Below, piece after piece: positions 1 through 64,000 of a stretch of 64,000 nt of DNA. How positions within the stretch are numbered: the stretch's first letter is position 1; every line of letters begins with the position of its first letter. The position numbers and the translations under genes are program-made. Source of the DNA: a virus (lineage: Duplodnaviria > Heunggongvirae > Uroviricota > Caudoviricetes); the IMG/VR virus record IMGVR_UViG_2925939204_000001. The stretch is one strand, 5' to 3'. The notes beneath the pieces were generated by a model. The model saw only the letters and a list, made by a program, of their open reading frames with translations, was not told the origin of the DNA and made no database searches.

Positions 1-18
1 ATCCGTGGAGGAAGGACA

Positions 19-672
19 ATGGAAAAGATCGCAATATTCAGCCTGACCACCAGCAAGCCTCAAATGCTCACTGCAATACTGAAAGACGGTGCTCTCATTA
101 TTAACGAAGTAAAACCCCTTCCCGCGTCAGCATTGGAGCAAAAGCAAAAAATTCCTCCAGCCATAGCAGCCCTGCGGAAAAGCAAATTTAAGGTACTGGT
201 AGACGAAATTACGCCAACGATCTCCGCTGGCACCGGAGCAAGCCAGGTGACTCTCAAGACCCGTCATGCCGATGGCAGAGCAGCAATCATCGTCGGGATG
301 GAAAGATACAGAGAGTTAAAACTCCAGAAGCTATTATCCCTGCCGCAAAATAACAAAGGTGCTTTCGAAATCCCCGACTCTATCGTTGATACCGAATACA
401 ACGGTAACGGAGAAGAAGTCTACAGGGTGAACTGGCAGGATATCAGGCCGGAGCATATTCTGATGATCCTGTGTTGCTACGCGACCGTATACCACAACGT
501 TGCCAGTGCGGATTACGTAGAGCAGATGACCGGTACAGTCGATAAAGAGCAAAAAACAGGCATACTCGCTTCGTTCCTTTCCATTATTGGGCATGAAAAA
601 GTTAAAGCAGGCACCTCCCAGCCAAAGTCACTGGCTGGGAAAGAAGTTGATGAAGATACCGTGATACTTTGA
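19..672 (+). CDS. hypothetical protein (217 aa)
   Basis: Long ORF with GGAGG Shine-Dalgarno 5 nt upstream of ATG; no motif recognised. Confidence 0.55.
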   Translation: MEKIAIFSLTTSKPQMLTAILKDGALIINEVKPLPASALEQKQKIPPAIAALRKSKFKVLVDEITPTISAGTGASQVTLKTRHADGRAAIIVGMERYRELKLQKLLSLPQNNKGAFEIPDSIVDTEYNGNGEEVYRVNWQDIRPEHILMILCCYATVYHNVASADYVEQMTGTVDKEQKTGILASFLSIIGHEKVKAGTSQPKSLAGKEVDEDTVIL

Positions 673-905
673 TCACATTAGTAGCTTTGTTAACTCCCTC
701 AATACCAGGTAGAAGAGTAACAAAAATATTGACGCGAGTATTTGAGTGGTCAATGAAGCGTTCATAAACAGATCAATTAGCATTAATAATTCGAAGATAA
801 CATCCATGTCATTCACTCCGTTTAATTTTTAATCTAATGCCAGCAAATGAAGCTGGCCCCCGCATAAAGATTAATGAAAGTCACTTGTCACCAGTGAGGG
901 GATTT

Positions 906-989
906 ATGAACCACATCCCCCTGAACTGGTGGCCTGTCTGTTTCTCGCATTTCACACCCTGCATACAGTTTCCCCCAGGTTATGACTGA
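906..989 (+). CDS. small upstream ORF (27 aa, MNHIPLNWWPVCFSHFTPCIQFPPGYD), possible leader peptide
   Basis: GAGGGG SD 4-5 nt before ATG; not in ORF track (below 60 aa); speculative. Confidence 0.2.
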   Translation: MNHIPLNWWPVCFSHFTPCIQFPPGYD

Positions 990-1000
990 GAGGCTTTGTT

Positions 1001-1330
1001 ATGGGCTATAGCAGACTCGACGATAGGTACATTGAAGACGATATTTTTCGTGCGCTGTTTCACCAGGAAATGATTAAGCGGGTATCGGAGTATCACTCTG
1101 ATAATTTCCAGTACACGATAAAGATTGATGAAGTATATCGTTCAGACCTTGCAGCCTACAGGGCGTATGGCAATGCAGATTTGCGCTGGGTATTCCGGGT
1201 GCTGGTGGGCCATGAGTCAGAAATGGAAGAAATGCCCGCCGGGACCACGTTAACTCTTCCTGATGTGGCATGGCTGAGGAACAAGATCCGTGATTACGCG
1301 AGCGCGGAACCGGAGATAGAAAATGCCTGA
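1001..1330 (+). CDS. LysM-like phage tail protein X family candidate (109 aa)
   Basis: Motif Y..DL..YRAYGN...WVFRVL...MPAGTTLTLPDV resembles P2 gpX-type LysM-like tail proteins; overlaps next gene by 8 nt. Confidence 0.5.
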   Translation: MGYSRLDDRYIEDDIFRALFHQEMIKRVSEYHSDNFQYTIKIDEVYRSDLAAYRAYGNADLRWVFRVLVGHESEMEEMPAGTTLTLPDVAWLRNKIRDYASAEPEIENA

Positions 1331-2516
1331 TTTCCTGAAAAACCAGGACGGGCGCTATATCACTGACGGCCTGTCCTCTAAGGACTTCACGCGTTTATTC
1401 GAGCTTATCAGGAAAGAACAAACCCGTAAGCGCCGACAAGCTCACCGGACGCTGACGCCAGGTAGACTGAGGAACAAATCCGCCGAAGATATTCTCAAGT
1501 TAGGGAAGAAAAAAGGCGGCACGTTCTTCACGCGAGACGACCTGAAAGGTTTCGAAAAGCTACGGAGTAAAACGCGCGAAAAATATGACAGCAAGACGGC
1601 TGGCATCACATACGCCCAGCTGGTGGCATCCAGCCAGGCAATCGATATTAAGCGTGCAAATAACGCCGTGGATGACGGATCTGGTATCAAAAGAGCTACA
1701 CCCGTATCTCTTCGCCACAACGTGATTAATATCCGCGTAGAAGCATCGGATATATCCGTCCACCAGCACCATATCGTCCGGATACGCTTTGAAGAATGGG
1801 ATCAGATGGTCGATAACATCGCAGAAGACGATAAATCAGCTCTGAAAATCACTAAATCACTGTGCGCCGGGCGGGTGTCTTTCGATTGTGACTGTGGTCG
1901 TCATCAATACTGGTATCGTTACATCGCTACTGCGGGTAACTTTGCCCTGGCCCCGCCAAAAGAATACGCCTATCCAAAAGTTCGCAACCCGAAGCTGCAA
2001 GGCGTCGCCTGTAAACACGTGATCCACTCAATGACGCGGTTACAGTCCGCCAGTTGGCAAATGAGTATTGCTCGTGCGCTACAAAAGGCTGCAACGCAAA
2101 TTGCATTTGGTGACGATCGCCGCCGTACAACCAAACACTTCTCAAAAGAAGACGAGAAGGAGTTTAATCGCAATCGTAGCAGTAAAACGAACGTTGAAGC
2201 CGCCAAACGCGAATGGAGGCTCTATCAGAAGCGCCAGGCAGCTTTAAGTACAAAACTGGCAAAGGACAACGGCAAGATCGACAAACTACGTGACCAATTG
2301 ACCAAGGCCAGAAAGTTGTCAGATGCACAGAAAAAACGGGCGGCAGCAAAAGAAGCGGCCTTGCAACGTGAGAAACAGAAAAACAAGGAGCTTCAGCAAC
2401 GCCTTGCCGATCAGTTCGCACTGAAGAAGCAGGCGTTCATTGATGCGCTTGTCATGGCTGGAACACCACCAGCACAAGCTGAAAAAATGTTCATGGAGTA
2501 TGTAAAAAAAGCATAA
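1323..2516 (+). CDS. hypothetical protein with CxC...CxH zinc-finger-like motif and basic coiled-coil C-terminus (397 aa)
   Basis: FDCDCGRHQYWYRY...CKHVIH resembles a SWIM-type zinc finger; C-terminal K/R/Q-rich coiled coil. Confidence 0.55.
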   Translation: MPDFLKNQDGRYITDGLSSKDFTRLFELIRKEQTRKRRQAHRTLTPGRLRNKSAEDILKLGKKKGGTFFTRDDLKGFEKLRSKTREKYDSKTAGITYAQLVASSQAIDIKRANNAVDDGSGIKRATPVSLRHNVINIRVEASDISVHQHHIVRIRFEEWDQMVDNIAEDDKSALKITKSLCAGRVSFDCDCGRHQYWYRYIATAGNFALAPPKEYAYPKVRNPKLQGVACKHVIHSMTRLQSASWQMSIARALQKAATQIAFGDDRRRTTKHFSKEDEKEFNRNRSSKTNVEAAKREWRLYQKRQAALSTKLAKDNGKIDKLRDQLTKARKLSDAQKKRAAAKEAALQREKQKNKELQQRLADQFALKKQAFIDALVMAGTPPAQAEKMFMEYVKKA

Positions 2517-2523
2517 ACCACAC

Positions 2524-2560
2524 ATAGCCTAGCTGCCTAGGCTAGGCTTTCATCTTTTTG
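2524..2560 (+). terminator. stem-loop (AGCCTAG/CTAGGCT) followed by T-rich tract
   Basis: Inverted repeat 2526-2543 then ...TTTCATCTTTTTG after stop at 2516. Confidence 0.5.
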
Positions 2561-3278
2561 AAAAATCAATTTCCGTTTTATCAAATAAATTTGAAATATC
2601 AGCAACCAATTTATTAAAATCATGATCGCCATTATAAAGCGAAGTCTTCTTTATTGCCATTACAAAATCATATAACTTTTCTGGGGAGTCAATACCAACC
2701 CCTCTACTTTTAAAAAGCTCAATGATAACTCCAACATCATCATATAATAACTTTATTGCCGCCATAATCTCTTTTTGCTGCCTAAGCAATCTCTCAAGTT
2801 CATTTTTATTTTCATCCATAATTCTTTTGTTGAATTGTGTATCATTAATACTTTTTATTATTTCAGCCTCTTTTATTTGCAACGCCTTTCTTTTATTTTG
2901 ATCCATGTCAGCATCCAAATACCTTATCTCTGTGTATATTTTACTTGTTAGCTTTGATACGCAAAGAGTGACAATCGGAGCTGCAATTGATGCAATAATT
3001 CCAAAAATAAATGGCAAGAAAAAATGATAAAACCAAGGAGACAAAACGCCTTCATAAACTAGAGGAATCTTACCTCCAACAAATGTTACAGATAAAGTAT
3101 ATAGGATATCATCCTTTGACTTCATCAATATTAGTATATCTTTCCAATTAATAATTAGAAAAGAAATTAATATATATGCAAACACTTTATTAAAAAGCTT
3201 GTCTTTTATGGCATCTCCAAAAGATACTTTGATTAGATCATTTTCAGTCAATTTTTCTGTTGATGAATCTGTATTCAT
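2550..3278 (-). CDS. AT-rich two-TM membrane protein with long helical cytoplasmic domain (242 aa); candidate exclusion/abortive-infection effector
   Basis: Two hydrophobic segments (VFAYILISFLIINW, WFYHFFLPFIFGIIASIAAPIVTLCV); gene visibly far more AT-rich than flanking DNA. Confidence 0.6.
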   Translation of the reverse strand: MNTDSSTEKLTENDLIKVSFGDAIKDKLFNKVFAYILISFLIINWKDILILMKSKDDILYTLSVTFVGGKIPLVYEGVLSPWFYHFFLPFIFGIIASIAAPIVTLCVSKLTSKIYTEIRYLDADMDQNKRKALQIKEAEIIKSINDTQFNKRIMDENKNELERLLRQQKEIMAAIKLLYDDVGVIIELFKSRGVGIDSPEKLYDFVMAIKKTSLYNGDHDFNKLVADISNLFDKTEIDFSKR

Positions 3279-3340
3279 ATAAACTACCGTGATTTCTAAT
3301 ATCTATTTTATGAAAATAGCTGTCATCCAGACCGCCAAAC

Positions 3341-3700
3341 TCAAATACCAACCAAGCTTTCAAGAGGAATGCCAAACTGGGAATGTAAACGGCGAATCAT
3401 AGGTAACGTCAAATTTCGTGTCCCATTTAGCACTTCGTAAACACGATTTGACTTACCAATCGCCGGCTCCAGATCCTTCACGGTCAGCCCTTGCTGTTCC
3501 ATACGGAATTTAATGGCCTCAATAGGTGATGGTGGCTCAATTGGGTAATGTTTTTTCTCGTACTCCTCAATGAGAAGACTCATAACCTCAAAGAAATCAC
3601 CTTCCGGAGTATTCATTTCCGGTTCGTTATCGAACATCGGTTCGACCGCACGCAGTGCGGCCTCATAATCTTGTTCTGTACGGATAGGTTTAATGTTCAT
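3341..3700 (-). CDS. HigA-family (E. coli K-12 type) HTH antitoxin-like regulator (119 aa)
   Basis: N-terminal EQDYEAALRAVE...LIEEYE plus C-terminal HTH LTVKDLEPAIGKSNRVYEVLNGTRNLTLPMIRRLHSQFGIP typical of K-12 HigA-type antitoxins; no cognate toxin adjacent. Confidence 0.65.
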   Translation of the reverse strand: MNIKPIRTEQDYEAALRAVEPMFDNEPEMNTPEGDFFEVMSLLIEEYEKKHYPIEPPSPIEAIKFRMEQQGLTVKDLEPAIGKSNRVYEVLNGTRNLTLPMIRRLHSQFGIPLESLVGI

Positions 3701-3712
3701 TAATTACAAAGG

Positions 3713-3741
3713 AAAGCCCACTTGCTAAGTGGGCTTTTTGT
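3713..3741. terminator. stem-loop AAAGCCCACT-TGCTA-AGTGGGCTTT with flanking T/A tracts (possibly bidirectional)
   Basis: Perfect 10-bp inverted repeat followed by TTTTTG on plus strand; lies between higA and the second HTH gene. Confidence 0.45.
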
Positions 3742-3756
3742 ATGTGTTTTACTATA

Positions 3757-4095
3757 TCAGGCTGCTTTTTTATTCAGGTTCCGCTGAGAAATAAATTTTT
3801 CAGCAGTATTGATACGACTTAACTCTTCCTGGACGCGCATATCATTTTCGACTTCCCACAGATCTACTGCGGTCTGAAGATTAATCCAAAAATCTACAGA
3901 AGTATCGAATGCTTTTGCCAGGCGATATGCCATATCCATCGTTAGCTTACGATTGTTATTAACAAGAGCGCTTACGGTGTTACGATGAACATGAAGTATT
4001 TCTGCTAACTCGTTGATCTTCAGCTCTAACGGCTCCAGGTATTCGTACAGCAGGATATCACCTACGGTCGTCGGTTTTCTGGTTGCCTGTTTCAT
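3757..4095 (-). CDS. higA: HigA antitoxin (XRE-type HTH, VapI-like)
   Basis: GDILLYEYLEPLELKINELAEILHVHRNTVSALVNNNRKLTMDMAYRLAKAF...FWINLQ matches VapI/HigA antidote HTH pattern; immediately downstream of higB. Confidence 0.8.
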   Translation of the reverse strand: MKQATRKPTTVGDILLYEYLEPLELKINELAEILHVHRNTVSALVNNNRKLTMDMAYRLAKAFDTSVDFWINLQTAVDLWEVENDMRVQEELSRINTAEKFISQRNLNKKAA

Positions 4096-4165
4096 TTTTT
4101 GCCCTTACTAGCGTGCGTATTAAGTGGACTCTGGTCAGAACCCGGTCCGTAACCGGGTATCTGTT

Positions 4166-4468
4166 TTAGTATTTGTGAGGGTCGAGATACAAGTCCTCGG
4201 CCTTTCCGTTAACCCACTTAAAAATTAACCTATATTGCTTATTCACCCTTACTGATGAATAGCCATTTAGCTTCCCTGACAGTTCCTCATACCGATTACC
4301 TGGTGGTGATCTTAAATCCTTACAGGTAGTTGCGGCATTGATAATGTCCAACTTCCGTGACAATGTCATATGAATATCAGGAGGTATCTTTCTATGTGGT
4401 GTTGAAAATTCAAAAAAATCATCAAGCCACGCATCCCTGAAATCCTTTATGTTAATTTTTTTGGTCAT
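4166..4468 (-). CDS. higB: HigB toxin (RelE/ParE superfamily killer protein)
   Basis: C-terminal YSSVRVNKQYRLIFKWVNGKAEDLYLDPHKY typical of HigB-type mRNA interferases; toxin-first gene order. Confidence 0.8.
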   Translation of the reverse strand: MTKKINIKDFRDAWLDDFFEFSTPHRKIPPDIHMTLSRKLDIINAATTCKDLRSPPGNRYEELSGKLNGYSSVRVNKQYRLIFKWVNGKAEDLYLDPHKY

Positions 4469-4567
4469 TAGTCATTTGATCCTCCGTGATGATTACCGAA
4501 TGCCATAACTATAGCGCACCGTTGCACTGTGCGCAAGTGCATTTTATGAATTCCCCCTCCTTCATCC

Positions 4568-4589
4568 AAAATCACAATCTCCCGAAAAT
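4568..4589 (+). promoter_or_regulatory. late-promoter-like element AAAATCACA-N7-GAAAAT
   Basis: One of about eight intergenic copies of AAATCACA followed 7 nt later by a -10-like hexamer; upstream of 4619 operon. Confidence 0.35.
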
Positions 4590-4618
4590 CTTCCTTTCGA
4601 TACCTGACAGATCGACCT

Positions 4619-5422
4619 TTGAGGATGCTTATGGGCCGTTTTGACGAATGGTTTGCTGACGATGCAAACCTGGCAAGTAAGGAGTCAGAACATGACAGCA
4701 CGCAGAGAGAAACGCCAGCGCCGATTGAAGCGAATGCAGGAGGCGCGCCGGAACATGGCAATACCGGTTCGGATTCATTCAGCATTCTGGAAGAGCAACC
4801 CGCCGCCAAAGCTGATAGCCATGATAATTTTGCTGATAGCAACGGTGGCCTTACTCCGGATGCTGGCGAATCAGATATAGCCATACTTCCATCTTCCCTG
4901 GCTGGCAGAGAACCGACTCCACAGTTAAAAGCACGCTATAACGGGCATAAAGCCTTTAACGACCAAATCCGCGCAGACTGGATGCTGATTATTGAATCCA
5001 GCCCAGACGCGTTTCAGGCTCTCTTATATCGACCAGATGTTGGCACATATGGGGTAGTCAGCGACGAAACAGGAGAAGAGTCATTCACTGAACTGGATAA
5101 CAACCAACGCGAACTGACTTACCAGGAACCTGAAATCGTTTATGTGCTGGATAACCCTGACGGGCGTGACTCTTTCCATGCGATTGACGCAGACGGTGAG
5201 CAGGATGGCTTAACCGATGATGTTCTGATTCTGCGTATTGCAGCAAATAACGTCCCCGTCGGCTCAATTCTTGAATGGAATGAAGAGATGGTAAACGGCG
5301 TAGCGCGCCGCTGGTGGTACGTGCACCGTATTTTTAGCTACGGCACACAGCATGTTGGTTCGCTTTACTACTGCATACCTGCCAGGAATTTTGATACGAC
5401 TCAAAACGGAGTGATCGAATGA
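4619..5422 (+). CDS. acidic protein, probable virion/baseplate-module component (267 aa)
   Basis: GAGGA SD before ATG; D/E-rich N-terminus; first gene of a four-gene overlapping plus-strand operon. Confidence 0.5.
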   Translation: MRMLMGRFDEWFADDANLASKESEHDSTQRETPAPIEANAGGAPEHGNTGSDSFSILEEQPAAKADSHDNFADSNGGLTPDAGESDIAILPSSLAGREPTPQLKARYNGHKAFNDQIRADWMLIIESSPDAFQALLYRPDVGTYGVVSDETGEESFTELDNNQRELTYQEPEIVYVLDNPDGRDSFHAIDADGEQDGLTDDVLILRIAANNVPVGSILEWNEEMVNGVARRWWYVHRIFSYGTQHVGSLYYCIPARNFDTTQNGVIE

Positions 5423-6186
5423 CTTCAAATAAAACCCTCCTGGCGCGAACAGGTGAATGGCAAACCTCACGTACAGGAAAATTCCAGACCACGGGCTTTG
5501 AAAACGTGGATAACGCGTTTGCGACGCTAATCAGCAACATTTTTTCTGATATCTTACTGGTGGCCCCCGCGCCGGAAGAAAAACGCTTTGCGTCATTCCT
5601 GAATCGTCCACCAGCAGAGCGTGTCTATGTGGCCCGTTTCGACAATGCGATCGAGTTTCTTAAAGCAGTTCGTCGCGCAAATGCCGGGCAAGGGAGAAAA
5701 CCTGAAAACCAGAACATTAACCGGGATGCTCTCCCCCTGGTCAATATCTCACGCACTATGGATATCAATTATATCAACGATGATCAGCAGATTGACCGCA
5801 AAAAAGTAGCCAGTTTTTGCGAACCGGATACCGGAATGCCTTTAGCAGAACTGGAATACACCCAGGCCATTCTGACGTATGACGTTACGTTAATGGCAAC
5901 TGATAAAGCGACCATGAGTCTGATGTGTAATTCGCTGGGCGCACGGCTTCGCCTGATGACAGGTACACAATTTGAAGCAACCACTCACCTTGTTCGTGTC
6001 CCGGTCCCGCTGATTTGCTCGATACAGGATGCCAAAGAAGTCGGCTTTACGGATGTTTCAGCACCAATTGGAGAAGAGCGTATTTATGCCACACAAGCGC
6101 CGATAAGTGTGATTGCAGACGTGATCACAGCATGGGAGTTGGACGCAAAACGTATTATTACCGAAACCTCGATATCTATGGGGTGA
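5419..6186 (+). CDS. hypothetical protein, tail/baseplate module (255 aa)
   Basis: 4-nt start/stop overlap with upstream gene (translational coupling). Confidence 0.5.
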   Translation: MTSNKTLLARTGEWQTSRTGKFQTTGFENVDNAFATLISNIFSDILLVAPAPEEKRFASFLNRPPAERVYVARFDNAIEFLKAVRRANAGQGRKPENQNINRDALPLVNISRTMDINYINDDQQIDRKKVASFCEPDTGMPLAELEYTQAILTYDVTLMATDKATMSLMCNSLGARLRLMTGTQFEATTHLVRVPVPLICSIQDAKEVGFTDVSAPIGEERIYATQAPISVIADVITAWELDAKRIITETSISMG

Positions 6187-6189
6187 TAA

Positions 6190-7170
6190 GTGGCCCAGGA
6201 GTTACAACAATATTTTCTACAGTCAGTGCTCATTAACGATAACAAAGTGCCACGAGACTGGATTTTTACCGCAGTATATGTAGAAAAAACCAGCCTCAAA
6301 GCCCCTTTGCTAAAACTGGAAATTCATGACGCTACCGGCACCGTAATTGATGACTGGAAAGCCAAATACGGTGCATCGCTGGTGGCTGAAATGGGCGATC
6401 CAAACGGTAATGCAGGCACTTTTAAAACAGATTTCTTTGTTACGTCTGCAATGCTGGCTGGTGATGTTGTTACCGTTATTGCTGTCAGTGAAGACGTGCG
6501 CAGGTTTAAGATCCCCTCCCCGCGCACAAATTTACATACCAACAAAACACCAGACGCTATATTCAAGGCATATTCCGGCAAACTTAAAATTACCAGCAGC
6601 GTGCTAAAACGCGCAGTTACATATCATCTGAATGCCGGTGACAAACCGTCAAAAATGCTTTCGGAGATAGCGCGAGACAAAGGTGCATTGTGTTGGGTAT
6701 GTCGGGGGGAATTTAACTTTTACACCCTGGCTGATCTGATGAAGCAAACGCCATCATTTACCTACGAGGGGAATAACCCTAAAGCAGAATACACTTTGTC
6801 CAAAATGCGCCTACTCCAACAGGAACATGCGACAACAGCAAAGAATCAATATCGTTTTGTTGGGTATTCCATGACCGATGGCTACGTCGAATATGGCGAT
6901 AGCTCACTCCCAGTGCGTTATATATCCGACTCTGATATGGAAACTCTTCGCAATATGCAGCTGTCTCTCGTCCCCAAAATGGATATAGAAGTCGCAGGCA
7001 ATCCTGATATAAAACCGGGGATGGTAATAGAGATTATCGTATACCGCTATGACCAGGAAAACCGCATTGATGAATCAATGCCCCGTAAGCTGATAGTAAA
7101 AAATGTTGCGCACTTTGAGGACCGCGTAGGCTACACAACACGAATGATATTGGGAGTGCCTAACAAATGA
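6190..7170 (+). CDS. hypothetical protein, tail/baseplate module (326 aa)
   Basis: Operon context; no motif recognised. Confidence 0.5.
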   Translation: MAQELQQYFLQSVLINDNKVPRDWIFTAVYVEKTSLKAPLLKLEIHDATGTVIDDWKAKYGASLVAEMGDPNGNAGTFKTDFFVTSAMLAGDVVTVIAVSEDVRRFKIPSPRTNLHTNKTPDAIFKAYSGKLKITSSVLKRAVTYHLNAGDKPSKMLSEIARDKGALCWVCRGEFNFYTLADLMKQTPSFTYEGNNPKAEYTLSKMRLLQQEHATTAKNQYRFVGYSMTDGYVEYGDSSLPVRYISDSDMETLRNMQLSLVPKMDIEVAGNPDIKPGMVIEIIVYRYDQENRIDESMPRKLIVKNVAHFEDRVGYTTRMILGVPNK

Positions 7171-7820
7171 AGCGTAGAGCGCAAATTGTTGGAACTGTGC
7201 ACCCGGCAGGGCTTATGCGTGCTCAAGTCCGTGTTTTACCTGACTGGAATGGCGTTCCTGATGACGATCTACCCTGGGCGGAATACCAGTTACCCATCGG
7301 GAACGCTTTTGTACCTACAGTCAAAGGTGACCTGGTCTGGGTAGAGTTTCCTTATTTAGATGTTAACGGTCGAATAGACACCAGACGCCCAATGATAGTT
7401 GGTGCCGCTCAGGATGCACCGGGAGGAATTCCAAACGTTGCACCAGAAGCATCTGGTAAAGGCAACGGCTGGACGCCGCCGGAAGTAGATGGAGCACCTC
7501 CCCGCCCCCAAATCTCAGCAACGAAAGACTTCGTTATTCACCGCAACAATATTCTTGAAGTACGAACTGCTGGTGGCGGCTATGAAATTGCCAATACGGC
7601 AGCAGGCTCAAGGATTGGCATGAATGAGTCCGGGCAGATATATATCATTGGTCCGGCTGATGTAATCGTGAATGCAGGAGGGAGTGTTAACGTCAAATCA
7701 GCCAACAACATCAATGTTAATGGGGAAAATATAGCTGTCACCGCTAACGGAGACATAGCTTTCAAGGCAGGAGGAACCTTTCAGGCCACTGCTGGCAACT
7801 TCGATTTCAAGAAAGGATAG
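7167..7820 (+). CDS. baseplate spike-like protein candidate (217 aa)
   Basis: 4-nt overlap with upstream gene; Gly/Asn-rich repeats (NAGGSVNVKSANNINVNGENIAVTANGDIAF) suggest a beta-helical spike. Confidence 0.45.
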   Translation: MKRRAQIVGTVHPAGLMRAQVRVLPDWNGVPDDDLPWAEYQLPIGNAFVPTVKGDLVWVEFPYLDVNGRIDTRRPMIVGAAQDAPGGIPNVAPEASGKGNGWTPPEVDGAPPRPQISATKDFVIHRNNILEVRTAGGGYEIANTAAGSRIGMNESGQIYIIGPADVIVNAGGSVNVKSANNINVNGENIAVTANGDIAFKAGGTFQATAGNFDFKKG

Positions 7821-7830
7821 AAAATGCACC

Positions 7831-7872
7831 CATTTGTGTTAGATAATTAATATGTATTTTCTAACACAAATG
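7831..7872. promoter_or_regulatory. operator-like 13-bp perfect inverted repeat CATTTGTGTTAGA-N16-TCTAACACAAATG
   Basis: Arms 7831-7843 and 7860-7872; AT-rich spacer TAATTAATATGTATTT; 8 nt upstream of rdgC start. Confidence 0.6.
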
Positions 7873-7879
7873 GTGAGAC

Positions 7880-8785
7880 ATGAGATCAGTCGCTTTCAAA
7901 AATATCTTCATCTATCGTCTTTCACGCGAAGTTAGCTGGGATACTGCAGAAGTAAATGCAGCCCTTAGCAAGTTTGTGTTTACCCCATGCGGTTCTCAGG
8001 ATATGGCTAAAGCTGGTTGGACCTCCGTTCTTGGTGACAACCTCACCCATGAATACCAGGGTTTTCTTCTGATACAGCATAAACGAGAGGAAAAAATCCT
8101 ACCTTCTCAAGTGCTCAAAGAAGAGTTACAGAAAAAAATCCTGACACTTGAAGAAGAGCAAGACAGAAAGCTGAAGAAGACCGAAAAAGATTCGCTGAAG
8201 GATGAAGTGCTTCACTCTCTTCTTCCTCGTGCTTTCACGAGAAAATCACTCGCCAAAATCCTGATCGACCGCAGCAACCATCTGGTATTCGTTGAGGCAA
8301 GCAGCGCCAAAAAGGCAGAGGACCAGCTGGCTTTATTGCGAAAATCGCTCGGCAGCCTGCCTGTCATTCCATTCACACCACGCGAACCGCTGGAAATTAC
8401 AATGACCGAGTGGTTTAAAAACGGCTTCCCTGCCGGATTTACAGCAGGTGAAGACGCCACATTAAAGGGTCTGCTCGATAATGGTGGTGCCGTTCGCTGC
8501 AACAAAGTTGATCTACAGTCCGACGAGATTATGTCTCACATTGAGGCGGGGAAAGTAGCTACGACCGTTGCAATTAACTGGATGGACCGCGCGTCGTTCA
8601 GAGTCAACGATGATATGAGTATCAAAGCCCTGACATTCTGTGATGATCTCTATGACCAGAACGACGATATCGACCGGGAGGATGTAGCACAACGATTTGA
8701 TGCTGATTTCGTGCTCTTTACGGGCGAATTATCTGCACTGTTTAACGCGCTGGTGGAGGCCATTGGCGGTGAAGCAGAACGTTAA
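7880..8785 (+). CDS. rdgC: recombination-associated protein RdgC
   Basis: Near-colinear match to E. coli RdgC ([51 protein letters not shown]-terminal [16 protein letters not shown]...GGEA). Confidence 0.9.
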
Positions 8786-10925
8786 CCTTCGATATGGTTC
8801 AGTTTGCAGTGGAATTGAAGCCGCGAGCATTGCCTGGGAACCGTTGGGTATGCGTCCGGCGTGGTTTGCTGAAATTGAGCCTTTTCCATCTGCCGTTCTT
8901 GCGCACCGCTGGCCTCATATCGCCAACCTTGGCGATATGACAAAACTTGCCAAAAAAGTCCTGGCTGGGGAAATCGAATCCCCTGATGTGCTCGTCGGGG
9001 GAACACCTTGTCAGGCATTCAGTATCGCGGGATTACGTGGTGGGCTTGATGATGAGCGCGGCGCGCTAACTTTGAAGTATGTGGAGCTTGCAAATGCAAT
9101 TGACGACAAACGGTCTGAGTCCTTCCTCAAACCGACAGTTATCGTCTGGGAAAATGTCCCAGGAGTCCTGTCATCGGCAGATAACGCCTTCGGATGTTTC
9201 CTTGCCGGATTGGCTGGAGAAGATGCACCATTTGAACCAGGTGATCGACCTGAATCAGGAAAAAGTAACGCGTTCTGGCGGTGGGATGGCAAAACCGGTT
9301 GCCATGCTCCAAAGTGGCCGCAGTGTGGTTGTATTTATGGACCGCAGCGAAAGGTGGCCTGGAGAATACTTGATGCCCAATACTTCGGAGTGGCACAACG
9401 ACGCCGACGCGTGTTTGTTGTCGCAAGTGCTCGAACAGACCTCGATCCCGCAACGGTACTTTTTGAGTTCGAAGGCGTGCGCCGGGATATTGCGCCGAGC
9501 AGAGGCGAGGGGAAGGAAGTTGCCGGAAATGTTGGAAATGGCATTAAAAGCGGGAGCCATTGGGATAACCCTGTAAATCCTCACCCGACACTTGCCCGAT
9601 CGCACAATACCGGCGGGACGGGTGCAAGCAACCAGGAGATTTTTTCACAGCGCGGAAGTGGGCTTGTCGGTGCTTACCGGATGGTAGCATTTGGTGAGTA
9701 TGCGGATGATGAGGCGGCTTCCACGGTCAAGGCCAGAGATTTTAAGGATGCAACCGACCTGGCTGTTTTTGACAGTGCGAACGTCGGAGTGGCAGTACGT
9801 CGCTTAACGCCTGTCGAGTGCGAACGCCTGCAGGGCTTTCCTGACGGGCACACGTTGATCCCTACGGAAAAGCGTAAAAAAGTTTCTTCAGATGAACTGG
9901 CATACCTTCGCAATCACTATCCAGATTTAAGCGAAGAAGAGGCCGCGATGCTTGCAGCTGACGGACCGCGTTACAAAGCGATCGGCAACAGCATGGCAGT
10001 TCCTGTTATGCAATGGATAGGGTGTCGCATTCTTGCGACCGTAGCGGATAAACAGCAAAAAACAATAAATACCATTACCTACACAAGAAAACTCCGGACT
10101 CCGGATGAATATGAACGCCCAATATTCAAATGGGTAGGCGGTAAATTCTCAGAGTTGCCTACAGTGCTTGAGCATCTACCACACGGCAAGCGGTTAATAG
10201 AACCATTCGTTGGTGGCGGTTCCGTATTTACGAATGCAGGATTTCGCCACAACCTGCTTAATGATATTAACGGTGACCTGATTAACTTCTATCAGACATT
10301 GCAGCGAGAGGGACATTCGCTCGTCACGCTGGCATATAGTTTTTTCAAAAATTACAACAACGCTGACGCTTACCTCGAAGTGCGCGAGGCATTTAACAGA
10401 GGAAAGTATGACCAGCTACATCATGCTGCCGCCTTTTTGTACCTTAATCGGCACTGTTTTAATGGCGTAACGCGGTACAACCAAAATGGCGAGTTCAACG
10501 TGGGGTATGGCAAATACAAAGCGCCCTACTTCCCACATGCAGAGATGGAGGCATTTTTGGCTGATGACGTACTCAAAAACACGTCCTTTGTATCAGGTGA
10601 CTTTGCTGGCGTCATCGAGGCGGCTGGTGAAGGCGATGTGATTTTTTGCGATCCGCCGTATGAACCGCTGCCGGATACAGAAGGGTTTACCAGTTATTCA
10701 GGAAATAGCTTCCGTTTCGACGAACAGAAACGGCTGGTATCTCTATTGGTGGAAGCCCACCAGCGCGGCGCTAAGGTAGTGATAACAAATAGTGGTGCGC
10801 CAAACATCCGTGAACTATATGAACGAAACGGGTTTAAAGTACATCATATGGCAGCCAGACGGTCGGTGTCCTGCAAGGCGTCAACACGTGTAGTTGCTAA
10901 CGATATAATTGCAATAATGAAGTAA
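8697..10925 (+). CDS. dmt: bifunctional DNA methyltransferase: N-terminal C5-cytosine MTase fused to C-terminal Dam-like N6-adenine MTase (P1 Dmt-like)
   Basis: C5 motifs [23 protein letters not shown] (PCQ), VWENVPG (ENV); Dam-like KWVGGK and FCDPPYEP (DPPY). Start uncertain: in-frame GTG at 8769 or TTG 8763 more likely than 8697/8700, which overlap rdgC by ~86 nt. Confidence 0.85.
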
Positions 10926-10957
10926 AAAACGCCGCAGTAGCGGCGTTTACTTTTTTA
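10926..10957. terminator. bidirectional rho-independent terminator (AACGCCGC-AGTA-GCGGCGTT flanked by A- and T-runs)
   Basis: Perfect 8-bp stem with TTTTTT after and AAAAA before; sits between convergent dmt and glnS. Confidence 0.7.
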
Positions 10958-10973
10958 TGTGGCGAAATACCTA

Positions 10974-12635
10974 TTAACCTAACTTCGCCCAGGTATCACG
11001 CAGCCCAACGGTGCGGTTAAATACCGGTTTTTCCGCCGTAGAATGGCGGCTGTCGAGGCAGAAATAACCTTCACGCTCAAACTGGAATGCTTTACCCGCT
11101 ACCGCTTCTTTCAGCGACGGTTCAGCAAAACCCTGTTTGATCACCAGCGATTCCGGGTTAATCACCGACAGGAAATCATCCGCAGCACCTGGGTTCGGCA
11201 CGCTGAACAGACGATCGTACAGGCGGATTTCAACCGGCAGCGCATGTGCCGCGCTCACCCAGTGAATAACGCCTTTCACTTTACGACCATCTGCCGGATC
11301 TTTGCTTAAGGTGTCGGCGTCATAAGTACAGAAGATGGTGGTGATATTGCCTTCGGCATCTTTCTCCACGCGTTCAGCCTTAATGACGTAAGCATTACGC
11401 AGACGCACTTCTTTACCCAGCACCAGACGTTTGTACTGCTTGTTAGCTTCTTCGCGGAAATCGGCGCGGTCGATCCAAATCTCACCGCTAAACGGCACCT
11501 GACGGCTACCCATTTCCGGTTTGTTTGGATGGTTCGGCATGGTGACCATTTCGCCTTCGCCCTGGTAGTTTTCGATAACCAGTTTCACCGGATCGATAAC
11601 CGCCATTGCGCGCGGCGCATTTTCGTTGAGATCTTCACGGATGCAGGATTCCAGCGACGCCATCTCAATGGTGTTGTCCTGCTTGGTCACGCCGATGCGT
11701 TTGCAGAACTCACGAATAGAAGCCGCAGTGTAACCACGACGACGCAGACCGGAAATGGTCGGCATACGCGGGTCATCCCAGCCTTCAACGTGCTTGTCGG
11801 TCACCAGCAGGTTCAGCTTACGCTTGGACATCACAGTGTATTCCAGATTCAGGCGCGAAAATTCGTACTGGCGCGGGTGAACAGGAATGGTGATGTTGTC
11901 CAGTACCCAGTCATACAGACGACGGTTGTCCTGGAACTCAAGCGTACACAGAGAGTGCGTAATACCTTCCAGCGCATCGCTGATGCAGTGGGTGAAGTCG
12001 TACATCGGGTAGATGCACCACTTGTTGCCAGTCTGGTGATGTTCAGCAAACTTAATGCGGTACAGCACCGGGTCGCGCATCACGATAAACGGCGAAGCCA
12101 TGTCGATTTTCGCACGCAGGCAGGCTTTACCTTCTTCAAAACCACCGGCACGCATTTTTTCGAACAGCGCCAGGTTCTCTTCAACGCTGCGGTCGCGGTA
12201 CGGGCTGTTTTTACCCGGCTGCGTCAGGGTGCCGCGGTATTCGCGGATCTGTTCCGGCGTCAGTTCGTCAACATACGCCAGGCCTTTGTTGATCAGTTCA
12301 ACAGCATAGGCATGGAGTTTGTCAAAATAATCGGAGGAGTAACGGATGTTGCCAGACCAGTGAAAACCTAACCATTCAACGTCGTTTTTAATCGACTCGA
12401 CGTACTCGATATCTTCTTTTACCGGGTTAGTGTCGTCGAAACGCAGGTTGCACTGGCCTTTATAGTCCTGGGCGATCCCGAAGTTCAGGCAGATAGATTT
12501 CGCATGACCAATATGCAGATAGCCATTCGGTTCCGGCGGGAAACGGGTATGTACTGTGGTGTGCTTACCACTGGCCAGATCTTCATCGATGATCTGACGA
12601 ATAAAGTTAGTCGGGCGGGCTTCTGCCTCACTCAT
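10974..12635 (-). CDS. glnS: glutaminyl-tRNA synthetase (host-like, full length 553 aa)
   Basis: Essentially colinear with E. coli GlnRS from [20 protein letters not shown], incl. class I HIGH motif (PNGYLHIGH) and VMSKR (KMSKS-type) motif. Confidence 0.95.
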
Positions 12636-12802
12636 TGTGGATTCCTCAAAGCGTAAACAACGTATAACAGCGTATGATCTTATAAGCCGAATAGGCTGAC
12701 AACCACTAGTTGATTAGAAATTACTTTCTATCGTTATTTCAATAATGAGCTTTTTCATGAAGCCCACTTTTGCGCATAAGTAAATTAATGACAAATGGTA
12801 CA

Positions 12803-12868
12803 CAATTGGAACCAAAAAGGATGTAAAGGTGCACCAAATTAGTGGTGTATTGGTGCACCTTTGGTTCA
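12803..12868. repeat. palindromic element AAAGGTGCACCAA-N12-TTGGTGCACCTTT with flanking TTGGAACC/GGTTCAA arms
   Basis: Perfect 13-bp inverted repeat (12825-12837 / 12850-12862) just downstream of the parA/RHH operon; candidate centromere or operator. Confidence 0.4.
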
Positions 12869-12903
12869 AGACTTTTTAAGTTCTAAAACCAACCTGAAAG
12901 ACT

Positions 12904-13191
12904 TTATTTTGCTTCCTCAGACTCCGCTAACATGAGGATAGCATGGCGGATCATATTCAATTTGCTGCGATTATGCTTTTTGCTCAACGCATCAAGTACC
13001 TGGTACTCGTATTCATTGAAACCAACACGAATAGATTTAAAATCACGTGGAGCGTCCTTATCGAGCACTTTGTTGTCTTCTGGTTGCTCACCCGGCACCA
13101 AATCAGCCTTACTTGCAAAATCCTCAATTCGGCGTTCAAGATCGGGGTCTTTTACTTCGGGGGCTTTTACCGATTTACGAGGCTTAATCAC
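12904..13191 (-). CDS. ParG/ParB-like ribbon-helix-helix centromere-binding protein (95 aa)
   Basis: Small basic protein with C-terminal RHH-like segment (SIRVGFNEYEYQVLDALSKKHNRSKLNMIRHAILML); overlaps parA stop by 8 nt. Confidence 0.65.
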   Translation of the reverse strand: MIKPRKSVKAPEVKDPDLERRIEDFASKADLVPGEQPEDNKVLDKDAPRDFKSIRVGFNEYEYQVLDALSKKHNRSKLNMIRHAILMLAESEEAK

Positions 13192-13825
13192 TTAATAACT
13201 CCTTAACCAACATCTGGATTTCACCTTTAGCTTTCCCGTTGTCCATCTCAACAACGCCCTTCCCTTCAGCCATGCAATCGCGGTAAACCTTACGATCACG
13301 AATGATGGTTTTCAGCAACTTCAGTTGCGGATATTCAGCCAGGTACTCTTTGGCCTCATTGGTTTCATTCACAACCGGATTGGATGGGGCCATTGTTAAG
13401 ACTGCGAACGCCTTAATGCTAGGATTAGGCATCAGGTCCAAAGCCTCTTCAAACACTTCAACAAAGTGTGCCAGCGTGTCTAAATCTGGTTGAGATGGTC
13501 TGAATGGGACCAACACAATATCTGCAGCGGTTATGCCTGTACGCATCTCTTTGCTATCGCGCCCGGCTGTATCAACAACAACAAATTCATAACGCTTATC
13601 CAGATCGAGAAGTGTTTCTCGAATATTACCAAACTTCTGGACACAATGAATTACAGGAGAAACCTCTGCCGTGTTACGGTCAGCTGCCCAGCGGGCAGCT
13701 GTTCCTTGCTTGTCTGCATCTAGTAACACTACATCCTTATTTGCGCGGGCAAGCTCCGCACAGATGTTTACGCTTGTGGTTGATTTTCCACAGCCACCTT
13801 TTTGGCTGACTACCAATATAATCAT
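13184..13825 (-). CDS. parA: ParA-type partition ATPase (small, type Ib)
   Basis: Deviant Walker A VVSQKGGCGKSTTS; likely start is the ATG giving MIILVVSQKGG with GAGGAA SD (track start 13855 is an upstream TTG). Confidence 0.85.
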   Translation of the reverse strand: MIILVVSQKGGCGKSTTSVNICAELARANKDVVLLDADKQGTAARWAADRNTAEVSPVIHCVQKFGNIRETLLDLDKRYEFVVVDTAGRDSKEMRTGITAADIVLVPFRPSQPDLDTLAHFVEVFEEALDLMPNPSIKAFAVLTMAPSNPVVNETNEAKEYLAEYPQLKLLKTIIRDRKVYRDCMAEGKGVVEMDNGKAKGEIQMLVKELLSD

Positions 13826-14112
13826 ATCCGTTCCTCGGTGTGATTTTGGTATCAAAACGGTTCCAGATAAGAGCCTTTTTGATGCGGGACAGGCTCTATA
13901 ATGGAGTCATGAATGTTTGGCAAAGTATAACATCAATCAGACCAAATACACCTTATATTGCATCCTATTTAACACGAAATCAGCCCTAAATTGGAACCAG
14001 ATACAAAATTGCACCATAACAGCACCTAAATGGTGCCAGTTCAACACTAATTAGACACCATTAAGGCACAAAAAGGGCTGCAATTTGCAGCCTTAAACCA
14101 GCACATCTTCTG

Positions 14113-14457
14113 TCAATCAGGTAGAGAGTCAGCCAGATTGCGCGCCGACGCGCTTTTGGCAACAACTTGCTCCTTCACTGGCTCAATGGAGGCAGGGCGC
14201 TCCTCAACCGCAGCTGGTAGTTCCAGGAAGGATGCCAGCATTTTTCGGATCAGCTCCGGGTTATTGTCTTCGGTCAGCAGGGAAGCCAGTAATCCTGGAA
14301 GCCTGCTATCGACTTCTCCCAGCGCAAGCCCTGCCAACAATGCAGTTCTTGCCATATCGCTATGTTTTTTTATCTTCTCGCTCGCCGCCTTTTCATTGGC
14401 ATAAGCCTCTGGGCGAAGATAAATCATCACTTTCTTACGTTCCTGAGACATGGACAT
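14113..14457 (-). CDS. parR: ParR/StbB-like centromere-binding protein
   Basis: RTALLAGLALGEVDSRLPGLLASLLTED resembles R1 ParR (RAALTAGLALYRQDPRTPFLLCELLTKE); directly downstream of parM. Confidence 0.7.
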   Translation of the reverse strand: MSMSQERKKVMIYLRPEAYANEKAASEKIKKHSDMARTALLAGLALGEVDSRLPGLLASLLTEDNNPELIRKMLASFLELPAAVEERPASIEPVKEQVVAKSASARNLADSLPD

Positions 14458-14463
14458 ACCTCG

Positions 14464-15420
14464 TTAACCGATTGCTTTCAGGCCATGAACAAGAGCAAGT
14501 TGCGGGTCATCCGCCACGAAGAAACGGTCATCACGAATATTAACTTGCTCGCGAATTGCATCTGCCACCAGCGGTGCGCCACCACCGATCACCATGACAT
14601 GCGTATATCCTTTAAAGTCGCCAATCACATCAAGAACGCGGGTACGCAGACGGTCAATGCTTGCGGCAATGGCCTTTTTCACATCACCAATCGCTGATGG
14701 GTCATTGATATTGTCGTTCAGATAATCTTCATCGTGGCGGTTAATAATGAGCTGATCAACATTGTAATTTGACGTTTCGGTATTGGCTCTGGCAAGTGCT
14801 TGCCTTACTTCCCTGGTAACCAGAGAGACGCCAAGATTCGAATCGCCAAAAACACGGGAAACTGCCGTCATTTGCCCGGCGACCATTGAAACATCAAGGG
14901 TAGTTCCACCCAAATCGACGATAAGAATAGAATGGGCAGGGTTCAGATTGTCGCACAGGCCAATTCCTGCCGGAATAGACTCCGGTCGTACCGTAACTTT
15001 CTTAATCGTGAACACATTGCCTTTATTCAGCGTGACGGGGCGCATAAGGCTGGCTTTCTTGCGCTCGATGTTATCGAGATTGTATTGCGCGTCGTCGTCG
15101 TAAAACTCCGCCAGAGGCAGCGTGACCACAATTTCTACTTCCTGCGGCTCAATGCCACTTGTCAGCAGGGCATGGTGAACAGCCAGGACGTTAAGCGGGC
15201 TGTATTGCCATTCCACGTTATTCGTCGGCAGAACATCTGGCGAGATCAAATCATACGAATACTTTTCGTCGTCAATGACATAGTTAAACGGCTTGCCAGC
15301 ACCAAATGTTGCTGACCATCCGCGCTTAAAGCTGTTAGGGCTGATGTGAGTGCGAGTTTCCCCGTCGTGCTCCCACAGCATTTTGATATTGGTTGAACCA
15401 TCATCGATAAAAATGCGCAT
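14464..15420 (-). CDS. parM: ParM/StbA actin-like segregation ATPase
   Basis: N-terminal MRIFIDDGSTNIK and IVDLGGTTLD actin-fold phosphate motifs; start taken at internal ATG with GGAG SD. Confidence 0.85.
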   Translation of the reverse strand: MRIFIDDGSTNIKMLWEHDGETRTHISPNSFKRGWSATFGAGKPFNYVIDDEKYSYDLISPDVLPTNNVEWQYSPLNVLAVHHALLTSGIEPQEVEIVVTLPLAEFYDDDAQYNLDNIERKKASLMRPVTLNKGNVFTIKKVTVRPESIPAGIGLCDNLNPAHSILIVDLGGTTLDVSMVAGQMTAVSRVFGDSNLGVSLVTREVRQALARANTETSNYNVDQLIINRHDEDYLNDNINDPSAIGDVKKAIAASIDRLRTRVLDVIGDFKGYTHVMVIGGGAPLVADAIREQVNIRDDRFFVADDPQLALVHGLKAIG

Positions 15421-15445
15421 CTTCTTGCTCCACTTCTGAGACACA

Positions 15446-15601
15446 TTTGAGAATCAAAATGTAATTTTAAAAGAGAAGCACCCAAAAATCCACACCAAAC
15501 GAGATAAAGAAGAGCGATTGTTGAGTTTATTTTGAGAATATCTTGATCACCCACCGAATGATGGTCTGACAGTGAGATTTATTTGAGAACGAATTGAGAA
15601 T
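15446..15601. repeat. parC-like centromere: six TTGAGAA(T/C)-type repeats, paired 10-11 bp apart
   Basis: Copies at 15447, 15522, 15532, 15573, 15583, 15594 immediately upstream of parM. Confidence 0.5.
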
Positions 15602-15686
15602 GCAAAAATATTCCGAAATTTAACTCTCCGTTTGAATGACGAAATAACAAAGTGATGACAATAGGAGGATAACCAGGAGGTGAAGA

Positions 15687-15971
15687 ATGAGCGCAATAGC
15701 CACCAGCGACACCCTTTGTTCTGGTCACGGAGGATTTCCGCCGCGACTGGTAGCTGAAACCGTTCCCTGGTTCACCGTTAACGGTAAGCCAGTTGTTGTA
15801 GATGGTGCCATGTTTCCCAGTCACACTGACGGTAACAGTGCACATCCAGGGGCAGCTGTATCGACGCGAGTATGGTTTTCGATAGGTGGAAAGGGAGTTG
15901 TCTGTGTAGGCGATCCGCTTTCTTGTGGTTCTGTTATCGCCAACGGCGAGGATATTTTTCAGGTTGCATAA
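15687..15971 (+). CDS. PAAR-like (spike-tip-like) small protein (94 aa)
   Basis: Repeated NGKPVVVDGA / GGKGVVCVGDPLSCG pattern typical of PAAR folds; very strong SD (AGGAGG); stop overlaps next start (TAATG). Confidence 0.45.
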   Translation: MSAIATSDTLCSGHGGFPPRLVAETVPWFTVNGKPVVVDGAMFPSHTDGNSAHPGAAVSTRVWFSIGGKGVVCVGDPLSCGSVIANGEDIFQVA

Positions 15972-16777
15972 TGCTTGATTCAATAGGTGAAGTTAAAGCC
16001 TTCAAAATTCTGTCAGATGCCGGTATCTCTACACCAGAATCTATAACCATAAGCCGGGCAGCTTCTGTAAAAGCCTCATCGCTCGCCAGCGCCATACAGG
16101 GAATAGTTCACGCCGATAAAACCTATCCTGATTCTGTTTCGGCCTGGACTACTCAATTGCTTGGCTTTTCTGAACAGCTCAATGAGGCCAGCAAAGCGTC
16201 TTCATCACTGGCTGATTCTCTTTCCCCATACACCAAGCCATCAGAGCTGTTACAGATGAAGATTGGCTGGGAATGCTACGCAAAAGGTAACGAGCTGACC
16301 CCCATACCTGCTTTCGCCCTTGTTGAGGGAATGGGGAATGTTTCCATTCCGCAATCTCTAACGGACGCATTGACGGCGCTAAAACTTGATGCTCTGAAAA
16401 CCGCCATGAACGCCATTAACGCAAAAATTGAAGCTGCCGGAAGTGCTGGTGGTGGTGATAGCAATGGTGGACAGGGTGGTGCTGGGGGCGCTCAGGCTCC
16501 AGTCATTACTCAGGATGAAATTGATGCTTTACGGGAAGCAGTGACAGCCGCCGAAGCTTTACTCTCCGAAATTAACTCAGCAAGTGAGAGTGTCGTAGCC
16601 CTTACAGGTCGCATTAAAACGTCAACCACTCAGGCAACCAAAGGTTTAGAGAACGCTGTCGCCATCACGTTAACTGGTTCTCTACTGGATGATGCAGTAA
16701 TGAGTCCGGCACTCAGTTTAATCATGCCACAAGGCGTTATCGATGCGCTCCAAAAGAACACCAAAAAGGAACCATAG
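15971..16777 (+). CDS. hypothetical protein with Gly-rich linker (268 aa)
   Basis: Translationally coupled to PAAR-like gene; no motif recognised. Confidence 0.5.
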   Translation: MLDSIGEVKAFKILSDAGISTPESITISRAASVKASSLASAIQGIVHADKTYPDSVSAWTTQLLGFSEQLNEASKASSSLADSLSPYTKPSELLQMKIGWECYAKGNELTPIPAFALVEGMGNVSIPQSLTDALTALKLDALKTAMNAINAKIEAAGSAGGGDSNGGQGGAGGAQAPVITQDEIDALREAVTAAEALLSEINSASESVVALTGRIKTSTTQATKGLENAVAITLTGSLLDDAVMSPALSLIMPQGVIDALQKNTKKEP

Positions 16778-16832
16778 CAACACCACTTAGGCACACAAAA
16801 GGATGTAAATTGGCACATGTTTAACACCAAAA

Positions 16833-17306
16833 ATGAACCTGAAGAGGATGGTTTTGAAAAAGATAATTTTGATTGTAATTGCGCTTTTAGCCATTTCTGG
16901 AATTTACCGAACAACGACGGCAGTTATCGAACACATCAGGTATGTCCGATCGCTTGAAGACTCAAAATCACAACTGGAAAGCACGAACAACACGCTTTCT
17001 GCCGCATTACAGTTAAGTGAGAACGCTCGCTCAGCCATGCTGACCGAAAACGAAAGAATTAAAGCACTGGAAAAGGAGTACCAGCGCAAAACAGCAGAAC
17101 TGAATGCCAACCTAATCAAACAACGAGAGGAAAGCCAGAATGAAATCACTCGCCTTGAAAATGCGTTACGCCGTGCTGGGATTAACGATGTGCGTGTGCC
17201 TGATGACGTTATCAGGATGCAGCGGGAACGGGCAAAAGCCATCAACCAGCGTGCCAGTGAAAATTACCGTAGAAGCCACCAGCAAGCCGCAGGCAAATCT
17301 GATTGA
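16833..17306 (+). CDS. i-spanin-like (Rz-like) protein
   Basis: N-terminal TM anchor (ILIVIALLAISGIY) followed by long coiled-coil periplasmic domain. Confidence 0.5.
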   Translation: MNLKRMVLKKIILIVIALLAISGIYRTTTAVIEHIRYVRSLEDSKSQLESTNNTLSAALQLSENARSAMLTENERIKALEKEYQRKTAELNANLIKQREESQNEITRLENALRRAGINDVRVPDDVIRMQRERAKAINQRASENYRRSHQQAAGKSD

Positions 17307-17466
17307 TTACTCCCCTTGTTTAGTGCCAGAGGACACGCCAGTGCTGTTAAACAAGTATCCGACATACGCTGAACAGTTATTCAGCACGATCGACGAATGC
17401 AACCAACGAAACGCACTGAATAACCAAAGAAACAGGGAGATTTGGGAAGGGAAGGGGCGGCAGTGA
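17140..17466 (+). CDS. o-spanin-like (Rz1-like) lipoprotein, overlapping i-spanin in +1 frame
   Basis: Signal peptide with lipobox LSGC; gene starts inside and extends beyond the i-spanin gene. Confidence 0.5.
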   Translation: MKSLALKMRYAVLGLTMCVCLMTLSGCSGNGQKPSTSVPVKITVEATSKPQANLIDYSPCLVPEDTPVLLNKYPTYAEQLFSTIDECNQRNALNNQRNREIWEGKGRQ

Positions 17467-17493
17467 GCTTCACAAAATCTATATAGCTATTTT

Positions 17494-17505
17494 ATGTTAG
17501 AAAAA
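17494..17505 (+). promoter_or_regulatory. operator-like motif ATGTTAGAAAAA
   Basis: Member of dispersed TGTGTTAGAAAA family; ~55 bp upstream of the locus-A promoter. Confidence 0.4.
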
Positions 17506-17557
17506 TAATTTGAATTTTCGAACATAAACAATAAAATAAATCATCAAAAATTTGATG

Positions 17558-17586
17558 TTGATCTTCCATGTTTTCAGGCTTATATT
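17558..17586 (+). promoter_or_regulatory. sigma70-type promoter TTGATC-N17-TATATT of immunity locus A
   Basis: Near-consensus -35/-10 with 17-nt spacer; identical promoter at 51207-51235. Confidence 0.6.
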
Positions 17587-17592
17587 CACGCC

Positions 17593-17833
17593 GTTGCAGC
17601 AAATTCTGCGACCGGGTTTAGCAGCCTGAATGTACATGCGGACAACCGCAGATATCCGATATTGCGGTATTTTTGTGTCCGTAAAACCATGTTACGCCCG
17701 AATTATGGTGGGGCGTGATGGGGAGGCTTCGGCCTGCTGGTTTCATGTACGCCAGTCTGCTAACCCCGTCACGTCCTGCCACCCGTTTAGCAGCGGGTAG
17801 CAGGTTGTTAAACCTGTACATGAGGCCGTAACT
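17593..17833 (+). ncRNA. c4-like antisense RNA / leader region of immI-like locus A
   Basis: Sites a1/b1 (17617-17638), complementary b'/a' (17744-17763) and a2/b2 (17786-17822) overlapping the SD of the next ORF; all six sites co-vary in paralogue B. Confidence 0.5.
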
Positions 17834-18049
17834 ATGGTTAATGCCAATCCTTGCGCACGCCCGGAATTTATCTGGCGCTTTTATTCCTGCACAAAACACA
17901 CCTACATCAGCGTAATGGCAGCTACTGAGGCTGAAGCGCGTTCATTTCTTCCTACAGATCCATGCATTTTTGCCGCTCGCTTTAAACTCGATGCTCTGGA
18001 CGTTTTGACCTACTGGAACCGCCCAATGAACTGCGTGGAGGTGCATTAA
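17834..18049 (+). CDS. Icd-like small protein (71 aa)
   Basis: SD overlapped by b2 site; N-terminus MVNANPCARPEFIWRF conserved with paralogue at 51483; stop overlaps ant start. Confidence 0.5.
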   Translation: MVNANPCARPEFIWRFYSCTKHTYISVMAATEAEARSFLPTDPCIFAARFKLDALDVLTYWNRPMNCVEVH

Positions 18050-19047
18050 TGGACGCAGTAACTATCAATAACAAACCATTCCCGACTCTCGAATATAAAA
18101 ATCAGCGTGTAGTGACCTTTGAGATGATTGATGAGGTGCACGAACGTGTTGATGGGGCAGCCAGGGGAACATTTAAGCGAAACAGAAGTCGTTTCATTGA
18201 AGGGGTGGATACTTATGTTATTGATTATTCTGAAAAGGGCTTTTTAAGCCCATTTGGAATTGATGTCCCCCCGCGCGGTTTGCGCGTGTTCACTGAGTCC
18301 GGCTATCTGATGATTGTTAAGTCATTCAATGACGATCTGGCCTGGCAAGTGCAACGTGAGCTGGTAAACAGCTATTTTCGTATTAAGCAATTAATACCGG
18401 AGCACTCACCGCTAAAATCAAAAGCCGAAATCCTGGCCGAAATGGCGCAAATGCATCTTGAGCATGAACGCCGGATCAACGCCGTAAATGCCCAGGTAGC
18501 CGAGGTATCAGCACAAGTATCGATGGTCGCTGAAACACTCGAGCAAATCAAGAAAGGCAATATTCCGGAAGGCTACATTGGCTACCGCCAGCTGGCGGCG
18601 AAATGTGGCCTGACTGAAGCAAAATGTCGCAACCTGGTCAACGCTTACCGGATTCCCACCGATACGCATGAGTTTTTAACTCCCGATGGTTTGCTTGCGC
18701 GACGCTCCATTGTGGCCCTGGCCCCCTTCCGGAAAGCCTTTAAGCAGGTGATGTCGGAGGCAGAACCACGCAATAAACGCTGGTATCATCCAAAGATGGG
18801 GATGTTTCAGGCAATCCACCATCCTGTGCCTGAAAGCCCAAAGGATAATCTGTCACTACATACCGTCAGAGAGAAGATCAGGACTGGATACGCAACAGTG
18901 TGTCGTCGTTCTTCCTGGCCTGAAGGTATATGGGTGTGGCCCGAAGGTGGATCACGAAAGCACTGGCGCACTATCCGGGACGGGAAAATCCATGCTATTG
19001 ATTTAGCGCCAGAGGATATTGTTGCTACGGACTGGATTGTTAGTTAA
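18049..19047 (+). CDS. antirepressor (Ant)-like protein with C-terminal DUF2829-like segment (332 aa)
   Basis: N-terminal Bro-N/ORF6N-like region; central block KKGNIPEGYIGYRQLAAKCGLTEAKCRNLVNAYRIPTDTHEFLTP shared with 51707 paralogue; C-terminus ATVCRRSSW...LAPEDIVATDWIVS. Confidence 0.6.
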   Translation: MDAVTINNKPFPTLEYKNQRVVTFEMIDEVHERVDGAARGTFKRNRSRFIEGVDTYVIDYSEKGFLSPFGIDVPPRGLRVFTESGYLMIVKSFNDDLAWQVQRELVNSYFRIKQLIPEHSPLKSKAEILAEMAQMHLEHERRINAVNAQVAEVSAQVSMVAETLEQIKKGNIPEGYIGYRQLAAKCGLTEAKCRNLVNAYRIPTDTHEFLTPDGLLARRSIVALAPFRKAFKQVMSEAEPRNKRWYHPKMGMFQAIHHPVPESPKDNLSLHTVREKIRTGYATVCRRSSWPEGIWVWPEGGSRKHWRTIRDGKIHAIDLAPEDIVATDWIVS

Positions 19048-19053
19048 TTACTG

Positions 19054-19082
19054 TTGCCCCGGCCTGTCCGGGGCTTTCGTGA
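19054..19082 (+). terminator. rho-independent terminator (GCCCCGG-CCTGT-CCGGGGC + TTTCGT)
   Basis: GC-rich 7-bp stem followed by T-rich tract right after ant stop. Confidence 0.6.
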
Positions 19083-19487
19083 CTAAAAATCTGTTCGCTG
19101 TCGCCATGCGTTTTTTAACTCAGGAATATCCGCCATTTCAATTAACTTGCGAAGTCCAGCACTGACTTTCCCATTGCCAACCATAGCAAGCCAATCTCTT
19201 ACTGCTTTCGGCATGTAGAGCGTTGCAGTTACCGGCTCTTCAACCCTGGCAGGACATCCGCATACAGGCCATTTAACTGATTCCATAACTTCGGATGCCG
19301 GGGTGAGGGCGGGGACATTGAGTATATCTCTACCAGAAAACTGGATAACGATCCGTTCAGCGAGCGAGAGTATCTCACTTTCGGCAAGAATTGATGCCAA
19401 CTGCGCCTCAACAAGAAAGCGACTTGTTGTGTTCAGAGAGTGGCTCTTAGCGCCATTTTTATACGAAACAAAGATTCGATACGCCAT
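19083..19487 (-). CDS. hypothetical small regulator candidate (134 aa)
   Basis: Operator-like motif lies 12-25 nt upstream of its start; contains KWPVCGCP cysteine pair. Confidence 0.5.
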   Translation of the reverse strand: MAYRIFVSYKNGAKSHSLNTTSRFLVEAQLASILAESEILSLAERIVIQFSGRDILNVPALTPASEVMESVKWPVCGCPARVEEPVTATLYMPKAVRDWLAMVGNGKVSAGLRKLIEMADIPELKNAWRQRTDF

Positions 19488-19500
19488 AACTCTAATGATT

Positions 19501-19512
19501 TGTGTTAGAAAA
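19501..19512 (+). promoter_or_regulatory. operator-like motif TGTGTTAGAAAA
   Basis: In divergent intergenic region between 19487 gene and capsid gene; adjacent to AAATCACA element at 19521. Confidence 0.4.
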
Positions 19513-19575
19513 CTAAAATTAAATCACATAACAACATGCGTGTTAATAGATTTTATTTTACTAAACCTATTGACT

Positions 19576-19596
19576 AAATCACAAAGTAGGTATTGT
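19576..19596 (+). promoter_or_regulatory. late-promoter-like element AAATCACA-N7-TATTGT
   Basis: ~50 nt upstream of capsid gene start. Confidence 0.4.
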
Positions 19597-19645
19597 TAGC
19601 CCGTCAAAAGAACCTTCACGCCGCGCCCGAATTTAGGGCTTAACC

Positions 19646-21343
19646 GTGAATAAAAACATTCAGCCAGCTCGTGATCGCGAGCGCGAGATTATGAATCGGG
19701 CGGCAAGCGTCATGGCTATGACCGTCGATCCGACCACCGATGCAGCAGGCAACATGATTGCTGACCAGGCAGTAATGATGGAAAACCTGGATAAAGCAAT
19801 CCAGAAAGTGCCTATGTTTGAAGGCGTAAATCCAGAGGTCGCTCGTCAGATCACTGGTGGGTGGGCTATGTCTCTGCATGAGTATAAACGTCAACATGGT
19901 CATTACCCGGCAAGTGACATCCTGGCGAACGCACACATGGCTCTTGAGCGCCTGATGACTGAATGTGCCAGTGATACCCATGAAGGCACGGGTAAGGCAA
20001 TGTTTGAGTCTGTCGCGCAATCAATGCGTAGCTCTGACGGCGTAATGAAAGTTGCTCAATATGCTGCTCTAATTCTGCCTGCCTCTCTGGGCGCTGCTAC
20101 CAGTGATGCCTGTACTTTTGTTCCTTGTGATCGTGACGAGTCAAATATTTATGAACTGGTCAACGTAGCAGGCACAAAATTCGGCACCTTCAAACAAGGT
20201 GACGAACTGAATATGCAGTCAGCTGGTGTTTATTCTCAAATGAAGCGCCTGTATACCCTTTCCACTAAAGGGGATGGCAGCACCAAAACCTTCCAGTTCG
20301 ACATCCAAAATTTTGAGGGACAATCCTGCCCGCTTCGCGCTGGTTATAACAAACTGCTGATCAACCGCAAACCGTCCAAAGTTGACGACGGCGATGGCAA
20401 CCTTTATTTCAATGCTAAAGACAGCAAAGGTAATGCTTTCTCAGCGACTGCCAAAGTTGCCTATGACACTGGTGTCATTGACATTACATTTACCCAGGCT
20501 CCGCCAGTAGGTACTGAAATTGCTGTTCAGGTCGAAATTAACATCGAGCGCAATCCAAGCCTGATTCCGGTGATCAACCAGGCTATGCGTAAGTACGAAG
20601 TTCGTCCGTCCCAGTACGTACTTGCTTCCGAACACACGGTAATGTCCGCATCCGATTTAAGCCGTGAGCACGGCCTTGAATTAGCGGCACTTCAGTTCTC
20701 CGCGATGCGTAACTGGATCTCCCATGAAACCGACATCATGCGTCTGCGCACCCTGGTATTCCATACCGTTTATGGTCGTGAATTTGATGTGGCTCTGCCG
20801 GAAGCTCAAAACTATGAGTCCTGGGTCGGCCTCCTGCGTCACGCAGTAAACGCTCTGTCTCAAGAAATGGCAAATCGTACCCTGACAACGGGTATTCGTG
20901 GCGGCTTTGCTGGTAGTGACGCCGCGAACTTCCTGCGCTCTCTGCCTCCACAGCACTTCCAGATCGCACCAGGTTACGTTCAGTCGCCGTATGTACAGTA
21001 CATCGGCACCCTGTTTGGCACGATTCGTATTTACGAAGTGCCGCAACCTGTCTGTGAGCAATTCCTGGCACAGGGATATGACTTCGGGCTGGATGACATC
21101 TTCTTCTATGGGCGTGGCGAAGGCATCGGTAAAGCCGGTCTGATTGCTGGTGATGCAGTCCCAGCAATCCCTTACGTTCACGAAACCAATCCGTCTCTCG
21201 TTAACCGTACCACTCTCTGGGGCAGTGCCATCAACGAAGTACATCCTCGCAACGGTGAAAACTACTTCACCCGCCTGCGTCTGACTCGTGCCAAAGAAGG
21301 TGCTATCGACATGCTGACAGGCAAGGTTAACGAAAAAAAGTGA
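19646..21343 (+). CDS. major head (capsid) protein candidate (565 aa, GTG start)
   Basis: Size and position (followed by Ig-like ORF, terminator, sheath gene) fit a P1-like head-sheath-tube block; ends with slippery A_AAA_AAG before the stop. Confidence 0.5.
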   Translation: MNKNIQPARDREREIMNRAASVMAMTVDPTTDAAGNMIADQAVMMENLDKAIQKVPMFEGVNPEVARQITGGWAMSLHEYKRQHGHYPASDILANAHMALERLMTECASDTHEGTGKAMFESVAQSMRSSDGVMKVAQYAALILPASLGAATSDACTFVPCDRDESNIYELVNVAGTKFGTFKQGDELNMQSAGVYSQMKRLYTLSTKGDGSTKTFQFDIQNFEGQSCPLRAGYNKLLINRKPSKVDDGDGNLYFNAKDSKGNAFSATAKVAYDTGVIDITFTQAPPVGTEIAVQVEINIERNPSLIPVINQAMRKYEVRPSQYVLASEHTVMSASDLSREHGLELAALQFSAMRNWISHETDIMRLRTLVFHTVYGREFDVALPEAQNYESWVGLLRHAVNALSQEMANRTLTTGIRGGFAGSDAANFLRSLPPQHFQIAPGYVQSPYVQYIGTLFGTIRIYEVPQPVCEQFLAQGYDFGLDDIFFYGRGEGIGKAGLIAGDAVPAIPYVHETNPSLVNRTTLWGSAINEVHPRNGENYFTRLRLTRAKEGAIDMLTGKVNEKK

Positions 21344-21490
21344 TGGTGGCGAACGTGTCGGTATCACCAACGTCACTTGACGTAGATGAAGGTGAAACTA
21401 TCGCCGCGAACACTTCAAAGGCACAGAAAAAAACAAAGCAGAAGTAAGGCAAAAACACGCCCCTGATTAAGGGGCGGTAAGGAGAAAAAA

Positions 21491-21769
21491 ATGGCAAACA
21501 TTCAAGTAACTATCACGCCACCTGACGCAACAGACAAATCTTTCACTGTTGAGTCAGATCACCCTGATATTGTCCAGGTTGATGGCACTACATGTACCGC
21601 TCTTAAGGCCGGGCAGGCAGTGCTGACAATCAAAACAAATGACGGCAATAAAACCGCACAGTGCACAGTCACTGTTAGGGAGGCACATAAAAGCGTAAGC
21701 ACCGTCAGTGTTGAACCAACTACGAAAGAAGTAACTGTAGGCGATAACTTCACGGTAAGCGAATCCTGA
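21491..21769 (+). CDS. Big_2-type Ig-like domain protein (92 aa)
   Basis: VESDHPDIVQVDGTTCTALKAGQAVLTIKTNDGNKTAQCTVTV matches bacterial Ig-like domain pattern; strong SD AAGGAG. Confidence 0.55.
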   Translation: MANIQVTITPPDATDKSFTVESDHPDIVQVDGTTCTALKAGQAVLTIKTNDGNKTAQCTVTVREAHKSVSTVSVEPTTKEVTVGDNFTVSES

Positions 21770-21774
21770 TCAGA

Positions 21775-21815
21775 GGCTGCCCATTAACCGTGGGCAGCCT
21801 TGCCTCGTTCTCTCG
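21775..21815 (+). terminator. rho-independent terminator (AGGCTGCCCA-TTAACCG-TGGGCAGCCT + T-rich)
   Basis: Perfect 10-bp stem after Ig-like ORF stop. Confidence 0.55.
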
Positions 21816-21836
21816 CTTTAGAGGATAAGAACCAGC

Positions 21837-23495
21837 ATGAATAAGATTAGTTTTTCGGTAGGGCAGGCAGCTGGCGTTGCTGTAATGTCAGTAAATGCTG
21901 ACGCTAACCTCACCAATACCAGCGGTGGCGCATCCGTCTTTGCTGGGCTTGTAATATCGCGTCGTGGCGCACCGGGTAAGGTACTGAAAGTTGACGATAC
22001 GACTTATCAAAGCGTATTAGGTTCACCGATTCACCCTCGCCTGGGCGCGGCATTTGAACCATATCGCCACGTGGAGCGTGCAGTAAAAGGCGGCTCTGGA
22101 TATGTCGTTCGAGTTTGCGCTAAAGACATGAAGGTGCCGGGTATTTCTGTTTCCGTTGTGGGCAAAGCAAAAGCGGCAAAGGCGAGCAAAGAACTTTCCG
22201 TTGAACCTACTGAAACCACAGCAAATCTAGGTGACACATTAAGCGTTGGTGTTGCTCCAACTGCAACGACTCAATCAGTGACCTTCACACCCAAAGAGAC
22301 GCCCCAGATTAAAGGTGGAGAGAAGGCATTATTCTTCATCAAAGATGGTGATGCATCTCAAAATCGCACGTTATCACTAACTCGCGATGATGAAGAAAGC
22401 AAACTCTTTACGCTGACGCTGAAAGAAAAACAAACCGATGGGTCCATTGAGGTGCTGGAAAGCCACCAAGTGTCTTTCAATCCAGAAGGCACCAACGACA
22501 TGGGCCAACCAGCATGGATTCCGACACTGCTTGAAAGCCAGTCCGCTCGCATTGGTGCCGTACTGGCAGATAATGCAGAAGCATCCGCTGCTCAACTCAT
22601 TTTTGAGGATGTGGCTTTTGAAGGTGGTACTGATGGAAATCTGTCCGAAATTGCCGCTGCAGACTATCTGGAAGCATTAAAGGTTCTCGAAGCTTCAGAG
22701 GTTAATTACACCGCATTGCTGTCATTGGGTTGTTATGACGCATCCGCCTTAGCCGCAATCAAAAAGCTGGCTGAAGATGTTCGCGTAGACATGTTCTATG
22801 ACCTGAAGGGCAACCAGACACCTGAAAACGCTATTTCAGAAGCGAAAAGCCATAGTTTTGGCGGCTCACATCAACCAAGCCGTTACTACTTCCCGCTCTC
22901 CTGCCGAGATACTTTCACTGGAATGAATGTCGTCTATGGCATTAGCTGCGACGCATTCGTAGCGAAGGCAAAAGGAGTGGCGCTGGTACCGGATGTTGGT
23001 GGTTGGCATTACGCACCGGCAGGTATATCACGCGCGATTATTGATCGACAGAACATTGCCCGAATTCCAAATATCGGTGCAGTTGATCGTGAAGCGTTCG
23101 TTCTTGCGCGCATTAATCCAGTTTCAGTTGCTGCTGACGGGTCCGTTTACATTGACGACTCTTTAACAACTTACAGCAAAAACAACTATCTGCGATTCCA
23201 GCATGTGTCTTCCTTGATGAACGCCATCGCCAGAGATTTCTATGAAGTAGCTCAGGCGATTAAGCACGAACCGGATGGCATTACCAAAGAAGCGCTAATG
23301 AAAGCAATGACTGAATTGCTTGACCGTTACGTTGCAGCCGGTGCGCTGGTTACTCCACGTGACAAGTCCCAGGGTGAAGATCCATATGTTGTTCAGGTTG
23401 TCCAAAAGGACATCGATCTGTGGGAAGTGCCCTGGTCTGTTTGTCCGACCGGTACAGCTCGCCGAATCGCCGGTAAGCCAATTCTGATGCGCTGA
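21837..23495 (+). CDS. tail sheath protein candidate (552 aa)
   Basis: N-terminal SGGASVFAGLVISRRGAPGKVLKV resembles sheath N-termini; size ~60 kDa. Confidence 0.5.
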   Translation: MNKISFSVGQAAGVAVMSVNADANLTNTSGGASVFAGLVISRRGAPGKVLKVDDTTYQSVLGSPIHPRLGAAFEPYRHVERAVKGGSGYVVRVCAKDMKVPGISVSVVGKAKAAKASKELSVEPTETTANLGDTLSVGVAPTATTQSVTFTPKETPQIKGGEKALFFIKDGDASQNRTLSLTRDDEESKLFTLTLKEKQTDGSIEVLESHQVSFNPEGTNDMGQPAWIPTLLESQSARIGAVLADNAEASAAQLIFEDVAFEGGTDGNLSEIAAADYLEALKVLEASEVNYTALLSLGCYDASALAAIKKLAEDVRVDMFYDLKGNQTPENAISEAKSHSFGGSHQPSRYYFPLSCRDTFTGMNVVYGISCDAFVAKAKGVALVPDVGGWHYAPAGISRAIIDRQNIARIPNIGAVDREAFVLARINPVSVAADGSVYIDDSLTTYSKNNYLRFQHVSSLMNAIARDFYEVAQAIKHEPDGITKEALMKAMTELLDRYVAAGALVTPRDKSQGEDPYVVQVVQKDIDLWEVPWSVCPTGTARRIAGKPILMR

Positions 23496-23532
23496 TTTAT
23501 AACCCCCGCTAAATGATGCGGGGGAGAGAGGT

Positions 23533-24273
23533 TTGAATATGAAAAATTATACTGCTGATCCGTTTATGCGTGCGATTTTCGGTTCTGGCTGCTTTGAAAG
23601 CGGTGATAAATCCACTCAGGACAATAATGATAACGCCATGCTGGAAAGCGCAGGACAGAAAGGAAAGGACACTCAACCAAAGCCCAAAGACGACATTGAA
23701 ACCGCGATGATGGAAGCGGTTGAATCCCGTGCACAAGGTGATATGCGCAGCCTGGCAGCGTCCATGCTTGCTGGTTGGGTTGAAGATGGTGATCCGGAGG
23801 CTGACTCATTTGATGCATTAGCAATCACTATGGCTGGCCTGGCTGATATCGATGAAGGCACCGATTTCACCGATGAACAAATCGATGCTTATAACGATGC
23901 TCTCGCAGCTCTTGCTGATGCAGCTGTTGCGCTTGGCGCTGATCAGGACGATGTAACCGAAATGATCGACGATGAAGATGACTCAGCTGCCGAACGTGTT
24001 TATGACGCTCTTTCCGAAAGCGACACCGACATGATGGAAACAGCTATTGCCATTTACACCGTTGCTGGTGGTGATAGCGCAATGCTGGAAGCGGTACGTA
24101 AAAAAGTGGTTCGTGATGGCAAGGTTACCATCATCCGTAAACGCCCGCGTCCTCGCCGCATGACGTCATTGCAAAAACAGGCGCTGAAAAAAGCACGCCG
24201 CAAAGCACATACATCCGTAGCGAATATCAACCGCAAAAAATCAATGCGCATTCGCAAAAAACGCGGTTTGTAA
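23533..24273 (+). CDS. acidic protein with strongly basic C-terminal tail (246 aa)
   Basis: D/E-rich body; C-terminus RKRPRPRRMTSLQKQALKKARRKAH...RIRKKRGL. Confidence 0.5.
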   Translation: MNMKNYTADPFMRAIFGSGCFESGDKSTQDNNDNAMLESAGQKGKDTQPKPKDDIETAMMEAVESRAQGDMRSLAASMLAGWVEDGDPEADSFDALAITMAGLADIDEGTDFTDEQIDAYNDALAALADAAVALGADQDDVTEMIDDEDDSAAERVYDALSESDTDMMETAIAIYTVAGGDSAMLEAVRKKVVRDGKVTIIRKRPRPRRMTSLQKQALKKARRKAHTSVANINRKKSMRIRKKRGL

Positions 24274-24321
24274 GTGACATAGGCCGCCTGCAAAGGTGGC
24301 CTCTACCTGGGAGAAATAGCT

Positions 24322-24918
24322 GTGTATTGCGGAGCAAGTTTAGCTGATGGCATAAGCCCTTTTTTAAAGGTTTATATTATAAACGAGTCCAATACAGATA
24401 TGGTGGTCGGCTATATTGGAGAAGGTTCGTCGGCGGAATTAGCATCACTATGGCAATCCCCATTTGAAGATAAAGCTATGGGAAGTTTGTTAGGCTCAAT
24501 TAGTGAAGCAGCGTCATCATTTGCCAGCATAGTTCAAAATTTAAGTGGACTGACAAGCAAAAGCCGATTCAATTCCACGTTAATCTGGGAAGGACAACAG
24601 CCACCAGAGTTCAATCTTGTGCTGGATTTCTTAGCAACATCCAATGCAAAAATTGAAGTTAATGACGCAATTACAACCTTATTGAAAATGGCCTCTCCAG
24701 AGTTAAATGACGTTGCGCCAATGGGAAGGATTCCTGAAACAGTCACAATTAATATTGGCAGAAACGTCCTGCTAACTGGCGTTGTTATCAAAAGCGTGAG
24801 TTACCAACTGGACGCCCCGCGCACACCAGAAGGCTATTTCACTCATAACACGGTAACCCTGCAATGCAGCGGTAATACATCGATCAACCGTAGCAATATC
24901 TCATCTGTTTTTGTGTAG
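24322..24918 (+). CDS. hypothetical structural protein (198 aa, GTG start)
   Basis: GGGAGAAA SD before GTG; tail-module context. Confidence 0.45.
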   Translation: MYCGASLADGISPFLKVYIINESNTDMVVGYIGEGSSAELASLWQSPFEDKAMGSLLGSISEAASSFASIVQNLSGLTSKSRFNSTLIWEGQQPPEFNLVLDFLATSNAKIEVNDAITTLLKMASPELNDVAPMGRIPETVTINIGRNVLLTGVVIKSVSYQLDAPRTPEGYFTHNTVTLQCSGNTSINRSNISSVFV

Positions 24919-24926
24919 GAGTATTT

Positions 24927-25418
24927 ATGTCCGGTTTTGCAAATACAAAAGCCGATATGGCCTTTCTAAAATCCCGGTTTAATAAAAACCTGGCTGCAGG
25001 CGAAAAACTTATTGGTTCTGAATATTGGATGACCATTAAGGGTTACGAACATCTGTCTGTACTTGTTCGTTCCACTCAGTTACCAGAAATGACACGCGAA
25101 GATGTGGAGGATTACGCCCCTGGCGGCATGAAATTCAACCAGCACGGACCATTACGCAACTCTGGTGAATTTCAGGTCACATGCGCGGAAACTATCGAAG
25201 GCGCAGTTCTCGCCGCTGTAAAACAGATGGTATACGGAAAAGAATATCTGGAAATTACCTTACAGGCGGCGGCTGAATCGAATAGCGGTAACCATAAAGG
25301 TCTGATCCGCACATATTCTCATTGCAAAGTGTATTCCGACGCCGTGGACTTCTCATCCGAAGACGTAACGGCGGTCGTTAAACCTTCCCTGCGCATTGTT
25401 TACAACTGGGCGGAATAA
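24927..25418 (+). CDS. tail tube protein candidate (163 aa)
   Basis: Size and position downstream of sheath gene; no direct motif. Confidence 0.4.
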   Translation: MSGFANTKADMAFLKSRFNKNLAAGEKLIGSEYWMTIKGYEHLSVLVRSTQLPEMTREDVEDYAPGGMKFNQHGPLRNSGEFQVTCAETIEGAVLAAVKQMVYGKEYLEITLQAAAESNSGNHKGLIRTYSHCKVYSDAVDFSSEDVTAVVKPSLRIVYNWAE

Positions 25419-25472
25419 TCCCTATCCCGCCCTTGTGGCGGGAACATCCTTGTTATTGAGTTGTAGGCAACA

Positions 25473-26024
25473 ATGACACCAATTGAATTATTAGAAAGCG
25501 TTAAAGAGCGATTTAATCCGCTGCTTGTGCGTGAAGAAGAAACGTTGAAAGCATTCCTGATCAAAGCTCTGACCACGTATCAGGACAGGGCAGGGGTAGT
25601 GAAAACGTTAAAACTTGAAAAAGCTGGTGGTACTGCAATCCCGTTGCCAGAAGATTATCTCTCTTTGGTTCATGTTACCGACAACAACGGCTTGTTGGTC
25701 TATTCGGATGAATTATCCGGATTTATTGAATTAGAACTAACAGGTTCAGAACGCTGGCCTTTTCGAATGCTGTATCTGGTTAATCTACGCGACAGAGAGC
25801 TGGATGAATGGCAAGTGCCTCCTGCAATCATTGGAATGCTGGAGGAATATCTGGAGGCGCTTATCAATGTAAGAAATGTCGCCCGGCAGCGTAGAGCGTC
25901 CATCGACGGGAAATTTGACTACTCCGATCTGCCCGATGAAGCCACGCTATATGCCCGCGTGCAGGAGATTGAGGAAAAAATGTCCTCAAACCGGGCCATT
26001 ATTCCGGGGGCTACCATTTTTTAA
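25473..26024 (+). CDS. hypothetical protein (183 aa)
   Basis: ORF with upstream intercistronic hairpin TCCCGCC-CTTGT-GGCGGGA. Confidence 0.5.
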   Translation: MTPIELLESVKERFNPLLVREEETLKAFLIKALTTYQDRAGVVKTLKLEKAGGTAIPLPEDYLSLVHVTDNNGLLVYSDELSGFIELELTGSERWPFRMLYLVNLRDRELDEWQVPPAIIGMLEEYLEALINVRNVARQRRASIDGKFDYSDLPDEATLYARVQEIEEKMSSNRAIIPGATIF

Positions 26025-26039
26025 CGCTGGAGGCGCAGA

Positions 26040-26747
26040 GTGAGTATTTTCAGCAGCGTTGGTAGAACGTTGACCACCGCATTGTCATTTAACACGAAAT
26101 CATTCACCAGCAACCTCATTAGCGACATTCTTGATAAAGCCATATCAGGCGGCGGGGTAAGCGGGAATTACAGTAGCGATATTGCCTACGGGAAAAATAT
26201 TGTTGCTGCCGCTATGCGTATCCGTTACGCCCAGGGGTGGCAGTGGACCGTTGAAGTGGATGGTCTGAACGGCTTCGATATGTTCGTGAAGGATATCACC
26301 TACAGCAGTGGGAACATCGAGACAGAAAGCAAGGTGATCGGCAGCGTAGAATTCAGCAAGCCAACCTATGTTAGCGCCGGACCGGTCACTATGACCGTGA
26401 GGGATACCGAAGATGGCAAGATCATGGACTGGTTCAAAGAGCGTCGTTCTCGTGTAACAAATCCTGATGGAACAATAAACCTTCCTCCGGAATATCTGAT
26501 GAAAATCCGTGTCTACCGGGTAACTCAGGACGGCGGAAAAGAACTGGAAGAAGAAATGCGCGTATTTCCTACTCAACTTGGGGAAATCACCCGCTCACGT
26601 GATCAGGTGTCAGAGTTCTTGTCATACCCAATCACTTTCCAGAAATACACATCCGCAGGCTCAGGTGTTTCTGCTTTGGTCAACGGTGCCGCTGGCATGG
26701 CTACAAGTGCGTTAAAGGGGGCTGTGAGTGGAGTGATCAAATTCTGA
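26040..26747 (+). CDS. hypothetical protein (235 aa)
   Basis: ORF in structural block. Confidence 0.5.
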   Translation: MSIFSSVGRTLTTALSFNTKSFTSNLISDILDKAISGGGVSGNYSSDIAYGKNIVAAAMRIRYAQGWQWTVEVDGLNGFDMFVKDITYSSGNIETESKVIGSVEFSKPTYVSAGPVTMTVRDTEDGKIMDWFKERRSRVTNPDGTINLPPEYLMKIRVYRVTQDGGKELEEEMRVFPTQLGEITRSRDQVSEFLSYPITFQKYTSAGSGVSALVNGAAGMATSALKGAVSGVIKF

Positions 26748-26836
26748 ATAGCTTTAATTATGTGTGCTGGAGGGTTGCTCATTTCCCGTCAGCACCCACG
26801 ACCTCAACGATAGCGGGTAGGGAAGGTAGCGCAATG

Positions 26837-27132
26837 TTGAGGGCATTTTTTACATCATCAATCCATCAGCAATGAAGGCATTCTTTACATATTTCAATAA
26901 TATCAATCAGTTAACACAGTGAATGATAATAAAAAAGCGCAATAAGAATGCACGATACGCACGATATTGGTTGAGGGCGATTTTTACATAATCCTTACAT
27001 ATCAATATGTTATATAAAAACACAACTTGCTAATAACGAGATACATGCAATTAAGATGTAAAAATTGCCCTCAATTGCCGATCGTTAAGGGCAAATTCTA
27101 CACCTTGAGAGGGGTGTAAAAATTGCCCTTAA
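26837..27132. repeat. incA-like iteron cluster downstream of repA (mixed orientation)
   Basis: TTGAGGGCATTTTTTACATC (26837), TTGAGGGCGATTTTTACATAATCC (26971), inverted copies at 27055 and 27112, partial at 27085. Confidence 0.7.
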
Positions 27133-27884
27133 GACTGCTGATAGGTAAATTTTATCCTGGTAACTTTGCCGCCTTCCGTCACCTCTGAGAAGACTATTTT
27201 CATTTTTGTATTTTTTTCAATCTCTGCTACAGCCTTCGTTAAAAAACTTCTCTTAAATTCGGCATACCGCTGATAGCTTTTTGGTAACCCATAACGCTCC
27301 CGCATCCATTCGACGCCAAGTATGGCAAAGCCGCTTCCATCATCCTTCCTGTACTGGCATAAGGACTCATAAAGCCGCATAGAATAAGGATTTGTAAGGC
27401 GAGATACTTCGGTAAAATTCAGCCTTGTGAATCTCTTATCAAGCAGAGTAAAAAACGGCATGAGATATGGATTAAGATGAATAATGTAAGTCCCGCGCCG
27501 TGGTGAATAGGCATCCTTAATCATCCAGGGATAAGACTCATAACTGTCTTCTGATTCGGTCGATTCATCAGGGTTATATATCGTAACTTTCTTCTCGCTA
27601 AGACCTGAAATGGCCTTACGAATATCCTTGCTGGCTTCAGCAGAGGGCAAATTATACATCTCTGCATATTCGTTGACCGTCAACTCACAGGCACCTGAAC
27701 CAAGAACGCCATCCTTAGAAGCATAGCGAAGTCTTCCCACCACAATAAACAACAGTCGCTTTTGGTCGCGAGTCAGGTGATAAGCAGCCTCCGTGATCTC
27801 ATTGGCTTGTGCCAGACTACGACTAATAGGTGTCGCTGACTCAATCAGGCTGACGGCTTTTGCTGTTAATTCCGCTCTGTTCAT
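27129..27884 (-). CDS. repA: iteron-binding plasmid replication initiator RepA
   Basis: Flanked on both sides by iteron arrays; start set at internal ATG (MNRAELTAK...) because the track start at 27917 would overlap the first origin iteron. Confidence 0.8.
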   Translation of the reverse strand: MNRAELTAKAVSLIESATPISRSLAQANEITEAAYHLTRDQKRLLFIVVGRLRYASKDGVLGSGACELTVNEYAEMYNLPSAEASKDIRKAISGLSEKKVTIYNPDESTESEDSYESYPWMIKDAYSPRRGTYIIHLNPYLMPFFTLLDKRFTRLNFTEVSRLTNPYSMRLYESLCQYRKDDGSGFAILGVEWMRERYGLPKSYQRYAEFKRSFLTKAVAEIEKNTKMKIVFSEVTEGGKVTRIKFTYQQS

Positions 27885-27906
27885 AACCCTGTGTGATCCT
27901 TCAAAT

Positions 27907-28026
27907 GGTGAGGGCAATTTTTACACCACTTTGAGGGCAATTACTACACCTTTTGAGGGCAAATCTTACACCTTCTGAGGGCAAATCTTACACCGATCGT
28001 ATTTAATTGAGGGCAAATCTTACACC
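27907..28026. repeat. origin iterons: five direct repeats of TGAGGGCAA(A/T)TCTTACACC at 22-23 bp spacing
   Basis: Copies start 27909, 27932, 27954, 27976, 28008; followed by A-tract repeats, DnaA-box-like CTGTGGATATG and inverted iteron at 28149-28167. Confidence 0.8.
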
Positions 28027-28213
28027 AGCCTCCTCTACAGCCCGCGCCACTACTGGCCCCAGCGACGCCTAAAAAGGATCTAAAAAGGATTAAAAATGGA
28101 AAAAGGTTTATAAAAATACTCTGTGGATATGTGAGTAGCGTCACTTAAGGTGTAAAAATCACCCTCAATAATCGCTTCTCGACCGGCAAAGATCTTCATT
28201 CAATCCCCATCGC

Positions 28214-28234
28214 AAATCACACACTCCCTATCCT
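28214..28234 (+). promoter_or_regulatory. late-promoter-like element AAATCACA-N7-TATCCT
   Basis: ~40 nt upstream of 28273 gene. Confidence 0.4.
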
Positions 28235-28272
28235 CTGGAAAATGAACAGATACCTGCTTTTCGGAGGAATAA

Positions 28273-29094
28273 TTGAACATTCCAAAATTCCCATTGCCTT
28301 CCCGTCCTGAGACAGAAATTCAGTTCCACGCCCCTACCGTGAAGGATGCGCTGAAATATTCTGACCTGAACCCGGCAGAAGATGAGGCAACGACTACAGA
28401 GTACCTTAACTCTATGCAGGATGGTGAAATTAACGACAGTGCTAACTGGACAGTTCAGGACCGCAGAACTGCTCTTTGGTGGATATTTGTTAATTCGCGC
28501 CCCGATGCAGTAATGACCTACTCCTATGAGTGCAGTCACTGCGGTAATACGCATCATGCAGATATTAACCTGAGCGACCTGGCCCAAACAGTAGAAATAC
28601 TCACTGTACCTCCTTACGTGAAAACCAACGTACCAGTAAATGGAGTACCAACTGACTGGATACTTAAACCATTAACCGGGAAAGGCGCGGAACTCCTTGA
28701 ACGAATGCGAGCGTCACTTCCTGATATGAAAACTCCCGAATACAGTGCTGGCGTAGCACGGATGCGAATTGCTGAACTCGCTTTATGCACGGCGCTTGAA
28801 GACGATCCGGAGGACTTCACGCAGGCCGCTAACCGACGCTTTGACATCATTGAAAGCATGGCGCTTGAAACCGAATTTACCCCGCTTGTGGCTCGCATAC
28901 AGCTTATGCAAAAAGACCTACGCCACGGCCTGAAAATGTCTATTGAGAGAGGCTCAAGCCGACTGATCCTGCCTCCGCAACATTGCAAAAACGCTAAGGA
29001 GGGTGCAGATGTGACAACCACACTGTACGTCCCCTTTCTCAATAGAGAGTTTATCCCATCAATTAGATCTGAATGGATGGCTAACCATTATTAA
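28273..29094 (+). CDS. hypothetical tail-module protein with CxHC zinc-ribbon-like motif (273 aa, TTG start)
   Basis: GGAGG SD; YECSHCGNTHH motif. Confidence 0.5.
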   Translation: MNIPKFPLPSRPETEIQFHAPTVKDALKYSDLNPAEDEATTTEYLNSMQDGEINDSANWTVQDRRTALWWIFVNSRPDAVMTYSYECSHCGNTHHADINLSDLAQTVEILTVPPYVKTNVPVNGVPTDWILKPLTGKGAELLERMRASLPDMKTPEYSAGVARMRIAELALCTALEDDPEDFTQAANRRFDIIESMALETEFTPLVARIQLMQKDLRHGLKMSIERGSSRLILPPQHCKNAKEGADVTTTLYVPFLNREFIPSIRSEWMANHY

Positions 29095-29148
29095 CAACCT
29101 GACTCTGTATGGATATCAGCCCGTTAGTGACGTTGAACAATTGCCACA

Positions 29149-32100
29149 ATGGCGAGCACTCCATATGTCAAAAGCCCTGGAAGAAAAATACAAAGCTCAA
29201 GCCGGGAAACGTTGATCGCCGCTGGCAAAAGAGAGGTTATTTTGAAAGAGAATAAAGACCGTATCGCAATAATTGACGCTATTCAGGGGGCGAGCACAAA
29301 CGAACTTAACGCTCTTGCTGAGATCAAAGACGCCATTCTCTCTGGTAGAGGGTCTATAACTCAACTTGGTGAAAATCAAGGTAATGTAAGTCAAAGACTA
29401 TCCCGTAGACTCATAGCAAGCGAACCCTATGTCTCTGATGATGCCAAGAATACCCAAGCTAACCCATATATAAAACGCCTTCCGATGAAAAAAGGGAGGA
29501 CGCAGATCAACAACGGAGAAGAACGTCTCATTGTTGCAACCAACACATCAGAGCGCGTTCATTTTGCGTCATCACGCCAGTCAGCCCAAAAGTTGAAAGG
29601 TTCTGTGCCAGTAGCCGCTAATTCTGCTCCTCTTGAACCACAATCCCCCCAAAGCCAAAAAGGACCGCTTCGGGATAGTAACGGACGCTTTGTATCCCAG
29701 AAAAACAACGAAGATATAGCCAGAAAAAAAGAATGGCAGAAAGCACGTAAGGCTGACGCCAAACTACAAGAAGGCTTCCTCCGAAAATTAGGCTCCATTA
29801 TAGGGGTAGATGGCAATCAGTCTTCCAGTGAAGAGTCTTTAACAGATGCCGCAGGTGTTGGCGCTGGTGGTCCGTTGTGGATGGCTGCTCGCGGCATGTA
29901 CGACATTACTAAAGAGATCACAGGTAAAGCAGAATCTCTTAAAGAATGGGTAGAAAAGGGGAAAGGTGAGGCTTCACCTTCGAAAGCGACATCTCCAGCT
30001 ATCACTTATCCGGCGGTGGTGAACACTCAAAAAGCAACCTCTGCAACAGCATTTAATACTGCTGTTGAGACAAAATCAGCACAAGCAGTAGAAGAGCAAA
30101 CAAAAATTCTTCAGACCAATGACAACAAAATCATTGATGGTCTGGAAAATGTCTCCGACGAAGTAGTTAAGCTACGCAAATCAGTATCTTCTGGGGATAA
30201 GTTCGGCTTAAGTGATCTCTGGAAAAATCGAGCAAGCAGAAGAAATAAAATCAATATTGGCGATCAGGCTGGTAAAAATAAACGGAACAAACCGAAAAGG
30301 AAAGGTCGCAATCTGGGGAAAAAAGCCCTTTCTGTTGGTGAAAAAGCCGCTGCCGGAACCGCTGCTGCTGGAGCTGGTGCCGGAGCTGCAAAGGCTGTTA
30401 AAACAAAGGTTAGTAAAGCCAAAGACATCAGCACCACAAGCGACGCATCTAAGGGTATTGCTAAAGAAACAAAAAACACAACAAAGGCAGTTAAGCCAGC
30501 AGGTGTTGTTGCCGAAGAGGCCACAATTAAAACAGGTGAAACTGTTGCAAAGAAAAAAACCGAATCCTTAGCCCTCAAAAGTGCTGCAAAAATAGGTGTT
30601 AAATCAGCTGCTTCTACAGCTGCAAGAGCTATCCCGATCATCGGCTCGGTGGCTATGGCGGGATATGACGCTATAGATGGTTACACTGATACAGATGCGC
30701 AAAAGGCAGCCTTTGGATTAAGTGACGATGATGCTGTATCCGAACAGCAAAAAACGGCTTACGCAACAGCTAATGTGCTCGATATGGGGGGCTTGGTGTC
30801 GGGCGCAACTAACTTGATAGGGAAAGGAATTTCTGCGCTAGGATTTGAAAGAGCAGGTGAAAAACTTCAGGATTTTGATACCGGAGATATTGCTCGTGGT
30901 GTTAACGGCGCGGTAGATATCACCAAATCTGTTTTTGGTAGCCTTAAGGATACATTTTTATCCACTGACGAAAACACGAAACAAGTAAAAAAAGCTGTTG
31001 AAGACGGCACCAAAAAAACTGTCGATGCGATTCATTCTCTAGGTGAACAATTACAAGGTGGGCGTAATGGCGAGGATGGAGTTGGTGAGCACGGGTATAC
31101 TTCTCCAACTGAATTTAGTGCACCTGCCAACAACACCATTGCAGCGGATCTGAATATTGGTGGCAGCAACGCTAAAAACCGCAATTACCGAAATAATAAT
31201 CTCGGCAATCTTGTTTTTGCCAACCAGGAAGGGGCGATACTGGAATCGCCAAATGCAAAAGGTGAACAACGTTTTGCGCGATTTAACACACCTGAAGAAG
31301 GGATCAGGGCACTGGCAAACCAGGTTTCCAGCTATTACAACGGCACCAGTGCCGCAGCGGGATATCAGAAGTTGCAGACGGTATCCAGCATCATTTCAAA
31401 ATGGGCACCGCCAAATGAGAACAATACTAACCAATACATTGATAACGTCAGTAAATATCTTGGTGTATCGCCTAATGAAAAAATAGATGTCAGCAAACCA
31501 GAGGTTATGACGCAATTAGTTCGTGCAATTGCGACGAAAGAAGGCGGAAATCCGGCAGTTAATAATGAGTTCATTAAGAACGCACTTGGAGCATTTAACA
31601 CAAACACTGGTCGATGGGAGGGACAATTCTCTGACGAAACATTGGCGCGGATTAATAAAATTCAGAAAGAAAATGGTGGTCAGCTAATTGCCCGCGATTC
31701 GCAATATAGTGTTGGTCGTAAGGTAAAATATGCTAATGGAAAATCTCCAGCTCAACCAGTTTTGAATGCCGTTCCGACAGCAACACAACAGCCAATTGAG
31801 GTTGCACAACATGCCCAGGCAGTCAAAAAGCCACAAAAAACAGGCAACCAACCACAACCGATTAATCCAGAGAGCGCTGATGTTAATACCGGCTCTCCAT
31901 CGAGTTTGCTTGAGCGGTTAATCGCAATAAATGAAAGCGGAATCAGTGGTGCAAGTAATTTATTTGGCGGCGCGGCTACCAGCCTTGCTGGAACAAGTCT
32001 GGACCTGGTAAAGGATTTTGCGTTGGCTACTTCGTTTGGTTCTATATCTTCGCTTTCCGAAAAAGCGAAAGGAATGGATCAGGCTCTTACTGAAAAGATA

Positions 32101-33354
32101 TCCGGCTTAACCGGTAAATCTTTTGGATTTAAAAAAGCTTCTCAAGTGGCTGATATCGCAACAGCCATACAACAAAAACGCACTGTTAATCACGATACAG
32201 AAATCATTGATCTACTTCCGGGAGATCAAGTATCCCCTTTTACTCCGAAAACCCCACAGCAGGAGCAGGCTCTAGCAATCAGCCAGGCTATGGAGGGCTT
32301 TTCGTCTGCAGCGCCAGCACCGAAAACCCCACAGCAGGAGCAGGCTCTAGCAATCAGCCAGGCTATGGAGGGCTTTTCATCTGCAGCGCCAGCACCGAAA
32401 ACCCCACAGCAGGAGCAGGCTCTAGCAATCAGCCAGGCTATGGCGGGCTTTTCATCTGCAGCACCAGCACCGAAAACCCCACAGCAGGAGCAGGCTCTAG
32501 CAATCAACCAGGCTATGGCGGGCTTTTCGTCTGCAGCGCCAGCACCGAAAACCCCACAGCAGGAGCAGGCTCTAGCAATCAGCCAGGCTATGGCGGGCTT
32601 TTCATCTGCAGCACCAGCACCGAAAACCCCACAGCAGGAGCAGGCTCTAGCAATCAACCAGGCTATGGCGGGAGCTGCGCCAGTAGTTACCTCTGGAAAA
32701 CGAACTGTCACGGCACCAAGTGATGTGCAGATTTATGACAACGGCTACAAGGTGGTTACAGGTGAGGATAAGAGCTTCTTTGGTTCGCTATTTGATTCCA
32801 CGGTGTCAGGGCTTAAACAGGCAGGGACCGCAGTAATTCCTGCCGTTGGCGATAACCTTTCACGACTTGTTGGGGGGATTGATAGTACAGGGATATTGAA
32901 CGATCTTGTAATGCAGTCTACTGGGCAGAATAGTGCGATTGCGCGAGCTATTAGCCCATTAACAAGAAATGTTGGAGACTGGCTGAATGGAGGGATTCAA
33001 CAAACCGCTAATAGCATTAGGGGAATAGCAACTGGTGCCAATAACGCCATATTTGGCTCTGCTTCAGCTGTGCAAGAACCTTTTCTTGCTATGCCGCCAC
33101 AACTCCCTACTGTAACCGATCTCGCACGAAGCGGAATAAGACAACCATTAACTACTGACACTATAAATAACGATCCTGCTATGTTGAAGGCGCTGGATAA
33201 CATCTGCTCTATCCTGAACGATCTGCTGAATGTGAACAAGAACAATACAAAAGGCGATCCGGATAATGTTGTCAAAACATCGCAGCCGCAGCCGCGACCA
33301 CGTGCGAGCACAACTATTAATGACCAGTCGCTGGATGCTCTGCTTGAGGATTAA
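29149..33354 (+). CDS. tape-measure-like / injection protein with putative cell-wall-hydrolase domain (1401 aa; P1 Sit-like)
   Basis: Very long Ala/Lys-rich helical protein; central domain (NLGNLVFANQEG...EEGIRALANQV...KWAPPNENNT) looks glycosidase/transglycosylase-like; six tandem 25-aa repeats. Confidence 0.6.
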   Translation: MASTPYVKSPGRKIQSSSRETLIAAGKREVILKENKDRIAIIDAIQGASTNELNALAEIKDAILSGRGSITQLGENQGNVSQRLSRRLIASEPYVSDDAKNTQANPYIKRLPMKKGRTQINNGEERLIVATNTSERVHFASSRQSAQKLKGSVPVAANSAPLEPQSPQSQKGPLRDSNGRFVSQKNNEDIARKKEWQKARKADAKLQEGFLRKLGSIIGVDGNQSSSEESLTDAAGVGAGGPLWMAARGMYDITKEITGKAESLKEWVEKGKGEASPSKATSPAITYPAVVNTQKATSATAFNTAVETKSAQAVEEQTKILQTNDNKIIDGLENVSDEVVKLRKSVSSGDKFGLSDLWKNRASRRNKINIGDQAGKNKRNKPKRKGRNLGKKALSVGEKAAAGTAAAGAGAGAAKAVKTKVSKAKDISTTSDASKGIAKETKNTTKAVKPAGVVAEEATIKTGETVAKKKTESLALKSAAKIGVKSAASTAARAIPIIGSVAMAGYDAIDGYTDTDAQKAAFGLSDDDAVSEQQKTAYATANVLDMGGLVSGATNLIGKGISALGFERAGEKLQDFDTGDIARGVNGAVDITKSVFGSLKDTFLSTDENTKQVKKAVEDGTKKTVDAIHSLGEQLQGGRNGEDGVGEHGYTSPTEFSAPANNTIAADLNIGGSNAKNRNYRNNNLGNLVFANQEGAILESPNAKGEQRFARFNTPEEGIRALANQVSSYYNGTSAAAGYQKLQTVSSIISKWAPPNENNTNQYIDNVSKYLGVSPNEKIDVSKPEVMTQLVRAIATKEGGNPAVNNEFIKNALGAFNTNTGRWEGQFSDETLARINKIQKENGGQLIARDSQYSVGRKVKYANGKSPAQPVLNAVPTATQQPIEVAQHAQAVKKPQKTGNQPQPINPESADVNTGSPSSLLERLIAINESGISGASNLFGGAATSLAGTSLDLVKDFALATSFGSISSLSEKAKGMDQALTEKISGLTGKSFGFKKASQVADIATAIQQKRTVNHDTEIIDLLPGDQVSPFTPKTPQQEQALAISQAMEGFSSAAPAPKTPQQEQALAISQAMEGFSSAAPAPKTPQQEQALAISQAMAGFSSAAPAPKTPQQEQALAINQAMAGFSSAAPAPKTPQQEQALAISQAMAGFSSAAPAPKTPQQEQALAINQAMAGAAPVVTSGKRTVTAPSDVQIYDNGYKVVTGEDKSFFGSLFDSTVSGLKQAGTAVIPAVGDNLSRLVGGIDSTGILNDLVMQSTGQNSAIARAISPLTRNVGDWLNGGIQQTANSIRGIATGANNAIFGSASAVQEPFLAMPPQLPTVTDLARSGIRQPLTTDTINNDPAMLKALDNICSILNDLLNVNKNNTKGDPDNVVKTSQPQPRPRASTTINDQSLDALLED
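32245..32690 (+). repeat. six tandem 75-bp in-frame repeats (PKTPQQEQALAISQAMEGFSSAAPA)
   Basis: Units start 32245, 32320, 32395, 32470, 32545, 32620; minor variants ME/MA and IS/IN. Confidence 0.85.
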
Positions 33355-33359
33355 TACTG

Positions 33360-33734
33360 ATGCTTTACGAAATAGACGCAAGACTTCAAACGAATGAGAG
33401 CGGTGTCATTATTGCAGAAGGAAGTACCGCAGCATGGATGGCCCGACTTGACGAGTGGCTACGAACCCCTGAAGGGAGTGTTTATGGTTTACCCTCTTGG
33501 GGGAGTCCAATGGAAGAATTTAAGCACGAACCATTCGGTTCTGAAACTTCGCATATAGTTGAAGTGGCTATCGAAGGGAGAATGATGACAAAACTACGAC
33601 AAGACCTACCCGGTTTAGATGTTCAGGGGATTCGCTGTACATCCATTTCTGAAGATTCTTTATTAATCAGTTTTTATGCGAAAGGTGGGAGCATGGATAT
33701 TGTTATGCAGAAATCAAGCGAGGTGGGTGCGTGA
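33360..33734 (+). CDS. hypothetical tail/baseplate protein (124 aa)
   Basis: Immediately after tape-measure gene; 4-nt overlap with next gene. Confidence 0.5.
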   Translation: MLYEIDARLQTNESGVIIAEGSTAAWMARLDEWLRTPEGSVYGLPSWGSPMEEFKHEPFGSETSHIVEVAIEGRMMTKLRQDLPGLDVQGIRCTSISEDSLLISFYAKGGSMDIVMQKSSEVGA

Positions 33735-35161
33735 CGATTACCGAATTACTCGACAAATTTAATACCAAGCTGAATGAAAATCCCTGGTGGTCACGGTTTG
33801 TAAACAGTCAGTTTGTACAGATGCAGGCGGTGTTCGGTGCGCAGGTGATTTATATTGCACGCACATTTGCAAGTCGTGCTCTGACCGAGGGATTTATTTC
33901 AACTGCCACACGGAGAGCAAGCATTTTAGCGGGAGCTGAAGACCGCAGTTACGTCGGGAGATTTGTGAGTGCTTCATACGGCACAACTTCGATAACGAAT
34001 AAAACAGATCGGGATATAACGTTGCCTGCGGGAGCTGAGTTGCTTGCCAGCGACCAAACGCCACTTGCAATTATTAACAGTGTTGTTGTTCCAGCCGGGG
34101 GGGCTGTACACGGTGTCGAAACCAAACAGCATGAAGCTGTGAGCGTGACATTTGATGTTGAAAAAGAAACCCCCTTTCTTACGCTGTTGCTTTCCAGGGA
34201 ACTGACAAAAGAAGTGTCCAGCCTCGATGTTACTGTGATTATTAATGGTGCAGAAGAGAAATGGACCTACAACCCATTATTTCGAATGTCAAGGGACAAG
34301 AGCAAACACTATGTATTGGCATATAAGCCAACGGAACAACTTGGCGTTAAATTTGGCGATGGTTCTATGGGTATGATGCCGCCAGCTGGGTGCCAGGTGC
34401 GAATTGATGTAATGGCAAGCCTCGGTGACTACACTTTGGCTGAAGGTCAAAAGTTAGAACCTGCTGGAAATATTGCGCAATATGTGGAGTCACTGGAATT
34501 TAAAACCGATTCGATTATTACCGGAGGCGGTGGAATGGAAACCACAGAAGAAACCCGAAACCGTGCACAGTATTATGTTGCCTACGATGAACAAGTCGTA
34601 TGGGGAGGTGATTATCGTCAATTCATTCAGAACGCGGTACACGGTACGTCATGGCTTAACGTTTGGGGTGAAGCGTTACAAGAAAAAATAACCGGATTTG
34701 ATGTGCGCAACATCAATAAGATTTTCTTTTGTGGGCATAAGCCGGGCGTAAGCCAGGAACAATTAAAGTCAGAAATACTTAAATCCCTGGAGAATGTGCC
34801 AAATGAATTGAACAAGCGGTTCGAATATGTGGACACAAATGAACAGCCATTTACTATAAATTTCACAGGTATTGCACGTAAAAACGTTCTGATAGATGAC
34901 GCCAAAAACGCCATTAAAAAGGCGTTAGAGGATAATTTTGGTCGTGATTCATCTTCATTTAGTTTGTTGTTACAGAGTGATGATGATTCCCAGCAATGCT
35001 ATGCGCAGGTAAAAGTTAAAGATATTTGGCGTGTTATAGAATCACTGGATATGTTTCTCTCTTACGATATTACAACACAGAATATGAAGGATGCTGTTTA
35101 CTTCAATGACTTTATTTATCTTGACGTAAATTCATCTGCATTCAATATTTCCTATCCGTAA
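33731..35161 (+). CDS. hypothetical baseplate protein candidate (476 aa)
   Basis: Operon position between tape measure and fibre. Confidence 0.5.
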   Translation: MTITELLDKFNTKLNENPWWSRFVNSQFVQMQAVFGAQVIYIARTFASRALTEGFISTATRRASILAGAEDRSYVGRFVSASYGTTSITNKTDRDITLPAGAELLASDQTPLAIINSVVVPAGGAVHGVETKQHEAVSVTFDVEKETPFLTLLLSRELTKEVSSLDVTVIINGAEEKWTYNPLFRMSRDKSKHYVLAYKPTEQLGVKFGDGSMGMMPPAGCQVRIDVMASLGDYTLAEGQKLEPAGNIAQYVESLEFKTDSIITGGGGMETTEETRNRAQYYVAYDEQVVWGGDYRQFIQNAVHGTSWLNVWGEALQEKITGFDVRNINKIFFCGHKPGVSQEQLKSEILKSLENVPNELNKRFEYVDTNEQPFTINFTGIARKNVLIDDAKNAIKKALEDNFGRDSSSFSLLLQSDDDSQQCYAQVKVKDIWRVIESLDMFLSYDITTQNMKDAVYFNDFIYLDVNSSAFNISYP

Positions 35162-35171
35162 TGAGGCTGAA

Positions 35172-36017
35172 ATGAAAGAGAATTGGTTTAAGGAGCGGTT
35201 AACTAAAGCAAAACAGGATTCTAAGCTCTGGAGCGCCTTTATAGGCGCTTTACATGAAGTCTGGGATGAAGCTGTAGAACCAATATTAACAAGAATAAGT
35301 AACAGAAAATCCTTCTTCACTATGGACAGTGAGGATATGGATGCCCGCATTGCTGAATACGGGCGTTTTTTCGTTATCACTGAAAAAGATAAGGCCCGTA
35401 GGCCAATGCTTCTGGCACAACGTTTAGATGAAGTGCACTTTAAAGGCACTATCCTGCCTATTGAGCAGACATTCTGGCGTGAATTCGGTTGTATTCCTGT
35501 AAGTTGGGAACCGCTGTATGCTCCTGTAAATATAGAAAAACACCCCTATGGTTCATATTTTGCGACCGAAATAGAGATACCAACTGCACAGTCTCAATTC
35601 GGTGAGTTCTTCCTGACATCAAGGGGGCTGGTCGTTGTTGATCAGAACAAGCTATATCGCTCATATGGAGAGCAGGATCGAGAAGCTGCTGTGCAGAAAT
35701 TGTTATCTGACTTCGAAACAGTAATAGCCCCATTGTTGCCATTGCATATTATTTTTGATGGCGTCTCGTTTCGGCTTAGTGCAGTATTCCCTGAAGTGGC
35801 AGAAATACTAAATTGCTTGTCTACGGATATTTCGGTAATTGAAGGTGTTTATGTTACTGAGAGTATGGCTGATATGCTATCCCATAGTGATACCTCCTGC
35901 CAGGCAGACAATATTTCTCTTAACGCCATACCGAACCGAACGGCAGAAAAGCAATTACATCTTGATGTAACCCCACTCGATGCGTGGCCTTTGGATTACC
36001 ACCTTCAACCTGTTTAA
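35172..36017 (+). CDS. hypothetical baseplate protein candidate (281 aa)
   Basis: Operon position. Confidence 0.5.
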   Translation: MKENWFKERLTKAKQDSKLWSAFIGALHEVWDEAVEPILTRISNRKSFFTMDSEDMDARIAEYGRFFVITEKDKARRPMLLAQRLDEVHFKGTILPIEQTFWREFGCIPVSWEPLYAPVNIEKHPYGSYFATEIEIPTAQSQFGEFFLTSRGLVVVDQNKLYRSYGEQDREAAVQKLLSDFETVIAPLLPLHIIFDGVSFRLSAVFPEVAEILNCLSTDISVIEGVYVTESMADMLSHSDTSCQADNISLNAIPNRTAEKQLHLDVTPLDAWPLDYHLQPV

Positions 36018-36049
36018 TAATTCTTCCCCCGCATTTGGGGGAACAACGG

Positions 36050-36070
36050 AAATCACAAACTGAGCATACT
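36050..36070 (+). promoter_or_regulatory. late-promoter-like element AAATCACA-N7-CATACT
   Basis: Preceded by hairpin TTCCCCC-GCATTT-GGGGGAA; upstream of 36109. Confidence 0.4.
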
Positions 36071-36108
36071 CTCCTTTGGTTCATTGCTTATGAAGGGGCT
36101 ATGTTCGT

Positions 36109-36555
36109 ATGGCTGAAAATTTAAAGGCAAGAGATGGTAACCGCCTGTATAAGGCGCAATTGCTTTCCTACTATTATTCACGCCGCGCTGAGTCGGCGAT
36201 CGGCAAAGGTGCGCGTTTTGTTATCTCTAAGGCGTATTGGTGCAAATCTAGTCTGGTAACTGCTAATGGTGCAGGAGGCTGGAATATAGCGGACATTCCA
36301 CTCGATTTTAAATTGAGTAAAGCTCAACAGTTTGCTGTGTCCGATCTGATATTGTCCAGTGTGGATGGGATTATCACTATCAATGCAGCCTTCCCTCAAG
36401 AAAGAATGCCGGATAACACGCCTTACGACTTTAACACGCTTGTGCTTGTTGATGCTGAGGAACAGGCTTTTGCTGTGCTTTGCACCCAGCAAGACACCCT
36501 CTATAAAGGTAAACGTTACAGTATTCTCATGACAATCGAGCAAGTTGAGGGTTGA
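36109..36555 (+). CDS. hypothetical protein preceding tail fibre (148 aa)
   Basis: 4-nt overlap with fibre gene start. Confidence 0.5.
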   Translation: MAENLKARDGNRLYKAQLLSYYYSRRAESAIGKGARFVISKAYWCKSSLVTANGAGGWNIADIPLDFKLSKAQQFAVSDLILSSVDGIITINAAFPQERMPDNTPYDFNTLVLVDAEEQAFAVLCTQQDTLYKGKRYSILMTIEQVEG

Positions 36556-39542
36556 TTATGAATGCTGATAAAACGAACAACATAATGACACTATCCTCTG
36601 GTGTCTCACAGCCGTTGCTTGCTGATGTTCAATATTTCGAACTCTATAGTAGTCTGGCTCTTAACAGAAAACTAAAAAATATTGTTTTGCCTGGCTTTTA
36701 CTGTGGATTTGAACCGGTTCCCGGCACAGGGTTGAGTGTCCGTATAACTTCTGAAAACTCAGAAGGTAAAGGGGCTGCTTCAGTAGATGTAAATAATGTT
36801 CAGATATCCGTTCAGCAAATAGAAGATGTGACTGTCTCGGTAAAGGCAGGGGCTACCAACATTATTGTGCTGGAAGCCAATTTTGAACATGGTGTAAAAA
36901 CGACACAGGTAGATAGCGCATCTTTTGTCAGTGCTGCAAGAATTTACGCGCGTACGGACAATACTATTGGGCAGAATCAAATTGAATTATGTCGAGTTAT
37001 CGTGCCTAGCGGCGCAACGGCTGTGACTAAAGAAATGATTGTGCTTAAATACCGGGTTAACCGTGCTGTTGGTGTCGAATTCTCTAATGAAATAAGCAGT
37101 ACAGAAGAAAGAAAAGCGGCTACACCTCTGGCTGTCAAAACTCTCCATGATTTGGTTGATACAAAAGCCCCGATCAACAGCCCGAATCTGACAGGAACGC
37201 CAACAACACCAACAGCGACACAGGGGACTAATAATACCCAGATCGCAAGCACGGCTTTCGTTATGGCCGCGATTGCCGCACTTGTAGATTCGTCACCTGA
37301 TGCACTTAACACTCTGAACGAACTGGCCGCCGCGCTTGGTAATGATCCGAACTTTTCCGCGACAGTGACTCGCCTGATTGGGGAAAAAGTTGCCAAAGAT
37401 GGCGACACCATGGAAGGTAAACTTAATCTGCCGCAGACCTCTGCATTCGGCATCAATACCGACAACAGACTGGGGGGGAACTCTCTGACGCTGGGCGATC
37501 ACGATACCGGAATTAAACAGGAAGGAGACGGCGTATTGTCCGTGTTCGCCAACGGCCAGCGTGTGTTCCTTTTCACGGAAAGAAGTATTACCTCATTAAA
37601 AGAGCTTCTGATAGGTGATGCACGTTATAGCACCGGTGGTGATGTGTATGGCAGTCAGTGGGGAGACGGTTGGTTGAGTTCCTGGTTAAGTGCCCGCTTT
37701 GCAGAGTGTGCCAACGCCAGCCATAACCACCCTTGGAGCCAGATTACCGACGTACCAGCAGCCAGCCTCACTCAGAGCGGCATTGTACAACTTAGTAGTG
37801 CCACCAACAGCACTTCTGAAACATTAGCTGCAACGCCAAAAGCGGTTAAAGCTGCATACGATCTAGCAGCCGGAAAGGCACCATCCAGTCATACACATCC
37901 CTGGAATCAGATCACCGGTGTGCCAACAGCTTCATTGACAGCGAAAGGCATCACTCAGCTCAGTAGTGCCACTAACAGCACGTCCGAAGTGCTGGCCGCC
38001 ACACCGAAAGCTGTCAAGGCCGCATATGACCTGGCTAACGGGAAGTATACGGCCCAGGATGCAACCACGACACAAAAAGGGATAGTTCAGCTCAGTAGCG
38101 ACACCAACAGCACTTCTGAAACATTAGCTGCAACGCCAAAAGCGGTTAAAGCTGCATACGATCTAGCAGCCGGAAAGGCACCATCCAGTCATACACATCC
38201 CTGGAATCAGATCACCGGTGTGCCAACAGCTTCATTGACAGCGAAAGGCATCACTCAGCTCAGTAGTGCCACTAACAGCACGTCCGAAGTGCTGGCCGCC
38301 ACACCGAAAGCTGTCAAGGCCGCATATGACCTGGCTAACGGGAAGTATACGGCCCAGGATGCAACCACGACACAAAAAGGGATAGTTCAGCTCAGTAGCG
38401 ACACCAACAGCACTTCTGAAACATTAGCTGCAACGCCAAAAGCGGTTAAAGCTGCATACGATCTAGCAGCCGGAAAGGCACCATCCAGTCATACACATCC
38501 CTGGAATCAGATCACTAGTGTGCCAACAGCTTCATTGACAGCGAAAGGCATCACTCAGCTCAGTAGCGACACCAACAGCACGTCCGAAGTGCTGGCCGCC
38601 ACACCGAAAGCTGTCAAGGCCGCATATGACCTGGCTAACGGGAAGTATACGGCCCAGGATGCAACCACGACACAAAAAGGGATAGTTCAGCTCAGTAGCG
38701 ACACCAACAGCACTTCTGAAACATTAGCTGCAACGCCAAAAGCGGTTAAAGCTGCATACGATCTAGCAGCCGGAAAGGCACCATCCAGTCATACACATCC
38801 CTGGAATCAGATCACTAGTGTGCCAACAGCTTCATTGACAGCGAAAGGCATCACTCAGCTCAGTAGCGACACCAACAGCACGTCCGAAGTGCTGGCCGCC
38901 ACACCGAAAGCTGTCAAGGCTGCATATGATTTGGCTAATGGAAAGCAAGCGGCAGACACTACGCTCACTGCTCTAGCGGCACTAGCTACAGCAGCAGATA
39001 AACTCCCTTATTTCACAGGGGTTGATCGTGCCGCGTTAACTGCATTGACAAGTGTTGGACGCGCCATTCTTGGTAAGACCAGTATTCAGAGCGTTCTTGA
39101 TTACCTTCAATTGGGAGAAGCGGCAAAAAGGGGCGTGGGCACCGGTAGCAATCAACTCCCTGACATGTCCGCATTTGGTATGTCGCGAAACGGACAAACT
39201 GCCTGGGATATTCTCCCAAATGGTATGATTCGACAGGCTGGCACTGTGACACTGACACCAGTTGGTAACTTCAACGCGCAGGTGCTTGGTGGGGTGACGT
39301 ACTACACCCATTACTACAGGATTAATTTCCCCAGACAATTCCCAAATGCACAAATAGCAACGCTGGCTACACTAGCGAGTTACGCCTATTCGAACCAGGC
39401 AACAATGGCTGGAAAATCACTGGCAACGCATCGCGATACTGATTCTGGCACTGACGTATCAAGAACGCGATTCACTGTGGCGTATACGACACCCAATCTC
39501 GGCGAAATACCGACAGTGCATTTTGAATCAATAGGGTACTAA
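36552..39542 (+). CDS. tail fibre protein (996 aa)
   Basis: Eight copies of the ~50-aa phage tail-fibre repeat (QLSS.TNSTSE.LAATPKAVKAAYDLA.GK) flanked by HTHPWNQIT segments. Confidence 0.8.
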   Translation: MIMNADKTNNIMTLSSGVSQPLLADVQYFELYSSLALNRKLKNIVLPGFYCGFEPVPGTGLSVRITSENSEGKGAASVDVNNVQISVQQIEDVTVSVKAGATNIIVLEANFEHGVKTTQVDSASFVSAARIYARTDNTIGQNQIELCRVIVPSGATAVTKEMIVLKYRVNRAVGVEFSNEISSTEERKAATPLAVKTLHDLVDTKAPINSPNLTGTPTTPTATQGTNNTQIASTAFVMAAIAALVDSSPDALNTLNELAAALGNDPNFSATVTRLIGEKVAKDGDTMEGKLNLPQTSAFGINTDNRLGGNSLTLGDHDTGIKQEGDGVLSVFANGQRVFLFTERSITSLKELLIGDARYSTGGDVYGSQWGDGWLSSWLSARFAECANASHNHPWSQITDVPAASLTQSGIVQLSSATNSTSETLAATPKAVKAAYDLAAGKAPSSHTHPWNQITGVPTASLTAKGITQLSSATNSTSEVLAATPKAVKAAYDLANGKYTAQDATTTQKGIVQLSSDTNSTSETLAATPKAVKAAYDLAAGKAPSSHTHPWNQITGVPTASLTAKGITQLSSATNSTSEVLAATPKAVKAAYDLANGKYTAQDATTTQKGIVQLSSDTNSTSETLAATPKAVKAAYDLAAGKAPSSHTHPWNQITSVPTASLTAKGITQLSSDTNSTSEVLAATPKAVKAAYDLANGKYTAQDATTTQKGIVQLSSDTNSTSETLAATPKAVKAAYDLAAGKAPSSHTHPWNQITSVPTASLTAKGITQLSSDTNSTSEVLAATPKAVKAAYDLANGKQAADTTLTALAALATAADKLPYFTGVDRAALTALTSVGRAILGKTSIQSVLDYLQLGEAAKRGVGTGSNQLPDMSAFGMSRNGQTAWDILPNGMIRQAGTVTLTPVGNFNAQVLGGVTYYTHYYRINFPRQFPNAQIATLATLASYAYSNQATMAGKSLATHRDTDSGTDVSRTRFTVAYTTPNLGEIPTVHFESIGY
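37725..38945 (+). repeat. tandem 300-bp (100-aa) repeats, about four near-identical units
   Basis: Lines at 37801, 38101, 38401, 38701 are near-identical; each unit has two related ~150-bp half-units. Confidence 0.85.
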
Positions 39543-39544
39543 AT

Positions 39545-39778
39545 ATGGAGAATATCTATTTCAGCCCAACGACCGTTGGTTTTTATGTTTCTGAACAAGA
39601 GCGACCTGATGATGCGGTTGAAGTCTCGCCAGAGGTGGAGGCATTTTTGAGGGAGTGTGTTATCTGGGGAGCGGATACATTTAACGTAGAGCGAGATGCA
39701 GCAACGGTGACATATCCAACAGAACTGCTTGAATATGTCACCACCTACAACGCCCCCGTTAAATATCCTGCGGATTGA
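39545..39778 (+). CDS. tail fibre assembly (Tfa)-like N-terminal domain protein (77 aa)
   Basis: N-terminus [18 protein letters not shown] matches Tfa pattern; lacks conserved Tfa C-terminus. Confidence 0.45.
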
Positions 39779-40169
39779 CAGGCCATACGGGTTTTGCTGT
39801 ATCAACGCGCATCAGCAAGACCCGGTATTTTTTCCATTCAGATAACGCGGCGGTTTCTTCTGCCGTCGCGATTTCCGCATCAAAAGCATCCTGTCTCTAG
39901 GCTATTTCCTTATCAGCCATAGAACGCAATACCGTTCTTTTCTGTTCAGCCTGAATAATCTGTTGTTCAGCGGAGAGTGGCGGGATATCAATCCACGCAG
40001 GATTACCATTTTTATCAGCCCCCAGCGTTTTGCCTTGTGGCGCTACGCCTGTGTAAATTGCCATTGTTTCATCATCAACATCAACGCCATTTTCAGGCCA
40101 TGAACCGGCGCTGATATATACCTCTTTTAGTGCTTTCGGATAGAAAGAGCCTTTATAAAATTTATTCAT
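39744..40169 (-). pseudogene. tail fibre assembly (Tfa/U-like) gene interrupted by in-frame amber codon
   Basis: MNKFYKGSFYP...AWIDIPP...RSMADKEIA, then TAG at 39897-39899, then in-frame [39 protein letters not shown] (conserved Tfa C-terminus). Confidence 0.5.
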
Positions 40170-40643
40170 TCTTAATACCCCAGCGCGATAAAACAACAAT
40201 CTTTGGTGCCCTCTCCGGATGGCGACCAGTTCTGAATACTGATATGCGTTCTGCTGGCAATACGCACATTCATCGCGGCATTGTAGCCAGATGTTCCACG
40301 GTTTCCGGTCGCAAATAAGCCTGCATAGGGAAAAGCAAATGGTAAGCCGCTCTAACTGCTATACGACCAAGGCTTCATCTCTGGAAAACATACGCAGAAC
40401 CTTTTTTAACCCTTGGCGTTTAGCCTTTTTGCCACTCGCTTTGCCCTCAAAAATTAGCTCACATCCTGCGCTTTCAAGGGGGCGTTGCAAAGCGGTGTTT
40501 TGGTCATTTGTTGATATGCGAATGTATCTAATAAGCATATGTCTCCCCTTGTATGTTAAGGAAGGAGATTTTAGAAGATGTCCTGTAAGGAAATAACAAA
40601 CTGACTAAGGTAGTGGCGCATTAGATGTTATTTCTGGAGGGGT

Positions 40644-40970
40644 ATGTTTGCAGATTATGAAAATCTGGCTGTAGTAGTCATAACATCCCTACTAAGTGGA
40701 ACCGGCGTATTCCTTCTCGGAGTTAGAGACGGGCGCATTTCTGCGTCCCTGCTCAATCTTGCGAGTGAATTGTTTACTGCGGTAACAGCCGGGCTTGCGG
40801 GGTATGGGGTGGCGGTTAGCCAAGAATGGCCTGAAGGTATCATTTTCTGCGTTGTTCTGATTGCCAGTAACAACGGTAGTGAAATTTTACAGGGCTTGAA
40901 GTCCAGAGCTAGTAACGTCTTGAATCTCTTAAGCGTAATAGCGAATGGGGGAAAAGGTGGAGAGAAATAA
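40644..40970 (+). CDS. small three-TM membrane protein, holin-like (P1 LydA-like?)
   Basis: 108 aa with three hydrophobic segments; first gene of operon. Confidence 0.4.
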   Translation: MFADYENLAVVVITSLLSGTGVFLLGVRDGRISASLLNLASELFTAVTAGLAGYGVAVSQEWPEGIIFCVVLIASNNGSEILQGLKSRASNVLNLLSVIANGGKGGEK

Positions 40971-41416
40971 TGGGTAACTTTGGAAATTATTTCATTTTTA
41001 TCATGGCATTTGTTGCCATCATTGACCGTTTCATTTTTCGTCGCAAGAGTGTTGAGATTTTGAGTATTGGTGACGCTGTAGTGAAAGAATCCGCTATAGC
41101 ATTTCCTGTTTCGCTACGTGTTAAGCGAAGCTGGTTCAGCAATGCTCAAATCGAATATTGGTTGCAAGACCTGAAAAATCCATCTGTGGTTATTTCAGGG
41201 AAAACGCGACCAGTTGACGCTTCAAAACGCGGTGAGAGAGAAGAGTATTTGCTCATCGATACGAAATATCTTGAGCCAACGAAGTGGGATCTGAAAGTCA
41301 CATTGACTAACGGTAACTGCCGACTGAATCCGCTTTATCGCATTTTCCCTATCAATGACTGCATAGAGCGCCAGTTTACGATCGAAAAGCGTGAAGGAGA
41401 CTGGGATGTCAAATAA
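40970..41416 (+). CDS. N-terminally anchored membrane protein (148 aa; LydB-like?)
   Basis: Single N-terminal TM (YFIFIMAFVAIIDRFIF); start overlaps upstream stop. Confidence 0.4.
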   Translation: MGNFGNYFIFIMAFVAIIDRFIFRRKSVEILSIGDAVVKESAIAFPVSLRVKRSWFSNAQIEYWLQDLKNPSVVISGKTRPVDASKRGEREEYLLIDTKYLEPTKWDLKVTLTNGNCRLNPLYRIFPINDCIERQFTIEKREGDWDVK

Positions 41417-42026
41417 GAATAATTATGTTCTTCTTAATTATGATGAGTTAAACGAAAAGGGGCTGGCAAAACTCGTCAAAGAAATCAGCAAAGGTGGTTA
41501 CAAGATAGCGAGGGTGATCCCTGCAAGTAATGGCAGGAAGAAAGATGGGATCATGACGCGCACGTTTACCCTTATTGGTATTGATGAACAGACAATGGAA
41601 GTTCAGGTTAACGATACCGGTGATATATCTGGGATCAAACTGAATGGTAAAACAGTACCGTTCAAGCCAGTAAAAACAATGTCGTCTTTGGGGCAATCTC
41701 TTGCGGCTTTATTTAATCGTGGAGCAACTTCTTTCCAGAAGTCATTAGCTCGAAAACTTGCTCGTGCAGCAAAAAATATTGACGACGGAAATAAGAAGCG
41801 GCAGGGAGTTAAATCTAGCGCTCAGAAATTAGCTGAAGCGAAAGAATCACGTGATGCACTCCGTGAAGATATCGCTAATGCTAACGACAAACTGTCTAAA
41901 CTCCAGAGCAAGTCAGACAAAGTAATGCAAGATACGGGTAATGTTAAAGCTGCCTTGTCTCAGGAAGTAGCTAAGACACGTGCTCTTAAAGAAGAAATCG
42001 CGCGCCTGGAGGATGAGCATGATTAA
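41406..42026 (+). CDS. hypothetical protein with C-terminal coiled coil (207 aa)
   Basis: Start taken at MSNKNNYVLL; operon member. Confidence 0.5.
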   Translation: MSNKNNYVLLNYDELNEKGLAKLVKEISKGGYKIARVIPASNGRKKDGIMTRTFTLIGIDEQTMEVQVNDTGDISGIKLNGKTVPFKPVKTMSSLGQSLAALFNRGATSFQKSLARKLARAAKNIDDGNKKRQGVKSSAQKLAEAKESRDALREDIANANDKLSKLQSKSDKVMQDTGNVKAALSQEVAKTRALKEEIARLEDEHD

Positions 42027-43956
42027 CAATCCTTTACGAATTAATATTCAGTCTACTTTTGCTGATACGATCCCCGGCTATATGCCAAGTCGCTGGTCTT
42101 CAGAAGAATTAAGCGAAGATGACCTGATTTTTGAGGCGGCGACCTTAGAAGATATTGAGCTTGCCTATATGGGCAATGAAATTCTGGTTGTGTCTGACGA
42201 AGCTATGTTTGAGTCCATAACTACAACCAGAATTCGGTTAGCTCAAACAATGCGAGCTTTCGTCCGTGCGCTGAATCGTGGCCTGAATGGTACGAATATT
42301 ATGGCAGGGACTGATGAAGCTGGGACCGATGAAAATGGACGTAATTGTATTGGTGGTGCGATTATCGGTCGTGTACGTCGGGTAGCTAATATCCCTGTTT
42401 TGACCGCGCAGATACCGCTTACTGACGGGCAGAGTACAAGCATAATTTTCCACTCTCCAACAGCTGACGGGGCAAAAATAAAGAGTAACGACGAGCTTGT
42501 TGCATTTCAGTTTTTACTTAATAAGCGTAACGTAACTCACGTTGTCGCCCCGATTGGTGGGAGAGATGTTTCTTTAAGCCAGGTATGCCAGGCGCTATCT
42601 AATTTGATTGAGCGTAACAGCGAAAAATTTAAGAAAGCAAAAGAGCGCCAGGATAAAATGAAGGCAGATATTGAGAGTTATCTCAATGAAGCAGATAAAC
42701 TGGCAGAAGAACGGTCAATAATGATTGATCAGGTGGACGTTGCGCAACGTGGGCTGACTGAAAAGCGTGCTGCTCTTACGGAGATGCAAAAAAAACTTGA
42801 TGCCCAGAAAGCCATCAACGAGGAATTACAAGAAAAACGCGATAAATTGTTGTCTGCTAAAGGTGAAAAAACGAAGGAACGAGCGTTTAGTGACCAGCTG
42901 CGACATGTAAAACATAATCTTGCCATTGACGGAAAAACAGTGCTGGATAATGGCGCTGAAGTTAATTATATCACGTCCGGCAGTGACAATTTCGTTACGA
43001 TAATAGCACCTGAAGGTAAATTCAGTATTGATGCCAGTGCTGTCAAAGGAGGCAGTTTGGCAGATGCTGCAACCAAATTACTTAAAGCCTACCGAGAGCA
43101 TAACGCAGATAAATATAAAGTTGATGTGTTACCAGGCCAGCAGGAAGACCCCGAACCACCACAGACAGACCCCGAGACGAACCCAGTATCACAACCAGAG
43201 AGCCAGGATGTAGGTAAATACCACTATGCACTTCAATCTCGCCCGGCTGGTGTTGGTGCTGTGCCGGATGGAAATAAAGCCGTGCTTGATCGTCCTGACC
43301 AGGCTGATCAGTATTACGAATATGCTCGTCACGGTATCATTACGTATGACCGTAAACTGACAGATGAAGAAGTCAGCCAGTACGAGTTGCTCTATCTTCC
43401 TGATGAAGATGAGCTGAAAGATTTTGCAGACCAATTGGTTGCGTCCAGCATGTCGAAACATATTGATGGCTATGTGGACCTGTTTGGCAGTGACCTGAAA
43501 ACATTCAAGGCGCAAGTGAAAATTCTTTTCCGCAAAGAGTTTCCGAACGTGGCTTATCCGCTTGGTGATGGGGAGAACCTTTTCATTATGGACGTATATA
43601 ACGCCCTTCAAAATCATTCAAACGAAGCAACGCCAGAGCCTGAATTAGCACCTGTAGTTGAGCCAGAATCCCACCCACAAACAGAACCAGAGCAACAGCC
43701 AACGCCGGAAGACGCTGGAGAAGCGGCAACTGAAGCAGATCAGGAAGCAGATAAAGCGTTGGAGTACCTTAAATCCGTCCCGGTGCAGTTTACATCCCGC
43801 GATCTGACGGTAATCAGTGCCGAACTTGACCATGTGCAGGAAGCTGCAAACGCTCTTATCAGTGCTGGTCGATACGACGAGAACGAATCAACGGTTGGCG
43901 CAGCAGTTGACTACCTGATCAACATCCTGGCTGAAATTCAGCAGGGAGGTGCTTAA
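42019..43956 (+). CDS. large virion-associated protein candidate (645 aa; DarA-like by size and context)
   Basis: GGAGG SD 6 nt before ATGATT; overlapping stop/start with neighbours; coiled-coil and acidic Pro/Glu-rich segments. Confidence 0.5.
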   Translation: MINNPLRINIQSTFADTIPGYMPSRWSSEELSEDDLIFEAATLEDIELAYMGNEILVVSDEAMFESITTTRIRLAQTMRAFVRALNRGLNGTNIMAGTDEAGTDENGRNCIGGAIIGRVRRVANIPVLTAQIPLTDGQSTSIIFHSPTADGAKIKSNDELVAFQFLLNKRNVTHVVAPIGGRDVSLSQVCQALSNLIERNSEKFKKAKERQDKMKADIESYLNEADKLAEERSIMIDQVDVAQRGLTEKRAALTEMQKKLDAQKAINEELQEKRDKLLSAKGEKTKERAFSDQLRHVKHNLAIDGKTVLDNGAEVNYITSGSDNFVTIIAPEGKFSIDASAVKGGSLADAATKLLKAYREHNADKYKVDVLPGQQEDPEPPQTDPETNPVSQPESQDVGKYHYALQSRPAGVGAVPDGNKAVLDRPDQADQYYEYARHGIITYDRKLTDEEVSQYELLYLPDEDELKDFADQLVASSMSKHIDGYVDLFGSDLKTFKAQVKILFRKEFPNVAYPLGDGENLFIMDVYNALQNHSNEATPEPELAPVVEPESHPQTEPEQQPTPEDAGEAATEADQEADKALEYLKSVPVQFTSRDLTVISAELDHVQEAANALISAGRYDENESTVGAAVDYLINILAEIQQGGA

Positions 43957-44330
43957 TGACTATCTCTGTTTTAGACCGTCTGAAATTGGGTAAAGAGCTA
44001 TCAGATTTAATGCAGGCGCAGAAAACCGCGCCAGTATTACAACGCGTCGCAATTGGTAAGCAGATTGTTGATCTGATGCTTAAGCTGGGGCTGGGTGCTG
44101 CCGCTCAACCGATATCGGAACCGCAACCGCACCCACAGTCTGATCCTGTTGCAGATGAAGTTCCTAAGATAGTGACTGACTTCCTGGGCGGTGTGTTCAC
44201 AAAGTCCACACAAATGGAATTTATTGATGCGCTGCGTGGGATCTCAAACTATGTTGGCGAGTTCCTTACGTTGGAGCAGGCTAAAGAGCAGACCATCGGT
44301 TGGGTTAAAGCCAACGGATATGCCGGATAA
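43956..44330 (+). CDS. hypothetical protein (124 aa)
   Basis: Start overlaps upstream stop (TAATG). Confidence 0.5.
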   Translation: MTISVLDRLKLGKELSDLMQAQKTAPVLQRVAIGKQIVDLMLKLGLGAAAQPISEPQPHPQSDPVADEVPKIVTDFLGGVFTKSTQMEFIDALRGISNYVGEFLTLEQAKEQTIGWVKANGYAG

Positions 44331-44375
44331 TCCAAAGGGGCTGAAATACCCCTTTCACTTATCCAGTGCGCCATA

Positions 44376-45730
44376 AAACCCCGTCCTTCAGGGCGGGGAT
44401 ATAAGGCGCGGTTTTCCACCTAAATTTTTTTGTTTAAAATAGCGGGATGAAACGACTACAGGCATTTAAATTCCGGTTAAGACCAGATGGTCAACAGGAG
44501 CGAGAAATGAGGCGCTTCGCGGGAGCTTGTCGTTTCGTTTTCAATCGTGCTCTGGCGCTTCAGAATGAGAATCATGAAGCCGGGAACAAATATATTCCTT
44601 ACACAAAAATGGCTTCCTGGCTGATTGAGTGGAAAAATGCCTCTGAAACGCAATGGCTTAAAGATTCTCCCTCACAGCCATTGCAGCAATCACTGAAAGA
44701 CCTTGAGCGGGCCTACAAAAATTTCTTCCAGAAGCGTGCGGCTTTCCCCCGATTCAAAAAGCGGGGACAGAATGATGCATTCCGCTACCCGCAGGGCGTT
44801 AAGCTCGATCAGGAAAACAGCCGTATTTTTCTGCCGAAACTGGGCTGGATGCGCTACCGGAACAGCCGTCAGGTCACGGGTGTTGTGAAAAATGTCACTG
44901 TCAGCCAGTCCTGCGGTAAGTGGTACATCAGTATTCAGACAGAAAGTGAAGTATCAACTCCGGTTCACCCTTCAGCATCAATGGTCGGGCTGGATGCTGG
45001 CGTGGCTAAACTCGCCACGCTGTCAGATGGCACAGTCTTTGAGCCTGTAAACAGTTTTCAGAAAAACCAGAAGAAGCTGGCGAGACTTCAGCGACAGTTA
45101 AGCCGCAAGGTCAAATTCAGCAACAACTGGCAGAAGCAGAAACGCAAAATACAGCGACTGCATTCCTGTATCGCAAATATCCGCAGGGACTACCTTCACA
45201 AAGTCACAACGACCGTCAGCAAAAACCACGCAATGATAGTCATTGAGGATTTGAAGGTCAGCAACATGTCAAAGTCAGCAGCGGGTACGGTCAGCCAGCC
45301 GGGGCGCAATGTCCGGGCAAAATCAGGTTTAAACCGTTCGATACTGGATCAGGGCTGGTATGAAATGCGCCGCCAGCTTGAGTACAAGCAGCTCTGGCGT
45401 GGCGGTCAGGTGCTTGCTGTTCCGCCAGCGTACACAAGCCAGCGTTGCGCGTACTGTGGTCATACAGCGAAAGAAAATCGCCTGTCACAAAGTAAATTCG
45501 AGTGCCGGGCATGTGGATATACAGCGAACGCCGATATAAACGGCGCTCGTAACATTTTAGCGGCGGGACACGCCGTTCTTGCCTGTGGAGGGATGGTGCA
45601 GTCAGGCCGCCCGTTGAAGCAGGAACCCACCGAAATGATTCAGGCAACAGCCTGAGCGTAGCAGGAATCCATGTTCTTGAGGGCGTGGAGGATGTCAACT
45701 GTTCTCACATAAATCACACACTTTTTACAC
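44376..45730 (+). mobile_element. IS200/IS605-family element carrying only tnpB (IS609-like); boundaries approximate
   Basis: Subterminal hairpin CCCCGTCC-TTCA-GGGCGGGG at 44379-44398 before tnpB; no tnpA ORF. Confidence 0.6.
44447..45655 (+). CDS. tnpB: IS605-family TnpB (OrfB) RNA-guided nuclease-type protein
   Basis: Near-identical to E. coli K-12 InsQ/YdcM as recalled; C-terminal zinc-finger [25 protein letters not shown]. Confidence 0.9.
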
Positions 45731-45731
45731 T
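45711..45731 (+). promoter_or_regulatory. late-promoter-like element AAATCACA-N7-TACACT
   Basis: ~30 nt upstream of 45762 gene, near IS right end. Confidence 0.35.
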
Positions 45732-45761
45732 TCCAGCTTTCTCTATAGGGGGGAGTGTATT

Positions 45762-47147
45762 TTGAACAAGTCAGTTACTTCTGCGCTTTCCGAGGCCGCA
45801 GATATTAACAGCGTCATTGCTCTGGTTTCTTCATTAGAGAGGAAAGAAACACGCCTTGGGCGAAGTAGCTACGTAGTCACCAGCAAAGGTGCAGAGGTAA
45901 AGACGGCTTTTAAGGTCGTTGATGCCAGCAGTCTGATCATTTCGAACAACCTTGACGGTACGATTAACCTGGCCTTCCCGGAAGAACTCCAACCACGAGA
46001 TCGTACCCGGCTATCCAGCAAACTCCAGGTTAACCGTATTGCCTCCAATTTACGCCCGGCACAATTAACGGATTCCGGTATGAGCAGCCACGGAGCGCCG
46101 ATAGTTGGTCCGGACAACGTTGTAGAATCCGGCAACGGAAGGAGTATGGGTATCTGGCGTGCCTATGAGCAAGGACAGGCGGATGAGTATCGCCAGTACC
46201 TGATCGACCATGCGAAAGAGTTTGGTCTGAATCCTGACGAAATTTCGCAAATGTCTATGCCCGTACTGGTGCGAGAAAGACTCACAGATGTAGACCGCGC
46301 TCAATTTGCCCGCGATTCAAACATTAGCGATCTGCAAGAGATGGCAGCAAGTGAAAAAGCGTATGCGGATGCGCAATTTCTCACTGAGAGCGTCATGGCG
46401 CTATTTAATCCTTCAGATGATGGAAATCTGCTGGCGCGGTCCAATGATGCGTTTATTCGTGCGTTTTTGCGCGAAATTGGCGATACAGCGACGGCAGGCT
46501 TGCTTACTGCCGATGGGCGTCCCACGAAACAGCTTATCGATCGCATCCAGAATGCAATTTTTGCCAAAGCGTACAAGGATGAAAGGCTTGTTCGGCTGGT
46601 GTCGGAAGAGCCAGATCCGGAAATGCGTAATATCCTGACCGCATTAAATACGGCAGCCAGCGATTTTGCGCAAATGCAGTCGCTGTCTGGCGACGCTCAC
46701 CATGACGCAGTAACAGGCTTAGTGGACGGTATAGAGCAGGTTAATGGCCTGGATACACAGGCGATAGCAGCACTCCAGGAAGCAATTAATCTTGTACGTG
46801 AAGCCAAAGACAACGGTCAGGCCGTTGAAGAAGTGATCGCCCAAAGGGGGTTATTCGGCGACAGTACACCGGAAGCTGAGGCATTGGCGCTATTCATCGT
46901 AGCAAATAATCGCAGTGCGAAGCGTATGGGGGCCGCATTCAAAAAAATGGCGCAAAAAATCAACGACGAGCTGACTCATAAACAACAGGCATTGGGCGAT
47001 ATGTTCGGCGGTGGCGATGTTGATCTGCGTCGTATTTTGTCTGCTGTATCTGATGAAATTGAGGGTGAATTTGGCGAAGGGAAAGGTCTGAACTTTGCTA
47101 TGCTTGAAAATTCTACAGATCTAAATAATTGCAGTATGGAAAACTAA
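45762..47147 (+). CDS. hypothetical protein, head-module candidate (461 aa, TTG start)
   Basis: GGGGGGAG SD 8 nt upstream of TTG. Confidence 0.55.
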   Translation: MNKSVTSALSEAADINSVIALVSSLERKETRLGRSSYVVTSKGAEVKTAFKVVDASSLIISNNLDGTINLAFPEELQPRDRTRLSSKLQVNRIASNLRPAQLTDSGMSSHGAPIVGPDNVVESGNGRSMGIWRAYEQGQADEYRQYLIDHAKEFGLNPDEISQMSMPVLVRERLTDVDRAQFARDSNISDLQEMAASEKAYADAQFLTESVMALFNPSDDGNLLARSNDAFIRAFLREIGDTATAGLLTADGRPTKQLIDRIQNAIFAKAYKDERLVRLVSEEPDPEMRNILTALNTAASDFAQMQSLSGDAHHDAVTGLVDGIEQVNGLDTQAIAALQEAINLVREAKDNGQAVEEVIAQRGLFGDSTPEAEALALFIVANNRSAKRMGAAFKKMAQKINDELTHKQQALGDMFGGGDVDLRRILSAVSDEIEGEFGEGKGLNFAMLENSTDLNNCSMEN

Positions 47148-47158
47148 ACCAACCGCTG

Positions 47159-47179
47159 AAATCACATACTGATTATGCT
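47159..47179 (+). promoter_or_regulatory. late-promoter-like element AAATCACA-N7-TATGCT
   Basis: ~35 nt upstream of 47212 gene. Confidence 0.4.
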
Positions 47180-47211
47180 GCCGCAAAACTGGAAACAATT
47201 TGCGGTGATTC

Positions 47212-48894
47212 ATGGCAACGAAAGACAAAAACAAAGGCTTTCTGTCAGCATTGAAGAAAGCCTTCAACGGTGGTGATGTTACGCCCGCCGATCCGGTCGT
47301 TTTTACGAGCGGGCATAGTGTCGTTGCTCGTTCCGGCCTGTCTGCTTTACGTCCAGGTATACTGGGGAGCAACAGCGATGGCATGACGAGTGCAGCAGAT
47401 TCAATTTCTTTATCCGCTGAACTGCCCGGCGAGCGCCTGCAAAAGTACAACATCCTGGAAACGATGGCTAAAAGCCCGACTATCTCGACGGCTTTAAACA
47501 TTCACATTGCACATGCGCTTGCGCCTTCAAAAAAAACCGGACAAGCATTCATCCTTTCGCCAAAGGATGGTTCCGATGCCGAGGCAGTAAGTAGATGTGA
47601 AGAGTTAACCGCTGATTTGGGGGCGATGATTAATGACGGACTTCCTTCATGGGCCATGATTATGGCTATCTTTGGGGTGTCTTATGTCCGACCTTATGCT
47701 GAACAGGGCAGGGGGATAACAGGCATTGAGTCCAGTTATTACACTCTGCCACACTTCGTCCAGGAGTTTTATCGTGGTAGCCAGCTGGTAGGTTTCAGTG
47801 GTGATTACATTCTGGATACGCATAGTTTGCGCAGAGTAATAACCGAACCGTGGAATCTGGTTTCCATGAAAAATCCCTATTGGACGCCACAGCATAAAGT
47901 TATTCCGGTTAGCTACGGCACAAAAGGGTACTCACTGTTAAGTGATCAGGCTGATAAGCCGTTAATGGAGACGCAGAATTACGGAACTTCATTCCTGGAA
48001 TACAGCTATGAACCTTACCTTAATTTATGTGCTTCGCTCGCCGCGCTGAAATCAACGCGAAATAATGCAGCCAAAATTGACCGCCTGATTGCTCTTACGA
48101 CGAACACACTGGACCCGGTTAATGCGGCGAACTATACGCGTGGCGTCAGCCAGGCATTGAAGCGTCATAGTGACCTGGTGGCGCAAAGGTCGATTAATGC
48201 CAACGCTATTCCGACTGTGCTTAACCATCTGATACCTGTTATGGGAGACGGGAAGAACGGCATCACCATTGATACGCAATCCATACCCGCAGATATCAGT
48301 GGTATCGAAGACGTTATGTTTCACCTCCGGCAGCTTGCTGCAAGCCTCGGCATTGACGCAACAATGCTTGGCTGGGCTGATCAGATGAGCGGAGGGCTTG
48401 GAGAAGGCGGCTGGCAGCAAACTGCTATCCAGGCTGCATTGCGTGCGAACTGGATCAGACAGGCCGCCCAGCGAACTATTTATCGGCTTCTGGACATTCA
48501 CCTCGCTTATAAATACGGCAAGGTTTACACCGAAACAAACCGCCCTTATGACGTGCAATTCAACTCAATGAACACTGCTATCCAGGAAGAGGAAAACCGA
48601 GAACTGGATGCACGCGCCAACTTTGTTGCTGTCATCTCCCAAATTATGGACCAGATCCAGAACAACCCGAAACTGGCTGGTAGTGACGCGTTTATGCGTT
48701 ATCTGTTCACCGAGCAGTTGCACATCGACGATGACACTCTCAACACCATGATCAAAGAGTTTAAGGCGAATGAATCAGAGCAAAACAGCGAGCATGGTAT
48801 GTACGAATCCGCGCCGTTGTCGTCCGGTGACGATCCGGAAAACTGGACGCCAGAACAGTTAATAAACTTTGCAAAATTTGTGATGAGCAATTAA
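47212..48894 (+). CDS. portal protein candidate (560 aa)
   Basis: Size and position before a protease/scaffold-like gene; no motif confirmed. Confidence 0.4.
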   Translation: MATKDKNKGFLSALKKAFNGGDVTPADPVVFTSGHSVVARSGLSALRPGILGSNSDGMTSAADSISLSAELPGERLQKYNILETMAKSPTISTALNIHIAHALAPSKKTGQAFILSPKDGSDAEAVSRCEELTADLGAMINDGLPSWAMIMAIFGVSYVRPYAEQGRGITGIESSYYTLPHFVQEFYRGSQLVGFSGDYILDTHSLRRVITEPWNLVSMKNPYWTPQHKVIPVSYGTKGYSLLSDQADKPLMETQNYGTSFLEYSYEPYLNLCASLAALKSTRNNAAKIDRLIALTTNTLDPVNAANYTRGVSQALKRHSDLVAQRSINANAIPTVLNHLIPVMGDGKNGITIDTQSIPADISGIEDVMFHLRQLAASLGIDATMLGWADQMSGGLGEGGWQQTAIQAALRANWIRQAAQRTIYRLLDIHLAYKYGKVYTETNRPYDVQFNSMNTAIQEEENRELDARANFVAVISQIMDQIQNNPKLAGSDAFMRYLFTEQLHIDDDTLNTMIKEFKANESEQNSEHGMYESAPLSSGDDPENWTPEQLINFAKFVMSN

Positions 48895-48907
48895 CCGGAG
48901 GGAAATA

Positions 48908-49906
48908 ATGCAATCACTGAATACTGTTACGGATCGCTTCTCCCTGGTAGAGAAAATCCGCAAACACACACCGCAGAACAACCGAAATTACGTCATTCAG
49001 TCGGTACGAGACACATTCAACTCGCCAGAAACAAAAGAGCGTATCGCGCTGGGTGAGATGTATGGTTATTACGGTCATGGTCGCCGGGCGATGCACTATA
49101 ACAAAACGAAAAGCCTGAACTTGCCGGAAGTCTCTGTTGTGATGGTAGATGGGAAGCCTGTTGTATTGGAGAACGTGCCGTCAAACAGGACTATCAACAT
49201 TTCGATTGACGACAACGGCATTGTTACTCATACGCAGGAAATACTGGATACAGACACCGGGCGTATTGTTCAGGGCATGATTAATTCTGGTGCTGGTGGT
49301 TGGTCGTGGGCTACATCTGGCCCAGATTCATCGGTATCCCTGGTAAAGTCTTTCCACGGCTTTGATTACGTAACTGTGCCTAACTATATCAGCCTCGACA
49401 AGAAAAGCCTGATGCTTGAATCAGCAGAAGAGCGCGATGCGGCTATTCATGCAGCACTTATCGAACAAGGTTTTACCGATAACGCTGCTACGGATCTGGT
49501 TCACCACTTTTCAGCAATGAAAAATCAGCAAGCCATGCTCGAATCTGCACATCGTGAAGCCCTGGAATCAGAATTGATGCTCCTTGAAGTGGAAAACATA
49601 CAGCTTCGAGATAAGCTGCGCGCTCAAACAGCGATGATGGAAAGCCAGGGGGAAAATGCAAAGCAATGCCGCCGGATTTTGCGTGACGCTATCCAGGAAA
49701 TGCCTGTTTTTATCAGCGCAGAACAGCGCCGGGCGCTCTGCCGTATGCAGTCTGAAGATGATGCCCGCATAGTGGCTGCGATGCTTGAATCTCTTGGGGC
49801 AAATGCTACTTATGGCTTACCGGTATCAGGCAAGAAAGAACCAGAGTTATCACCGAAGGAGAACAAAAACACCACCCCGTTACTCTTCGTTTCCAGAAGG
49901 GGGTGA
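48908..49906 (+). CDS. head maturation protease/scaffold-like protein candidate (332 aa)
   Basis: Globular N-terminal domain followed by long coiled coil; inference from context. Confidence 0.35.
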   Translation: MQSLNTVTDRFSLVEKIRKHTPQNNRNYVIQSVRDTFNSPETKERIALGEMYGYYGHGRRAMHYNKTKSLNLPEVSVVMVDGKPVVLENVPSNRTINISIDDNGIVTHTQEILDTDTGRIVQGMINSGAGGWSWATSGPDSSVSLVKSFHGFDYVTVPNYISLDKKSLMLESAEERDAAIHAALIEQGFTDNAATDLVHHFSAMKNQQAMLESAHREALESELMLLEVENIQLRDKLRAQTAMMESQGENAKQCRRILRDAIQEMPVFISAEQRRALCRMQSEDDARIVAAMLESLGANATYGLPVSGKKEPELSPKENKNTTPLLFVSRRG

Positions 49907-49924
49907 TCGCCTCGTTAAGTTAAA

Positions 49925-49934
49925 TTTCTAACAT
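49925..49934 (-). promoter_or_regulatory. operator-like motif (ATGTTAGAAA on minus strand)
   Basis: TTTCTAACAT next to near-palindrome AGTGTAT-TTAT-ATACACT. Confidence 0.35.
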
Positions 49935-50019
49935 AGTGTATTTATATACACTGTTGATCCTGGTGGATGGGATCGAGTAGGATCGCGGTCACTGCTCCGG
50001 TAGCGACTGCCAAAAAAGC

Positions 50020-50046
50020 AAAAGCCGCTGAGAAGCGGCTTTTTGG
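50020..50046 (+). terminator. rho-independent terminator (AAGCCGCT-GAGA-AGCGGCTT + TTTT)
   Basis: 8-bp stem then TTTTGGG; followed by inverted repeat GTATAAATC-N10-GATTTATAC. Confidence 0.6.
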
Positions 50047-50106
50047 GTGTATAAATCCACTGCCATAGATTTATACGGTAGATAGATTTTTTCACGGAAC
50101 TATCTG

Positions 50107-51069
50107 GTGAGTATTTTAAATTCAGTTTCAGTAACTTTCAACACTTCTGAGTATAAAAACAACACTGAATACCACAAAAAAATCAAAGGTCATCAGTTGA
50201 GTTTTTTTGCTCGTCATAGCGGTCTTCTTTCCCCTTCACATAGCGCCATTATTGCCGAGTTCGCCAACCTGGCAGGGGCTACCGATGAATACATGATCCG
50301 TCGCTCATATGCTGATATGTCCGAGATTACAGGACGCAGTATTTCTACTGTGCGCCGGGCATTTGCTGAAGCGACGAAGTGCGGAATGCTTGTTAAGCAA
50401 CATCAGGTAGCGAATAACAATGCCCAGGTGTGTAACGTATATCGGTTTACGACACAATTTCTCCACTTCATTCATGTAGCAATGGAGATAGGGGGTAAGC
50501 AGGGCATCAAATTTGCCAACGCCACAAAACTGGTTAAGCAGTTGATTTCAAAGGTTCGTTATTTTTTTGAAACTGGGAACCCCCTGTTCAAATTGAACAA
50601 GTCCCCCCATGTTCAAAATGAACAGCCAATAGAAAATAAGAGTCACTCTATAGCCAAAAGAAGAGAAAGATCATGCGCGGTTCAGCCAAAGGCTTCACCA
50701 GCAGATAGTTCTCAAGCGGATAATGGGGGACTGGATAAAAAACCAGTAATCAGGGAAGAACATACCAACCACTGCCTGGCGGCGGCAAAAGCGAGAGCTG
50801 CAAAGCGTCGTTCAGACGAGGGTCACGCAAAACGGCAGGCTCTGTATCGTACCGCTGAAAAGCTGGCAAAAAAATTTGCATGGATACGTAGTGCAGCTAC
50901 CGCAGTGAATAAGCCTAAACAATCCAGTGCCCTGGATTTCTCAATGGATTATTCTGGCTCCCAGGGGTGTGCAACCATTGGTGAAGCCTTTGACCTGATG
51001 AAACAGCGTGGCTATCGGTCTGAATTTGACCGTGAGGATTGGTCAATCCCGGCTGGCTTTAGGGGATGA
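50107..51069 (+). CDS. DNA-binding protein candidate, possibly lytic-replicon initiator-like (320 aa, GTG start)
   Basis: Predicted HTH-like segment (MSEITGRSISTVRRAFAEATKCGMLV); Lys/Arg-rich C-terminus; RepL-like assignment is inference. Confidence 0.45.
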   Translation: MSILNSVSVTFNTSEYKNNTEYHKKIKGHQLSFFARHSGLLSPSHSAIIAEFANLAGATDEYMIRRSYADMSEITGRSISTVRRAFAEATKCGMLVKQHQVANNNAQVCNVYRFTTQFLHFIHVAMEIGGKQGIKFANATKLVKQLISKVRYFFETGNPLFKLNKSPHVQNEQPIENKSHSIAKRRERSCAVQPKASPADSSQADNGGLDKKPVIREEHTNHCLAAAKARAAKRRSDEGHAKRQALYRTAEKLAKKFAWIRSAATAVNKPKQSSALDFSMDYSGSQGCATIGEAFDLMKQRGYRSEFDREDWSIPAGFRG

Positions 51070-51122
51070 CCTGTGCGTCTACAAAACATCCCAATGATCG
51101 GAAAATGCTCGCTCGATAATTT

Positions 51123-51134
51123 GTGTTAGAAAAT
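51123..51134 (+). promoter_or_regulatory. operator-like motif TGTGTTAGAAAA with partial inverted partner TTTCTAA
   Basis: ~70 bp upstream of locus-B promoter. Confidence 0.4.
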
Positions 51135-51206
51135 TAATTTGCTGTTTCTAAATCGGAATGTATGATCTGCATCATCGACTGAAGTCATCCATTGCTGAAA
51201 TTTTTA

Positions 51207-51235
51207 GTTGATCTTCCATGTTTTCAGGCTTATAT
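51207..51235 (+). promoter_or_regulatory. sigma70-type promoter TTGATC-N17-TATATT of immunity locus B
   Basis: Identical to locus A promoter. Confidence 0.6.
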
Positions 51236-51241
51236 TCATGC

Positions 51242-51482
51242 CGTCGTAGCAAATTCTGCGACCAGGTTTGACAGCCTGAATGTTAGTGCGGACAACCGCA
51301 GATTTCCGATATTGCGGTATTTTTGTGTCCGTAAACCGCGTTACGCCCGAATTATGGTGGGGCGTGATGGGGAGGCTTCGGCCTGCTGGTTTCACTAACG
51401 CCAGTCTGTCAACCCTGTCACGTCCTGCCACCTGTTTGACAGCGGGTAGCAGGTTGTTAAACCTGTTAGTGAGGCCGTAACT
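51242..51482 (+). ncRNA. c4-like antisense RNA / leader region of immI-like locus B
   Basis: Sites a1/b1 (51266-51287), b'/a' (51393-51411), a2/b2 (51434-51470) with compensatory differences from locus A. Confidence 0.5.
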
Positions 51483-51707
51483 ATGGTTAATGCCAATCCT
51501 TGCTCACGTCCAGAATTCATCTGGCGTTTCCACTCCCTGCAAAAACACTGCGATCACTTCGCAATTGCCGCAACCGAAAAAGAAGCCCGTTCTCTGATCC
51601 CTGATCAGTATGGTGTTCTTACTGGTCGTTTCTCTACTTCCCCACAACCAAACACTAATCCCTGGTATCGCAATATTACCAATCCCGGAATTGCGGAGGC
51701 ACACTGA
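51483..51707 (+). CDS. Icd-like small protein (74 aa)
   Basis: N-terminus MVNANPCSRPEFIWRF paralogous to 17834 ORF; stop overlaps next start. Confidence 0.5.
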   Translation: MVNANPCSRPEFIWRFHSLQKHCDHFAIAATEKEARSLIPDQYGVLTGRFSTSPQPNTNPWYRNITNPGIAEAH

Positions 51708-52414
51708 TGGAAATCTGCATTCTTGAAAAGCCATCAATGACCAGCATTGAGATCGCTGAGCTGGTGGGAAGTCGCCCTGATAACGTTAAACGCACTATTG
51801 AACGCTTGAGTAAATCAGGTGTTATTCCACTTCCTCCAATGGAGGTTTCCGAAAATATCAATAACTTAGGATTTAAAGTTAAAAATTCACACTACGTCTT
51901 CGAAGGCGAGCAAGGCAAGCGTGACAGTATCATTGTCGTTGCGCAGCTTTCTCCCGAATTTACCGCCCGGCTGGTGGACCGCTGGCGCGAACTGGAAGAA
52001 CAAGCACGCCAGCCGTTGACCGAAATAGAGATGATCGCCGCAATGGCTGCAAATGCAGTTCAGCAGCAAAAGCGGCTTCATGTTGTTGAGTCAAAGGTTA
52101 GCCAGGTGGTAGAAACCGTTGAGCAAATCAAGAAAGGCAATATGCCGGAAGGCTACATTGGCTACCGCCAGCTGGCGGCGAAATGTGGCCTGACTGAAGC
52201 CAAATGCCGTAACCTTGTCAACGCTTACCGGATTCCCACCGATACGCATGAGTTTTTAACTCCAGAGGGGGTATTGTCGCGTCGTTCCATCGTGGCCTTA
52301 TCTCCCTTCATGAATGCTTTTAACCGGATGATGTCGGAGGCTGAACACCGAGGAAAACGCTGGTATCACCCCAAAATGGGGCAATTCCAGGTGATCGGTT
52401 GGGGAGGTGAGTGA
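51707..52414 (+). CDS. antirepressor-like protein (235 aa)
   Basis: N-terminal HTH-like SIEIAELVGSRPDNVKRTIERL; shares KKGNMPEGYIGYRQLAAKCGLTEAKCRNLVNAYRIPTDTHEFLTP block with 18049 gene. Confidence 0.55.
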   Translation: MEICILEKPSMTSIEIAELVGSRPDNVKRTIERLSKSGVIPLPPMEVSENINNLGFKVKNSHYVFEGEQGKRDSIIVVAQLSPEFTARLVDRWRELEEQARQPLTEIEMIAAMAANAVQQQKRLHVVESKVSQVVETVEQIKKGNMPEGYIGYRQLAAKCGLTEAKCRNLVNAYRIPTDTHEFLTPEGVLSRRSIVALSPFMNAFNRMMSEAEHRGKRWYHPKMGQFQVIGWGGE

Positions 52415-52611
52415 TGGACATCATGCAGGCGGTAAAAAAAATCAGGGAAGGACAGGCTGAAGTGTGCCGCCGTAAAGCATGGAGTATTGATGTATGGGCC
52501 TGGCCTGATAATTACTCTACTACCGGATGGTTTTGTATTAATGGACTCAAGATCCGGGAAGTTTATTTATCGACGGCTGATATAGTCGGTAATGATTGGA
52601 TCGTGACTTGA
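52411..52611 (+). CDS. DUF2829-like small protein (66 aa; Tad2-like candidate)
   Basis: Pattern ...QAEVCRRKAW...LSTADIVGNDWIVT (R..W near N-terminus, DxxxxDW(I/E)V C-terminus). Confidence 0.45.
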   Translation: MMDIMQAVKKIREGQAEVCRRKAWSIDVWAWPDNYSTTGWFCINGLKIREVYLSTADIVGNDWIVT

Positions 52612-52617
52612 AGCGTG

Positions 52618-52646
52618 ATGCCCCGGCCTGGCCGGGGCTTTTTTCA
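52618..52646. terminator. bidirectional terminator (GCCCCGGCC-TG-GCCGGGGC + TTTTTT)
   Basis: 9-bp GC stem with T-run; between convergent genes. Confidence 0.7.
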
Positions 52647-53129
52647 TGCCTCATTAGTTGAGGTTGCTGCGTCTCCGACTGGTAACAGAGCGGTATTGCG
52701 TGGTTCGCCAGCAGGCCAGCGATAGCCAGACACTCTTGATGTTGGGAATGCGCGAATATTAACCGCATCCCCCTGGTTCCCACCCAGGACAAGCAGATCG
52801 CCATTGGCGCGGCGTCCGACAACGAAGCCTACGTGCCCACCGCCTACGCGGGTAAATACAACGATACATCCGTATGCCGGTGTATCTAATTTCTCGCCCC
52901 AATCCAGATAGGATTTTGCCGACTCAAATCTTGTTGAGCGGATGCCTACACGTTCCAGCATTGCACCGACAAATGCTGCGCACCACGGCGTTTCATCGTC
53001 TTTAATTCCGCCGCGCTTGATGTCGCGCCAGAACTGAACGATTTCAGGGTTGTGTTTAGCGCCTTTTATTTCAGTCAGGCCAATGTGCTTACGGGCTTCA
53101 ATTAGCCAGCGAGGTTCAATGTTTGCCAT
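52644..53129 (-). CDS. NlpC/P60-CHAP-like putative cell-wall hydrolase (161 aa)
   Basis: WCAAFVGAML (Cys) ... GCIVVFTRVGGGHVGFVVG (His) ... LGGNQGDAV arrangement typical of Cys-His peptidoglycan peptidases. Confidence 0.55.
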   Translation of the reverse strand: MANIEPRWLIEARKHIGLTEIKGAKHNPEIVQFWRDIKRGGIKDDETPWCAAFVGAMLERVGIRSTRFESAKSYLDWGEKLDTPAYGCIVVFTRVGGGHVGFVVGRRANGDLLVLGGNQGDAVNIRAFPTSRVSGYRWPAGEPRNTALLPVGDAATSTNEA

Positions 53130-53204
53130 ATTTTTCTCCCGGTCATGGGTTAATAAGTAGGCAAACTATGGGGAGTATGTGATTTTGACGGTAGTATCGT
53201 CCCC

Positions 53205-56200
53205 GTGAAAATAACATTCTCCATACCCTCTCAACCGTACCGCATAGCGGAATTTTTACGGTTTAGAGGGGGAAATCCTTTGGACAAACTACTTCATTCA
53301 ATCAGTGAAGCCTCCAGCTTAGGCGAACTGATTGAAATTGTTAGTCGGTTGCATAAATTACGAGCTGTTGCGACCTTTGGCGTCAGGAAAGCCGATGGCG
53401 TCAGTATTCAGAAAACACGCCGGGCAGCAAACAATGCCGCAGTAAATCTTCTTAATTCCCTTCCGCCCGGCTTCGATGGGGCGAAATTAACTGACGAACA
53501 ACGTCAGATTCTTGCCGGGTATACCGGTGAAGGCGGCCTGACAGATGGTGAGGGCAGCCAATACGAATACTACACGCCACAGTTTATGGCTGAAGGTATA
53601 TGGGATCTGTTTGCTGACTACGGTATTGATGGCGGGCACGTACTGGAACCATCAGCGGGCACAGGTATTTTCCAGGAGACAAAACGACAGGGCATGATAA
53701 TGACCAGCGCCGAACTGTCTCCGATTTCCGGTCGAATAAACCAGCTTTTGCACCCGGAAGACGATGTGAATATCGGGGCGTTTGAGGCGCTGGCGGCGAA
53801 AGACGCAATGTATGATCACGCTGTTGGTAACGTACCGTTTGGTGAAGGGCGTTCCGGTGTCGCCGGGCTTGATCCGGCATATGCAAACGAGAAGAACGTT
53901 GGCAATTACTTTGTGCTGCGCACGATCGACAAGGTTAAGCCTGGTGGGCTTATCGTATTGGTGGTGCCGAATGGCATGACCGATGGTGCGAAATATAAAA
54001 AATTGCGCGATAAAGTCAGCCGTAAAGCGGAATTTTTGGGCGCGCATCGTATGCCTTCCGGTACGTTCAGTGAATCAGGTACAGATACCGTGGTGGACGT
54101 ATGGGTATTGCGTAAACACCCGGAAGCCTTCCTGGAGATGATCCCCGATACGGATGATTCGACGCTCAAATCGGCAAACGTCCTTTGGGATACCTTCCTC
54201 AAAGGAAAATGGTTTACAACCGAAGGGAAGCGATTTGTTTACGGCGACATGGAACGTACCAGCTTCCGCAATACCCTGGTGGTGAAAAAAGACGGTCGTG
54301 TATCCAATGAGTCGATGAAAACCGCGCTATCTCGTCGCTTTGATAGTCGCATCAATTGGGATTTGCTCGGCGTAACTACTCAGGCATGGCAGGGCGCGAA
54401 AGTGGGCGATAAACGCCTTGTAGGCGGTATCTGGCATGAGTTTGATGGTCTGAAATGGGTTAAGGACACGACAACCAAATCCTCCGCGCTTGATGTAAGT
54501 CGATATGGTGTTTCGACGTTTGGCGATCTGCAGATCGCGTTTCAGTCAACAAATGGCATTCTGGCTTTGTCATGGGACCAGATATCGGCGATCGCGTCTG
54601 ACTACCCATCGGTTGTCAGTGATGAAGTGGCAGCAATGATTCGCTTTGCTGGCAAGCAGCGAGAAAAAGACAGGGAGCGCGTTATGCGCGGTGCACTGAT
54701 AGGTCAGTTGATCAACAAGGCACTTGATTTGCGTAACCTGGGGGTGAACGTTGATGACAAACTGGCAGATGCATCCCGCCTGGCGGCAGCAGAAGTTGCG
54801 AAGTATGGACCACCGCACGCGATTAAGCTGAATGGGCTTGCTGAAGCTGGCGCTAAAAACTGGATGACGTTCACTGGCAATGTGAAACAGGATGGTTCCA
54901 CTTCTGACCTTCTGGCAGGGCGACTTGATGTAACGGATGGTGCTGCCGGTATTGACTTTACGCGTCCTGAACAAGTGATAGCACATCTTTTTAGTGATGT
55001 AGCCCTTAATCCTATAACGCTTGGCGACTTTCGTGAGGCGTTTGCTGGTGAACTGCCAGAGGACGACGACGCGGCCCTTGAATACCTGGCGAAATTTGAT
55101 GATATCGCTATTGATGGGTATGGCTGTCTGCTGCCGATGGACCGCGCCACCAGCGGCGATGTTGCAACCAAAACAGCACTGCTGGTGGGCTGGCGTGATG
55201 CGTCAACAGGTGAGCAGAAAGCGAACTTTGAGCGTCAGTTGGCGAAAATCGAAGAGAAACGCATTTTCACGCCACTAAATAAAGTCACCGTTAATCTGAA
55301 TGCCCGCTGGCTGGATCGCCGCTTGATAAAAGAGTTCCTGGCAGAGCAGGGCTATGACGAGTTTAAGTACACTGAACCTGATCTGAAGGTCGTCGATGGC
55401 ATTCTGGTATCTCCGGACGATTACGAAGGTAAGGACGGTGTATTTACCGGCTACCAGCTACGAACCGTAAACGGCAAAAACGGGAATGAGTTCAAGAAGG
55501 CCAACAATAAAGACGGCTTCCTGAACCAGTTAGAAAACTACCTGAACGGTGTTAAACCGCGTGGGCAGAATGCTAACGAGTACCTGGATAAAATTGCTCA
55601 ACTGGAAGTTAGCTTTAACGACTGGTTACGCACCCACCCGCAGGCGGATCAGATAGCCCGTGACTATAACGACGCATTCAATGGTTTCATTCCGTTCACA
55701 CATTCTGACGCACCGCTAGGCCTGGAAGGGATTAGTGGAAAGCGCATTCCTCTGACTTATCAGAATGAAGAAGTTCGCCGCTTGTCAGAAGATGGGCGTG
55801 GCATCATGGGATTTGGTACCGGGCTGGGTAAAACCACGACCGCGCTTGCGCTTGAGGCGTATAACTTCGAAACAGGTCGCACTAAACGCACGTGTATTGT
55901 TGTTCCGAAGGCGGTTTATCAGAACTGGTATCACGAGGCACAGAGTTTCTACAGTGCTGATGCCTTCGCCAATATGATGTTTATCGGTTTGGATGAAGTT
56001 CGTGATGACGGCGGAAATATTCTTACCGCGCCAGTGCTTGATGAAAATGGCGAACCACGCCTCGACAGTAACGGGCAGCCTCTTACCAGAAATGTTGTGA
56101 AAGAGTCCGCCAGCGCCGTTATCGTTCAGCGCATGAACATGATCCCGTCGTCAAATTGGCGAACGGTCATCATGACAAAAGAACAATTCGCGTCTATCCC

Positions 56201-59200
56201 GCTACGAGAAAAAACCATCGAGGAGAACTCACAGCAAGCTGTCTTTAATGCTGTGGAAATGGGGCGTCTTGACCTGGCCTCCGGTAAACACCGTGATGCG
56301 CAGAAGAAGAACAAGATTAAGGATCAGGCCGCGAATACCGGTACAACGAAGAAGCAGAATATCCCGTACTTTGAGGATATGAACTTCGATAGCGTGATTG
56401 CCGACGAGGGGCATAACTACCGCAACTCCTTTAATGCCGGGCGTGAAGCGGGACAACTGGCATATTTGCCTAACCCGGCAGTATCCAAGATGGCCCGCGA
56501 CATGGCTGTAAAAGCTGCGTACATGATGAAACGCAACAACGGGCGTGGTGTAGTCATGCTGACGGCAACTCCGCTGGTGAACAGTCCGATTGATGCCTTC
56601 AACATGCTGTCTACTGTCATTCCGCAGGAAGAGTGGATGCGCATGGGTATTGTTACGCCGGATGATTTCGTTCGCGTGTTCGGCAAAACAGCCACAGTTC
56701 AGGTTCAGAAAATTTCCGGTGAGGTGGAAGAGAAGCAGGGGCTGGTGGGCTTCCAGAACCTTGATGGTCTGCGTGGTATTTTCCACCGTTGGACCACTCT
56801 GAAGACTGCCGCAGATGTCGGAGCGACGGTTAAAATTCCCGATATCATCGAGAACACCTTGCAGATCCCGATGACAGGGGAGCAGGAGGCTGCTTATGAA
56901 GAGCTTCGTAAGCGTGCTCAGGAGTTAAGTCGCAATGATGAGCTGACAGTCGATGAAAACGGGCATATCACTAACGACAAACCGGATGATTTCATCTTCT
57001 CCATCATCCGCGACATGGATAAGGTTGCTATAGATCCGGATCTGTATGCCAGTGCGATTACATTCCAGTTCCCCGTTGAGCTTGCAGACAAGGTAAAAGC
57101 TATTGCTGATGCCCTGCCAAAAGTCGCAGGCGGTAAAGTGGCAGATGATGCAGACGAGGCCGAAGAAGACGGCGCTGGTGGACTGGTCAGTACGCGTACC
57201 AGCAAGGTAGTGAAGACCACCTTTAGTGCACATCCGGCGCATGTTGAAATACGCGCCAGCATTGAACTGGAAGCTGAAATACTGAAGGCCATTGCTGCCG
57301 CCGGGATTGATCTGCAGCAGGTATCACACCCCATCCCACCGAAGTATGCCGCGCTGATCGAAAACCTTCGTGAAGGTCTGAAGAACGGTAAACAAATTGT
57401 CTTCATTGATGAAAAAGCCCAGCACCAGAAGCTGCGCCGTATTATCGCCAGTGCACTGCAAATGCCGGAGCAGGAGATAGGCATTATCAATGCGACGACC
57501 GTTAGCCAAGCTGGCGGCATCAAGCTGAAGAAGGTGAATAAACCGACTGAACCTACTCCGAATAAAAACGGTGAATACAAAGAAGGGGCATGGGAAACCT
57601 ACTACAGCAAACTTGCCCAATATGAGGATTATCTCTCAGCTAAAAATGATGCTGGCCTTGAGGGCATGGAAGGTATTGCCGCCGACTATAACGAAGGTCG
57701 CACGCGCATCATAATCTGTAACAAGAAGGCTGAAGTAGGTATTAACCTGCACATCGGGACAACCGATATCCACCACCTGACACTACCCTGGACACCAGCC
57801 AGTATCGACCAACGAAATGGTCGCGGTGCGCGCGTAGGGTCACCGCAAGAGAAGGTCAATGTTCACTACTATTGTGGCAAAGGCACATTCGATGACTTCC
57901 GTCTGGATACGCTTAAACGTAAGAAAGACTGGATCAAGATGGTGATGACCTCCGACATGTCAGAGATCGCCAATGGTGATGCGGATGATGCTGATGAACG
58001 CGCCATTATGCTGGCGGCAAACCCGGAAGAACGCCGCGCAATCATGGCTCGCCAGGCGCAAGAGCGTGAAGAACGTCTGAAACTGAAAGCACAGCGCGAG
58101 GCCAACAATGCTCTCGATATCTACCTGAAAGCGGCAAACGCCGCCGGAAAAGATATCGGCATGATGGAGACAGAACTGAAAAGCGCGATGGAACAGATAG
58201 AGTATTACCAGCGAAATCTTGACGACCTGATAAAAGCGGGTACGAACAGGAATGGGCAAAAATACGCACTTGAGCAGTTGAGTAGCTACAGAAAACGTGC
58301 GCGGGTGCTGCGGTTTGCGATCACCAGGGCAAAAGACGCGGATACCATAATGAAACGCTCTCGTGGTGATGTGGAGCGCGCTATTAAGTCTGGTGTGCTG
58401 GATATCAGTATCGATGTTATTCAGAACCCACAGGAGTATATGCGCACTGACAAGAATATCCTGTTGCATAAAGGTAGTTATTACCGTGCAGTCATTGATG
58501 ATCGCGAAACAACAGCGATTGTCCGGGTGGAAAAAATTGACGGTGAAAAAGCACAATACCTCTGCCGTATCGCCTGGCTGGATAGAGCAAGTCGTTACGC
58601 TCGAGCACCGGGGTCAATCGTTACATTGCCGTTTGACTCTGTGATTGAAGCGGTAACTTTTGAAGAGGGGGTAGCTGAATCGCGCGCAACGGCTGCGCGA
58701 GGTGTTCAGTGCCACCAGCTATCAACAATACTTACTCGCGATCAGTTCTATGATGCTATTCGCAATGGGGTAATGAATGTTATTGCTGGTAAACCTGGTA
58801 ATGCATGGGGCGGTGGGTCAGCTATTAAATACTGGGCATATCGCACAGATGATGGTCAGATCGCGCTGTCATCGGCCTATGATGGCGTGATAGGCCAAAA
58901 AATCGGGCGAGCATCGGATATAGCACCTGAGCGATGGATATATCCTGATGGCAACGACGAGGCGCTGAAGCGTGAAGTAGCAAAAATACAAGCCAGTGAT
59001 AACCCGCTGAATATCGTGGACGGCGAGGGATTCCTCCAGGCATTGTATGGGTATGATTACATCCAGGGAATGCAGGCATGGGGCGCACAGGCAACGATGG
59101 ATGATGTTGCCCAGGAGTTCGAAAACTGGATGGCTGGGCGTGGTCTGTCAGGTCGTTCGCTTAATAAAGTCACTTCTGAAGATATTCTTAGCTTGTTCCG

Positions 59201-60116
59201 CAAACCGTCCGGAGAAGGTCTGGAATCATTCTGGAGGACCGTGCTGGCATACCGTTTATTCCAGGGCAGGATGAAAGCCTTTAGCAATATCGATGATATT
59301 GAACGGATGTTTAATCAGGTCAAGATCGCGAAAATTAAGGCGAAGATCGAAAAAACACGTTCTGCGCTGGTGGCCTGGCGCGATGCATTGTTTGAGCAAT
59401 ATAAATCACTCAGTGATGCAGATGGATGGGCGGCATTGGAACAGCTGGCGAATAATGGGGTAGATGGAGCTAAACTCGCCATTGTTCAGGCTGATAACCC
59501 CCTGGAATCACCGGCAGCACAGTGGATTAAGGTGGGGGCTGTCATCAATGCATTTGATGAAAAACACATTAGTAAGGACGATTTTGCTGATGCTGTTTCT
59601 GTTAATCGCCTGGTAGAAATGGCTACCCGCCGCGCCCGTGAGTTGAAAGACGGCGACTATGTGAATGAGTTGCCGGATACGCTCAAATCGGCAACGTGGC
59701 AGGACTATGTATCGCTGAAAAACGGCGGGGCCACTGAATCAGAGATCGCGGAAAGGCTTGAGCAGGCTGAAAGCAAAAGAGAAGAGCAGGCGGCAGTGGC
59801 TGAAGCCAGAGCTGATGAAGCGGCGAATGATGACTATATCATTGTGGTTAATGATAAGCCGATTCGCGCTAAGGCGCGTGTTCGCGGGCGCTGGTGGAGC
59901 GTCAGCGAGGACGTTGGCGCGGTTTATCTCATTGCCGACCAACCAGGTTCCTCGACAATACGGAACGCCAAAGACGCGATTAAGAAGATTGGCGGGCGTT
60001 TCTGGAATTTTGAAGCAAACCCGGTTGCTGATGTGAACTTTGACCGTCCTGCATGGATGGTATCTACGCGTTACTCGGTAGATGAACTGCGTAAAATAAT
60101 CGCCGATGCGGCCTAA
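53205..60116 (+). CDS. darB: giant methyltransferase-helicase, DarB-like virion antirestriction protein (2303 aa, GTG start)
   Basis: N-terminal N6-adenine MTase motifs (LEPSAGTGIF, GNVPFG); central SF2 helicase motifs (GFGTGLGKTT, ADEGHNYRN, LTATPLVNSP, QRNGRGARVG); architecture matches P1 DarB as recalled. Confidence 0.8.
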   Translation: MKITFSIPSQPYRIAEFLRFRGGNPLDKLLHSISEASSLGELIEIVSRLHKLRAVATFGVRKADGVSIQKTRRAANNAAVNLLNSLPPGFDGAKLTDEQRQILAGYTGEGGLTDGEGSQYEYYTPQFMAEGIWDLFADYGIDGGHVLEPSAGTGIFQETKRQGMIMTSAELSPISGRINQLLHPEDDVNIGAFEALAAKDAMYDHAVGNVPFGEGRSGVAGLDPAYANEKNVGNYFVLRTIDKVKPGGLIVLVVPNGMTDGAKYKKLRDKVSRKAEFLGAHRMPSGTFSESGTDTVVDVWVLRKHPEAFLEMIPDTDDSTLKSANVLWDTFLKGKWFTTEGKRFVYGDMERTSFRNTLVVKKDGRVSNESMKTALSRRFDSRINWDLLGVTTQAWQGAKVGDKRLVGGIWHEFDGLKWVKDTTTKSSALDVSRYGVSTFGDLQIAFQSTNGILALSWDQISAIASDYPSVVSDEVAAMIRFAGKQREKDRERVMRGALIGQLINKALDLRNLGVNVDDKLADASRLAAAEVAKYGPPHAIKLNGLAEAGAKNWMTFTGNVKQDGSTSDLLAGRLDVTDGAAGIDFTRPEQVIAHLFSDVALNPITLGDFREAFAGELPEDDDAALEYLAKFDDIAIDGYGCLLPMDRATSGDVATKTALLVGWRDASTGEQKANFERQLAKIEEKRIFTPLNKVTVNLNARWLDRRLIKEFLAEQGYDEFKYTEPDLKVVDGILVSPDDYEGKDGVFTGYQLRTVNGKNGNEFKKANNKDGFLNQLENYLNGVKPRGQNANEYLDKIAQLEVSFNDWLRTHPQADQIARDYNDAFNGFIPFTHSDAPLGLEGISGKRIPLTYQNEEVRRLSEDGRGIMGFGTGLGKTTTALALEAYNFETGRTKRTCIVVPKAVYQNWYHEAQSFYSADAFANMMFIGLDEVRDDGGNILTAPVLDENGEPRLDSNGQPLTRNVVKESASAVIVQRMNMIPSSNWRTVIMTKEQFASIPLREKTIEENSQQAVFNAVEMGRLDLASGKHRDAQKKNKIKDQAANTGTTKKQNIPYFEDMNFDSVIADEGHNYRNSFNAGREAGQLAYLPNPAVSKMARDMAVKAAYMMKRNNGRGVVMLTATPLVNSPIDAFNMLSTVIPQEEWMRMGIVTPDDFVRVFGKTATVQVQKISGEVEEKQGLVGFQNLDGLRGIFHRWTTLKTAADVGATVKIPDIIENTLQIPMTGEQEAAYEELRKRAQELSRNDELTVDENGHITNDKPDDFIFSIIRDMDKVAIDPDLYASAITFQFPVELADKVKAIADALPKVAGGKVADDADEAEEDGAGGLVSTRTSKVVKTTFSAHPAHVEIRASIELEAEILKAIAAAGIDLQQVSHPIPPKYAALIENLREGLKNGKQIVFIDEKAQHQKLRRIIASALQMPEQEIGIINATTVSQAGGIKLKKVNKPTEPTPNKNGEYKEGAWETYYSKLAQYEDYLSAKNDAGLEGMEGIAADYNEGRTRIIICNKKAEVGINLHIGTTDIHHLTLPWTPASIDQRNGRGARVGSPQEKVNVHYYCGKGTFDDFRLDTLKRKKDWIKMVMTSDMSEIANGDADDADERAIMLAANPEERRAIMARQAQEREERLKLKAQREANNALDIYLKAANAAGKDIGMMETELKSAMEQIEYYQRNLDDLIKAGTNRNGQKYALEQLSSYRKRARVLRFAITRAKDADTIMKRSRGDVERAIKSGVLDISIDVIQNPQEYMRTDKNILLHKGSYYRAVIDDRETTAIVRVEKIDGEKAQYLCRIAWLDRASRYARAPGSIVTLPFDSVIEAVTFEEGVAESRATAARGVQCHQLSTILTRDQFYDAIRNGVMNVIAGKPGNAWGGGSAIKYWAYRTDDGQIALSSAYDGVIGQKIGRASDIAPERWIYPDGNDEALKREVAKIQASDNPLNIVDGEGFLQALYGYDYIQGMQAWGAQATMDDVAQEFENWMAGRGLSGRSLNKVTSEDILSLFRKPSGEGLESFWRTVLAYRLFQGRMKAFSNIDDIERMFNQVKIAKIKAKIEKTRSALVAWRDALFEQYKSLSDADGWAALEQLANNGVDGAKLAIVQADNPLESPAAQWIKVGAVINAFDEKHISKDDFADAVSVNRLVEMATRRARELKDGDYVNELPDTLKSATWQDYVSLKNGGATESEIAERLEQAESKREEQAAVAEARADEAANDDYIIVVNDKPIRAKARVRGRWWSVSEDVGAVYLIADQPGSSTIRNAKDAIKKIGGRFWNFEANPVADVNFDRPAWMVSTRYSVDELRKIIADAA

Positions 60117-60152
60117 CAGATAAGGAGCGGCCCCAACTGGGGCCGAATTTGA

Positions 60153-60587
60153 ATGACGACATTAATTGACACTGTAAAACAGACGGAATCCTACCTTGAG
60201 GACATTTTGCCGCAGGCGCTCAATGGCAGGAGTGAAGAGGCGTTTCTGGATGCATATCTGAAAGGCATGGTGGAAAGGCTGAAACGAGATCCACAGCTTT
60301 ATCACCTTTATGGGCCGTGGTGGCCTGCGCTTAAAACGTTATTGCTGGAGCGCGGCGACATATCATTTGGACAAGTTGTAGATAGTGATGTGGCAGAGAT
60401 CTACAAAATGAGTCGCCCGGCGCTTACGGTTTTGGCTGGGCATCTGTATTCGAGCGATCGCCTGGAAAATGACGCGGTATACAATCCTGTTCATGCTCTG
60501 GAAGTCGCACCTTATGCCGATGATACAGAGCCATACGTGTACACAAGTTACGACGAGTCTATAGAGAAATATCGAATTATGGGGTAG
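60153..60587 (+). CDS. acidic hypothetical protein (144 aa)
   Basis: ORF directly after darB; D/E-rich. Confidence 0.5.
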   Translation: MTTLIDTVKQTESYLEDILPQALNGRSEEAFLDAYLKGMVERLKRDPQLYHLYGPWWPALKTLLLERGDISFGQVVDSDVAEIYKMSRPALTVLAGHLYSSDRLENDAVYNPVHALEVAPYADDTEPYVYTSYDESIEKYRIMG

Positions 60588-60589
60588 CC

Positions 60590-60850
60590 ATGCGAAAGAA
60601 TCGTAGGTTTACGGTCGAAGACCTAAAGGAATATTCCATATCGAAGGGGTATATCCTTGAGTTCCACCGATACAAGAAGGTTTTTACGCTGCGAAAAGCA
60701 GAAAACCCTGCGAACTGGAGCTGGATATACTTTCCTCACACCGATGATAAGTTGGTAGAACTTGTTGATGATTTAACCTATGAAGGTTGGTTGATCGCAA
60801 TCGACAAGACAATCAAAGAATTATCCGAACAGGATAAAATAACCCTTTAA
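60590..60850 (+). CDS. hypothetical protein (86 aa)
   Basis: 3-nt spacing after upstream gene. Confidence 0.5.
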   Translation: MRKNRRFTVEDLKEYSISKGYILEFHRYKKVFTLRKAENPANWSWIYFPHTDDKLVELVDDLTYEGWLIAIDKTIKELSEQDKITL

Positions 60851-60854
60851 AAAT

Positions 60855-60894
60855 AACAGGTTGGGTAAATGCCATGCGATTTACCCAACCTGTT
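60855..60894. other. perfect 16-bp stem hairpin AACAGGTTGGGTAAAT-N8-ATTTACCCAACCTGTT
   Basis: Directly after stop of 60590 gene; no T-run on plus strand, T-rich on minus. Confidence 0.5.
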
Positions 60895-60986
60895 GATTAA
60901 GGTCACTCTTTACTCTAAAAGCAAATCCGACCTGTTGCATATAGACCATCCTTGAGTAGTATCTCTCTTGTTTTACAAATCTAACG

Positions 60987-61481
60987 TTGTTGTTATTATT
61001 TCGCATATTTACTATCAATGTGTGTGTTAGAAAAATAGCGCGAAAGAGAAGGCGTCGCAGTGAATATTCTGAAACATCCCCACATGCCGCAGCTCTTAGA
61101 GAACTGGAGAAAAACCCAGATCTAATCAAAAGGAACCATGAGCATTACGAGCAGGTTCGCGTCCTGGACTGGATGTATCGCAATATGCGTTATGTGTATG
61201 AGCATACTCACGCCACTCCAAACGGTGGCCTGCGAGGCATAAGGACGGCAATAAAAATGGTGGCAGAGGGCCAAAAGAAGGGATATCCCGATCTTTCTAT
61301 AGACCTTGCTTGTGGGGGATACCACGGAATGCGCATTGAGATGAAACATGGGAGAAATCGCCTGACTCCCGAACAACTCGTCTGGATGACTCGCCTCACA
61401 GAAGCCGGTTACTACTGCTTTGAGGCGCGCAGTGCCGCTGAAGCCATAAAAGCTATCACGGAGTATGTTTGTCTTGATTAA
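60987..61481 (+). CDS. VRR-NUC domain nuclease (start uncertain)
   Basis: EQVRVLDWMYRN...HATPNGGLRG...GYPDLSIDLACGGYHGMRIEMKHGRNRLTPEQLVWM fits VRR-NUC (PD-(D/E)xK) pattern; only TTG 60987 or GTG 61020 in frame upstream, no SD, operator-like motif overlaps the 5' end. Confidence 0.55.
   Translation: MLLLFRIFTINVCVRKIARKRRRRSEYSETSPHAAALRELEKNPDLIKRNHEHYEQVRVLDWMYRNMRYVYEHTHATPNGGLRGIRTAIKMVAEGQKKGYPDLSIDLACGGYHGMRIEMKHGRNRLTPEQLVWMTRLTEAGYYCFEARSAAEAIKAITEYVCLD
61023..61035 (+). promoter_or_regulatory. operator-like motif TGTGTTAGAAAAA
   Basis: With partial inverted partner TCTAAC at 60981. Confidence 0.4.
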
Positions 61482-61495
61482 ACGGAGAAATCGTT

Positions 61496-61696
61496 TTGCG
61501 TTTACTTAACGTGGCAGAACTTATCCCTGCAGGAACTAATGCTATCGCTCGTCGTCGCTCATGGCAGCAGGCTCTATGTATTGAGATCTCGAAACGTATC
61601 AATGGAAGTTTTGAAGCTCGCAATATTGTTACTGGCGATAAGGTTCACATAACCCCGGAAAGTGCAAGCGCTGATGATTGGGAGTTTGTACATTGA
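61496..61696 (+). CDS. DUF2829-like small protein (66 aa; Tad2-like candidate)
   Basis: ...AIARRRSWQQ...ITPESASADDWEFVH. Confidence 0.45.
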   Translation: MRLLNVAELIPAGTNAIARRRSWQQALCIEISKRINGSFEARNIVTGDKVHITPESASADDWEFVH

Positions 61697-61992
61697 GCAA
61701 AAAATATTATGTGAGTCTGGCGTTCGCTGACGATGCGGGGAGGACGCGGAGTATCACGTTGAGCACACCGGTTAAGGCTGTGACAGCACCGTTAATCCGT
61801 GAAGCTCTCAGAGAGCTGGAATTGGGGGAAAACTCGGCACTGTTGTCGGTTAGTTGGTTCGGGAAAATGTCAGAGAAACAATACGTGGATGGAGTTACCC
61901 CAATAACAGTAATGAGGCTACTTTCATTGCTGCAATGGGCCATCGTACCTGTATTTATCGCGTATCTTATTTATCAGGCTGCAACACAGTAA
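61678..61992 (+). CDS. small tail-anchored membrane protein (start possibly TTG 61693)
   Basis: C-terminal TM helix VMRLLSLLQWAIVPVFIAYLIYQ; GGGAG SD before TTG at 61693. Confidence 0.5.
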   Translation: MGVCTLSKKYYVSLAFADDAGRTRSITLSTPVKAVTAPLIREALRELELGENSALLSVSWFGKMSEKQYVDGVTPITVMRLLSLLQWAIVPVFIAYLIYQAATQ

Positions 61993-61999
61993 TTGCATA

Positions 62000-62030
62000 A
62001 AAACCCGCCAATTAGCGGGTTTTTTGTTTA
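62000..62030 (+). terminator. rho-independent terminator (AAACCCGC-CAATTA-GCGGGTTT + TTTTGTTT)
   Basis: Perfect 8-bp stem with T-run right after stop. Confidence 0.7.
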
Positions 62031-62066
62031 TTGCATCTTCCGATACTGTCATCAAACTAATAAAAT

Positions 62067-62077
62067 ATGTTAGAAAA
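62067..62077 (+). promoter_or_regulatory. operator-like motif ATGTTAGAAAA
   Basis: ~30 nt upstream of 62106 gene. Confidence 0.4.
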
Positions 62078-62105
62078 CTAATTTAACAAAGTAACGGGAA
62101 TAGCA

Positions 62106-63314
62106 ATGAGTCAACACACTGATACTTCTAATCTGGAAATTATCTCGACAGCAATTGAAACGCTGCGCACACAAATCGCTCTTATACAGAAACGGAATCC
62201 GGGTGATGACCTGTCAAAGCGACTGCACGAGAGTGTCATTGCCACTACAGATAACCTGGTGGCGGAAATCAACAAGCTGCTTGATGATGGGGCAGTTGAT
62301 TACAATAAGCTGGTGGATCAGTTTGAGGAATACCAACAAGCCGTTAATGATGGCTTGATCCGTTTTTCACAAGTCACAGGCGTATCAGCGACAGTTGAAA
62401 GCCTGGGTGATGCAGTTAATCAATTTGCCGCGAATATGCGTAATGAGATCGGCAATCTGGAAGCGCGTCTTGAACAGGCAAATACACTGCGTAAATCTGC
62501 CGAAGCCGATTTGAACCGTTACAAAAAAGACTATCCGCCCAGCCTGACAAAGCGGCTGGATGTTGCGGAGAAGGATAACCGCACGCTGAAAAGAGAGCGC
62601 CGGGAACTAAAAGAGCGTTTAACCAAGCTCAATCAGAAATGCATTGATTATCAAGGCGAAGGCGTCACACTGCGTAAAAAGTTGGCTACAGCGCAGAGCA
62701 TTATCGAAACATTAAAGCGAGAGTGCTCACAGCTTGGTCACGATCTGAACCGTGCTTGTGGCATGGGACAAAGACCAGAGACATTTCCACTTATGTATGA
62801 TGGAAGGGATGCCATTGCCTACATCCATGAGTATCCACACGGCCTGGTTGCGGAAACTGGGCAGCGTGGCGAAGCACTGCTGACGGCTAATTACCATCAA
62901 CAAATCAGAACCAATCGCCTGTTAACGATGGATGTGATCCCATCGGTATGGGGAACGCCGCTTTACTATCGCCTGCCGGGCTTCGAAAAGGACTGGAATA
63001 CCGACATAGACGAATGTCTCGCAGATAAAATTATGGCGTACCTGGAGACGGATTTTCCGCGCTTATATCGCCGGATTATGGACTCTAAGGATGCGCCAAT
63101 CGATGAATTAAAAATGCGTCCGGAGACGCTGGAGGCAATCAAGCAGACGGAGTTTGATACTGTATTCAGTGTGGCCTGCATTCCAAGCTGTTTCCATGAA
63201 AGCATCCCGTTCATGCAAGGAGATCGTCGTCAGGAAATCATTGACGCTTGCCGGGTATGGGCGAACGAATGGGATAAGAAGAATGGGGGTGTAGAAGATC
63301 TTTACGGGAAATAA
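62106..63314 (+). CDS. hypothetical protein with N-terminal coiled coil and C-terminal globular domain (402 aa)
   Basis: Operator-like motif in its upstream region; no motif recognised. Confidence 0.55.
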   Translation: MSQHTDTSNLEIISTAIETLRTQIALIQKRNPGDDLSKRLHESVIATTDNLVAEINKLLDDGAVDYNKLVDQFEEYQQAVNDGLIRFSQVTGVSATVESLGDAVNQFAANMRNEIGNLEARLEQANTLRKSAEADLNRYKKDYPPSLTKRLDVAEKDNRTLKRERRELKERLTKLNQKCIDYQGEGVTLRKKLATAQSIIETLKRECSQLGHDLNRACGMGQRPETFPLMYDGRDAIAYIHEYPHGLVAETGQRGEALLTANYHQQIRTNRLLTMDVIPSVWGTPLYYRLPGFEKDWNTDIDECLADKIMAYLETDFPRLYRRIMDSKDAPIDELKMRPETLEAIKQTEFDTVFSVACIPSCFHESIPFMQGDRRQEIIDACRVWANEWDKKNGGVEDLYGK

Positions 63315-63315
63315 T

Positions 63316-63350
63316 ATGTTAGAAATCTAAAATCACAATTCGAATGTATT
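63316..63350 (+). promoter_or_regulatory. operator-like motif ATGTTAGAAA adjacent to late-promoter-like AAATCACA-N7-TGTATT
   Basis: Same juxtaposition as at 19501-19528. Confidence 0.4.
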
Positions 63351-63386
63351 GATTGTGAAGGTGACTTAACATAGAATTTTCCTTGC

Positions 63387-63458
63387 TGGTGGGCGGTACC
63401 CACGTTTCGCTTGCTGGGCTTGATAGTCACTTATTGGTTATTGTTCGCCCACCAGCAT
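63387..63458. other. 12-bp inverted repeat TGCTGGTGGGCG-N48-CGCCCACCAGCA
   Basis: Perfect arms enclosing a 48-nt segment. Confidence 0.5.
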
Positions 63459-63471
63459 TTAACAAATTAAA

Positions 63472-63482
63472 GTGTTAGAAAA
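63472..63482 (+). promoter_or_regulatory. operator-like motif GTGTTAGAAAA
   Basis: Second motif copy ~155 bp after the one at 63316. Confidence 0.4.
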
Positions 63483-64000
63483 GTATAGTAACGCAAGAGC
63501 ACGCTTTGGCACCGTGCAGGCCAAAGTTCAGCAGGTTTAGTGCGGAAAGTGGTTTCAGAGAGAGCACTTTGCGGAGTAAACGACAATACATGTTGAGCCA
63601 CGGAAGGTCTTTTTAAGGTGTTCATTGATGATGGTCCGGCAGAGAGTAACGGTACATGCTGCATCTAATCATCAATGCACATCTTCAACATTAAGGAGGC
63701 ATAGGGATTTTTGTGGCGGTTACCTTTTGCCCTGAGTCTCCTTAATGTTGCGGTAATGCACCTATGCGGATGTGGCCTTGCATTGTGTCTTGAAAGAATG
63801 GGGTAAGGCCGGGGATATCCCCAGGGGGAGGCACCCCCGCTGCAACGAACAGCCACAGACGGCAGTCGAGTGATGGGAACGTGCAAAGACTTTAAACCTC
63901 GTTATGGCTGGCGTGGCAAACGCGACAACCGAGACAGAGCGGTGACGGGCGGAGAGAGTGCCGCATCAAGAAAGAAGCCGACTTGTGATCCCTTTCAGCG

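Follow-up and report, generated by a model that had tools for sequence, protein, structure and literature searches.

A tail-fibre locus with an amber-interrupted chaperone gene in a D6-like phage-plasmid of Escherichia coli: very probably a locked relic of an invertible segment

Behind the tail-fibre gene in the 64,000-nucleotide stretch of viral DNA analysed here (the window; IMG/VR record IMGVR_UViG_2925939204_000001), a small plus-strand reading frame and a minus-strand tail fibre assembly (Tfa) gene run towards each other, and the second of these is interrupted by an in-frame TAG. The first-pass annotation of this DNA had left two explanations side by side, namely, that the locus is a host-range segment that once inverted and is now frozen and in decay, or that it depends on amber suppression. 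The question is which of the two applies and which of the reading frames still serves the fibre. As set out below, the locus is very probably what remains of a Cin/Pin-type invertible tail-fibre segment, now locked, in a D6-like phage-plasmid. The first of the two explanations is thereby favoured, and it is supported by intact relatives that occur in two orientations, by the survival of only one crossover site, by the missing invertase and by a deletion junction.

The tail-fibre locus and its relatives

Over positions 39000-41000, the window was found to be 100% identical to plasmid unitig_3 of E. coli AR_0118 (NZ_CP020051, 91 kb) and likewise to a 216-kb plasmid of AR_0128 (NZ_CP021720). On the AR_0118 plasmid, RefSeq/PGAP flags both of the damaged genes that are described below, the tfa' pseudogene as "tail fiber assembly protein, internal stop" and the cin stump as "recombinase family protein, missing C-terminus". 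Synteny and nucleotide identity around the locus (16, R, the N-terminus of S, lydA, lydB, darA and ddrA), together with a plasmid-borne glnS gene for a glutaminyl-tRNA synthetase of 553 aa (10974-12635, minus strand), identify the window as a D6-like, P1-related phage-plasmid of E. coli. The glnS gene is present in all D6-like genomes, and the inversion region is their most divergent part (PMC6799933). In D6 itself, the gene order is 16, R, S, U, U', S', cin, lydA, lydB, darA, ddrA, with cixR lying within S and cixL at the 3' end of cin. The identity to D6 was 96% over 35407-37265, the end point of this match being inside S.

The tail-fibre gene S (36552..39542, plus strand) is uninterrupted, encodes 996 aa and is a mosaic. 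By comparison with D6, its N-terminal part is D6-like up to about 37265; its middle was assigned to Phage_fiber_2 repeats by Pfam, and from 39107 onwards it encodes an exchangeable gp53-like receptor-binding tip, here called Sv. Since Sv is in frame with S, the present orientation is the expressed one. The middle part includes a tandem array at 37794-38945 in which a 300-bp repeat encoding the Phage_fiber_2 repeats is present in 3.8 copies of 98% identity, and because the shaft segments of relatives differ here, fibre length probably varies through the gain and loss of repeats. The right border of the locus is formed, as in D6 and P1, by the holin gene lydA (40644..40970, plus strand), which differs from that of D6 at 0 of 324 nt. 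A sharp mosaic boundary was observed within 40344-40970, lydA being that of D6 and the adjoining cin stump being about 92% identical, with changes that are mostly non-synonymous. This boundary would reflect either a recent replacement of the lysis genes or the origin of the stump in another, older lineage. Beyond the locus, a 402-aa ORF for a TnpB/InsQ-type RNA-guided endonuclease (44447-45655, plus strand), with no adjoining TnpA, was found between the ddrA-like and ddrB-like genes, at a position where D6 has a short intergenic gap only.

Complete versions of the cassette were found in other replicons. Positions 39094-40346 of the window are collinear with and 93-98% identical to modules in a chromosomal prophage of the same strain, beside tonB (L003), in a P2-like prophage (L004) and in a P1-like plasmid (L005). 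The modules in these three are complete, with Sv in frame with the resident fibre gene, the 77-aa ORF, an opposite-strand 136-aa Tfa, a full alternative tip Sv' (161-169 aa) and an intact invertase that is transcribed away from the segment. Complete cassettes, with two inverted 26-bp sites and a serine invertase, of which WP_046598022.1 is an example, occur in P2-like, P1-like, D6-like and other prophages and in both orientations. The predicted flipped right junction, in which the start of Sv lies by the invertase, was recovered from 217 complete E. coli genomes. In addition, two P1-like plasmids, L005 and L014, agree in their invertase protein and in the genes downstream but have the cassette the opposite way round. 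As judged from these sequences, intact cassettes do invert in relatives, and collinear identity to complete cassettes known in both orientations argues that the window's locus is a relic of one by descent.

The search for the predicted flipped left junction mostly recovered the Sv'-Tfa half paired with other partners. In two E. coli chromosomal prophages, this half was joined to quite different opposite halves, comprising a tip without any chaperone ORF in L012 and a tip with a 197-aa Tfa in L013, suggesting that half-cassettes are shuffled independently.

The same fibre cassette is joined to a cin stump in three other D6-like plasmids, L006 (NZ_LT906557), L007 (NZ_CP122510) and L008 (NZ_CP081308), none of which has an intact invertase. 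Each of them has a different junction (CTT, AA and a different insertion), indicating that loss of the invertase happened more than once. Such repeated, independent deletions, with four junctions in four D6-like plasmids, might reflect selection to lock host range and not neutral decay.

Remnants of the inversion system

Three components of an inversion system that had been reported as absent are present, in whole or in part, less than 400 bp from the region that was first described, namely, a crossover site, an alternative fibre C-terminus and a piece of an invertase gene. The crossover site is an intact 26-bp site of the cix/pix type, TTCTTGATTACC-TT-CAATTGGGAGAA, and lies at 39094..39119 inside the fibre gene S. 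It is identical to the left site of the intact L004 cassette and, by eye, matches D6 cixR at 17 of 26 positions. In intact cassettes, the left site consists of a backbone-specific half followed by TT-CAATTGGGAGAA, and the right site, in inverted orientation, consists of TTCTCCCAAACC-AA followed by a backbone-specific half. When the whole window was searched for the partner site as a full 26-mer with up to 3 mismatches, there were 0 matches, and the position that this site takes in intact cassettes falls inside the window's deletion. The number of matches to the 9-mer half-site was 15 compared with 16 expected, and a generic inverted-repeat search around the locus found nothing like flanking sites. 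An exact copy of the 9-mer inner half-site, TTCTCCCAA, was seen in inverted orientation at 39211-39219 (plus strand), inside Sv and 92 bp downstream of the surviving site; this copy is probably a chance or coding coincidence.

The surviving site also marks where relatedness to other cassettes starts. Homology to the window begins at the 5' edge of the left site (39094/39095) in L003 and in the D6-like L006-L008, and it reaches further upstream in L004 (to 38940) and L005 (to 38967). Edges at or near the site are the pattern expected of cassettes that are exchanged at or near crossover sites.

The alternative fibre tip is represented on the minus strand at 40172..40346 by the last 57 codons of Sv' (40345..40175) and the stop codon. 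The encoded segment is gp53-like and 98% identical to the C-terminus of intact Sv' (tblastn E = 1e-35); roughly 105-112 codons have been lost from its start, together with the right crossover site. The invertase gene is represented by a 65-codon 5' remnant of a D6-type cin (40344..40538, minus strand), which was detected with Pfam Resolvase (E = 1.6e-11) and by tblastn (E = 5e-26) and which has 77% amino acid identity to D6 Cin and nucleotide identities of 92% to D6 and 85% to P1. In this stump, a TAG (40359-40361) stands in place of the conserved Trp60 and one codon is deleted. The dN/dS ratio of the stump relative to D6 was 0.42, compared with 0.04 for the same codons of the intact D6 and P1 cin genes. 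The homologue of the annotated P1 enhancer (nt 19-90 of cin) is located at 40452-40520 and has a 3-nt deletion as well as substitutions. In Fis-dependent enhancers, a 3-nt deletion should disturb the spacing of the sites.

The earlier statement that a working recombinase is lacking was upheld. With three invertases as tblastn queries, the cin stump was the only serine recombinase matched in the window, and the annotation of the complete plasmid includes a tyrosine recombinase only, with no serine recombinase, so that an intact invertase is neither present in the window nor annotated on the whole plasmid.

Homology to the cassette ends at 40346 and homology to cin begins at 40344, placing the deletion junction at 40344..40346, where the 3 bp AAG are common to the Sv' side and the cin-remnant side. 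The best guide to the precursor is the D6-like plasmid pEc-050-T0_3 (L019). An intact replacement invertase is encoded there on the plus strand, and behind it, on the minus strand, lies a cin stump of 307 nt. This stump is 97% identical to the window's and already has the TAG at Trp60, indicating that the resident cin had been replaced and was decaying before the window's deletion. The exact precursor, a D6-like plasmid with this very cassette and an intact invertase, was not found; pEc-050-T0_3 has the architecture with different fibre cassettes.

The locus therefore lacks three of the four features that define a functional segment of the Din family (Cin/Gin/Pin/Hin). An intact invertase is replaced by the 65-codon stump, there is one 26-bp site instead of two inverted ones, and, of the two pairs of fibre C-terminus and cognate chaperone, only Sv with the 77-aa ORF is undamaged, the other consisting of the last 57 codons of Sv' and a tfa' interrupted by a nonsense codon. 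Lacking an invertase and a second site, the segment is presumably no longer able to invert. Invertases are encoded in the host chromosome and could act in trans on the remaining site and an unrecognised secondary site.

The 77-residue protein and the amber codon

The plus-strand 77-aa ORF that had been noted after the fibre gene is indeed present and intact at 39545..39778. Its product is identical to WP_001340317.1 and is the likely cognate small partner of Sv, presumed to be a mini-chaperone. The proposal that it is a Tfa N-terminal domain, or a truncated Tfa, did not hold, as the protein belongs to a length-conserved family of its own that is under purifying selection and stands alone in P2-like prophages. 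What it has in common with Tfa is confined to its N-terminus, where PHROG 188, among the Tfa profiles, matched residues 1-31 only (E = 9e-5) and where an N-terminal "YFS..T.GFY" motif is found in both proteins. A search of Pfam with the 77-aa sequence returned no family at E <= 0.01, and BLASTP detected no similarity to the 136-aa Tfa. The AlphaFold model of the protein has a confident fold (pLDDT 90); with this model, Foldseek against the PDB gave nothing significant, Mu Tfa included, and a fold search of BFVD gave weak matches only, the best named of which was a 60-aa "tail fiber assembly protein" of Pantoea phage LIMEzero (E = 0.044). Tfa proteins comprise a variable fibre-binding N-domain and a conserved C-terminal trimerising domain (PMC9608196). 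The 77-aa ORF reached no Pfam threshold for Caudo_TAP (PF02413), and the conserved C-terminal helical domain is absent from it. The equation of this ORF with a Tfa domain was dropped after the Pfam, BLASTP, Foldseek/PDB and BFVD searches, the protein being Tfa-like at its first 31 residues only.

The homologues of the 77-aa protein, collected down to 59% identity from Citrobacter, Enterobacter, Phytobacter and metagenomes, range with few exceptions from 77 to 80 residues in length and have 21 invariant positions. In P2-like prophages without an inversion system, a homologue of 77-80 aa takes the place of P2 gene G, with no other gene between H (fibre) and the sheath gene and no Tfa nearby. The Sv tip is 84% identical to the fibre tip of such a prophage in Phytobacter. 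Comparison of the window's gene with its L015 homologue gave a dN/dS of 0.08, indicating strong purifying selection; this value is quoted from the L015 comparison only, since dS was saturated for the most distant homologue, L017. The Sv and Sv' tips are merely 24% identical to each other, suggesting that each tip plausibly needs its own partner. From its position and its co-inheritance with the tip, the 77-aa protein is presumed to be the chaperone or tip partner of Sv.

The convergent minus-strand Tfa gene was borne out as a 136-codon pseudogene, tfa' (39759..40169), corresponding to the Caudo_TAP chaperone of the silent Sv' tip and overlapping the 77-aa ORF by 20 bp. The in-frame TAG (39897-39899) was likewise confirmed; it is codon 91 and the only defect of the gene. 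When Trp was restored at this codon, the translation matched Pfam Caudo_TAP (PF02413) over residues 8-134 with an E value of 2.4e-31 and 109 bits against a cut-off of 22.1, whereas the product as encoded stops after 90 residues. Such a match marks the frame as a Tfa gene broken by one nonsense codon rather than as a chance ORF. The alignment of the TAG with a conserved Pro of an IAPLQDA motif needs correction, since the codon is TGG (Trp) in five relatives and TTG (Leu) in one. Across the window and L003-L008, the middle base of codon 91 was thus observed in three states (TGG, TTG and TAG), and the rest of the gene is nearly invariant. With the TAG counted, tfa' differs from its closest relatives in 1-2 codons and from L005 in up to 7. 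No sigma-70-like promoter was seen directly upstream of tfa'. A hairpin with a 14-bp stem (39706..39742; -26.8 kcal/mol as RNA, z -4.2) is located where the 3' ends of the 77-aa ORF and tfa' converge and overlap. It is kept in the intact cassettes L003-L005 and has no T-run after it.

That the TAG is a sequencing or assembly error in an intact tfa' is very improbable. The long-read assemblies are of unknown polishing and the difference is of one base, but the same base was found in two separately deposited assemblies, NZ_CP020051 (AR_0118) and NZ_CP021720 (AR_0128), and a substitution is unlike the indel that is typical of long-read errors. Moreover, even an intact tfa' would stay stranded by the truncated Sv' and have no means of inversion. 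It is scarcely credible that Tfa' is still made and needed, whether through suppression of the amber codon by a tRNA or through programmed readthrough. The ORF, undamaged apart from the TAG, and the tRNA genes and glnS of the plasmid would fit such a role. However, ARAGORN found no tRNA gene in the window, and the four tRNAs of the whole plasmid are ordinary ones with the anticodons CAT, TGA, TGT and GTT, none of which reads UAG. The allele is also private to one plasmid lineage: of 5426 complete E. coli genomes, only 2 contain the 41-mer with the TAG at its centre (NZ_CP020051 and NZ_CP021720), whereas the TGG version is found at 92 places in 89 genomes of this set. Finally, the fibre partner Sv' is cut to 57 codons, and tfa' is in the silent orientation, antisense to the fibre operon. 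Dependence on amber suppression was set aside on these grounds. With its partner truncated and the gene antisense to the operon, the TAG is most simply read as a neutral nonsense mutation that arose recently in a gene left stranded, and suppression explains nothing extra; the amber codon would have no function and would be part of the decay of the silent copy.

A further alternative would reverse the roles of the two small genes. If the 77-aa ORF encoded no chaperone and the Sv fibre relied on the opposite-strand 136-aa Tfa', the amber codon would make the phage fibre-defective. The 77-aa protein has no Pfam match and lacks the C-terminal helical domain that is said to drive fibre trimerisation (PMC9608196), and the deletion has left a minus-strand series of cin stump, Sv' stump and tfa' downstream of the positions of the P1 cin promoters. 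We nevertheless regard this reading as distinctly improbable, because P2-like prophages have the 77-80 aa homologue alone beside an 84%-identical tip with no Tfa nearby, because the 77-aa gene is under strong purifying selection and because a partner of its own is expected for each of two tips with only 24% identity. Another alternative accepts the relic and concerns the origin of its deletion, which may have been made by the invertase at a quasi-crossover site and not by microhomology-mediated illegitimate recombination. Cin-type enzymes use quasi-sites at low frequency, and both parents have AAG at the junction (AAGG on the Sv' side and CCAAGG in D6 cin), recalling the cix core ACC-AA-GGT. 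Against this, the flanking 12-bp half-sites match cix, by eye, at about 7 of 24 positions outside the core, which is the chance level, the parental cin stump in L019 has AAGC and not AAGG, and the junctions in L006, L007 and L008 (CTT, AA and a different insertion) are unrelated. Invertase-mediated deletion at quasi-sites was judged unlikely on these three points.

The preferred reading, that of an inversion switch that was locked by deletion and then decayed, can be put as a sequence of steps. The D6-like plasmids of this lineage had lost most of their own cin, keeping the 5' stump with the TAG at Trp60, and depended on a replacement invertase on the other strand, as in pEc-050-T0_3. A single deletion with the 3-bp AAG junction, which we attribute to microhomology-mediated illegitimate recombination, then removed about 310 nt of Sv' (its 5' two-thirds) and, in the same event, the right crossover site, the replacement invertase and about 110 nt of the cin stump. 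The phage is predicted to make the single fibre S-Sv, helped by the 77-aa protein, and the minus-strand relics would be non-functional. The silent tfa', freed from selection, probably gained its TGG-to-TAG nonsense mutation afterwards.

For this plasmid-phage, one fixed fibre specificity is predicted. The locus would illustrate the death of a host-range switch, in which cassettes are exchanged at or near a crossover site and the resident invertase is replaced, after which a microhomology deletion locks one orientation and the silent half decays by point mutation. Inversion-system relics, fibre-cassette exchange and the variability of this region among D6-like plasmids are established, both pseudogenes are flagged in RefSeq, and the significance of the locus beyond correct annotation is little. 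The only modestly new point is the family of 77-residue partners, currently annotated "hypothetical protein", which is likely to be the dedicated partner of a widespread gp53-like fibre tip. A more tentative proposal, to which we give somewhat less than an even chance, is that the 77-aa protein is a minimal stand-alone chaperone or tip partner and, as a separate matter, that the recurrent deletion of the invertase is the mark of selection locking host range. On the minimal-chaperone proposal, one class of gp53-like receptor-binding tips would be served without the C-terminal trimerisation domain that defines Tfa.

Comparison with known systems

The closest counterpart is the C segment of P1 and D6 (S-U-U'-S'-cin, with cixL, cixR and an enhancer in cin). 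The window's locus takes the same place, between R and lydA, and follows the same logic, in which a constant fibre N-terminus is combined with exchangeable, inverted tips and their cognate chaperones. The cin 5' stump, including the enhancer region, is homologous, and the crossover site is of the same 12-2-12 type. In contrast to P1 and D6, the window keeps 65 cin codons, with a nonsense codon and a codon deletion in the enhancer homologue, and has a single crossover site, so that the segment presumably cannot invert. Its tips are gp53-like and unrelated to those of P1 and D6, and one of its chaperones is the 77-aa protein and not a U-type Tfa.

Pin/Gin-type cassettes are found in P2-like, Mu-like and e14-type prophages (L003, L004, L012 and L013 are examples), and the window's module is 96-98% identical to those in L003 and L004. 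Such cassettes have an Sv' of full length (161-169 aa), a right site that reads TTCTCCCAAACC-AA-CGTTTAAGAAAA and an undamaged invertase gene, all three of which are missing from the window. The D6-like plasmids L006-L008 likewise combine the cassette with a cin stump, with deletion end-points that differ in each, whereas the junction and the amber codon of the window are private to the AR_0118/AR_0128 lineage. Fibre and chaperone genes accompanied by partial or orphan inversion components are also known from the cryptic prophages Rac (stfR-tfaR-pinR) and Qin (pinQ), which are covered in part by PMC12529663. Among the Tfa/Caudo_TAP chaperones, of which Mu U (TfaMu) is an example, the minus-strand 136-aa gene is a clear member (E = 2.4e-31), whereas the 77-aa protein, without the conserved C-terminal helical domain of Tfa proteins, occupies the chaperone position.

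What the first reader, a model, noticed from the sequence alone, without database searches (positions are those of the whole stretch)
40644..44330. Operon resembling the P1 darA antirestriction operon (holin-like genes followed by a ~645-aa virion protein)
Gene sizes and order (108-aa three-TM protein, 148-aa anchored protein, 207-aa, 645-aa, 124-aa, all translationally coupled) match my recollection of the P1 lydA-lydB-darA region. Together with the DarB-like gene at 53205, the element probably packages a Dar-type antirestriction system into the capsid.
Basis: inference. Interest (0 to 1): 0.45.

Follow-up and report, generated by a model that had tools for sequence, protein, structure and literature searches.

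The report
P1-type Dar antirestriction operon, D6 lineage

Summary
The observation and the interpretation both hold. Window 40644-44330 (+) carries five intact genes whose starts and stops overlap (108, 148, 206, 645 and 124 aa). Each is a clear homologue of P1 LydA, LydB, Hdf, DarA and DdrA, in P1 order: 34-43% identity, E 5e-22 to 1e-139. Pfam and PHROGs agree, and DarA and Hdf match the solved P1 virion chains 9ukm_I and 9ukm_H. The other Dar components are also present: DdrB (45762-47147), DarB (53205-60116, 40% identity over the full length) and Ulx (60153-60587). So are the portal and the Pro head protease.

The window is 100% identical to E. coli AR_0118 plasmid NZ_CP020051.1. It is about 98% identical here to phage D6, whose annotation already names these genes after their P1 counterparts. 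The finding is therefore already known.

Differences from P1:
- There is no lydC.
- DdrB is only the ParB-like N-terminal half (461 vs 995 aa).
- The operon runs co-directionally into prt-pro.
- A 1336-bp IS200/IS605 element carrying only tnpB lies between ddrA and ddrB.

A related IS sits at the same gene junction in P1-type plasmids, in the opposite orientation. This recurrence is the only mildly new point. Virion packaging and antirestriction activity are inferred from homology and were not tested.

The parts
40599..40617 (+). Candidate P1-type late promoter (box AACTGACTA, then a poor -10), 37 nt upstream of lydA
   Evidence: P1 late promoters LPmat, LPpro and LPdar share AAGTKACTW-N4-(-10). 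The window box is one mismatch from the LPpro box and lies where LPdar lies in P1. The box is not statistically enriched in the window (6 found, 2.8 expected). Inconclusive.
40644..40970 (+). lydA, holin (108 aa)
   Evidence: 43% identity to P1 LydA, E 1e-24. PHROG 1527 holin, 8e-39. Pfam Phage_holin_3_3 scores 18 bits, below the 28.4 cutoff. Hydrophobic segments.
40970..41416 (+). lydB, holin antagonist (148 aa, N-terminal membrane anchor)
   Evidence: 34% identity to P1 LydB, E 3e-30. Pfam LydB 1.4e-24. PHROG 1898. Anchor at aa 3-24.
41406..42026 (+). hdf (206 aa), DarA-N-like capsid-internal protein
   Evidence: 39% identity to P1 Hdf, E 1e-31. Pfam DarA_N 1e-17. PDB 9ukm_H 'Hdf', 1e-24. 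PHROG 1620.
42019..43956 (+). darA (645 aa), internal head protein needed to incorporate the other Dar proteins
   Evidence: 38% identity to P1 DarA over 624 aa, E 1e-139. Pfam DarA_N 5e-40 and DarA_C 8.5e-19. PDB 9ukm_I, 2e-120.
43956..44330 (+). ddrA (124 aa)
   Evidence: 34% identity to P1 DdrA, E 5e-22. PHROG 1855 DdrA-like, 2e-48. No Pfam family.
44364..45699 (+). IS200/IS605-family element (1336 bp, tnpB only, no tnpA), inserted 3' of CTTAT between ddrA and ddrB and co-oriented with the operon. It interrupts the system but does not belong to it.
   Evidence: Absent from D6. The junction alignment shows no target duplication. Left-end hairpin. tnpB at 44447-45655 has Pfam OrfB_IS605, Cas12f1-like_TNB and HTH_OrfB_IS605. 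RefSeq calls it 'RNA-guided endonuclease TnpB family protein'.
45762..47147 (+). ddrB, short form (461 aa; ParB-like N-terminal half only)
   Evidence: 65% identity to P1 DdrB aa 2-434. Pfam ddrB-ParB 2.5e-42. tblastn with the P1 DdrB C-terminal half (aa 440-995, with HExxH) finds nothing in the window. D6 DdrB is also short, 454 aa.
47212..48894 (+). prt, portal protein, directly downstream on the same strand
   Evidence: Annotated as portal protein in the identical plasmid and in D6 ('similar to P1 gene prt'). Pfam Portal_T4 is just below its cutoff, 22 vs 22.9 bits.
48908..49906 (+). pro, head-processing protease that cleaves DarA in P1
   Evidence: 44% identity to P1 Pro, E 4e-86.
53205..60116 (+). 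darB (2303 aa), methyltransferase plus SNF2/helicase polyprotein
   Evidence: 40% identity to P1 DarB over about 2370 aligned columns, 1521 bits. Pfam SNF2-rel_dom, Helicase_C, ResIII and N6_Mtase.
60153..60587 (+). ulx (144 aa), DarB-associated Dar component
   Evidence: 46% identity to P1 Ulx, E 3e-43. PHROG 1629 Ulx-like.

Best explanation
This is the lydA-lydB-hdf-darA-ddrA(-ddrB) late operon of a phage D6-like member of the P1 family, carried as a 91-kb plasmid prophage in E. coli. By homology with P1, LydA is a holin and LydB is its membrane-anchored antagonist; together they time lysis. Hdf and DarA are made late, bind the inner face of the capsid as pairs and contact the packaged DNA. 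DarA is trimmed at its N-terminus by the Pro head protease, whose gene lies just downstream. Hdf and DarA are needed to load DdrA, DdrB, DarB and Ulx into the head. On infection these proteins leave the capsid with the DNA and protect only that DNA (in cis) from type I restriction enzymes. Shown here: gene presence, intactness, order, overlaps, and homology of every component. Inferred: late expression, virion packaging, antirestriction activity and which restriction systems are countered.
For: Each protein is homologous to its P1 counterpart, and gene order is the same as in P1. Family models agree. DarA and Hdf match the solved P1 capsid-internal chains 9ukm_I and 9ukm_H. The region is about 98% identical to phage D6, whose record annotates every gene as 'similar to P1 gene lydA/lydB/hdf/darA/ddrA/ddrB', and 100% identical to plasmid NZ_CP020051.1. 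[quoted passage not shown] All six Dar proteins were detected in P1 virions by mass spectrometry (PMC9024508). Dar acts only in cis, against type I systems and BREX (PMC12707154). D6-like plasmid prophages are described as having anti-restriction modules with homologues to P1 (PMC6799933).
Against: Identity to the P1 proteins is only 34-46% except for DdrB, so the specificity for particular restriction systems may differ. DdrB lacks the whole C-terminal half of P1 DdrB. An IS element separates ddrA from ddrB and may alter ddrB expression. The late-promoter match is weak and not statistically supported. The element has a truncated cin and an exchanged tail-fibre region, so it is not certain that this particular prophage still makes infectious particles. 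Nothing functional was tested.
Confidence: 0.88

Rival explanations
1. The genes are true Dar homologues, but in this lineage they serve mainly head-size determination and lysis, and antirestriction is lost or aimed at different defence systems than in P1.
For: Identity to P1 is only 34-46% for five of the six Dar proteins. DdrB lacks the C-terminal half that carries the putative metallopeptidase motif. In P1, Hdf and DarA have a morphogenetic role as well (PMC12810830).
Against: All six components are retained, intact and in conserved order, including the 2303-aa DarB with its methyltransferase and helicase domains. A purely structural role would not be expected to keep a gene of that size. 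D6 itself has the same short DdrB, so this is a stable lineage state and not decay.
Confidence: 0.08
2. The operon is a relic in a defective plasmid prophage that no longer forms virions, so nothing is packaged.
For: cin is reduced to a 59-aa remnant, and D6 homology ends at 40344 next to foreign tail-fibre DNA. An IS lies inside the operon. D6 orf24 and orf23 are missing.
Against: Every Dar, lysis, portal and protease gene examined is full length with no internal stops. The IS lies in an intergenic spacer and disrupts no coding sequence. Loss of cin fixes the tail-fibre orientation but would not by itself abolish particle formation (established P1 biology, from my own knowledge). The same IS-bearing arrangement occurs in 10 plasmid records.
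Confidence: 0.04

Closest known systems
Escherichia phage D6 (NC_050154 / MF356679), genes orf30-orf25 (lydA, lydB, hdf, darA, ddrA, ddrB)
   Same: About 98% nucleotide identity across the operon, with the same genes, order and overlaps, the same short DdrB, no lydC, and the operon followed on the same strand by prt and pro.
   Different: The window has a 1336-bp tnpB-only IS between ddrA and ddrB. It lacks D6 orf24 (DUF4145) and orf23 between ddrB and prt. It has a truncated cin, and different tail-fibre DNA left of 40344.
Phage P1 darA operon (lydA-lydB-hdf-darA-ddrA-ddrB) plus darB-ulx: the Dar antirestriction system
   Same: All eight proteins are homologous, and the gene order and overlapping reading frames are the same. 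Hdf and DarA share the DarA_N domain. DarB has the methyltransferase plus helicase architecture, and ulx follows darB.
   Different: Identity is 34-46% (65% for the DdrB N-half). P1 has an extra holin gene, lydC, between cin and lydA. P1 DdrB is 995 aa with a C-terminal HExxH region that is absent here. In P1 the dar operon and prt-pro are convergent and separated by about 4.5 kb, whereas here they are co-directional and adjacent.
E. coli AR_0118 plasmid unitig_3 (NZ_CP020051.1)
   Same: 100% identical over the 6.9 kb tested; this is the same sequence.
   Different: None in sequence. Its RefSeq annotation is uninformative ('head protein', 'hypothetical protein', 'lysis protein'), so the Dar identity is not spelled out in that record.
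P1-type phage-plasmids RCS47 and SJ46 (insQ between ddrA and ddrB)
   Same: An IS200/IS605 tnpB-only element about 93% identical to the one here lies in the same gene junction, immediately 3' of a CTTAT motif.
   Different: It has the opposite orientation relative to the operon. It lies in the 12-bp P1-type spacer, using the complement of the ddrA stop codon as part of the target, in a P1-type rather than D6-type background. It is therefore an independent insertion.

Membership tests
P1-type Dar (defence against restriction) system / darA operon | DarA homologue with DarA_N and DarA_C domains | tested here: met
   BLASTP 38% identity, E 1e-139. Pfam DarA_N 5.4e-40 and DarA_C 8.5e-19, both above cutoff. 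PDB 9ukm_I, 2e-120.
P1-type Dar (defence against restriction) system / darA operon | Hdf (homologue of the DarA N-terminal fragment) encoded immediately upstream of darA | tested here: met
   BLASTP 39% identity, E 1e-31. Pfam DarA_N 1e-17. PDB 9ukm_H. It overlaps the darA start by 8 nt.
P1-type Dar (defence against restriction) system / darA operon | DdrA downstream of darA | tested here: met
   BLASTP 34% identity, E 5e-22. PHROG DdrA-like 2e-48.
P1-type Dar (defence against restriction) system / darA operon | Full-length DdrB (P1: 995 aa, ParB-like N-half plus a C-half with HExxH) | tested here: not met
   Only the N-half is present: 461 aa, 65% identity to P1 aa 2-434. The C-half has no tblastn hit in the 64-kb window. 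D6 shares this short form. This is a lineage variant and does not argue against membership of the system as a whole.
P1-type Dar (defence against restriction) system / darA operon | DarB (about 2250-aa methyltransferase-helicase) and Ulx present in the same genome | tested here: met
   DarB 40% identity over the full length, with Pfam N6_Mtase, SNF2, ResIII and Helicase_C. Ulx 46% identity, 3e-43.
P1-type Dar (defence against restriction) system / darA operon | Conserved gene order lydA-lydB-hdf-darA-ddrA-ddrB on one strand | tested here: met
   The order is interrupted only by an intergenic IS.
P1-type Dar (defence against restriction) system / darA operon | Lpa-dependent late promoter (LPdar) upstream of lydA | tested here: inconclusive
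   The box AACTGACTA at 40599-40607 resembles the P1 AAGTKACTW boxes and is correctly placed, but the -10 is poor and the motif is not enriched in the window. An Lpa homologue was not looked for.
P1-type Dar (defence against restriction) system / darA operon | Proteins packaged in the virion head, with DarA processed by Pro | not testable with these tools
   A Pro homologue is present (44% identity, 4e-86). Packaging is known for P1 only (PMC9024508, PMC12810830).
P1-type Dar (defence against restriction) system / darA operon | Cis-acting protection of the injected DNA from type I restriction | not testable with these tools
   Known for P1 (PMC12707154). No experimental data for D6-type elements were found in the papers read.
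P1 LydA/LydB holin-antiholin pair | Small multi-spanning LydA-family holin followed by a LydB-family protein with an N-terminal anchor | tested here: met
   LydA 43% identity, 1e-24, PHROG holin 8e-39; the Pfam Phage_holin_3_3 score is below cutoff, 18 vs 28.4 bits. LydB: Pfam 87 bits vs cutoff 28. Hydropathy. Lysis function was not tested.
IS200/IS605 insertion sequences (for the element at 44364-45699) | TnpB (OrfB_IS605 plus zinc-ribbon), subterminal hairpins, no terminal inverted repeats, no target duplication, insertion 3' of a short specific motif | tested here: met
   Pfam hits. Junctions against the empty D6 site show no duplication and insertion after CTTAT. Left-end hairpin. A related copy in RCS47 also follows CTTAT. 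No tnpA is present, so the element is non-autonomous.

The most novel reading that the evidence does not exclude
The ddrA-ddrB junction of P1-family Dar operons may be a recurrent, possibly selected, landing site for a tnpB-only IS200/IS605 element. It has been hit independently in the D6-type lineage (co-oriented; 10 occupied vs 95 empty plasmid records) and in the P1-type lineage (opposite orientation; 75 occupied vs 378 empty). The insertion could lower or uncouple ddrB expression. From my recollection of Piya et al. 2017, which could not be read here, ddrB disruption made P1 less sensitive to EcoB/EcoK restriction, so such an insertion could tune antirestriction. Alternatively the element may spread between co-resident phage-plasmids by TnpB/guide-RNA homing at the empty site.
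Probability: 0.15. Interest if true: 0.4.

Novelty: already known. Interest (0 to 1): 0.12.

Why it matters
It confirms that this plasmid is a P1-family phage-plasmid carrying a complete set of capsid-delivered antirestriction proteins. That is relevant to how such elements, which often carry resistance genes, cross restriction barriers between Enterobacteriaceae strains. It adds nothing new to the biology, because phage D6 and its relatives are already annotated this way. The practical value is better annotation of the RefSeq record, where four of the six genes from lydA to ddrB are 'hypothetical protein'. There is also a small lead: a tnpB-only IS recurs at the ddrA-ddrB junction.

Tried and rejected
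1. Chance resemblance in gene sizes only: rejected by pairwise BLASTP, Pfam, PHROGs and PDB matches.
2. A statistically supported P1-type late promoter: a correctly placed box exists, but 6 matches against 2.8 expected (9 of 100 shuffles reach 6) is not significant. The sigma-70 and terminator scans were at background level.
3. The C-terminal half of P1 DdrB encoded elsewhere in the window: no tblastn hit (best E 3.0). About 27 kb of the plasmid lies outside the window and was not searched.
4. Rfam scan of 40000-47500: only a sub-threshold RAGATH-18 hit inside the 3' end of tnpB (28.1 vs 44.9 bits, E 0.049). I treated it as not significant.
5. Reading Piya et al. 2017 (PMC6011833), the primary genetics paper: not held. 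Its content is cited only through secondary sources or marked as my recollection.
6. Technical: loci L002 and L005 were not copied to the Python sandbox, so the P1 comparisons used protein comparison and one pasted translation.
7. Structure prediction and the large protein-database searches were deliberately not used, because sequence homology to characterised and solved proteins was already decisive.
Full report
**Observation.** The + strand of window 40644-44330 carries five ORFs: 40644-40970 (108 aa), 40970-41416 (148 aa), 41406-42026 (206 aa), 42019-43956 (645 aa) and 43956-44330 (124 aa). All start with ATG, stop with TAA and have no internal stops. Successive genes overlap by 1, 11, 8 and 1 nt. 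The mechanical ORF list gives longer GTG-initiated versions of the third and fourth genes (211 and 658 aa). A Kyte-Doolittle scan shows an N-terminal hydrophobic anchor in the 148-aa protein (aa 3-24). The 108-aa protein has hydrophobic stretches at aa 7-27, 43-58 and 61-79. 'Anchored' is therefore right, and 'three-TM' is plausible, but the last two stretches nearly abut.

**Identity of the sequence.** A 6.9-kb query around the region is 100% identical to E. coli strain AR_0118 plasmid unitig_3 (NZ_CP020051.1, 91,291 bp, circular, non-mobilizable). It is also 100% identical to a stretch of a second E. coli plasmid record, NZ_CP021720.1 (216,378 bp). Against phage records the best match is Escherichia phage D6, at 97.9% identity over the parts that align. 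The D6 RefSeq record annotates the corresponding genes as 'similar to P1 gene lydA / lydB / hdf / darA / ddrA / ddrB'. The window is therefore part of a D6-like plasmid prophage of the P1 family. A published study of D6-like plasmid prophages already states that their anti-restriction modules contain homologues to P1 (PMC6799933).

| Window protein | P1 counterpart | Identity | E-value / score |
|---|---|---|---|
| 108 aa | LydA | 43% | 1e-24 |
| 148 aa | LydB | 34% | 3e-30 |
| 206 aa | Hdf | 39% | 1e-31 |
| 645 aa | DarA | 38% over 624 aa | 1e-139 |
| 124 aa | DdrA | 34% | 5e-22 |
| 461 aa (45762-47147) | DdrB, residues 2-434 | 65% | 589 bits |
| 2303 aa (53205-60116) | DarB, full length | 40% | 1521 bits |
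| 144 aa (60153-60587) | Ulx | 46% | 3e-43 |

- Pfam independently gives LydB (87 bits), DarA_N in both Hdf and DarA, DarA_C in DarA, and ddrB-ParB in DdrB.
- DarB carries N6_Mtase, SNF2, ResIII and Helicase_C signatures.
- PHROGs assigns holin, lysis determining protein, Hdf-like antirestriction, the DarA family, DdrA-like and Ulx-like.
- DarA and Hdf match the only solved structures of these proteins, chains I and H of the P1 virion cryo-EM entry 9ukm (2e-120 and 1e-24).
- The portal gene prt (annotated as portal in D6 and in the identical plasmid) and the head protease gene pro (44% identity to P1 Pro, 4e-86) follow ddrB on the same strand.

**How it most likely works.** This part is inferred from P1.
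- In P1, LydA is the holin and LydB its antagonist (P1 record annotation).
- Cryo-EM shows 55 DarA-Hdf pairs bound to the inner capsid surface at penton-hexon junctions, touching the DNA. They are absent from heads that have ejected their DNA.
- Residues 1-69 of DarA are missing from the density, consistent with cleavage by Pro. [quoted passage not shown]
- All six Dar proteins are detected in purified P1 virions (PMC9024508).
- Protection acts only in cis on the DNA packaged with them, against type I systems and BREX (PMC12707154).

The D6-type proteins align with P1 DarA from about residue 38 to the C-terminus, and with Hdf over nearly its whole length. The same architecture is therefore expected. 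Late expression is plausible: a box AACTGACTA lies 37 nt upstream of lydA, where P1 has LPdar, and is one mismatch from the P1 LPpro box. However the -10 is poor and the motif is not enriched in the window, so I call this inconclusive.

**Differences from P1.**
1. There is no lydC between cin and lydA, as in D6.
2. DdrB is the ParB-like N-terminal half only. The P1 C-terminal half, which contains an HExxH motif, has no counterpart in the window. D6 has the same short form, so this is a lineage feature.
3. The dar operon runs directly into prt-pro on the same strand, whereas in P1 the two are convergent and separated.

**Differences from D6.**
1. A 1336-bp IS200/IS605-family element (44364-45699) carrying only tnpB (44447-45655) is inserted between ddrA and ddrB, co-oriented with the operon. 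It lies immediately 3' of CTTAT, with no target duplication and with a left-end hairpin.
2. D6 orf24 (DUF4145) and orf23 are absent.
3. cin is reduced to a 59-aa N-terminal remnant, and D6 homology stops at 40344, next to tail-fibre DNA that matches other phages.

**The one mildly unexpected point.** P1-type phage-plasmids RCS47 and SJ46 carry an element about 93% identical to this IS at the same gene junction. There it lies in the 12-bp ddrA-ddrB spacer, again right after CTTAT, but in the opposite orientation relative to the operon. These are therefore independent insertions. Junction-spanning queries against PLSDB give 10 occupied and 95 empty D6-type sites, and 75 occupied and 378 empty P1-type sites. 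These are record counts and are not phylogenetically independent. Whether this reflects a permissive spacer with the right target motif, TnpB-assisted retention or homing, or selection on ddrB expression cannot be decided here.

**Verdict.** The feature is a real, complete and well-understood system, already present in public records and already interpreted in the D6 genome annotation. Novelty: already known. Interest is low.

Noticed in passing
window 44364-45699 (tnpB 44447-45655, +): An IS200/IS605 element with tnpB only lies between ddrA and ddrB. An element about 93% identical sits at the same gene junction in P1-type plasmids (RCS47, SJ46), in the opposite orientation, and both follow CTTAT. 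PLSDB record counts are 10 occupied vs 95 empty for the D6 type and 75 vs 378 for the P1 type. By eye, the TnpB translation keeps the RuvC D/E/D and CxxC...CxxC motifs.
   Followed up: partly
window 40344-40538 (-): cin (the invertase for the tail-fibre segment) is only a 59-aa N-terminal remnant, 80% identical to D6 Cin. D6 homology ends at 40344, so the invertible tail-fibre switch is probably fixed in this plasmid.
   Followed up: partly
window 39545-40343: Left of the cin remnant, the stretch tested (40000-40346) matches tail-fibre and tail-fibre-assembly genes of other phages (phi458 and vB_EcoM-640R3, 99-100% identity), not D6. This suggests a recombinational exchange of the host-range module. 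A 100-aa tail-fibre-assembly-like ORF on the minus strand (39897-40199) looks like a leftover of the alternative orientation.
   Followed up: no
window 36552-39542 (+): The 996-aa tail-fibre ORF contains several near-identical tandem copies of a unit of about 100 aa (…GKAPSSHTHPWNQIT…TPKAVKAAYDLA…).
   Followed up: no
window 47147-47212 vs L001 11449-12594: D6 orf24 (DUF4145 domain protein) and orf23, which lie between ddrB and prt in D6, are absent here. The 3' end of ddrB also differs from D6.
   Followed up: partly
window 45762-47147 (+): D6-type DdrB is only the ParB-like N-terminal half of P1 DdrB (461 vs 995 aa). The HExxH-containing C-terminal half is missing from the whole window.
   Followed up: yes
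window 52644-53129 (-): A 161-aa ORF with a CHAP (peptidoglycan amidase/peptidase) domain lies divergently just upstream of darB. P1 has no gene at the corresponding position; there, only promoters lie between darB and prt.
   Followed up: no
window 45582-45625 (+): A sub-threshold Rfam hit to RAGATH-18 (28.1 bits vs 44.9 gathering, E 0.049) lies inside the 3' end of tnpB, where a TnpB guide-RNA scaffold would be expected. It is not significant on its own.
   Followed up: no
window 44334-44358 (+): A hairpin AAAGGGG-N8-CCCCTTT lies directly after the ddrA stop (DNA fold -5.7 kcal/mol, z = -2.9). D6 has the same stem, with differences only in the loop. There is no T-tract, so it is not an obvious terminator. 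The IS inserted 5 nt downstream of it.
   Followed up: partly

What the first reader, a model, noticed from the sequence alone, without database searches (positions are those of the whole stretch)
51123..52646. Second immI-like locus whose antisense specificity sites co-vary with locus A: two heteroimmune antirepressor switches in one genome
Locus B has the same promoter and overall layout as locus A. All three copies of site a read TTTGACAGC instead of TTTAGCAGC, with a' CTGTCAA instead of CTGCTAA. All three copies of site b read TGTTAGTG instead of TGTACATG, with b' CACTAAC instead of CATGTAC. Base pairing is preserved within each locus but not between loci, which is the signature of an antisense RNA system with switched specificity, like the P1 versus P7 c4 difference. 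Here both specificities are carried by one element, each guarding a different antirepressor (332 aa versus 235 aa with a separate DUF2829-like ORF). I do not recall a P1-type phage described with two orthogonal c4 systems.
Basis: seen in the sequence. Interest (0 to 1): 0.8.

Follow-up and report, generated by a model that had tools for sequence, protein, structure and literature searches.

The report
Two non-cross-reacting c4 antisense switches
This D6-like phage-plasmid of E. coli carries two complete copies of the phage P1 "c4 antisense RNA – icd – antirepressor" switch whose short RNA recognition sites differ in a mutually compensating way, so each RNA should silence only its own operon; related plasmids carry up to four such switches and no two in one genome share a code.

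Summary
Locus A (17495-19081) and locus B (51124-52646) each hold an Rfam C4 antisense RNA, its upstream a1/b1 and downstream a2/b2 targets, an icd homologue, an overlapping antirepressor-family gene and a homologous terminator.

From the -35 hexamer to the icd ATG the loci differ at 25 positions. Fifteen fall in the 42 site columns (Fisher P = 5e-8), and all 15 keep Watson-Crick pairing within a locus while breaking it between loci.

- **Locus B:** the c4 RNA and its a2/b2 leader are 100% identical to phage P1's.
- **Locus A:** combines P7's a allele with a b allele (GTACAT) found in neither P1 nor P7.
- **Across 43 distinct modules from public data:** 2 a alleles and 6 b alleles assort freely, and 602 of 602 site pairs are Watson-Crick.
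- **Across 19 genomes with 2-4 such modules:** none of 39 co-resident pairs shares a code (P = 0.006 on the first 18 genomes).

Orthogonality in vivo is inferred, not tested. The novelty claim is overstated. Phage D6 is annotated with two icd/ant loci, and a 2019 paper notes a second c4/icd region. The two-site code and the non-redundancy of co-resident modules appear undescribed in the literature I could search. This is a known kind of system in a moderately interesting arrangement.

The parts
51124..51141 (+). Locus B: candidate C1-type operator motif TGTTAGAAAATTAATTTG
   Evidence: The motif occurs 5 times in the window at up to 3 mismatches, against 0.16 expected. It sits where P1-like modules carry the P1 operator ATTGCTCTAATAGATTT and P1 carries Oc4. 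Its function is inferred.
51208..51236 (+). Locus B: sigma-70-like promoter TTGATC-17-TATATT, equivalent in position to P1 P1c4 (formerly P51b)
   Evidence: Consensus scan. The sequence is identical in locus A and aligns with the P1 promoter region.
51268..51288 (+). Locus B: upstream target copies a1 (TTGACAG, 51268-51274) and b1 (GTTAGTG, 51282-51288)
   Evidence: Rfam c4-a1b1 at 51230-51282, 54.4 bits; pattern search.
51356..51432 (+). Locus B: c4 antisense RNA (77 nt by homology to P1), with b' CACTAAC (51393-51399) in the hairpin loop and a' CTGTCAA (51406-51412) in the single-stranded joint
   Evidence: Rfam C4, 68.8 bits. It is 77/77 identical to P1 c4, with the same predicted fold.
51436..51471 (+). 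Locus B: downstream targets a2 (TTGACAG, 51436-51442) and b2 (GTTAGTG, 51465-51471). b2 abuts the GAGG Shine-Dalgarno of icd.
   Evidence: The leader is identical to P1's.
51483..51707 (+). Locus B: icd homologue (74 aa)
   Evidence: phrog_1426, E = 5.7e-39. 51% identical to P1 Icd. D6 orf19 is annotated 'similar to P1 gene icd'.
51707..52414 (+). Locus B: antirepressor-family protein (235 aa). It has an N-terminal winged-helix/Rha-like domain and a C-terminal domain shared with Ant A. Its start overlaps the icd stop (TGATG).
   Evidence: Pfam HTH_24 at 2.7e-7; Phage_pRha at 1e-5 but below its cutoff. phrog_63 'anti-repressor Ant' at 1.4e-47. 67% identical to Ant A over residues 105-230.
52414..52611 (+). 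Locus B: 65-aa Tad2-like (formerly DUF2829) ORF. Its start overlaps the ant stop.
   Evidence: Pfam PF11195 at E = 0.05 over its full length, below the cutoff. Four of six family members hit PF11195, best E = 6.2e-5. AlphaFold2 mean pLDDT 81.6. The top three PDB matches are SPO1 Tad2. 45% identical to the C-terminus of Ant A.
52620..52646 (+). Locus B: intrinsic terminator (GCCCCGGCCTGGCCGGGGC followed by a T run)
   Evidence: Terminator scan. It is homologous to the hairpin after locus A.
17495..17512 (+). Locus A: candidate C1-type operator motif TGTTAGAAAAATAATTTG
17558..17586 (+). Locus A: promoter TTGATC-17-TATATT
17618..17638 (+). Locus A: a1 (TTAGCAG, 17618-17624) and b1 (GTACATG, 17632-17638)
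   Evidence: Rfam c4-a1b1, 53.5 bits.
17707..17783 (+). Locus A: c4 antisense RNA, with b' CATGTAC (17744-17750) and a' CTGCTAA (17757-17763)
   Evidence: Rfam C4, 71.7 bits. Same predicted fold as P1 and P7 c4, MFE -44.9 kcal/mol.
17787..17822 (+). Locus A: a2 (TTAGCAG, 17787-17793) and b2 (GTACATG, 17816-17822) next to the icd Shine-Dalgarno
17834..18049 (+). Locus A: icd homologue (71 aa)
   Evidence: phrog_1426, E = 4.2e-37. 62% identical to P1 Icd and 45% to Icd B.
18049..19047 (+). Locus A: antirepressor-family protein (332 aa). It has an ORF6N N-terminal domain, the shared middle domain and a fused Tad2-like C-terminal domain. Its start overlaps the icd stop (TAATG).
   Evidence: Pfam ORF6N at 5e-12. 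phrog_1726 and phrog_63 'anti-repressor'..
19056..19081 (+). Locus A: terminator-like hairpin GCCCCGG-CCTGT-CCGGGGC followed by TTTCGTG (short T run)
   Evidence: Read directly from the sequence. 72.5% identical to the locus B terminator region. The scan did not flag it.

Best explanation
The window is part of a D6-like (P1-supercluster) phage-plasmid of E. coli. It carries two self-contained immI-type modules.

How each module is built and should work:
- A constitutive promoter, preceded by a candidate C1-repressor operator, transcribes a leader. The leader contains decoy sites a1/b1, the 77-nt c4 RNA, and target sites a2/b2 just before the ribosome-binding site of icd.
- The processed c4 RNA pairs through its loop b' and joint a' with a2/b2 and blocks icd translation.
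- Because the ant start overlaps the icd stop, blocking icd also blocks expression of the downstream antirepressor-family gene. In locus B it also blocks the small Tad2-like ORF.

Why the two modules should not cross-react:
- They differ at 2 of 7 bases in a and 3 of 7 in b, with exactly matching changes in a' and b'. Each c4 RNA should therefore silence only its own operon.
- This is the same basis as P1/P7 heteroimmunity.
- Locus B has exactly the P1 specificity. Locus A has P7's a allele plus a third b allele.

Likely benefit of carrying several non-redundant modules: as a prophage, the element silences incoming relatives whose ant operon uses any code it carries. As an invader, it needs only one ant operon that the resident prophage's c4 RNAs cannot silence.

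What is shown and what is inferred:
- Shown: anatomy, homology, complementarity, covariation and non-redundancy.
- Inferred: RNase P processing, translational block and coupling, the Ant target, and the selective benefit.
For: - **RNA elements:** Rfam C4 and c4-a1b1 are found in both loci. Site positions are confirmed. The alignment to P1, P7 and D6 shows conserved architecture with differences concentrated in the sites. Fifteen of 25 differences fall in 42 site columns (P = 4.6e-8).
- **Specificity:** the locus B c4 and leader are identical to P1's. All c4 RNAs give the same predicted fold. Cis and trans loop energies match the P1/P7 pattern.
- **Covariation:** in 43 distinct modules from IMG/VR, phages and the window, 602/602 site cells are Watson-Crick pairs. 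Eight of 14 pairs vary, always on both sides, for both a'/b' with a2/b2 and a1/b1 with a'/b'.
- **Combinatorial code:** of 111 parsed modules, 110 are self-consistent. They give 2 a alleles x 6 b alleles, with 11 of 12 combinations seen.
- **Proteins:** icd homologues and overlapping starts. Antirepressor-family proteins.
- **Operator:** the candidate motif is enriched 5 vs 0.16. It occupies the position of the P1-type operator in P1-like modules.
- **Co-residence:** 18 genomes, 45 c4 genes, 38 pairs, none identical, 4.3 expected (P = 0.006). A 19th genome is also distinct.
- **Module counts elsewhere:** complete plasmids with 4 modules are pEA18_2, pE2865-1 and pAPEC201603.
- **Mechanism in P1:** PMC8198154; RNase P processing in PMC11143913; heteroimmunity in PMC12197685 and PMC6906374.
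Against: - No experiment here shows that either RNA is made, processed or active.
- The Ant proteins lack the KilAC domain of P1 Ant1/2, so action on the C1-type repressor is an assumption.
- No C1 gene lies inside the window. Its presence in D6-like elements rests on PMC6799933.
- In 4 of the 38 co-resident pairs the b allele is shared and only a differs (for example AG and GA with GTACAT). So either a 2-nt difference in a is enough, or some cross-talk is tolerated.
- The co-residence statistic treats genomes as independent.
- Draft assemblies may under-report identical repeats.
Confidence: 0.8

Rival explanations
1. The two c4 RNAs are not orthogonal. Residual pairing (5 of 7 bases in a, 4 of 7 in b) plus the otherwise near-identical leader lets each RNA repress both operons, so the second locus is simple redundancy.
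For: The leaders are 89-91% identical over about 350 bp. Other genomes hold co-resident modules that share b and differ only in a, which could mean cross-talk is tolerated.
Against: The mismatches are central in both sites. Trans loop energies (-3.2/-5.4 and -3.3/-1.2 kcal/mol) are as weak as for P1 versus P7, which are heteroimmune through these very sites (PMC12197685 and PMC6906374). All six sites co-vary perfectly in 43 modules, which implies that mismatches are selected against.
Confidence: 0.1
2. One locus is a passenger: a recently acquired or decaying cassette left by recombination with P1- or P7-like elements. It has no role in this phage. The difference in code only reflects separate origins.
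For: The modules are mosaic and mobile. D6 itself lacks a module at the locus A site and has a divergent one elsewhere. D6-like plasmids hold modules at four different sites. In NZ_CP122828 no ant gene is annotated after one icd.
Against: In the window both modules are complete: promoter, six matching sites, intact icd and ant reading frames, terminator. The locus A leader is 100% identical in 8 independent plasmids from poultry, humans and other sources, and each has at least 2 modules. Co-resident codes are never identical.
Confidence: 0.1
3. The modules are c4-controlled, but their main payload is not antagonism of the element's own C1 repressor. The Rha/ORF6N proteins and the Tad2-like domain may act on other prophages' repressors or on host defence (for example by sequestering Thoeris signal molecules). 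The c4 RNA would keep them off in the lysogen.
For: Neither Ant has the KilAC domain of P1 Ant1/2. The small ORF and the Ant A C-terminus are Tad2-like by Pfam (4 of 6 relatives, best 6.2e-5) and by fold (SPO1 Tad2 gives the top three PDB matches).
Against: The Tad2 similarity is weak: 14.6 bits against a cutoff of 25, Foldseek E = 0.02, TM-score 0.56. P1-like plasmids put true KilAC antirepressors behind the same leader. The candidate operator type changes with the phage lineage, which fits a link to that lineage's C1. PHROG families call both proteins anti-repressors.
Confidence: 0.2

Closest known systems
Phage P1 immI operon (c4 - icd - ant1/ant2)
   Same: Order operator, promoter, a1/b1, c4, a2/b2, icd, ant. 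The locus B c4 RNA (77/77) and a2/b2 leader are identical to P1's. Both loci carry an Icd homologue, 51% (B) and 62% (A) identical to P1 Icd. The ant start overlaps the icd stop.
   Different: - Ant belongs to other families (Rha-like in B, ORF6N in A) and lacks the KilAC domain.
- A Tad2-like ORF or domain follows ant, where P1 has kilA-repL. Here the repL-like gene lies upstream of locus B.
- The candidate operator sequence differs from P1's ATTGCTCTAATAAATTT.
- There are two modules in the window and probably a third just outside it, against one in P1.
Phage P7 immI (the classical heteroimmune partner of P1)
   Same: Locus A uses P7's a allele (TTTAGCAG with a' CTGCTAA). The overall leader is about 91% identical.
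   Different: The b allele is GTACAT with b' ATGTAC, against P7's GATTGT with ACAATC. Locus A is therefore a third specificity, not P7's.
Phage D6 (MF356679) orf19-orf18-orf17 and orf83-orf82
   Same: Locus B is 97.4% identical in DNA to D6 19750-21300 and sits at the same place, after the repL-like gene. D6 also has two Rfam C4 genes.
   Different: D6's locus B has b = ACTTAC, not P1's GTTAGT. D6's second module is a divergent c4 class with an isrK-like leader, placed after ref. The window's locus A is a P1/P7-class module in the gap between the spanin-like ORFs (phrog hits) and the ORF annotated 'capsid protein' in pAPEC201603. It matches D6 only in the 3' part of ant.
Gifsy-1 IsrK - orf45 - anrP
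   Same: The divergent module class of D6-like and P1-like plasmids hits Rfam isrK in its leader, followed by a C4 RNA and an icd-like/antirepressor pair. Its a and b sites also co-vary.
   Different: That class is not present inside the window. IsrK is described as activating translation of orf45/anrP (PMC12197685), not as a repressing antisense RNA.
Phage P22 immI (sar antisense RNA controlling ant)
   Same: A small antisense RNA limits antirepressor synthesis in a second immunity region (my own knowledge, not tested here).
   Different: sar is a true cis-antisense transcript of the ant leader, unrelated in sequence and structure to c4. There is no two-site loop code.

Membership tests
c4 antisense RNA / immI-type module (P1, P7) | RNA matching the C4 covariance model (long closing stem, two internal hairpins) | tested here: met
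   RF01695 scores 71.7 bits (A) and 68.8 bits (B) against a gathering score of 45. The MFE fold is identical to that of P1 and P7 c4.
c4 antisense RNA / immI-type module (P1, P7) | Loop b' and joint a' complementary to sites a2/b2 just upstream of the icd ribosome-binding site on the same transcript | tested here: met
   Each locus shows 7/7 Watson-Crick pairs at each site. Pairing is 100% across 43 modules.
c4 antisense RNA / immI-type module (P1, P7) | Second copy of the targets (a1/b1) upstream of c4 | tested here: met
   RF03163 scores 53.5 and 54.4 bits against a gathering score of 46.7. Pairing is 100% across 43 modules.
c4 antisense RNA / immI-type module (P1, P7) | icd homologue directly downstream, with the ant start overlapping the icd stop | tested here: met
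   phrog_1426 at 4e-37 and 6e-39. 62% and 51% identical to P1 Icd. The TAATG and TGATG overlaps are read from the sequence.
c4 antisense RNA / immI-type module (P1, P7) | Antirepressor homologous to P1 Ant1/Ant2 (KilAC 'ANT' domain) | tested here: not met
   P1 Ant1 hits PF03374 at 1e-30. Ant A hits only ORF6N, and Ant B only HTH/Rha-like models. Both fall in PHROG 'anti-repressor' families.
c4 antisense RNA / immI-type module (P1, P7) | Transcription from a constitutive promoter plus a C1-controlled operator | tested here: inconclusive
   A promoter-like TTGATC-17-TATATT is present in both loci. The candidate operator motif is enriched 5 vs 0.16. It is positionally equivalent to the P1 operator. 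No binding data exist, and no C1 gene lies in the window.
c4 antisense RNA / immI-type module (P1, P7) | RNase P processing of the precursor to a 77-nt RNA; repression of icd/ant in vivo; specificity-dependent heteroimmunity | not testable with these tools
   Known for P1 and P7 (PMC11143913; PMC8198154). Northern blots and reporter assays are needed here.
Tad2-like / DUF2829 domain (PF11195) | Score above Pfam's gathering threshold | tested here: not met
   The 65-aa ORF scores 14.6 bits against a cutoff of 25 (E = 0.05), but aligns end to end. Four of six relatives hit the family, best E = 6.2e-5.
Tad2-like / DUF2829 domain (PF11195) | Fold similar to solved Tad2 | tested here: inconclusive
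   The AlphaFold2 model has mean pLDDT 81.6 from a 6-sequence alignment. The top three PDB matches are SPO1 Tad2 (8smf, 8smg) with probability 0.98-1.0, but E = 0.02-0.1, TM-score 0.56 and a large rmsd.
Tad2-like / DUF2829 domain (PF11195) | Binding of gcADPR and inhibition of Thoeris defence | not testable with these tools
   No biochemical data.

The most novel reading that the evidence does not exclude
P1-supercluster phage-plasmids carry sets of two to four c4-icd-ant modules that use a combinatorial two-site RNA code. The P1/P7 class has at least 2 a alleles x 6 b alleles, and a second, isrK-leader class follows the same logic. Co-resident modules never share a code.

This would be an RNA-based immunity barcode under diversifying selection. 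Stacking orthogonal modules widens both the range of superinfecting relatives a lysogen can silence and the range of lysogens an invader can derepress. The leader cassette moves between P1-like and D6-like lineages, while the operator and the Ant protein stay matched to each lineage's C1 repressor.
Probability: 0.45. Interest if true: 0.65.

Novelty: new member of a known kind. Interest (0 to 1): 0.45.

Why it matters
The c4 RNA of P1 and P7 is a textbook case of heteroimmunity set by a few bases of an antisense RNA, but it has been treated as one switch per phage. Here natural phage-plasmids of E. coli, Salmonella and E. albertii, many from food animals and clinical isolates, carry several such switches with distinct codes.

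If the codes are orthogonal in vivo, three things follow:
- They define immunity groups that decide which phage-plasmids can coexist, induce or exclude one another. Some of these elements carry resistance genes.
- They explain why the immI region is a recombination hot spot.
- They offer a ready-made set of at least eleven compact, naturally orthogonal RNA repressor/target pairs for synthetic biology.

The weak Tad2-like domain under c4 control hints that anti-defence functions may travel in the same silenced operons.

Tried and rejected
- **Mis-specified pattern:** my first IMG/VR pattern had 7 Ns for the 6-nt b' core and found nothing. A plain 28-mer then found 116 loci.
- **Species-representative genomes:** the scan gave only two loci, so it was useless for co-residence.
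- **Papers not held:** the D6 genome paper (Gilcrease & Casjens 2018) and the P1 genome paper (Lobocka 2004) could not be read. What they say about the two loci is unknown to me.
- **Whole-molecule RNAduplex:** c4 against the leader was uninformative because it unfolds the c4 stem onto a complementary stretch. I used loop-level energies instead.
- **PDB sequence search with the 65-aa ORF:** only one chance-level match (E = 0.61).
- **Homologue searches for the 65-aa ORF:** both the indexed and the exhaustive search found very few relatives (3 and 7), so the structure model rests on a shallow alignment.
- **tblastn with a P1-type C1 protein:** no homologue in the window.
- **pSa1423-90k:** this Salmonella plasmid looks like an error-rich assembly with fragmented ORFs, and I left it out of the counts.
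- **The one 'chimeric' module in IMG/VR:** b2 does not match b', but it lies at a contig end next to a sister contig carrying the b2 allele. I treat it as an assembly artefact.
- **Rejected reading:** I considered that locus A is the counterpart of D6's second locus. It is not: it differs in site, c4 class and ant 5' half.
Full report
**What is in the sequence**

I read both loci and aligned them. From about 17548/51198 to about 17899/51548 they are 89% identical. They share two further segments: the middle of ant (18532-18801 / 52112-52381, 85%) and the 3' end with a terminator hairpin (18998-19077 / 52562-52641, 72.5%).

Rfam finds a C4 antisense RNA (RF01695) and a c4-a1b1 element (RF03163) in each locus, and nothing else above threshold in the 64 kb.

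One correction applies. Each locus has two sense copies of each site (a1, a2; b1, b2) and one antisense copy (a', b'), not three copies of one word.

From the -35 hexamer to the icd ATG the loci differ at 25 of 279 aligned columns. Fifteen of these fall in the 42 site columns (Fisher P = 4.6e-8). All fifteen are compensatory within a locus.

**What the element is**

Locus B is 97.4% identical to phage D6 (MF356679) positions 19750-21300. The locus A leader is 100% identical to eight E. coli plasmids of about 92 kb, for example pN16EC0879-2. The window is therefore part of a D6-like member of the P1 supercluster of phage-plasmids.

D6 is annotated with two icd/anti-repressor pairs, and Rfam finds a C4 RNA before each. 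[quoted passage not shown] Another paper notes extra icd-ant1/2 homologues in a P1-like plasmid (PMC6906374). So the presence of a second locus is not new. I found no paper in the searchable library that analyses the recognition sites of co-resident loci. The D6 genome paper itself could not be read.

**Specificity**

I aligned both loci with P1, P7 and D6.
- Locus B has exactly P1's a and b alleles. Its 77-nt c4 RNA and its a2/b2 leader are identical to P1's.
- Locus A has P7's a allele (AG) and a b allele (GTACAT) found in neither P1 nor P7.
- D6's locus B has P1's a allele with yet another b allele (ACTTAC).

All these c4 RNAs fold into the same structure, with b' in a 9-nt loop and a' in the single-stranded joint.

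Loop-level duplex energies (a / b, kcal/mol):

| Pairing | a | b |
|---|---|---|
| Locus A in cis | -8.5 | -11.3 |
| Locus B in cis | -8.4 | -11.1 |
| A c4 on B targets | -3.2 | -5.4 |
| B c4 on A targets | -3.3 | -1.2 |
| P1 c4 on P7 targets | -3.3 | -4.3 |
| P7 c4 on P1 targets | -3.2 | -4.6 |

The trans values are as weak as those between P1 and P7. Published work attributes the heteroimmunity of P1 and P7 to these sites (PMC12197685; PMC6906374).

**Evidence from related sequences**

A scan of IMG/VR for a conserved c4 28-mer returned 116 loci.
- Of 111 modules that could be parsed, 110 have a' = a1 = a2 and b' = b1 = b2 in perfect complementarity.
- They show two a alleles and six b alleles, in 11 of the 12 possible combinations.
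- The single exception lies at a contig end and is probably an assembly artefact.

On an alignment of 43 distinct modules, all 602 site cells are Watson-Crick pairs. Eight of 14 pairs vary, always on both sides. Sliding the partner by one to three columns drops pairing to 26-52%. The sites therefore behave as a two-part code in which a and b assort independently.

**Several modules per genome are common, and never redundant**

By megablast, 574 plasmids hold the leader at 684 places.

| Plasmid | Type | Codes found |
|---|---|---|
| pEA18_2 (E. albertii) | P1-like, 4 icd-ant modules | AG/GTACAT, AG/GATTGT, GA/ACGAAT, plus one divergent-class module |
| pE2865-1 | P1-like, 4 modules | AG/GATTGT, AG/GTACAT, GA/GTACAT, plus one divergent-class module (c4 region identical to pEA18_2's; not scanned by Rfam) |
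| pAPEC201603 | D6-like, 4 C4 RNAs | AG/ACGAAT, AG/GTACAT, GA/GTACAT, plus one divergent-class module |
| NZ_CP122828 | D6-like | AG/ACGAAT, AG/GTTAGT |
| NZ_CP058881 | P1-like | AG/GTACAT, GA/ACTTGT |

With 13 IMG isolate genomes and the window, 18 genomes with 45 P1/P7-class c4 genes give 38 co-resident pairs. None has the same code, against 4.3 expected on shuffling (P = 0.006). NZ_CP058881 adds a 19th genome and a 39th pair, also distinct.

Four of the 38 pairs share b and differ only in a. So either the 2-nt difference in a is sufficient, or some cross-talk is tolerated.

Caveats: genomes are not fully independent, and draft assemblies may hide identical repeats.

The divergent class has an isrK-like leader. 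Its a and b sites show the same independent, compensated variation. pN16EC0879-2, which matches the window at locus A, has such a module after ref, about 2.6 kb before the window start. The parent genome therefore probably has at least three modules.

**Proteins**

Both icd genes belong to phrog_1426 and are 62% (A) and 51% (B) identical to P1 Icd.
- **Ant A (332 aa):** an ORF6N N-terminal domain.
- **Ant B (235 aa):** a winged-helix/Rha-like N-terminal domain.
- **Neither** has the KilAC domain of P1 Ant1.
- **Shared:** a 67%-identical middle domain.

The last ~60 residues of Ant A are 45% identical to the separate 65-aa ORF of locus B. That small domain is weakly Tad2-like (formerly DUF2829):
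- Pfam E = 0.05 over its whole length.
- Four of six relatives hit the family, best E = 6.2e-5.
- The three best PDB matches of an AlphaFold2 model (pLDDT 81.6) are SPO1 Tad2.

**Regulation**

Both loci have the same promoter-like TTGATC-17-TATATT.

Further upstream both have TGTTAGAAAAnTAATTTG. This motif occurs five times in the window at up to 3 mismatches, against 0.16 expected. The other three sites are before rdgC, between the head-protease gene and the repL-like gene (minus strand), and before the ORF at 62106.

In P1-like plasmids the same leader is preceded at the same distance by the P1 C1 operator (ATTGCTCTAATAGATTT; P1 Oc4). The Ant behind it is then a KilAC protein. I therefore infer that the motif is the operator of the D6-type C1 repressor, and that operator and Ant type are matched to the lineage's repressor while the c4 leader cassette is exchanged between lineages. 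No C1 gene lies inside the window. PMC6799933 reports one in a D6-like plasmid.

**Mechanism proposed**

- **Shown here:** the anatomy, the homology to P1/P7, the exact complementarity, the covariation, and the non-redundancy of co-resident codes.
- **Taken from established P1 biology** (PMC8198154; PMC11143913): c4 is cut out of the leader by RNase P. It blocks expression of the icd-ant operon. Ant antagonises C1.
- **From my own recollection of the P1 literature, not checked here:** c4 acts by pairing with a2/b2 at the icd ribosome-binding site, and ant expression depends on icd translation.
- **Inferred for this element:** each c4 RNA silences only its own operon. Both Ant proteins act on the D6-type repressor. 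Stacking orthogonal modules is favoured because it widens immunity as a prophage and escape as an invader.

**Verdict**

It is a known kind of system, a c4 antisense switch. One copy is literally P1's specificity, and the element's reference relative is already annotated with two loci. The modest added value is the combinatorial two-site code and the apparent rule that co-resident modules never share a code.

Noticed in passing
window 37794-38945 (inside ORF 36552-39542): A 300-bp tandem repeat, 3.8 copies, 98% identical, inside a 996-aa tail-fibre protein (Pfam Phage_fiber_2, nine stretches). This is a very recent amplification of a 100-aa fibre repeat.
   Followed up: partly
window 10974-12635 (-): A full-length class I Gln/Glu-tRNA synthetase (553 aa; catalytic domain E = 6e-130 plus both anticodon-binding domains) is encoded on the phage-plasmid. 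It is annotated glnS in the related plasmid pAPEC201603.
   Followed up: partly
window 7837-7854 (+), 49916-49933 (-), 62068-62085 (+): Three further copies of the candidate C1-type operator motif TGTTAGAAAAnTAATTTG. They lie before rdgC (there as a palindrome, TGTTAGA...TCTAACA), between the head-protease gene and the repL-like gene (minus strand), and before the ORF at 62106-63314. The 3' flank TTTTCTAA resembles the flank of P1 operators.
   Followed up: partly
window 52414-52611 and 18856-19047: The 65-aa ORF after ant B and the fused C-terminus of Ant A form a small, narrow family (7 hits in 1.8 billion representatives). The family is weakly Tad2-like (Thoeris anti-defence 2, formerly DUF2829) by Pfam and by predicted fold.
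   Followed up: yes
L131 (CP043746.1 24740-26178); L129 44495-44975; L001 1714-2194: A second class of c4 module has an isrK-like leader (Rfam RF01394) and lies after ref in D6-like plasmids, just outside the window. Its a and b sites also vary independently with exact compensation: D6 GAGAC/GCAAAAGG, pAPEC201603 GGAAC/GTCAAAGG, pN16EC0879-2 GGAAC/GCAAAAGG.
   Followed up: partly
L123/L124 (NZ_CP117639.1), L125/L126 (NZ_AP018809.1), L129/L130 (NZ_CP127300.1): Complete P1-like and D6-like plasmids carry four icd-antirepressor modules at different genome positions. In D6-like elements, modules occur at four alternative sites: after repL, after ref, in the gap between the spanin-like ORFs and the ORF annotated capsid protein, and between RepB and a tail gene.
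   Followed up: partly
L025 (IMGVR_UViG_2565956613_000015), contig end: This is the only module of 111 whose b2 (GTTAGT) does not match its own b'/b1 (ACGAAT). A sister contig of the same genome ends in a module with b = GTTAGT, so it is probably an assembly chimera across the repeated leader.
   Followed up: partly
window 3341-4468 (-): A HigB-like toxin (4166-4468) with two HTH antitoxin-like genes (3757-4095, 3341-3700).
   Followed up: no

What the first reader, a model, noticed from the sequence alone, without database searches (positions are those of the whole stretch)
52411..52611. Three DUF2829-like (Tad2-like) small proteins: candidate immune-signal sponges
The 66-aa ORF at 52411 (QAEVCRRKAW...LSTADIVGNDWIVT), the 66-aa ORF at 61496 (AIARRRSWQQ...PESASADDWEFVH) and the C-terminal ~55 aa of the antirepressor at 18049 (ATVCRRSSW...LAPEDIVATDWIVS) share the N-terminal R..W and C-terminal D...DW(I/E)V signature that I associate with DUF2829. 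The Thoeris anti-defence protein Tad2, which sequesters the cyclic ADP-ribose signal, belongs to this family as I recall. Two copies sit at the ends of the antirepressor operons and one behind darB, all positions typical of anti-defence cargo.
Basis: partly seen in the sequence, partly recalled or inferred. Interest (0 to 1): 0.6.

Follow-up and report, generated by a model that had tools for sequence, protein, structure and literature searches.

The report
Minimal Tad2-like modules in antirepressor cassettes
Two of the three small proteins are very diverged, stripped-down relatives of the phage immune-signal sponge Tad2, and they always sit at the end of antisense-RNA-controlled antirepressor cassettes of D6-like plasmid prophages; the third is only loosely related, and no sponge activity has been shown for any of them.

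Summary
The window is a D6-like (P1-type) phage-plasmid. All three sequences exist as described.

- **ORF1 and the Ant1 tail.** ORF1 (likely start ATG 52414, 65 aa) and the last 65 aa of Ant1 (18850-19044) are clear homologues (45% identity).
- **Link to Tad2.** They are remote, core-only relatives of Tad2/DUF2829. The Pfam PF11195 hit is full length but below threshold (14.5 vs 25 bits). A sister protein scores 23.9 bits. SPO1 Tad2 takes the top three PDB fold matches. The profile-profile alignment is collinear and beats 100 shuffles.
- **Differences from Tad2.** They lack the b2-b3 insertion and two of the four main gcADPR contacts, so the Tad2 pocket is not conserved.
- **ORF2.** ORF2 (61496-61696) resembles the ORF1 family by profile only. 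It has no Pfam hit, and its fold matches are generic SH3/Tudor barrels.
- **New context.** Every informative family member found lies at the end of a C4-antisense-RNA cassette. It is fused to Ant, coupled to Ant, or the sole cargo.

The sponge reading is plausible but unproven (about 0.4). An antirepressor-linked role is a serious rival.

The parts
52414..52611 (+). ORF1 (D6 orf17 homologue), 65 aa. It is a core-only Tad2-like protein and the last cistron of immI cassette 2. An alternative GTG start lies at 52411.
   Evidence: TGATG overlap, GGAGG SD. PF11195 14.5 bits. Foldseek top 3 hits are SPO1 Tad2. hhalign to Tad2 is collinear. phrog_7385 E 1.6e-46.
18850..19044 (+). C-terminal Tad2-like domain (aa 268-332) of antirepressor Ant1.
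   Evidence: 45% identical to ORF1, E 8e-17. phrog_7385 E 9.6e-15 on aa 273-331. dN/dS 0.10 across 10 alleles.
18049..19047 (+). Ant1: ORF6N N-terminal domain, Roi-like middle (phrog_6610), Pro-rich linker, then the Tad2-like domain.
   Evidence: Homologues in lambdoid phages stop at about aa 256 and lack the last domain.
17580..17786 (+). Regulatory leader of immI cassette 1: c4-a1b1 targets (17580-17632) and C4 antisense RNA (17701-17786).
   Evidence: Rfam RF03163 53.5 bits and RF01695 71.7 bits. Its recognition sequences differ from those of cassette 2.
17834..18049 (+). icd-like ORF of cassette 1 (71 aa), ending where ant1 starts.
   Evidence: similar to D6/P1 icd.
51230..51435 (+). Regulatory leader of immI cassette 2: c4-a1b1 targets (51230-51282) and C4 antisense RNA (51350-51435). 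It has P1-type specificity.
   Evidence: Rfam. About 90% identical to the P1 c4 region.
51483..51707 (+). icd-like ORF of cassette 2 (74 aa).
51707..52414 (+). Ant2 (D6 orf18, Rha/Roi-like, 235 aa). It has the same middle domain as Ant1 but stops at the linker, so ORF1 is the split-off counterpart of the Ant1 tail.
   Evidence: The fused relative P0013/D6 orf82 (313 aa) has the same layout.
52620..52638 (+). Intrinsic terminator (8 G-C pairs plus a T6 run) closing cassette 2 just after ORF1.
   Evidence: sequence.
61496..61696 (+). ORF2 (D6 orf11), 66 aa, TTG start. It is a helix plus a small beta-barrel, a remote relative of the ORF1 family, and is not assignable to Tad2.
60987..61481 (+). 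pmgM-like VRR-NUC gene immediately upstream of ORF2 (context only).

Best explanation
Shown:
- ORF1 and the last 65 residues of Ant1 are one narrow protein family. It has the Tad2/DUF2829 fold reduced to its core: helix a1, a five-stranded sheet and a short helix, without the b2-b3 insertion.
- This module is always the last coding element of a P1-type immI cassette (a1b1 targets, C4 antisense RNA, usually icd, usually an Ant/Roi-type protein).
- It occurs fused to Ant, as a translationally coupled separate cistron (ORF1), or as the only gene of the cassette in other D6-like plasmids.

Inferred:
- C4 RNA blocks translation of the cassette in an established lysogen. The module would therefore be made only on fresh infection or when immunity collapses, together with the proteins that commit the phage to lytic growth.
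- The most likely single mechanism is that it oligomerises like Tad2 and binds a small nucleotide-type ligand. The kept Trp (W24) and Asp (D57), plus the family-specific Arg-Arg and Trp-rich b1-loop-b2 segment, would form the site.
- On this reading it soaks up a host immune signal (CBASS, Thoeris or Pycsar type) during the lytic programme. The ligand is unlikely to be gcADPR bound in the Tad2 manner.
- ORF2 is a separate, more distant small barrel in the pmgM-pmgR-pmgS operon, and I do not include it in this mechanism.
For: Homology and fold:
- PF11195 matches ORF1 over its full length at 14.5 bits. The sister protein P0014 scores 23.9 bits, E 6e-5, and P0014 is tied to ORF1 by the profile at E 1.8e-10.
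- The AF2 model (pLDDT 77) has SPO1 Tad2 8smf/8smg as its top three of 350,542 PDB chains. Their probabilities are 1.00, 0.99 and 0.98; the next hit is 0.38.
- hhalign to 83 classical Tad2 sequences scores 23.1 over 63 columns. Shuffles gave 10.8 +/- 2.4, maximum 21.3.
- The equivalents of ligand-contacting W25 and D79 are invariant in the family.

Regulation and context:
- C4 and a1b1 lie upstream in the window.
- They also lie upstream in 19/19 ORF1-type and 17/17 informative Ant-fused IMG/VR loci.
- In L087 and L088 the C4 RNA is followed directly by the stand-alone module, and the b2-like target lies over its ribosome-binding site.
- The module is therefore autonomous. It is absent from Ant/Roi homologues of other phages and from P1 Ant1.

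Family precedent:
- Tad2 domains tolerate N-terminal fusions, as in the Acb4-Tad2 protein of phage Pm86.
- Tad2-family pockets have diversified to many ligands.
- ORF1 alleles show dN/dS of about 0.76. The changes sit in segments that align with the Tad2 pocket loops. This would fit an arms race.
Against: - No member reaches the Pfam cut-off, and the Ant1 tail has no Pfam hit at all.
- N26 and W73 of SPO1 Tad2 are replaced (S/P and V/I). S76 is kept in ORF1 but is Ala in the Ant1 tail. T78 is lost in both. The WNGK and PW.xSQTD motifs that were invariant or nearly so in my classical Tad2 set are absent.
- Li et al. report the gcADPR site as conserved in about 99% of Tad2 proteins.
- The b2-b3 insertion carries the a2 dimer interface, and in long forms the cyclic-dinucleotide pocket. 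It is missing here, so the tetramer cannot be assumed.
- The family is extremely narrow: 7 hits in 1.84 billion representatives and only D6 in the 50,697 phage records. All members are tied to one regulatory cassette. That is unlike the widely spread classical Tad2 and fits a lineage-specific partner better.
- The reported Tad2 fusions are to other sponges, not to antirepressors.
- The high dN/dS of ORF1 could equally mean relaxed constraint.
- No oligomer or ligand modelling could be run.
Confidence: 0.4

Rival explanations
1. Antirepressor module. The Tad2-like fold has been recruited as a working part of D6-type antirepressors. It could be the piece that binds or inactivates the C1-type repressor, or an oligomerisation domain for Ant. 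C4 RNA controls it because it threatens lysogeny, not because it is an anti-defence gene.
For: - It is always inside immI cassettes.
- It is fused to two different Ant N-terminal types: ORF6N in the window, and Rha in D6 orf82/P0013.
- It is translationally coupled to Ant2 where split.
- In L087 and L088 it occupies the place of icd-ant as the only C4-controlled product.
- Its distribution is narrow and lineage-restricted. That fits a phage-specific protein partner.
- The Ant-fused copy is under strong purifying selection, dN/dS 0.10.
- The Tad2 ligand pocket is not conserved.
Against: - The only experimentally defined antirepressor of this circuit, P1 Ant1/Ant2, lacks the domain. So do Ant/Roi homologues elsewhere.
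- All characterised members of the fold family bind small molecules.
- The Ant body is broken by frameshifts in 6 of 19 fused loci while the tail ORF stays open, so covalent linkage to Ant is not required.
Confidence: 0.3
2. ORF2 is not a Tad2-like protein in any useful sense. It is a small SH3/Tudor-like barrel that belongs functionally to the conserved pmgM(VRR-NUC)-orf11-pmgR-pmgS operon, with a DNA- or virion-related role. It resembles ORF1 only through shared ancient fold features.
For: - No Pfam hit.
- hhalign to classical Tad2 aligns only 8 columns, and 3 of 100 shuffles reach the score.
- The synteny is fixed and there is no C4 cassette.
- Purifying selection, dN/dS 0.18.
Against: - The profile match to the ORF1 family is strong and collinear: 31.7 vs a shuffle maximum of 16.8, over 60 columns.
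- The predicted order of secondary-structure elements is the same as in ORF1.
- RRxxW and DDW sit at the matching positions.
Confidence: 0.5
3. The stand-alone ORF1 is a decaying remnant. It would be a C-terminal Ant domain cut off by a nonsense or frameshift event, evolving nearly neutrally with no function of its own.
For: - dN/dS of about 0.76 among 8 alleles.
- One allele has lost the first Arg of the CRR motif (L112), and truncated or frameshifted forms exist (P0002, P0003, P0016).
- Ant genes of these cassettes are often broken.
Against: - The 65-aa frame is intact in 18 of the 19 IMG/VR loci, and also in D6 and in the window (L113 differs at its 5' end). The SD and TGATG coupling seen in the window support translation, and a strong terminator follows.
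- The split lies exactly at the interdomain linker.
- dS is only 0.056, so the ratio is poorly determined.
- Stand-alone relatives P0014 and P0015 exist with their own C4 control.
Confidence: 0.1

Closest known systems
Tad2 (Thoeris anti-defence 2; Pfam PF11195, formerly DUF2829), e.g. SPO1 gp34.65, PDB 8SMF/8SMG/8WJE
   Same: - Same predicted topology: a1, then a five-stranded antiparallel sheet with a short helix before the last strand.
- The conserved core positions G17, R22, W25, D79, D84 and W85 all have equivalents in ORF1 (G14, R20/21, W24, D57, D62, W63).
- Both are small phage-encoded proteins.
- SPO1 Tad2 is the best fold match in the PDB.
   Different: - 65 aa instead of 89 or more. 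The b2-b3 insertion (SPO1 residues 36-59, a2 dimer interface) is absent.
- N26 and W73 are replaced, and the WNGK and PW.xSQTD motifs are absent.
- There is an extra family motif, CRRxxW(S/P)xGxWxWP(D/E).
- The Pfam score is below the cut-off.
- The module is fused or coupled to antirepressors and controlled by C4 RNA. Tad2 is free-standing or fused to Acb4 or Sequestin.
- The family is confined to D6-like phage-plasmids.
P1 immI operon (c4-icd-ant1/2)
   Same: - a1b1 targets, C4 antisense RNA and an icd-like ORF are followed by a coupled 'ant' gene.
- Cassette 2 has the P1-type C4 recognition sequences.
   Different: - The Ant proteins are ORF6N/Rha-Roi types unrelated to P1 Ant1/2, and they carry or are followed by the Tad2-like module, which P1 lacks.
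- There are at least two cassettes per element, with different C4 specificities.
- Some relatives have cassettes with the module as the only gene.
Sponge fusion proteins (Acb4-Tad2 of Pasteurella phage Pm86; Tad2-Sequestin)
   Same: A Tad2-type domain sits at the C-terminus of a longer protein, joined by a linker.
   Different: In those proteins the partner is another sponge. Here the partner is a DNA-binding-type antirepressor/Roi protein.
Small SH3/Tudor-like beta-barrels (for ORF2)
   Different: The scores are generic for any small barrel. ORF2 also has an N-terminal helix and the RRxxW...DDW pattern shared with ORF1.

Membership tests
Tad2 / Pfam PF11195 (DUF2829) | Profile match at or above Pfam's gathering score (25 bits) | tested here: not met
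   ORF1 scores 14.5 bits (E 0.053) but is aligned over 1-72 of 73 profile positions. The Ant1 tail and ORF2 have no hit. Relatives score P0014 23.9, P0015 14.0 and P0012 11.9 bits.
Tad2 / Pfam PF11195 (DUF2829) | Fold: N-terminal helix plus five-stranded antiparallel sheet with a short helix before the last strand | tested here: met
   This applies to ORF1. The AF2 model has elements H4-12, E19-21, E29-32, E39-44, E47-52, H55-59, E63-65, and its three best PDB matches are SPO1 Tad2. ORF2 has the same element order but no Tad2 match, so it is inconclusive.
Tad2 / Pfam PF11195 (DUF2829) | gcADPR-contacting residues (SPO1 W25, N26, W73, D79; also S76, T78, H71) | tested here: not met
   In the hhalign alignment, using the residue list: ORF1 has W24, S25, V51, D57 (S54, A56, R49). 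The Ant1 tail has W, P, I, D (A, E, H). Two of the four main contacts are kept.
Tad2 / Pfam PF11195 (DUF2829) | b2-b3 insertion with helix a2 forming the dimer interface of the homotetramer | tested here: not met
   There is an 18-column gap in ORF1 opposite SPO1 residues of about 38-56. The interface is described.
Tad2 / Pfam PF11195 (DUF2829) | Homotetramer with ligand pockets at protomer interfaces | not testable with these tools
Tad2 / Pfam PF11195 (DUF2829) | Sequesters an immune signalling nucleotide and rescues phage from Thoeris, CBASS or Pycsar | not testable with these tools
   This needs binding and plaque assays.
P1-type immI cassette | a1b1 target sites and C4 antisense RNA upstream on the same strand | tested here: met
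   Rfam RF03163 and RF01695 score above gathering at 17580-17786 and 51230-51435.
P1-type immI cassette | icd-like ORF abutting or overlapping the downstream ant gene | tested here: met
   icd-like ORFs at 17834-18049 and 51483-51707 end where ant1 and ant2 start.
P1-type immI cassette | Antirepressor homologous to P1 Ant1/Ant2 | tested here: not met
   Ant1 is ORF6N plus a Roi-like middle, and Ant2 is Rha/HTH plus a Roi-like middle. An HMM of the module does not match P1 Ant1.
SH3/Tudor-like small barrels (ORF2 only) | Significant structural match to the fold | tested here: inconclusive

The most novel reading that the evidence does not exclude
D6-like phage-plasmids use their C4-antisense immunity cassettes to deliver a previously unrecognised, core-only branch of the Tad2 sponge fold. 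The module is free, coupled to, or fused with the antirepressor. The same RNA switch that releases the lytic decision would therefore also release a sequestering protein for a host immune nucleotide, probably not gcADPR. This would be a new sponge subfamily with a rebuilt pocket (CRR / Trp-rich loop). It would also be the first sponge-antirepressor fusion.
Probability: 0.3. Interest if true: 0.65.

Novelty: new variant of a known kind. Interest (0 to 1): 0.5.

Why it matters
- **If the module binds an immune signal.** It would define the smallest known Tad2-type sponge. It would show that the fold can work without the insertion that builds the Tad2 dimer. It might also point to a ligand not yet linked to phage defence, as earlier sponges did for gcADPR and His-ADPR.
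- **If it is the repressor-directed part of D6-type antirepressors.** That would be a case of a sponge fold re-used for protein control, and it would change how the 'ant' genes of these plasmids are read.
- **Either way.** The strict link between this module and C4 RNA cassettes, including cassettes where it is the only gene, is a simple, testable regularity. I found no description of it in the searched literature.
- **Relevance.** D6-like plasmid prophages are common in Salmonella and E. coli.

Tried and rejected
- **Single-sequence searches.** Searching the PDB sequences with ORF1 gave only a chance hit. Word-indexed homologue searches returned only 3-7 near-identical proteins per query.
- **Exhaustive HMMER search.** The profile found only 7 hits in 1.84 billion representatives, so no deep alignment could be built.
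- **Narrow Tad2 HMM.** An HMM built from 83 SPO1-like Tad2 sequences scores ORF1 at only 6.6 bits. The link appears only with Pfam's broader model, with profile-profile comparison and with fold search.
- **Profile search of PDB sequences.** SPO1 Tad2 ranks fourth at E 1.1, which is not significant on its own.
- **NCBIfam.** It has no model for any of the proteins.
- **Species-representative genomes.** The scan found no relative.
- **Technical failure.** A first shuffle run timed out and was repeated in parallel.
- **Ligand-gated antirepressor idea.** I considered that the module lets Ant sense an immune signal so the prophage can escape a doomed cell. I rate it unlikely, because C4 RNA should keep Ant untranslated in lysogens.
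- **AcrIIA7-type anti-CRISPR role.** I did not pursue it. The Tad2 papers found no Cas9 inhibition. From my own knowledge, E. coli lacks type II CRISPR.

Full report
**Where we are.** The window is 98.5-99.3% identical to Escherichia phage D6, a P1-type plasmid prophage. ORF1 corresponds to D6 orf17 and ORF2 to D6 orf11, and both are annotated as hypothetical. PHROGs places them in two small families of unknown function, phrog_7385 and phrog_7206.

**The observation.**
- All three sequences exist as quoted.
- ORF1 most likely starts at ATG 52414, not at GTG 52411. The ATG overlaps the ant2 stop codon (TGATG) and is preceded by GGAGG at a 7-nt spacing. The database proteins are 65 aa and begin MDIMQ.
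- A strong terminator follows at 52620-52638.
- ORF2 starts at TTG 61496 behind a GGAG. Its stop overlaps the TTG start that D6 annotates for the pmgR-like gene.
- ORF1 and the Ant1 tail are unambiguous homologues: 45% identity, E 8e-17.
- ORF1 and ORF2 share only a weak BLASTP match over the N-terminal 23 residues. Their family profiles, however, align over 60 collinear columns with score 31.7. One hundred column shuffles gave 10.1 +/- 2.1, maximum 16.8.

**Is it Tad2-like? ORF1 and the Ant1 tail.** Four partly independent lines agree on a remote relationship:
- Pfam PF11195 (now named Tad2-like) is the only Pfam family that ORF1 touches. The match covers 1-72 of 73 profile positions but scores 14.5 bits against a cut-off of 25.
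- The exhaustive profile search found very few relatives. One of them, P0014, is tied to ORF1 at E 1.8e-10 and itself scores 23.9 bits (E 6e-5) on PF11195.
- An AlphaFold model of ORF1 (pLDDT 77) has SPO1 Tad2 as its first three PDB matches, with probabilities 1.00, 0.99 and 0.98. The next match drops to 0.38.
- I built an alignment of 83 classical Tad2 domains from SPO1, Pm86, PE007 and IMG/VR. The ORF1 family aligns to it over 63 columns with score 23.1, above all 100 shuffles (maximum 21.3).

Weaker signals are consistent but not significant alone. SPO1 Tad2 is fourth in a PDB profile search at E 1.1. Both Tad2 and ORF1 touch phrog_643.

**Is it Tad2-like? ORF2.**
- There is no Pfam hit.
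- Only 8 columns align to Tad2, and 3 of 100 shuffles reach the score.
- ORF2 is thus linked to Tad2 only through ORF1.

**How it differs from Tad2.**
- SPO1 Tad2 binds gcADPR with W25, N26, W73 and D79, helped by S76, T78 and H71. HgmTad2 uses the equivalent W21/N22 and S90/T92/D93.
- In the alignment ORF1 keeps W24 and D57, which are invariant in the family. It has S25 for N26 and V51 for W73. The Ant1 tail has P and I at those positions.
- The motifs WNGK and PW.xSQTD, invariant or nearly so in my classical set, are absent.
- They are replaced by a family-specific CRRxxW(S/P)xGxWxWP(D/E) segment.
- The b2-b3 insertion is missing altogether. In Tad2 it supplies helix a2 and the dimer interface, and in long forms the cyclic-dinucleotide pocket.
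- Li et al. estimate that only about 1% of Tad2 proteins lack a functional gcADPR site. These proteins would belong to that minority or lie outside the family proper.
- I therefore call them core-only Tad2-fold proteins, not Tad2 family members.

**Context: the most informative result.**
- Rfam finds two complete P1-type immI leaders in the window. Each has a1b1 targets plus C4 antisense RNA, at 17580-17786 and at 51230-51435. Each is followed by an icd-like ORF and an Ant gene.
- The Tad2-like module is the last coding element of both cassettes. It is fused in cassette 1 and is a coupled cistron in cassette 2.
- Ant2 plus ORF1 is a split version of the Ant1 layout, cut exactly at the Pro-rich linker. 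D6 orf82/P0013 is a fused version with the Ant2-type N-terminus.
- Homologues of the Ant body in lambdoid and other phages end at about residue 256 without the module. P1 Ant1 also lacks it.
- In IMG/VR, 19 of 19 ORF1-type loci have C4 RNA about 1 kb upstream. So do all 17 Ant-fused loci with enough upstream sequence.
- In two other D6-like plasmids (L087, L088) the a1b1 and C4 leader is followed directly by a stand-alone module (P0014, P0015) with no icd or ant. A b2-like C4 target lies over its ribosome-binding site.
- That cassette sits in the same capsid-proximal variable locus where the window, unlike D6, carries cassette 1.
- The module is therefore autonomous, mobile between Ant types, and always under C4 control.

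**Mechanism.**
- By analogy with P1, C4 RNA blocks translation of the cassette in lysogens (annotation). The module should therefore be produced only on infection of a naive cell or on collapse of immunity.
- Two readings explain this. I put the sponge-like reading first (about 0.4):
  - Every characterised member of the fold binds small nucleotides at oligomer interfaces.
  - Two pocket residues are invariant, and the new motif is rich in Arg and Trp.
  - Tad2 domains tolerate N-terminal fusions.
  - Tad2 pockets are known to be evolvable.
  - Silencing a sponge in the lysogen makes sense for a prophage that benefits from host immunity.
- The rival reading (about 0.3) is that the module is the repressor-directed or oligomerising part of D6-type antirepressors:
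  - The family is extremely narrow.
  - It is never found outside immI cassettes.
  - It can be the sole C4-controlled product.
  - It has lost the Tad2 pocket.
- Selection data do not decide between them. The Ant-fused copy is strongly constrained (dN/dS 0.10). ORF1 alleles show 0.76 at low divergence, with changes concentrated in segments aligned to Tad2 loop L12, strand b4 and helix a3.
- ORF2 is constrained (dN/dS 0.18). It sits in a fixed darB-ulx-orf13-VRR_NUC-ORF2-pmgR-pmgS arrangement with no C4 leader. I treat its function as separate and unknown.

**Novelty.** Tad2 and the immI circuit are both well known. The new elements are a 65-aa core-only branch of the fold, its fusion or coupling to antirepressors, and its strict association with C4 RNA cassettes. 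Literature searches for Tad2 with antirepressor, and for C4 RNA with phage-plasmids, returned nothing relevant.

**Verdict.** The family assignment is partly supported: remote for two sequences and unsupported for the third. The sponge function is unproven.

Noticed in passing
window 17580-17840 vs 51230-51490: The two immI cassettes have different C4 recognition sequences, with matching changes in a1/b1, in C4 itself and in a2/b2. Cassette 2 is identical to P1 (GACAG / TTAGTG). Cassette 1 reads AGCAG / TACATG. One plasmid would then carry two independently regulated, heteroimmune C4 switches.
   Followed up: partly
window about 17500-19050 (cassette 1) compared with D6 54-56 kb: Cassette 1 is an insertion or replacement of about 1.6 kb relative to D6, in the variable locus between the capsid/orf52 genes and upfB/upfC. 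D6 keeps its Ant-fused cassette elsewhere, at about 74-75 kb. Other D6-like plasmids carry the sole-cargo C4-module cassette at this same locus.
   Followed up: partly
L126-L131 (IMG/VR D6-like contigs), e.g. L129 1756-2698 and L128 1774-2698: In 6 of 19 Ant-fused loci the Ant gene is interrupted by a frameshift or stop inside the Roi-like middle domain, while the C-terminal Tad2-like ORF stays open. The same 120-aa tail ORF is called in four contigs (L127, L129-L131), three of them from different samples, so it is probably not a sequencing error.
   Followed up: partly
L114-L132, about 1256-1392 in each locus: The a1b1 leader of the D6-type Ant-fused cassettes scores above gathering for Rfam isrK (RF01394) rather than c4-a1b1. 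IsrK is, as I recall, the Salmonella Gifsy-1 sRNA/mRNA that controls an antirepressor. This hints that isrK and the C4 a1b1 leader are the same kind of element.
   Followed up: no
window 52414-52611 and alleles in L095-L113: ORF1 alleles differ mostly by amino-acid changes (dN/dS about 0.76 at dS 0.056). Residue 46 is L, R, Y or C. Changes cluster at residues 25-28, 30, 35, 46-47, 52 and 58. This is either diversifying or relaxed selection, and the data are too few to tell.
   Followed up: partly
window 52644-53129 (- strand): A 161-aa peptidoglycan-hydrolase-like gene (D6 orf16, annotated 'baseplate hub subunit and tail lysozyme') lies convergent to ORF1. It sits between the immI cassette and darB, right against the ORF1 terminator.
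   Followed up: no
window 60987-61481: The pmgM-like gene just upstream of ORF2 carries a VRR-NUC nuclease domain, by a weak Pfam hit on the homologues in L092 and L093. ORF2 and the pmgR-like gene overlap by 4 nt, suggesting that those two are translationally coupled; pmgM-like ends 14 nt upstream of ORF2.
   Followed up: no
L087 4956-5291: Upstream of the called start of P0014, the frame is open back to the 3' end of C4 and reads MSVMAAT. This resembles the SVMAAT stretch inside the window's icd-like protein. It may be a trace of a deletion that removed icd and ant and joined the leader to the Tad2-like gene.
   Followed up: no
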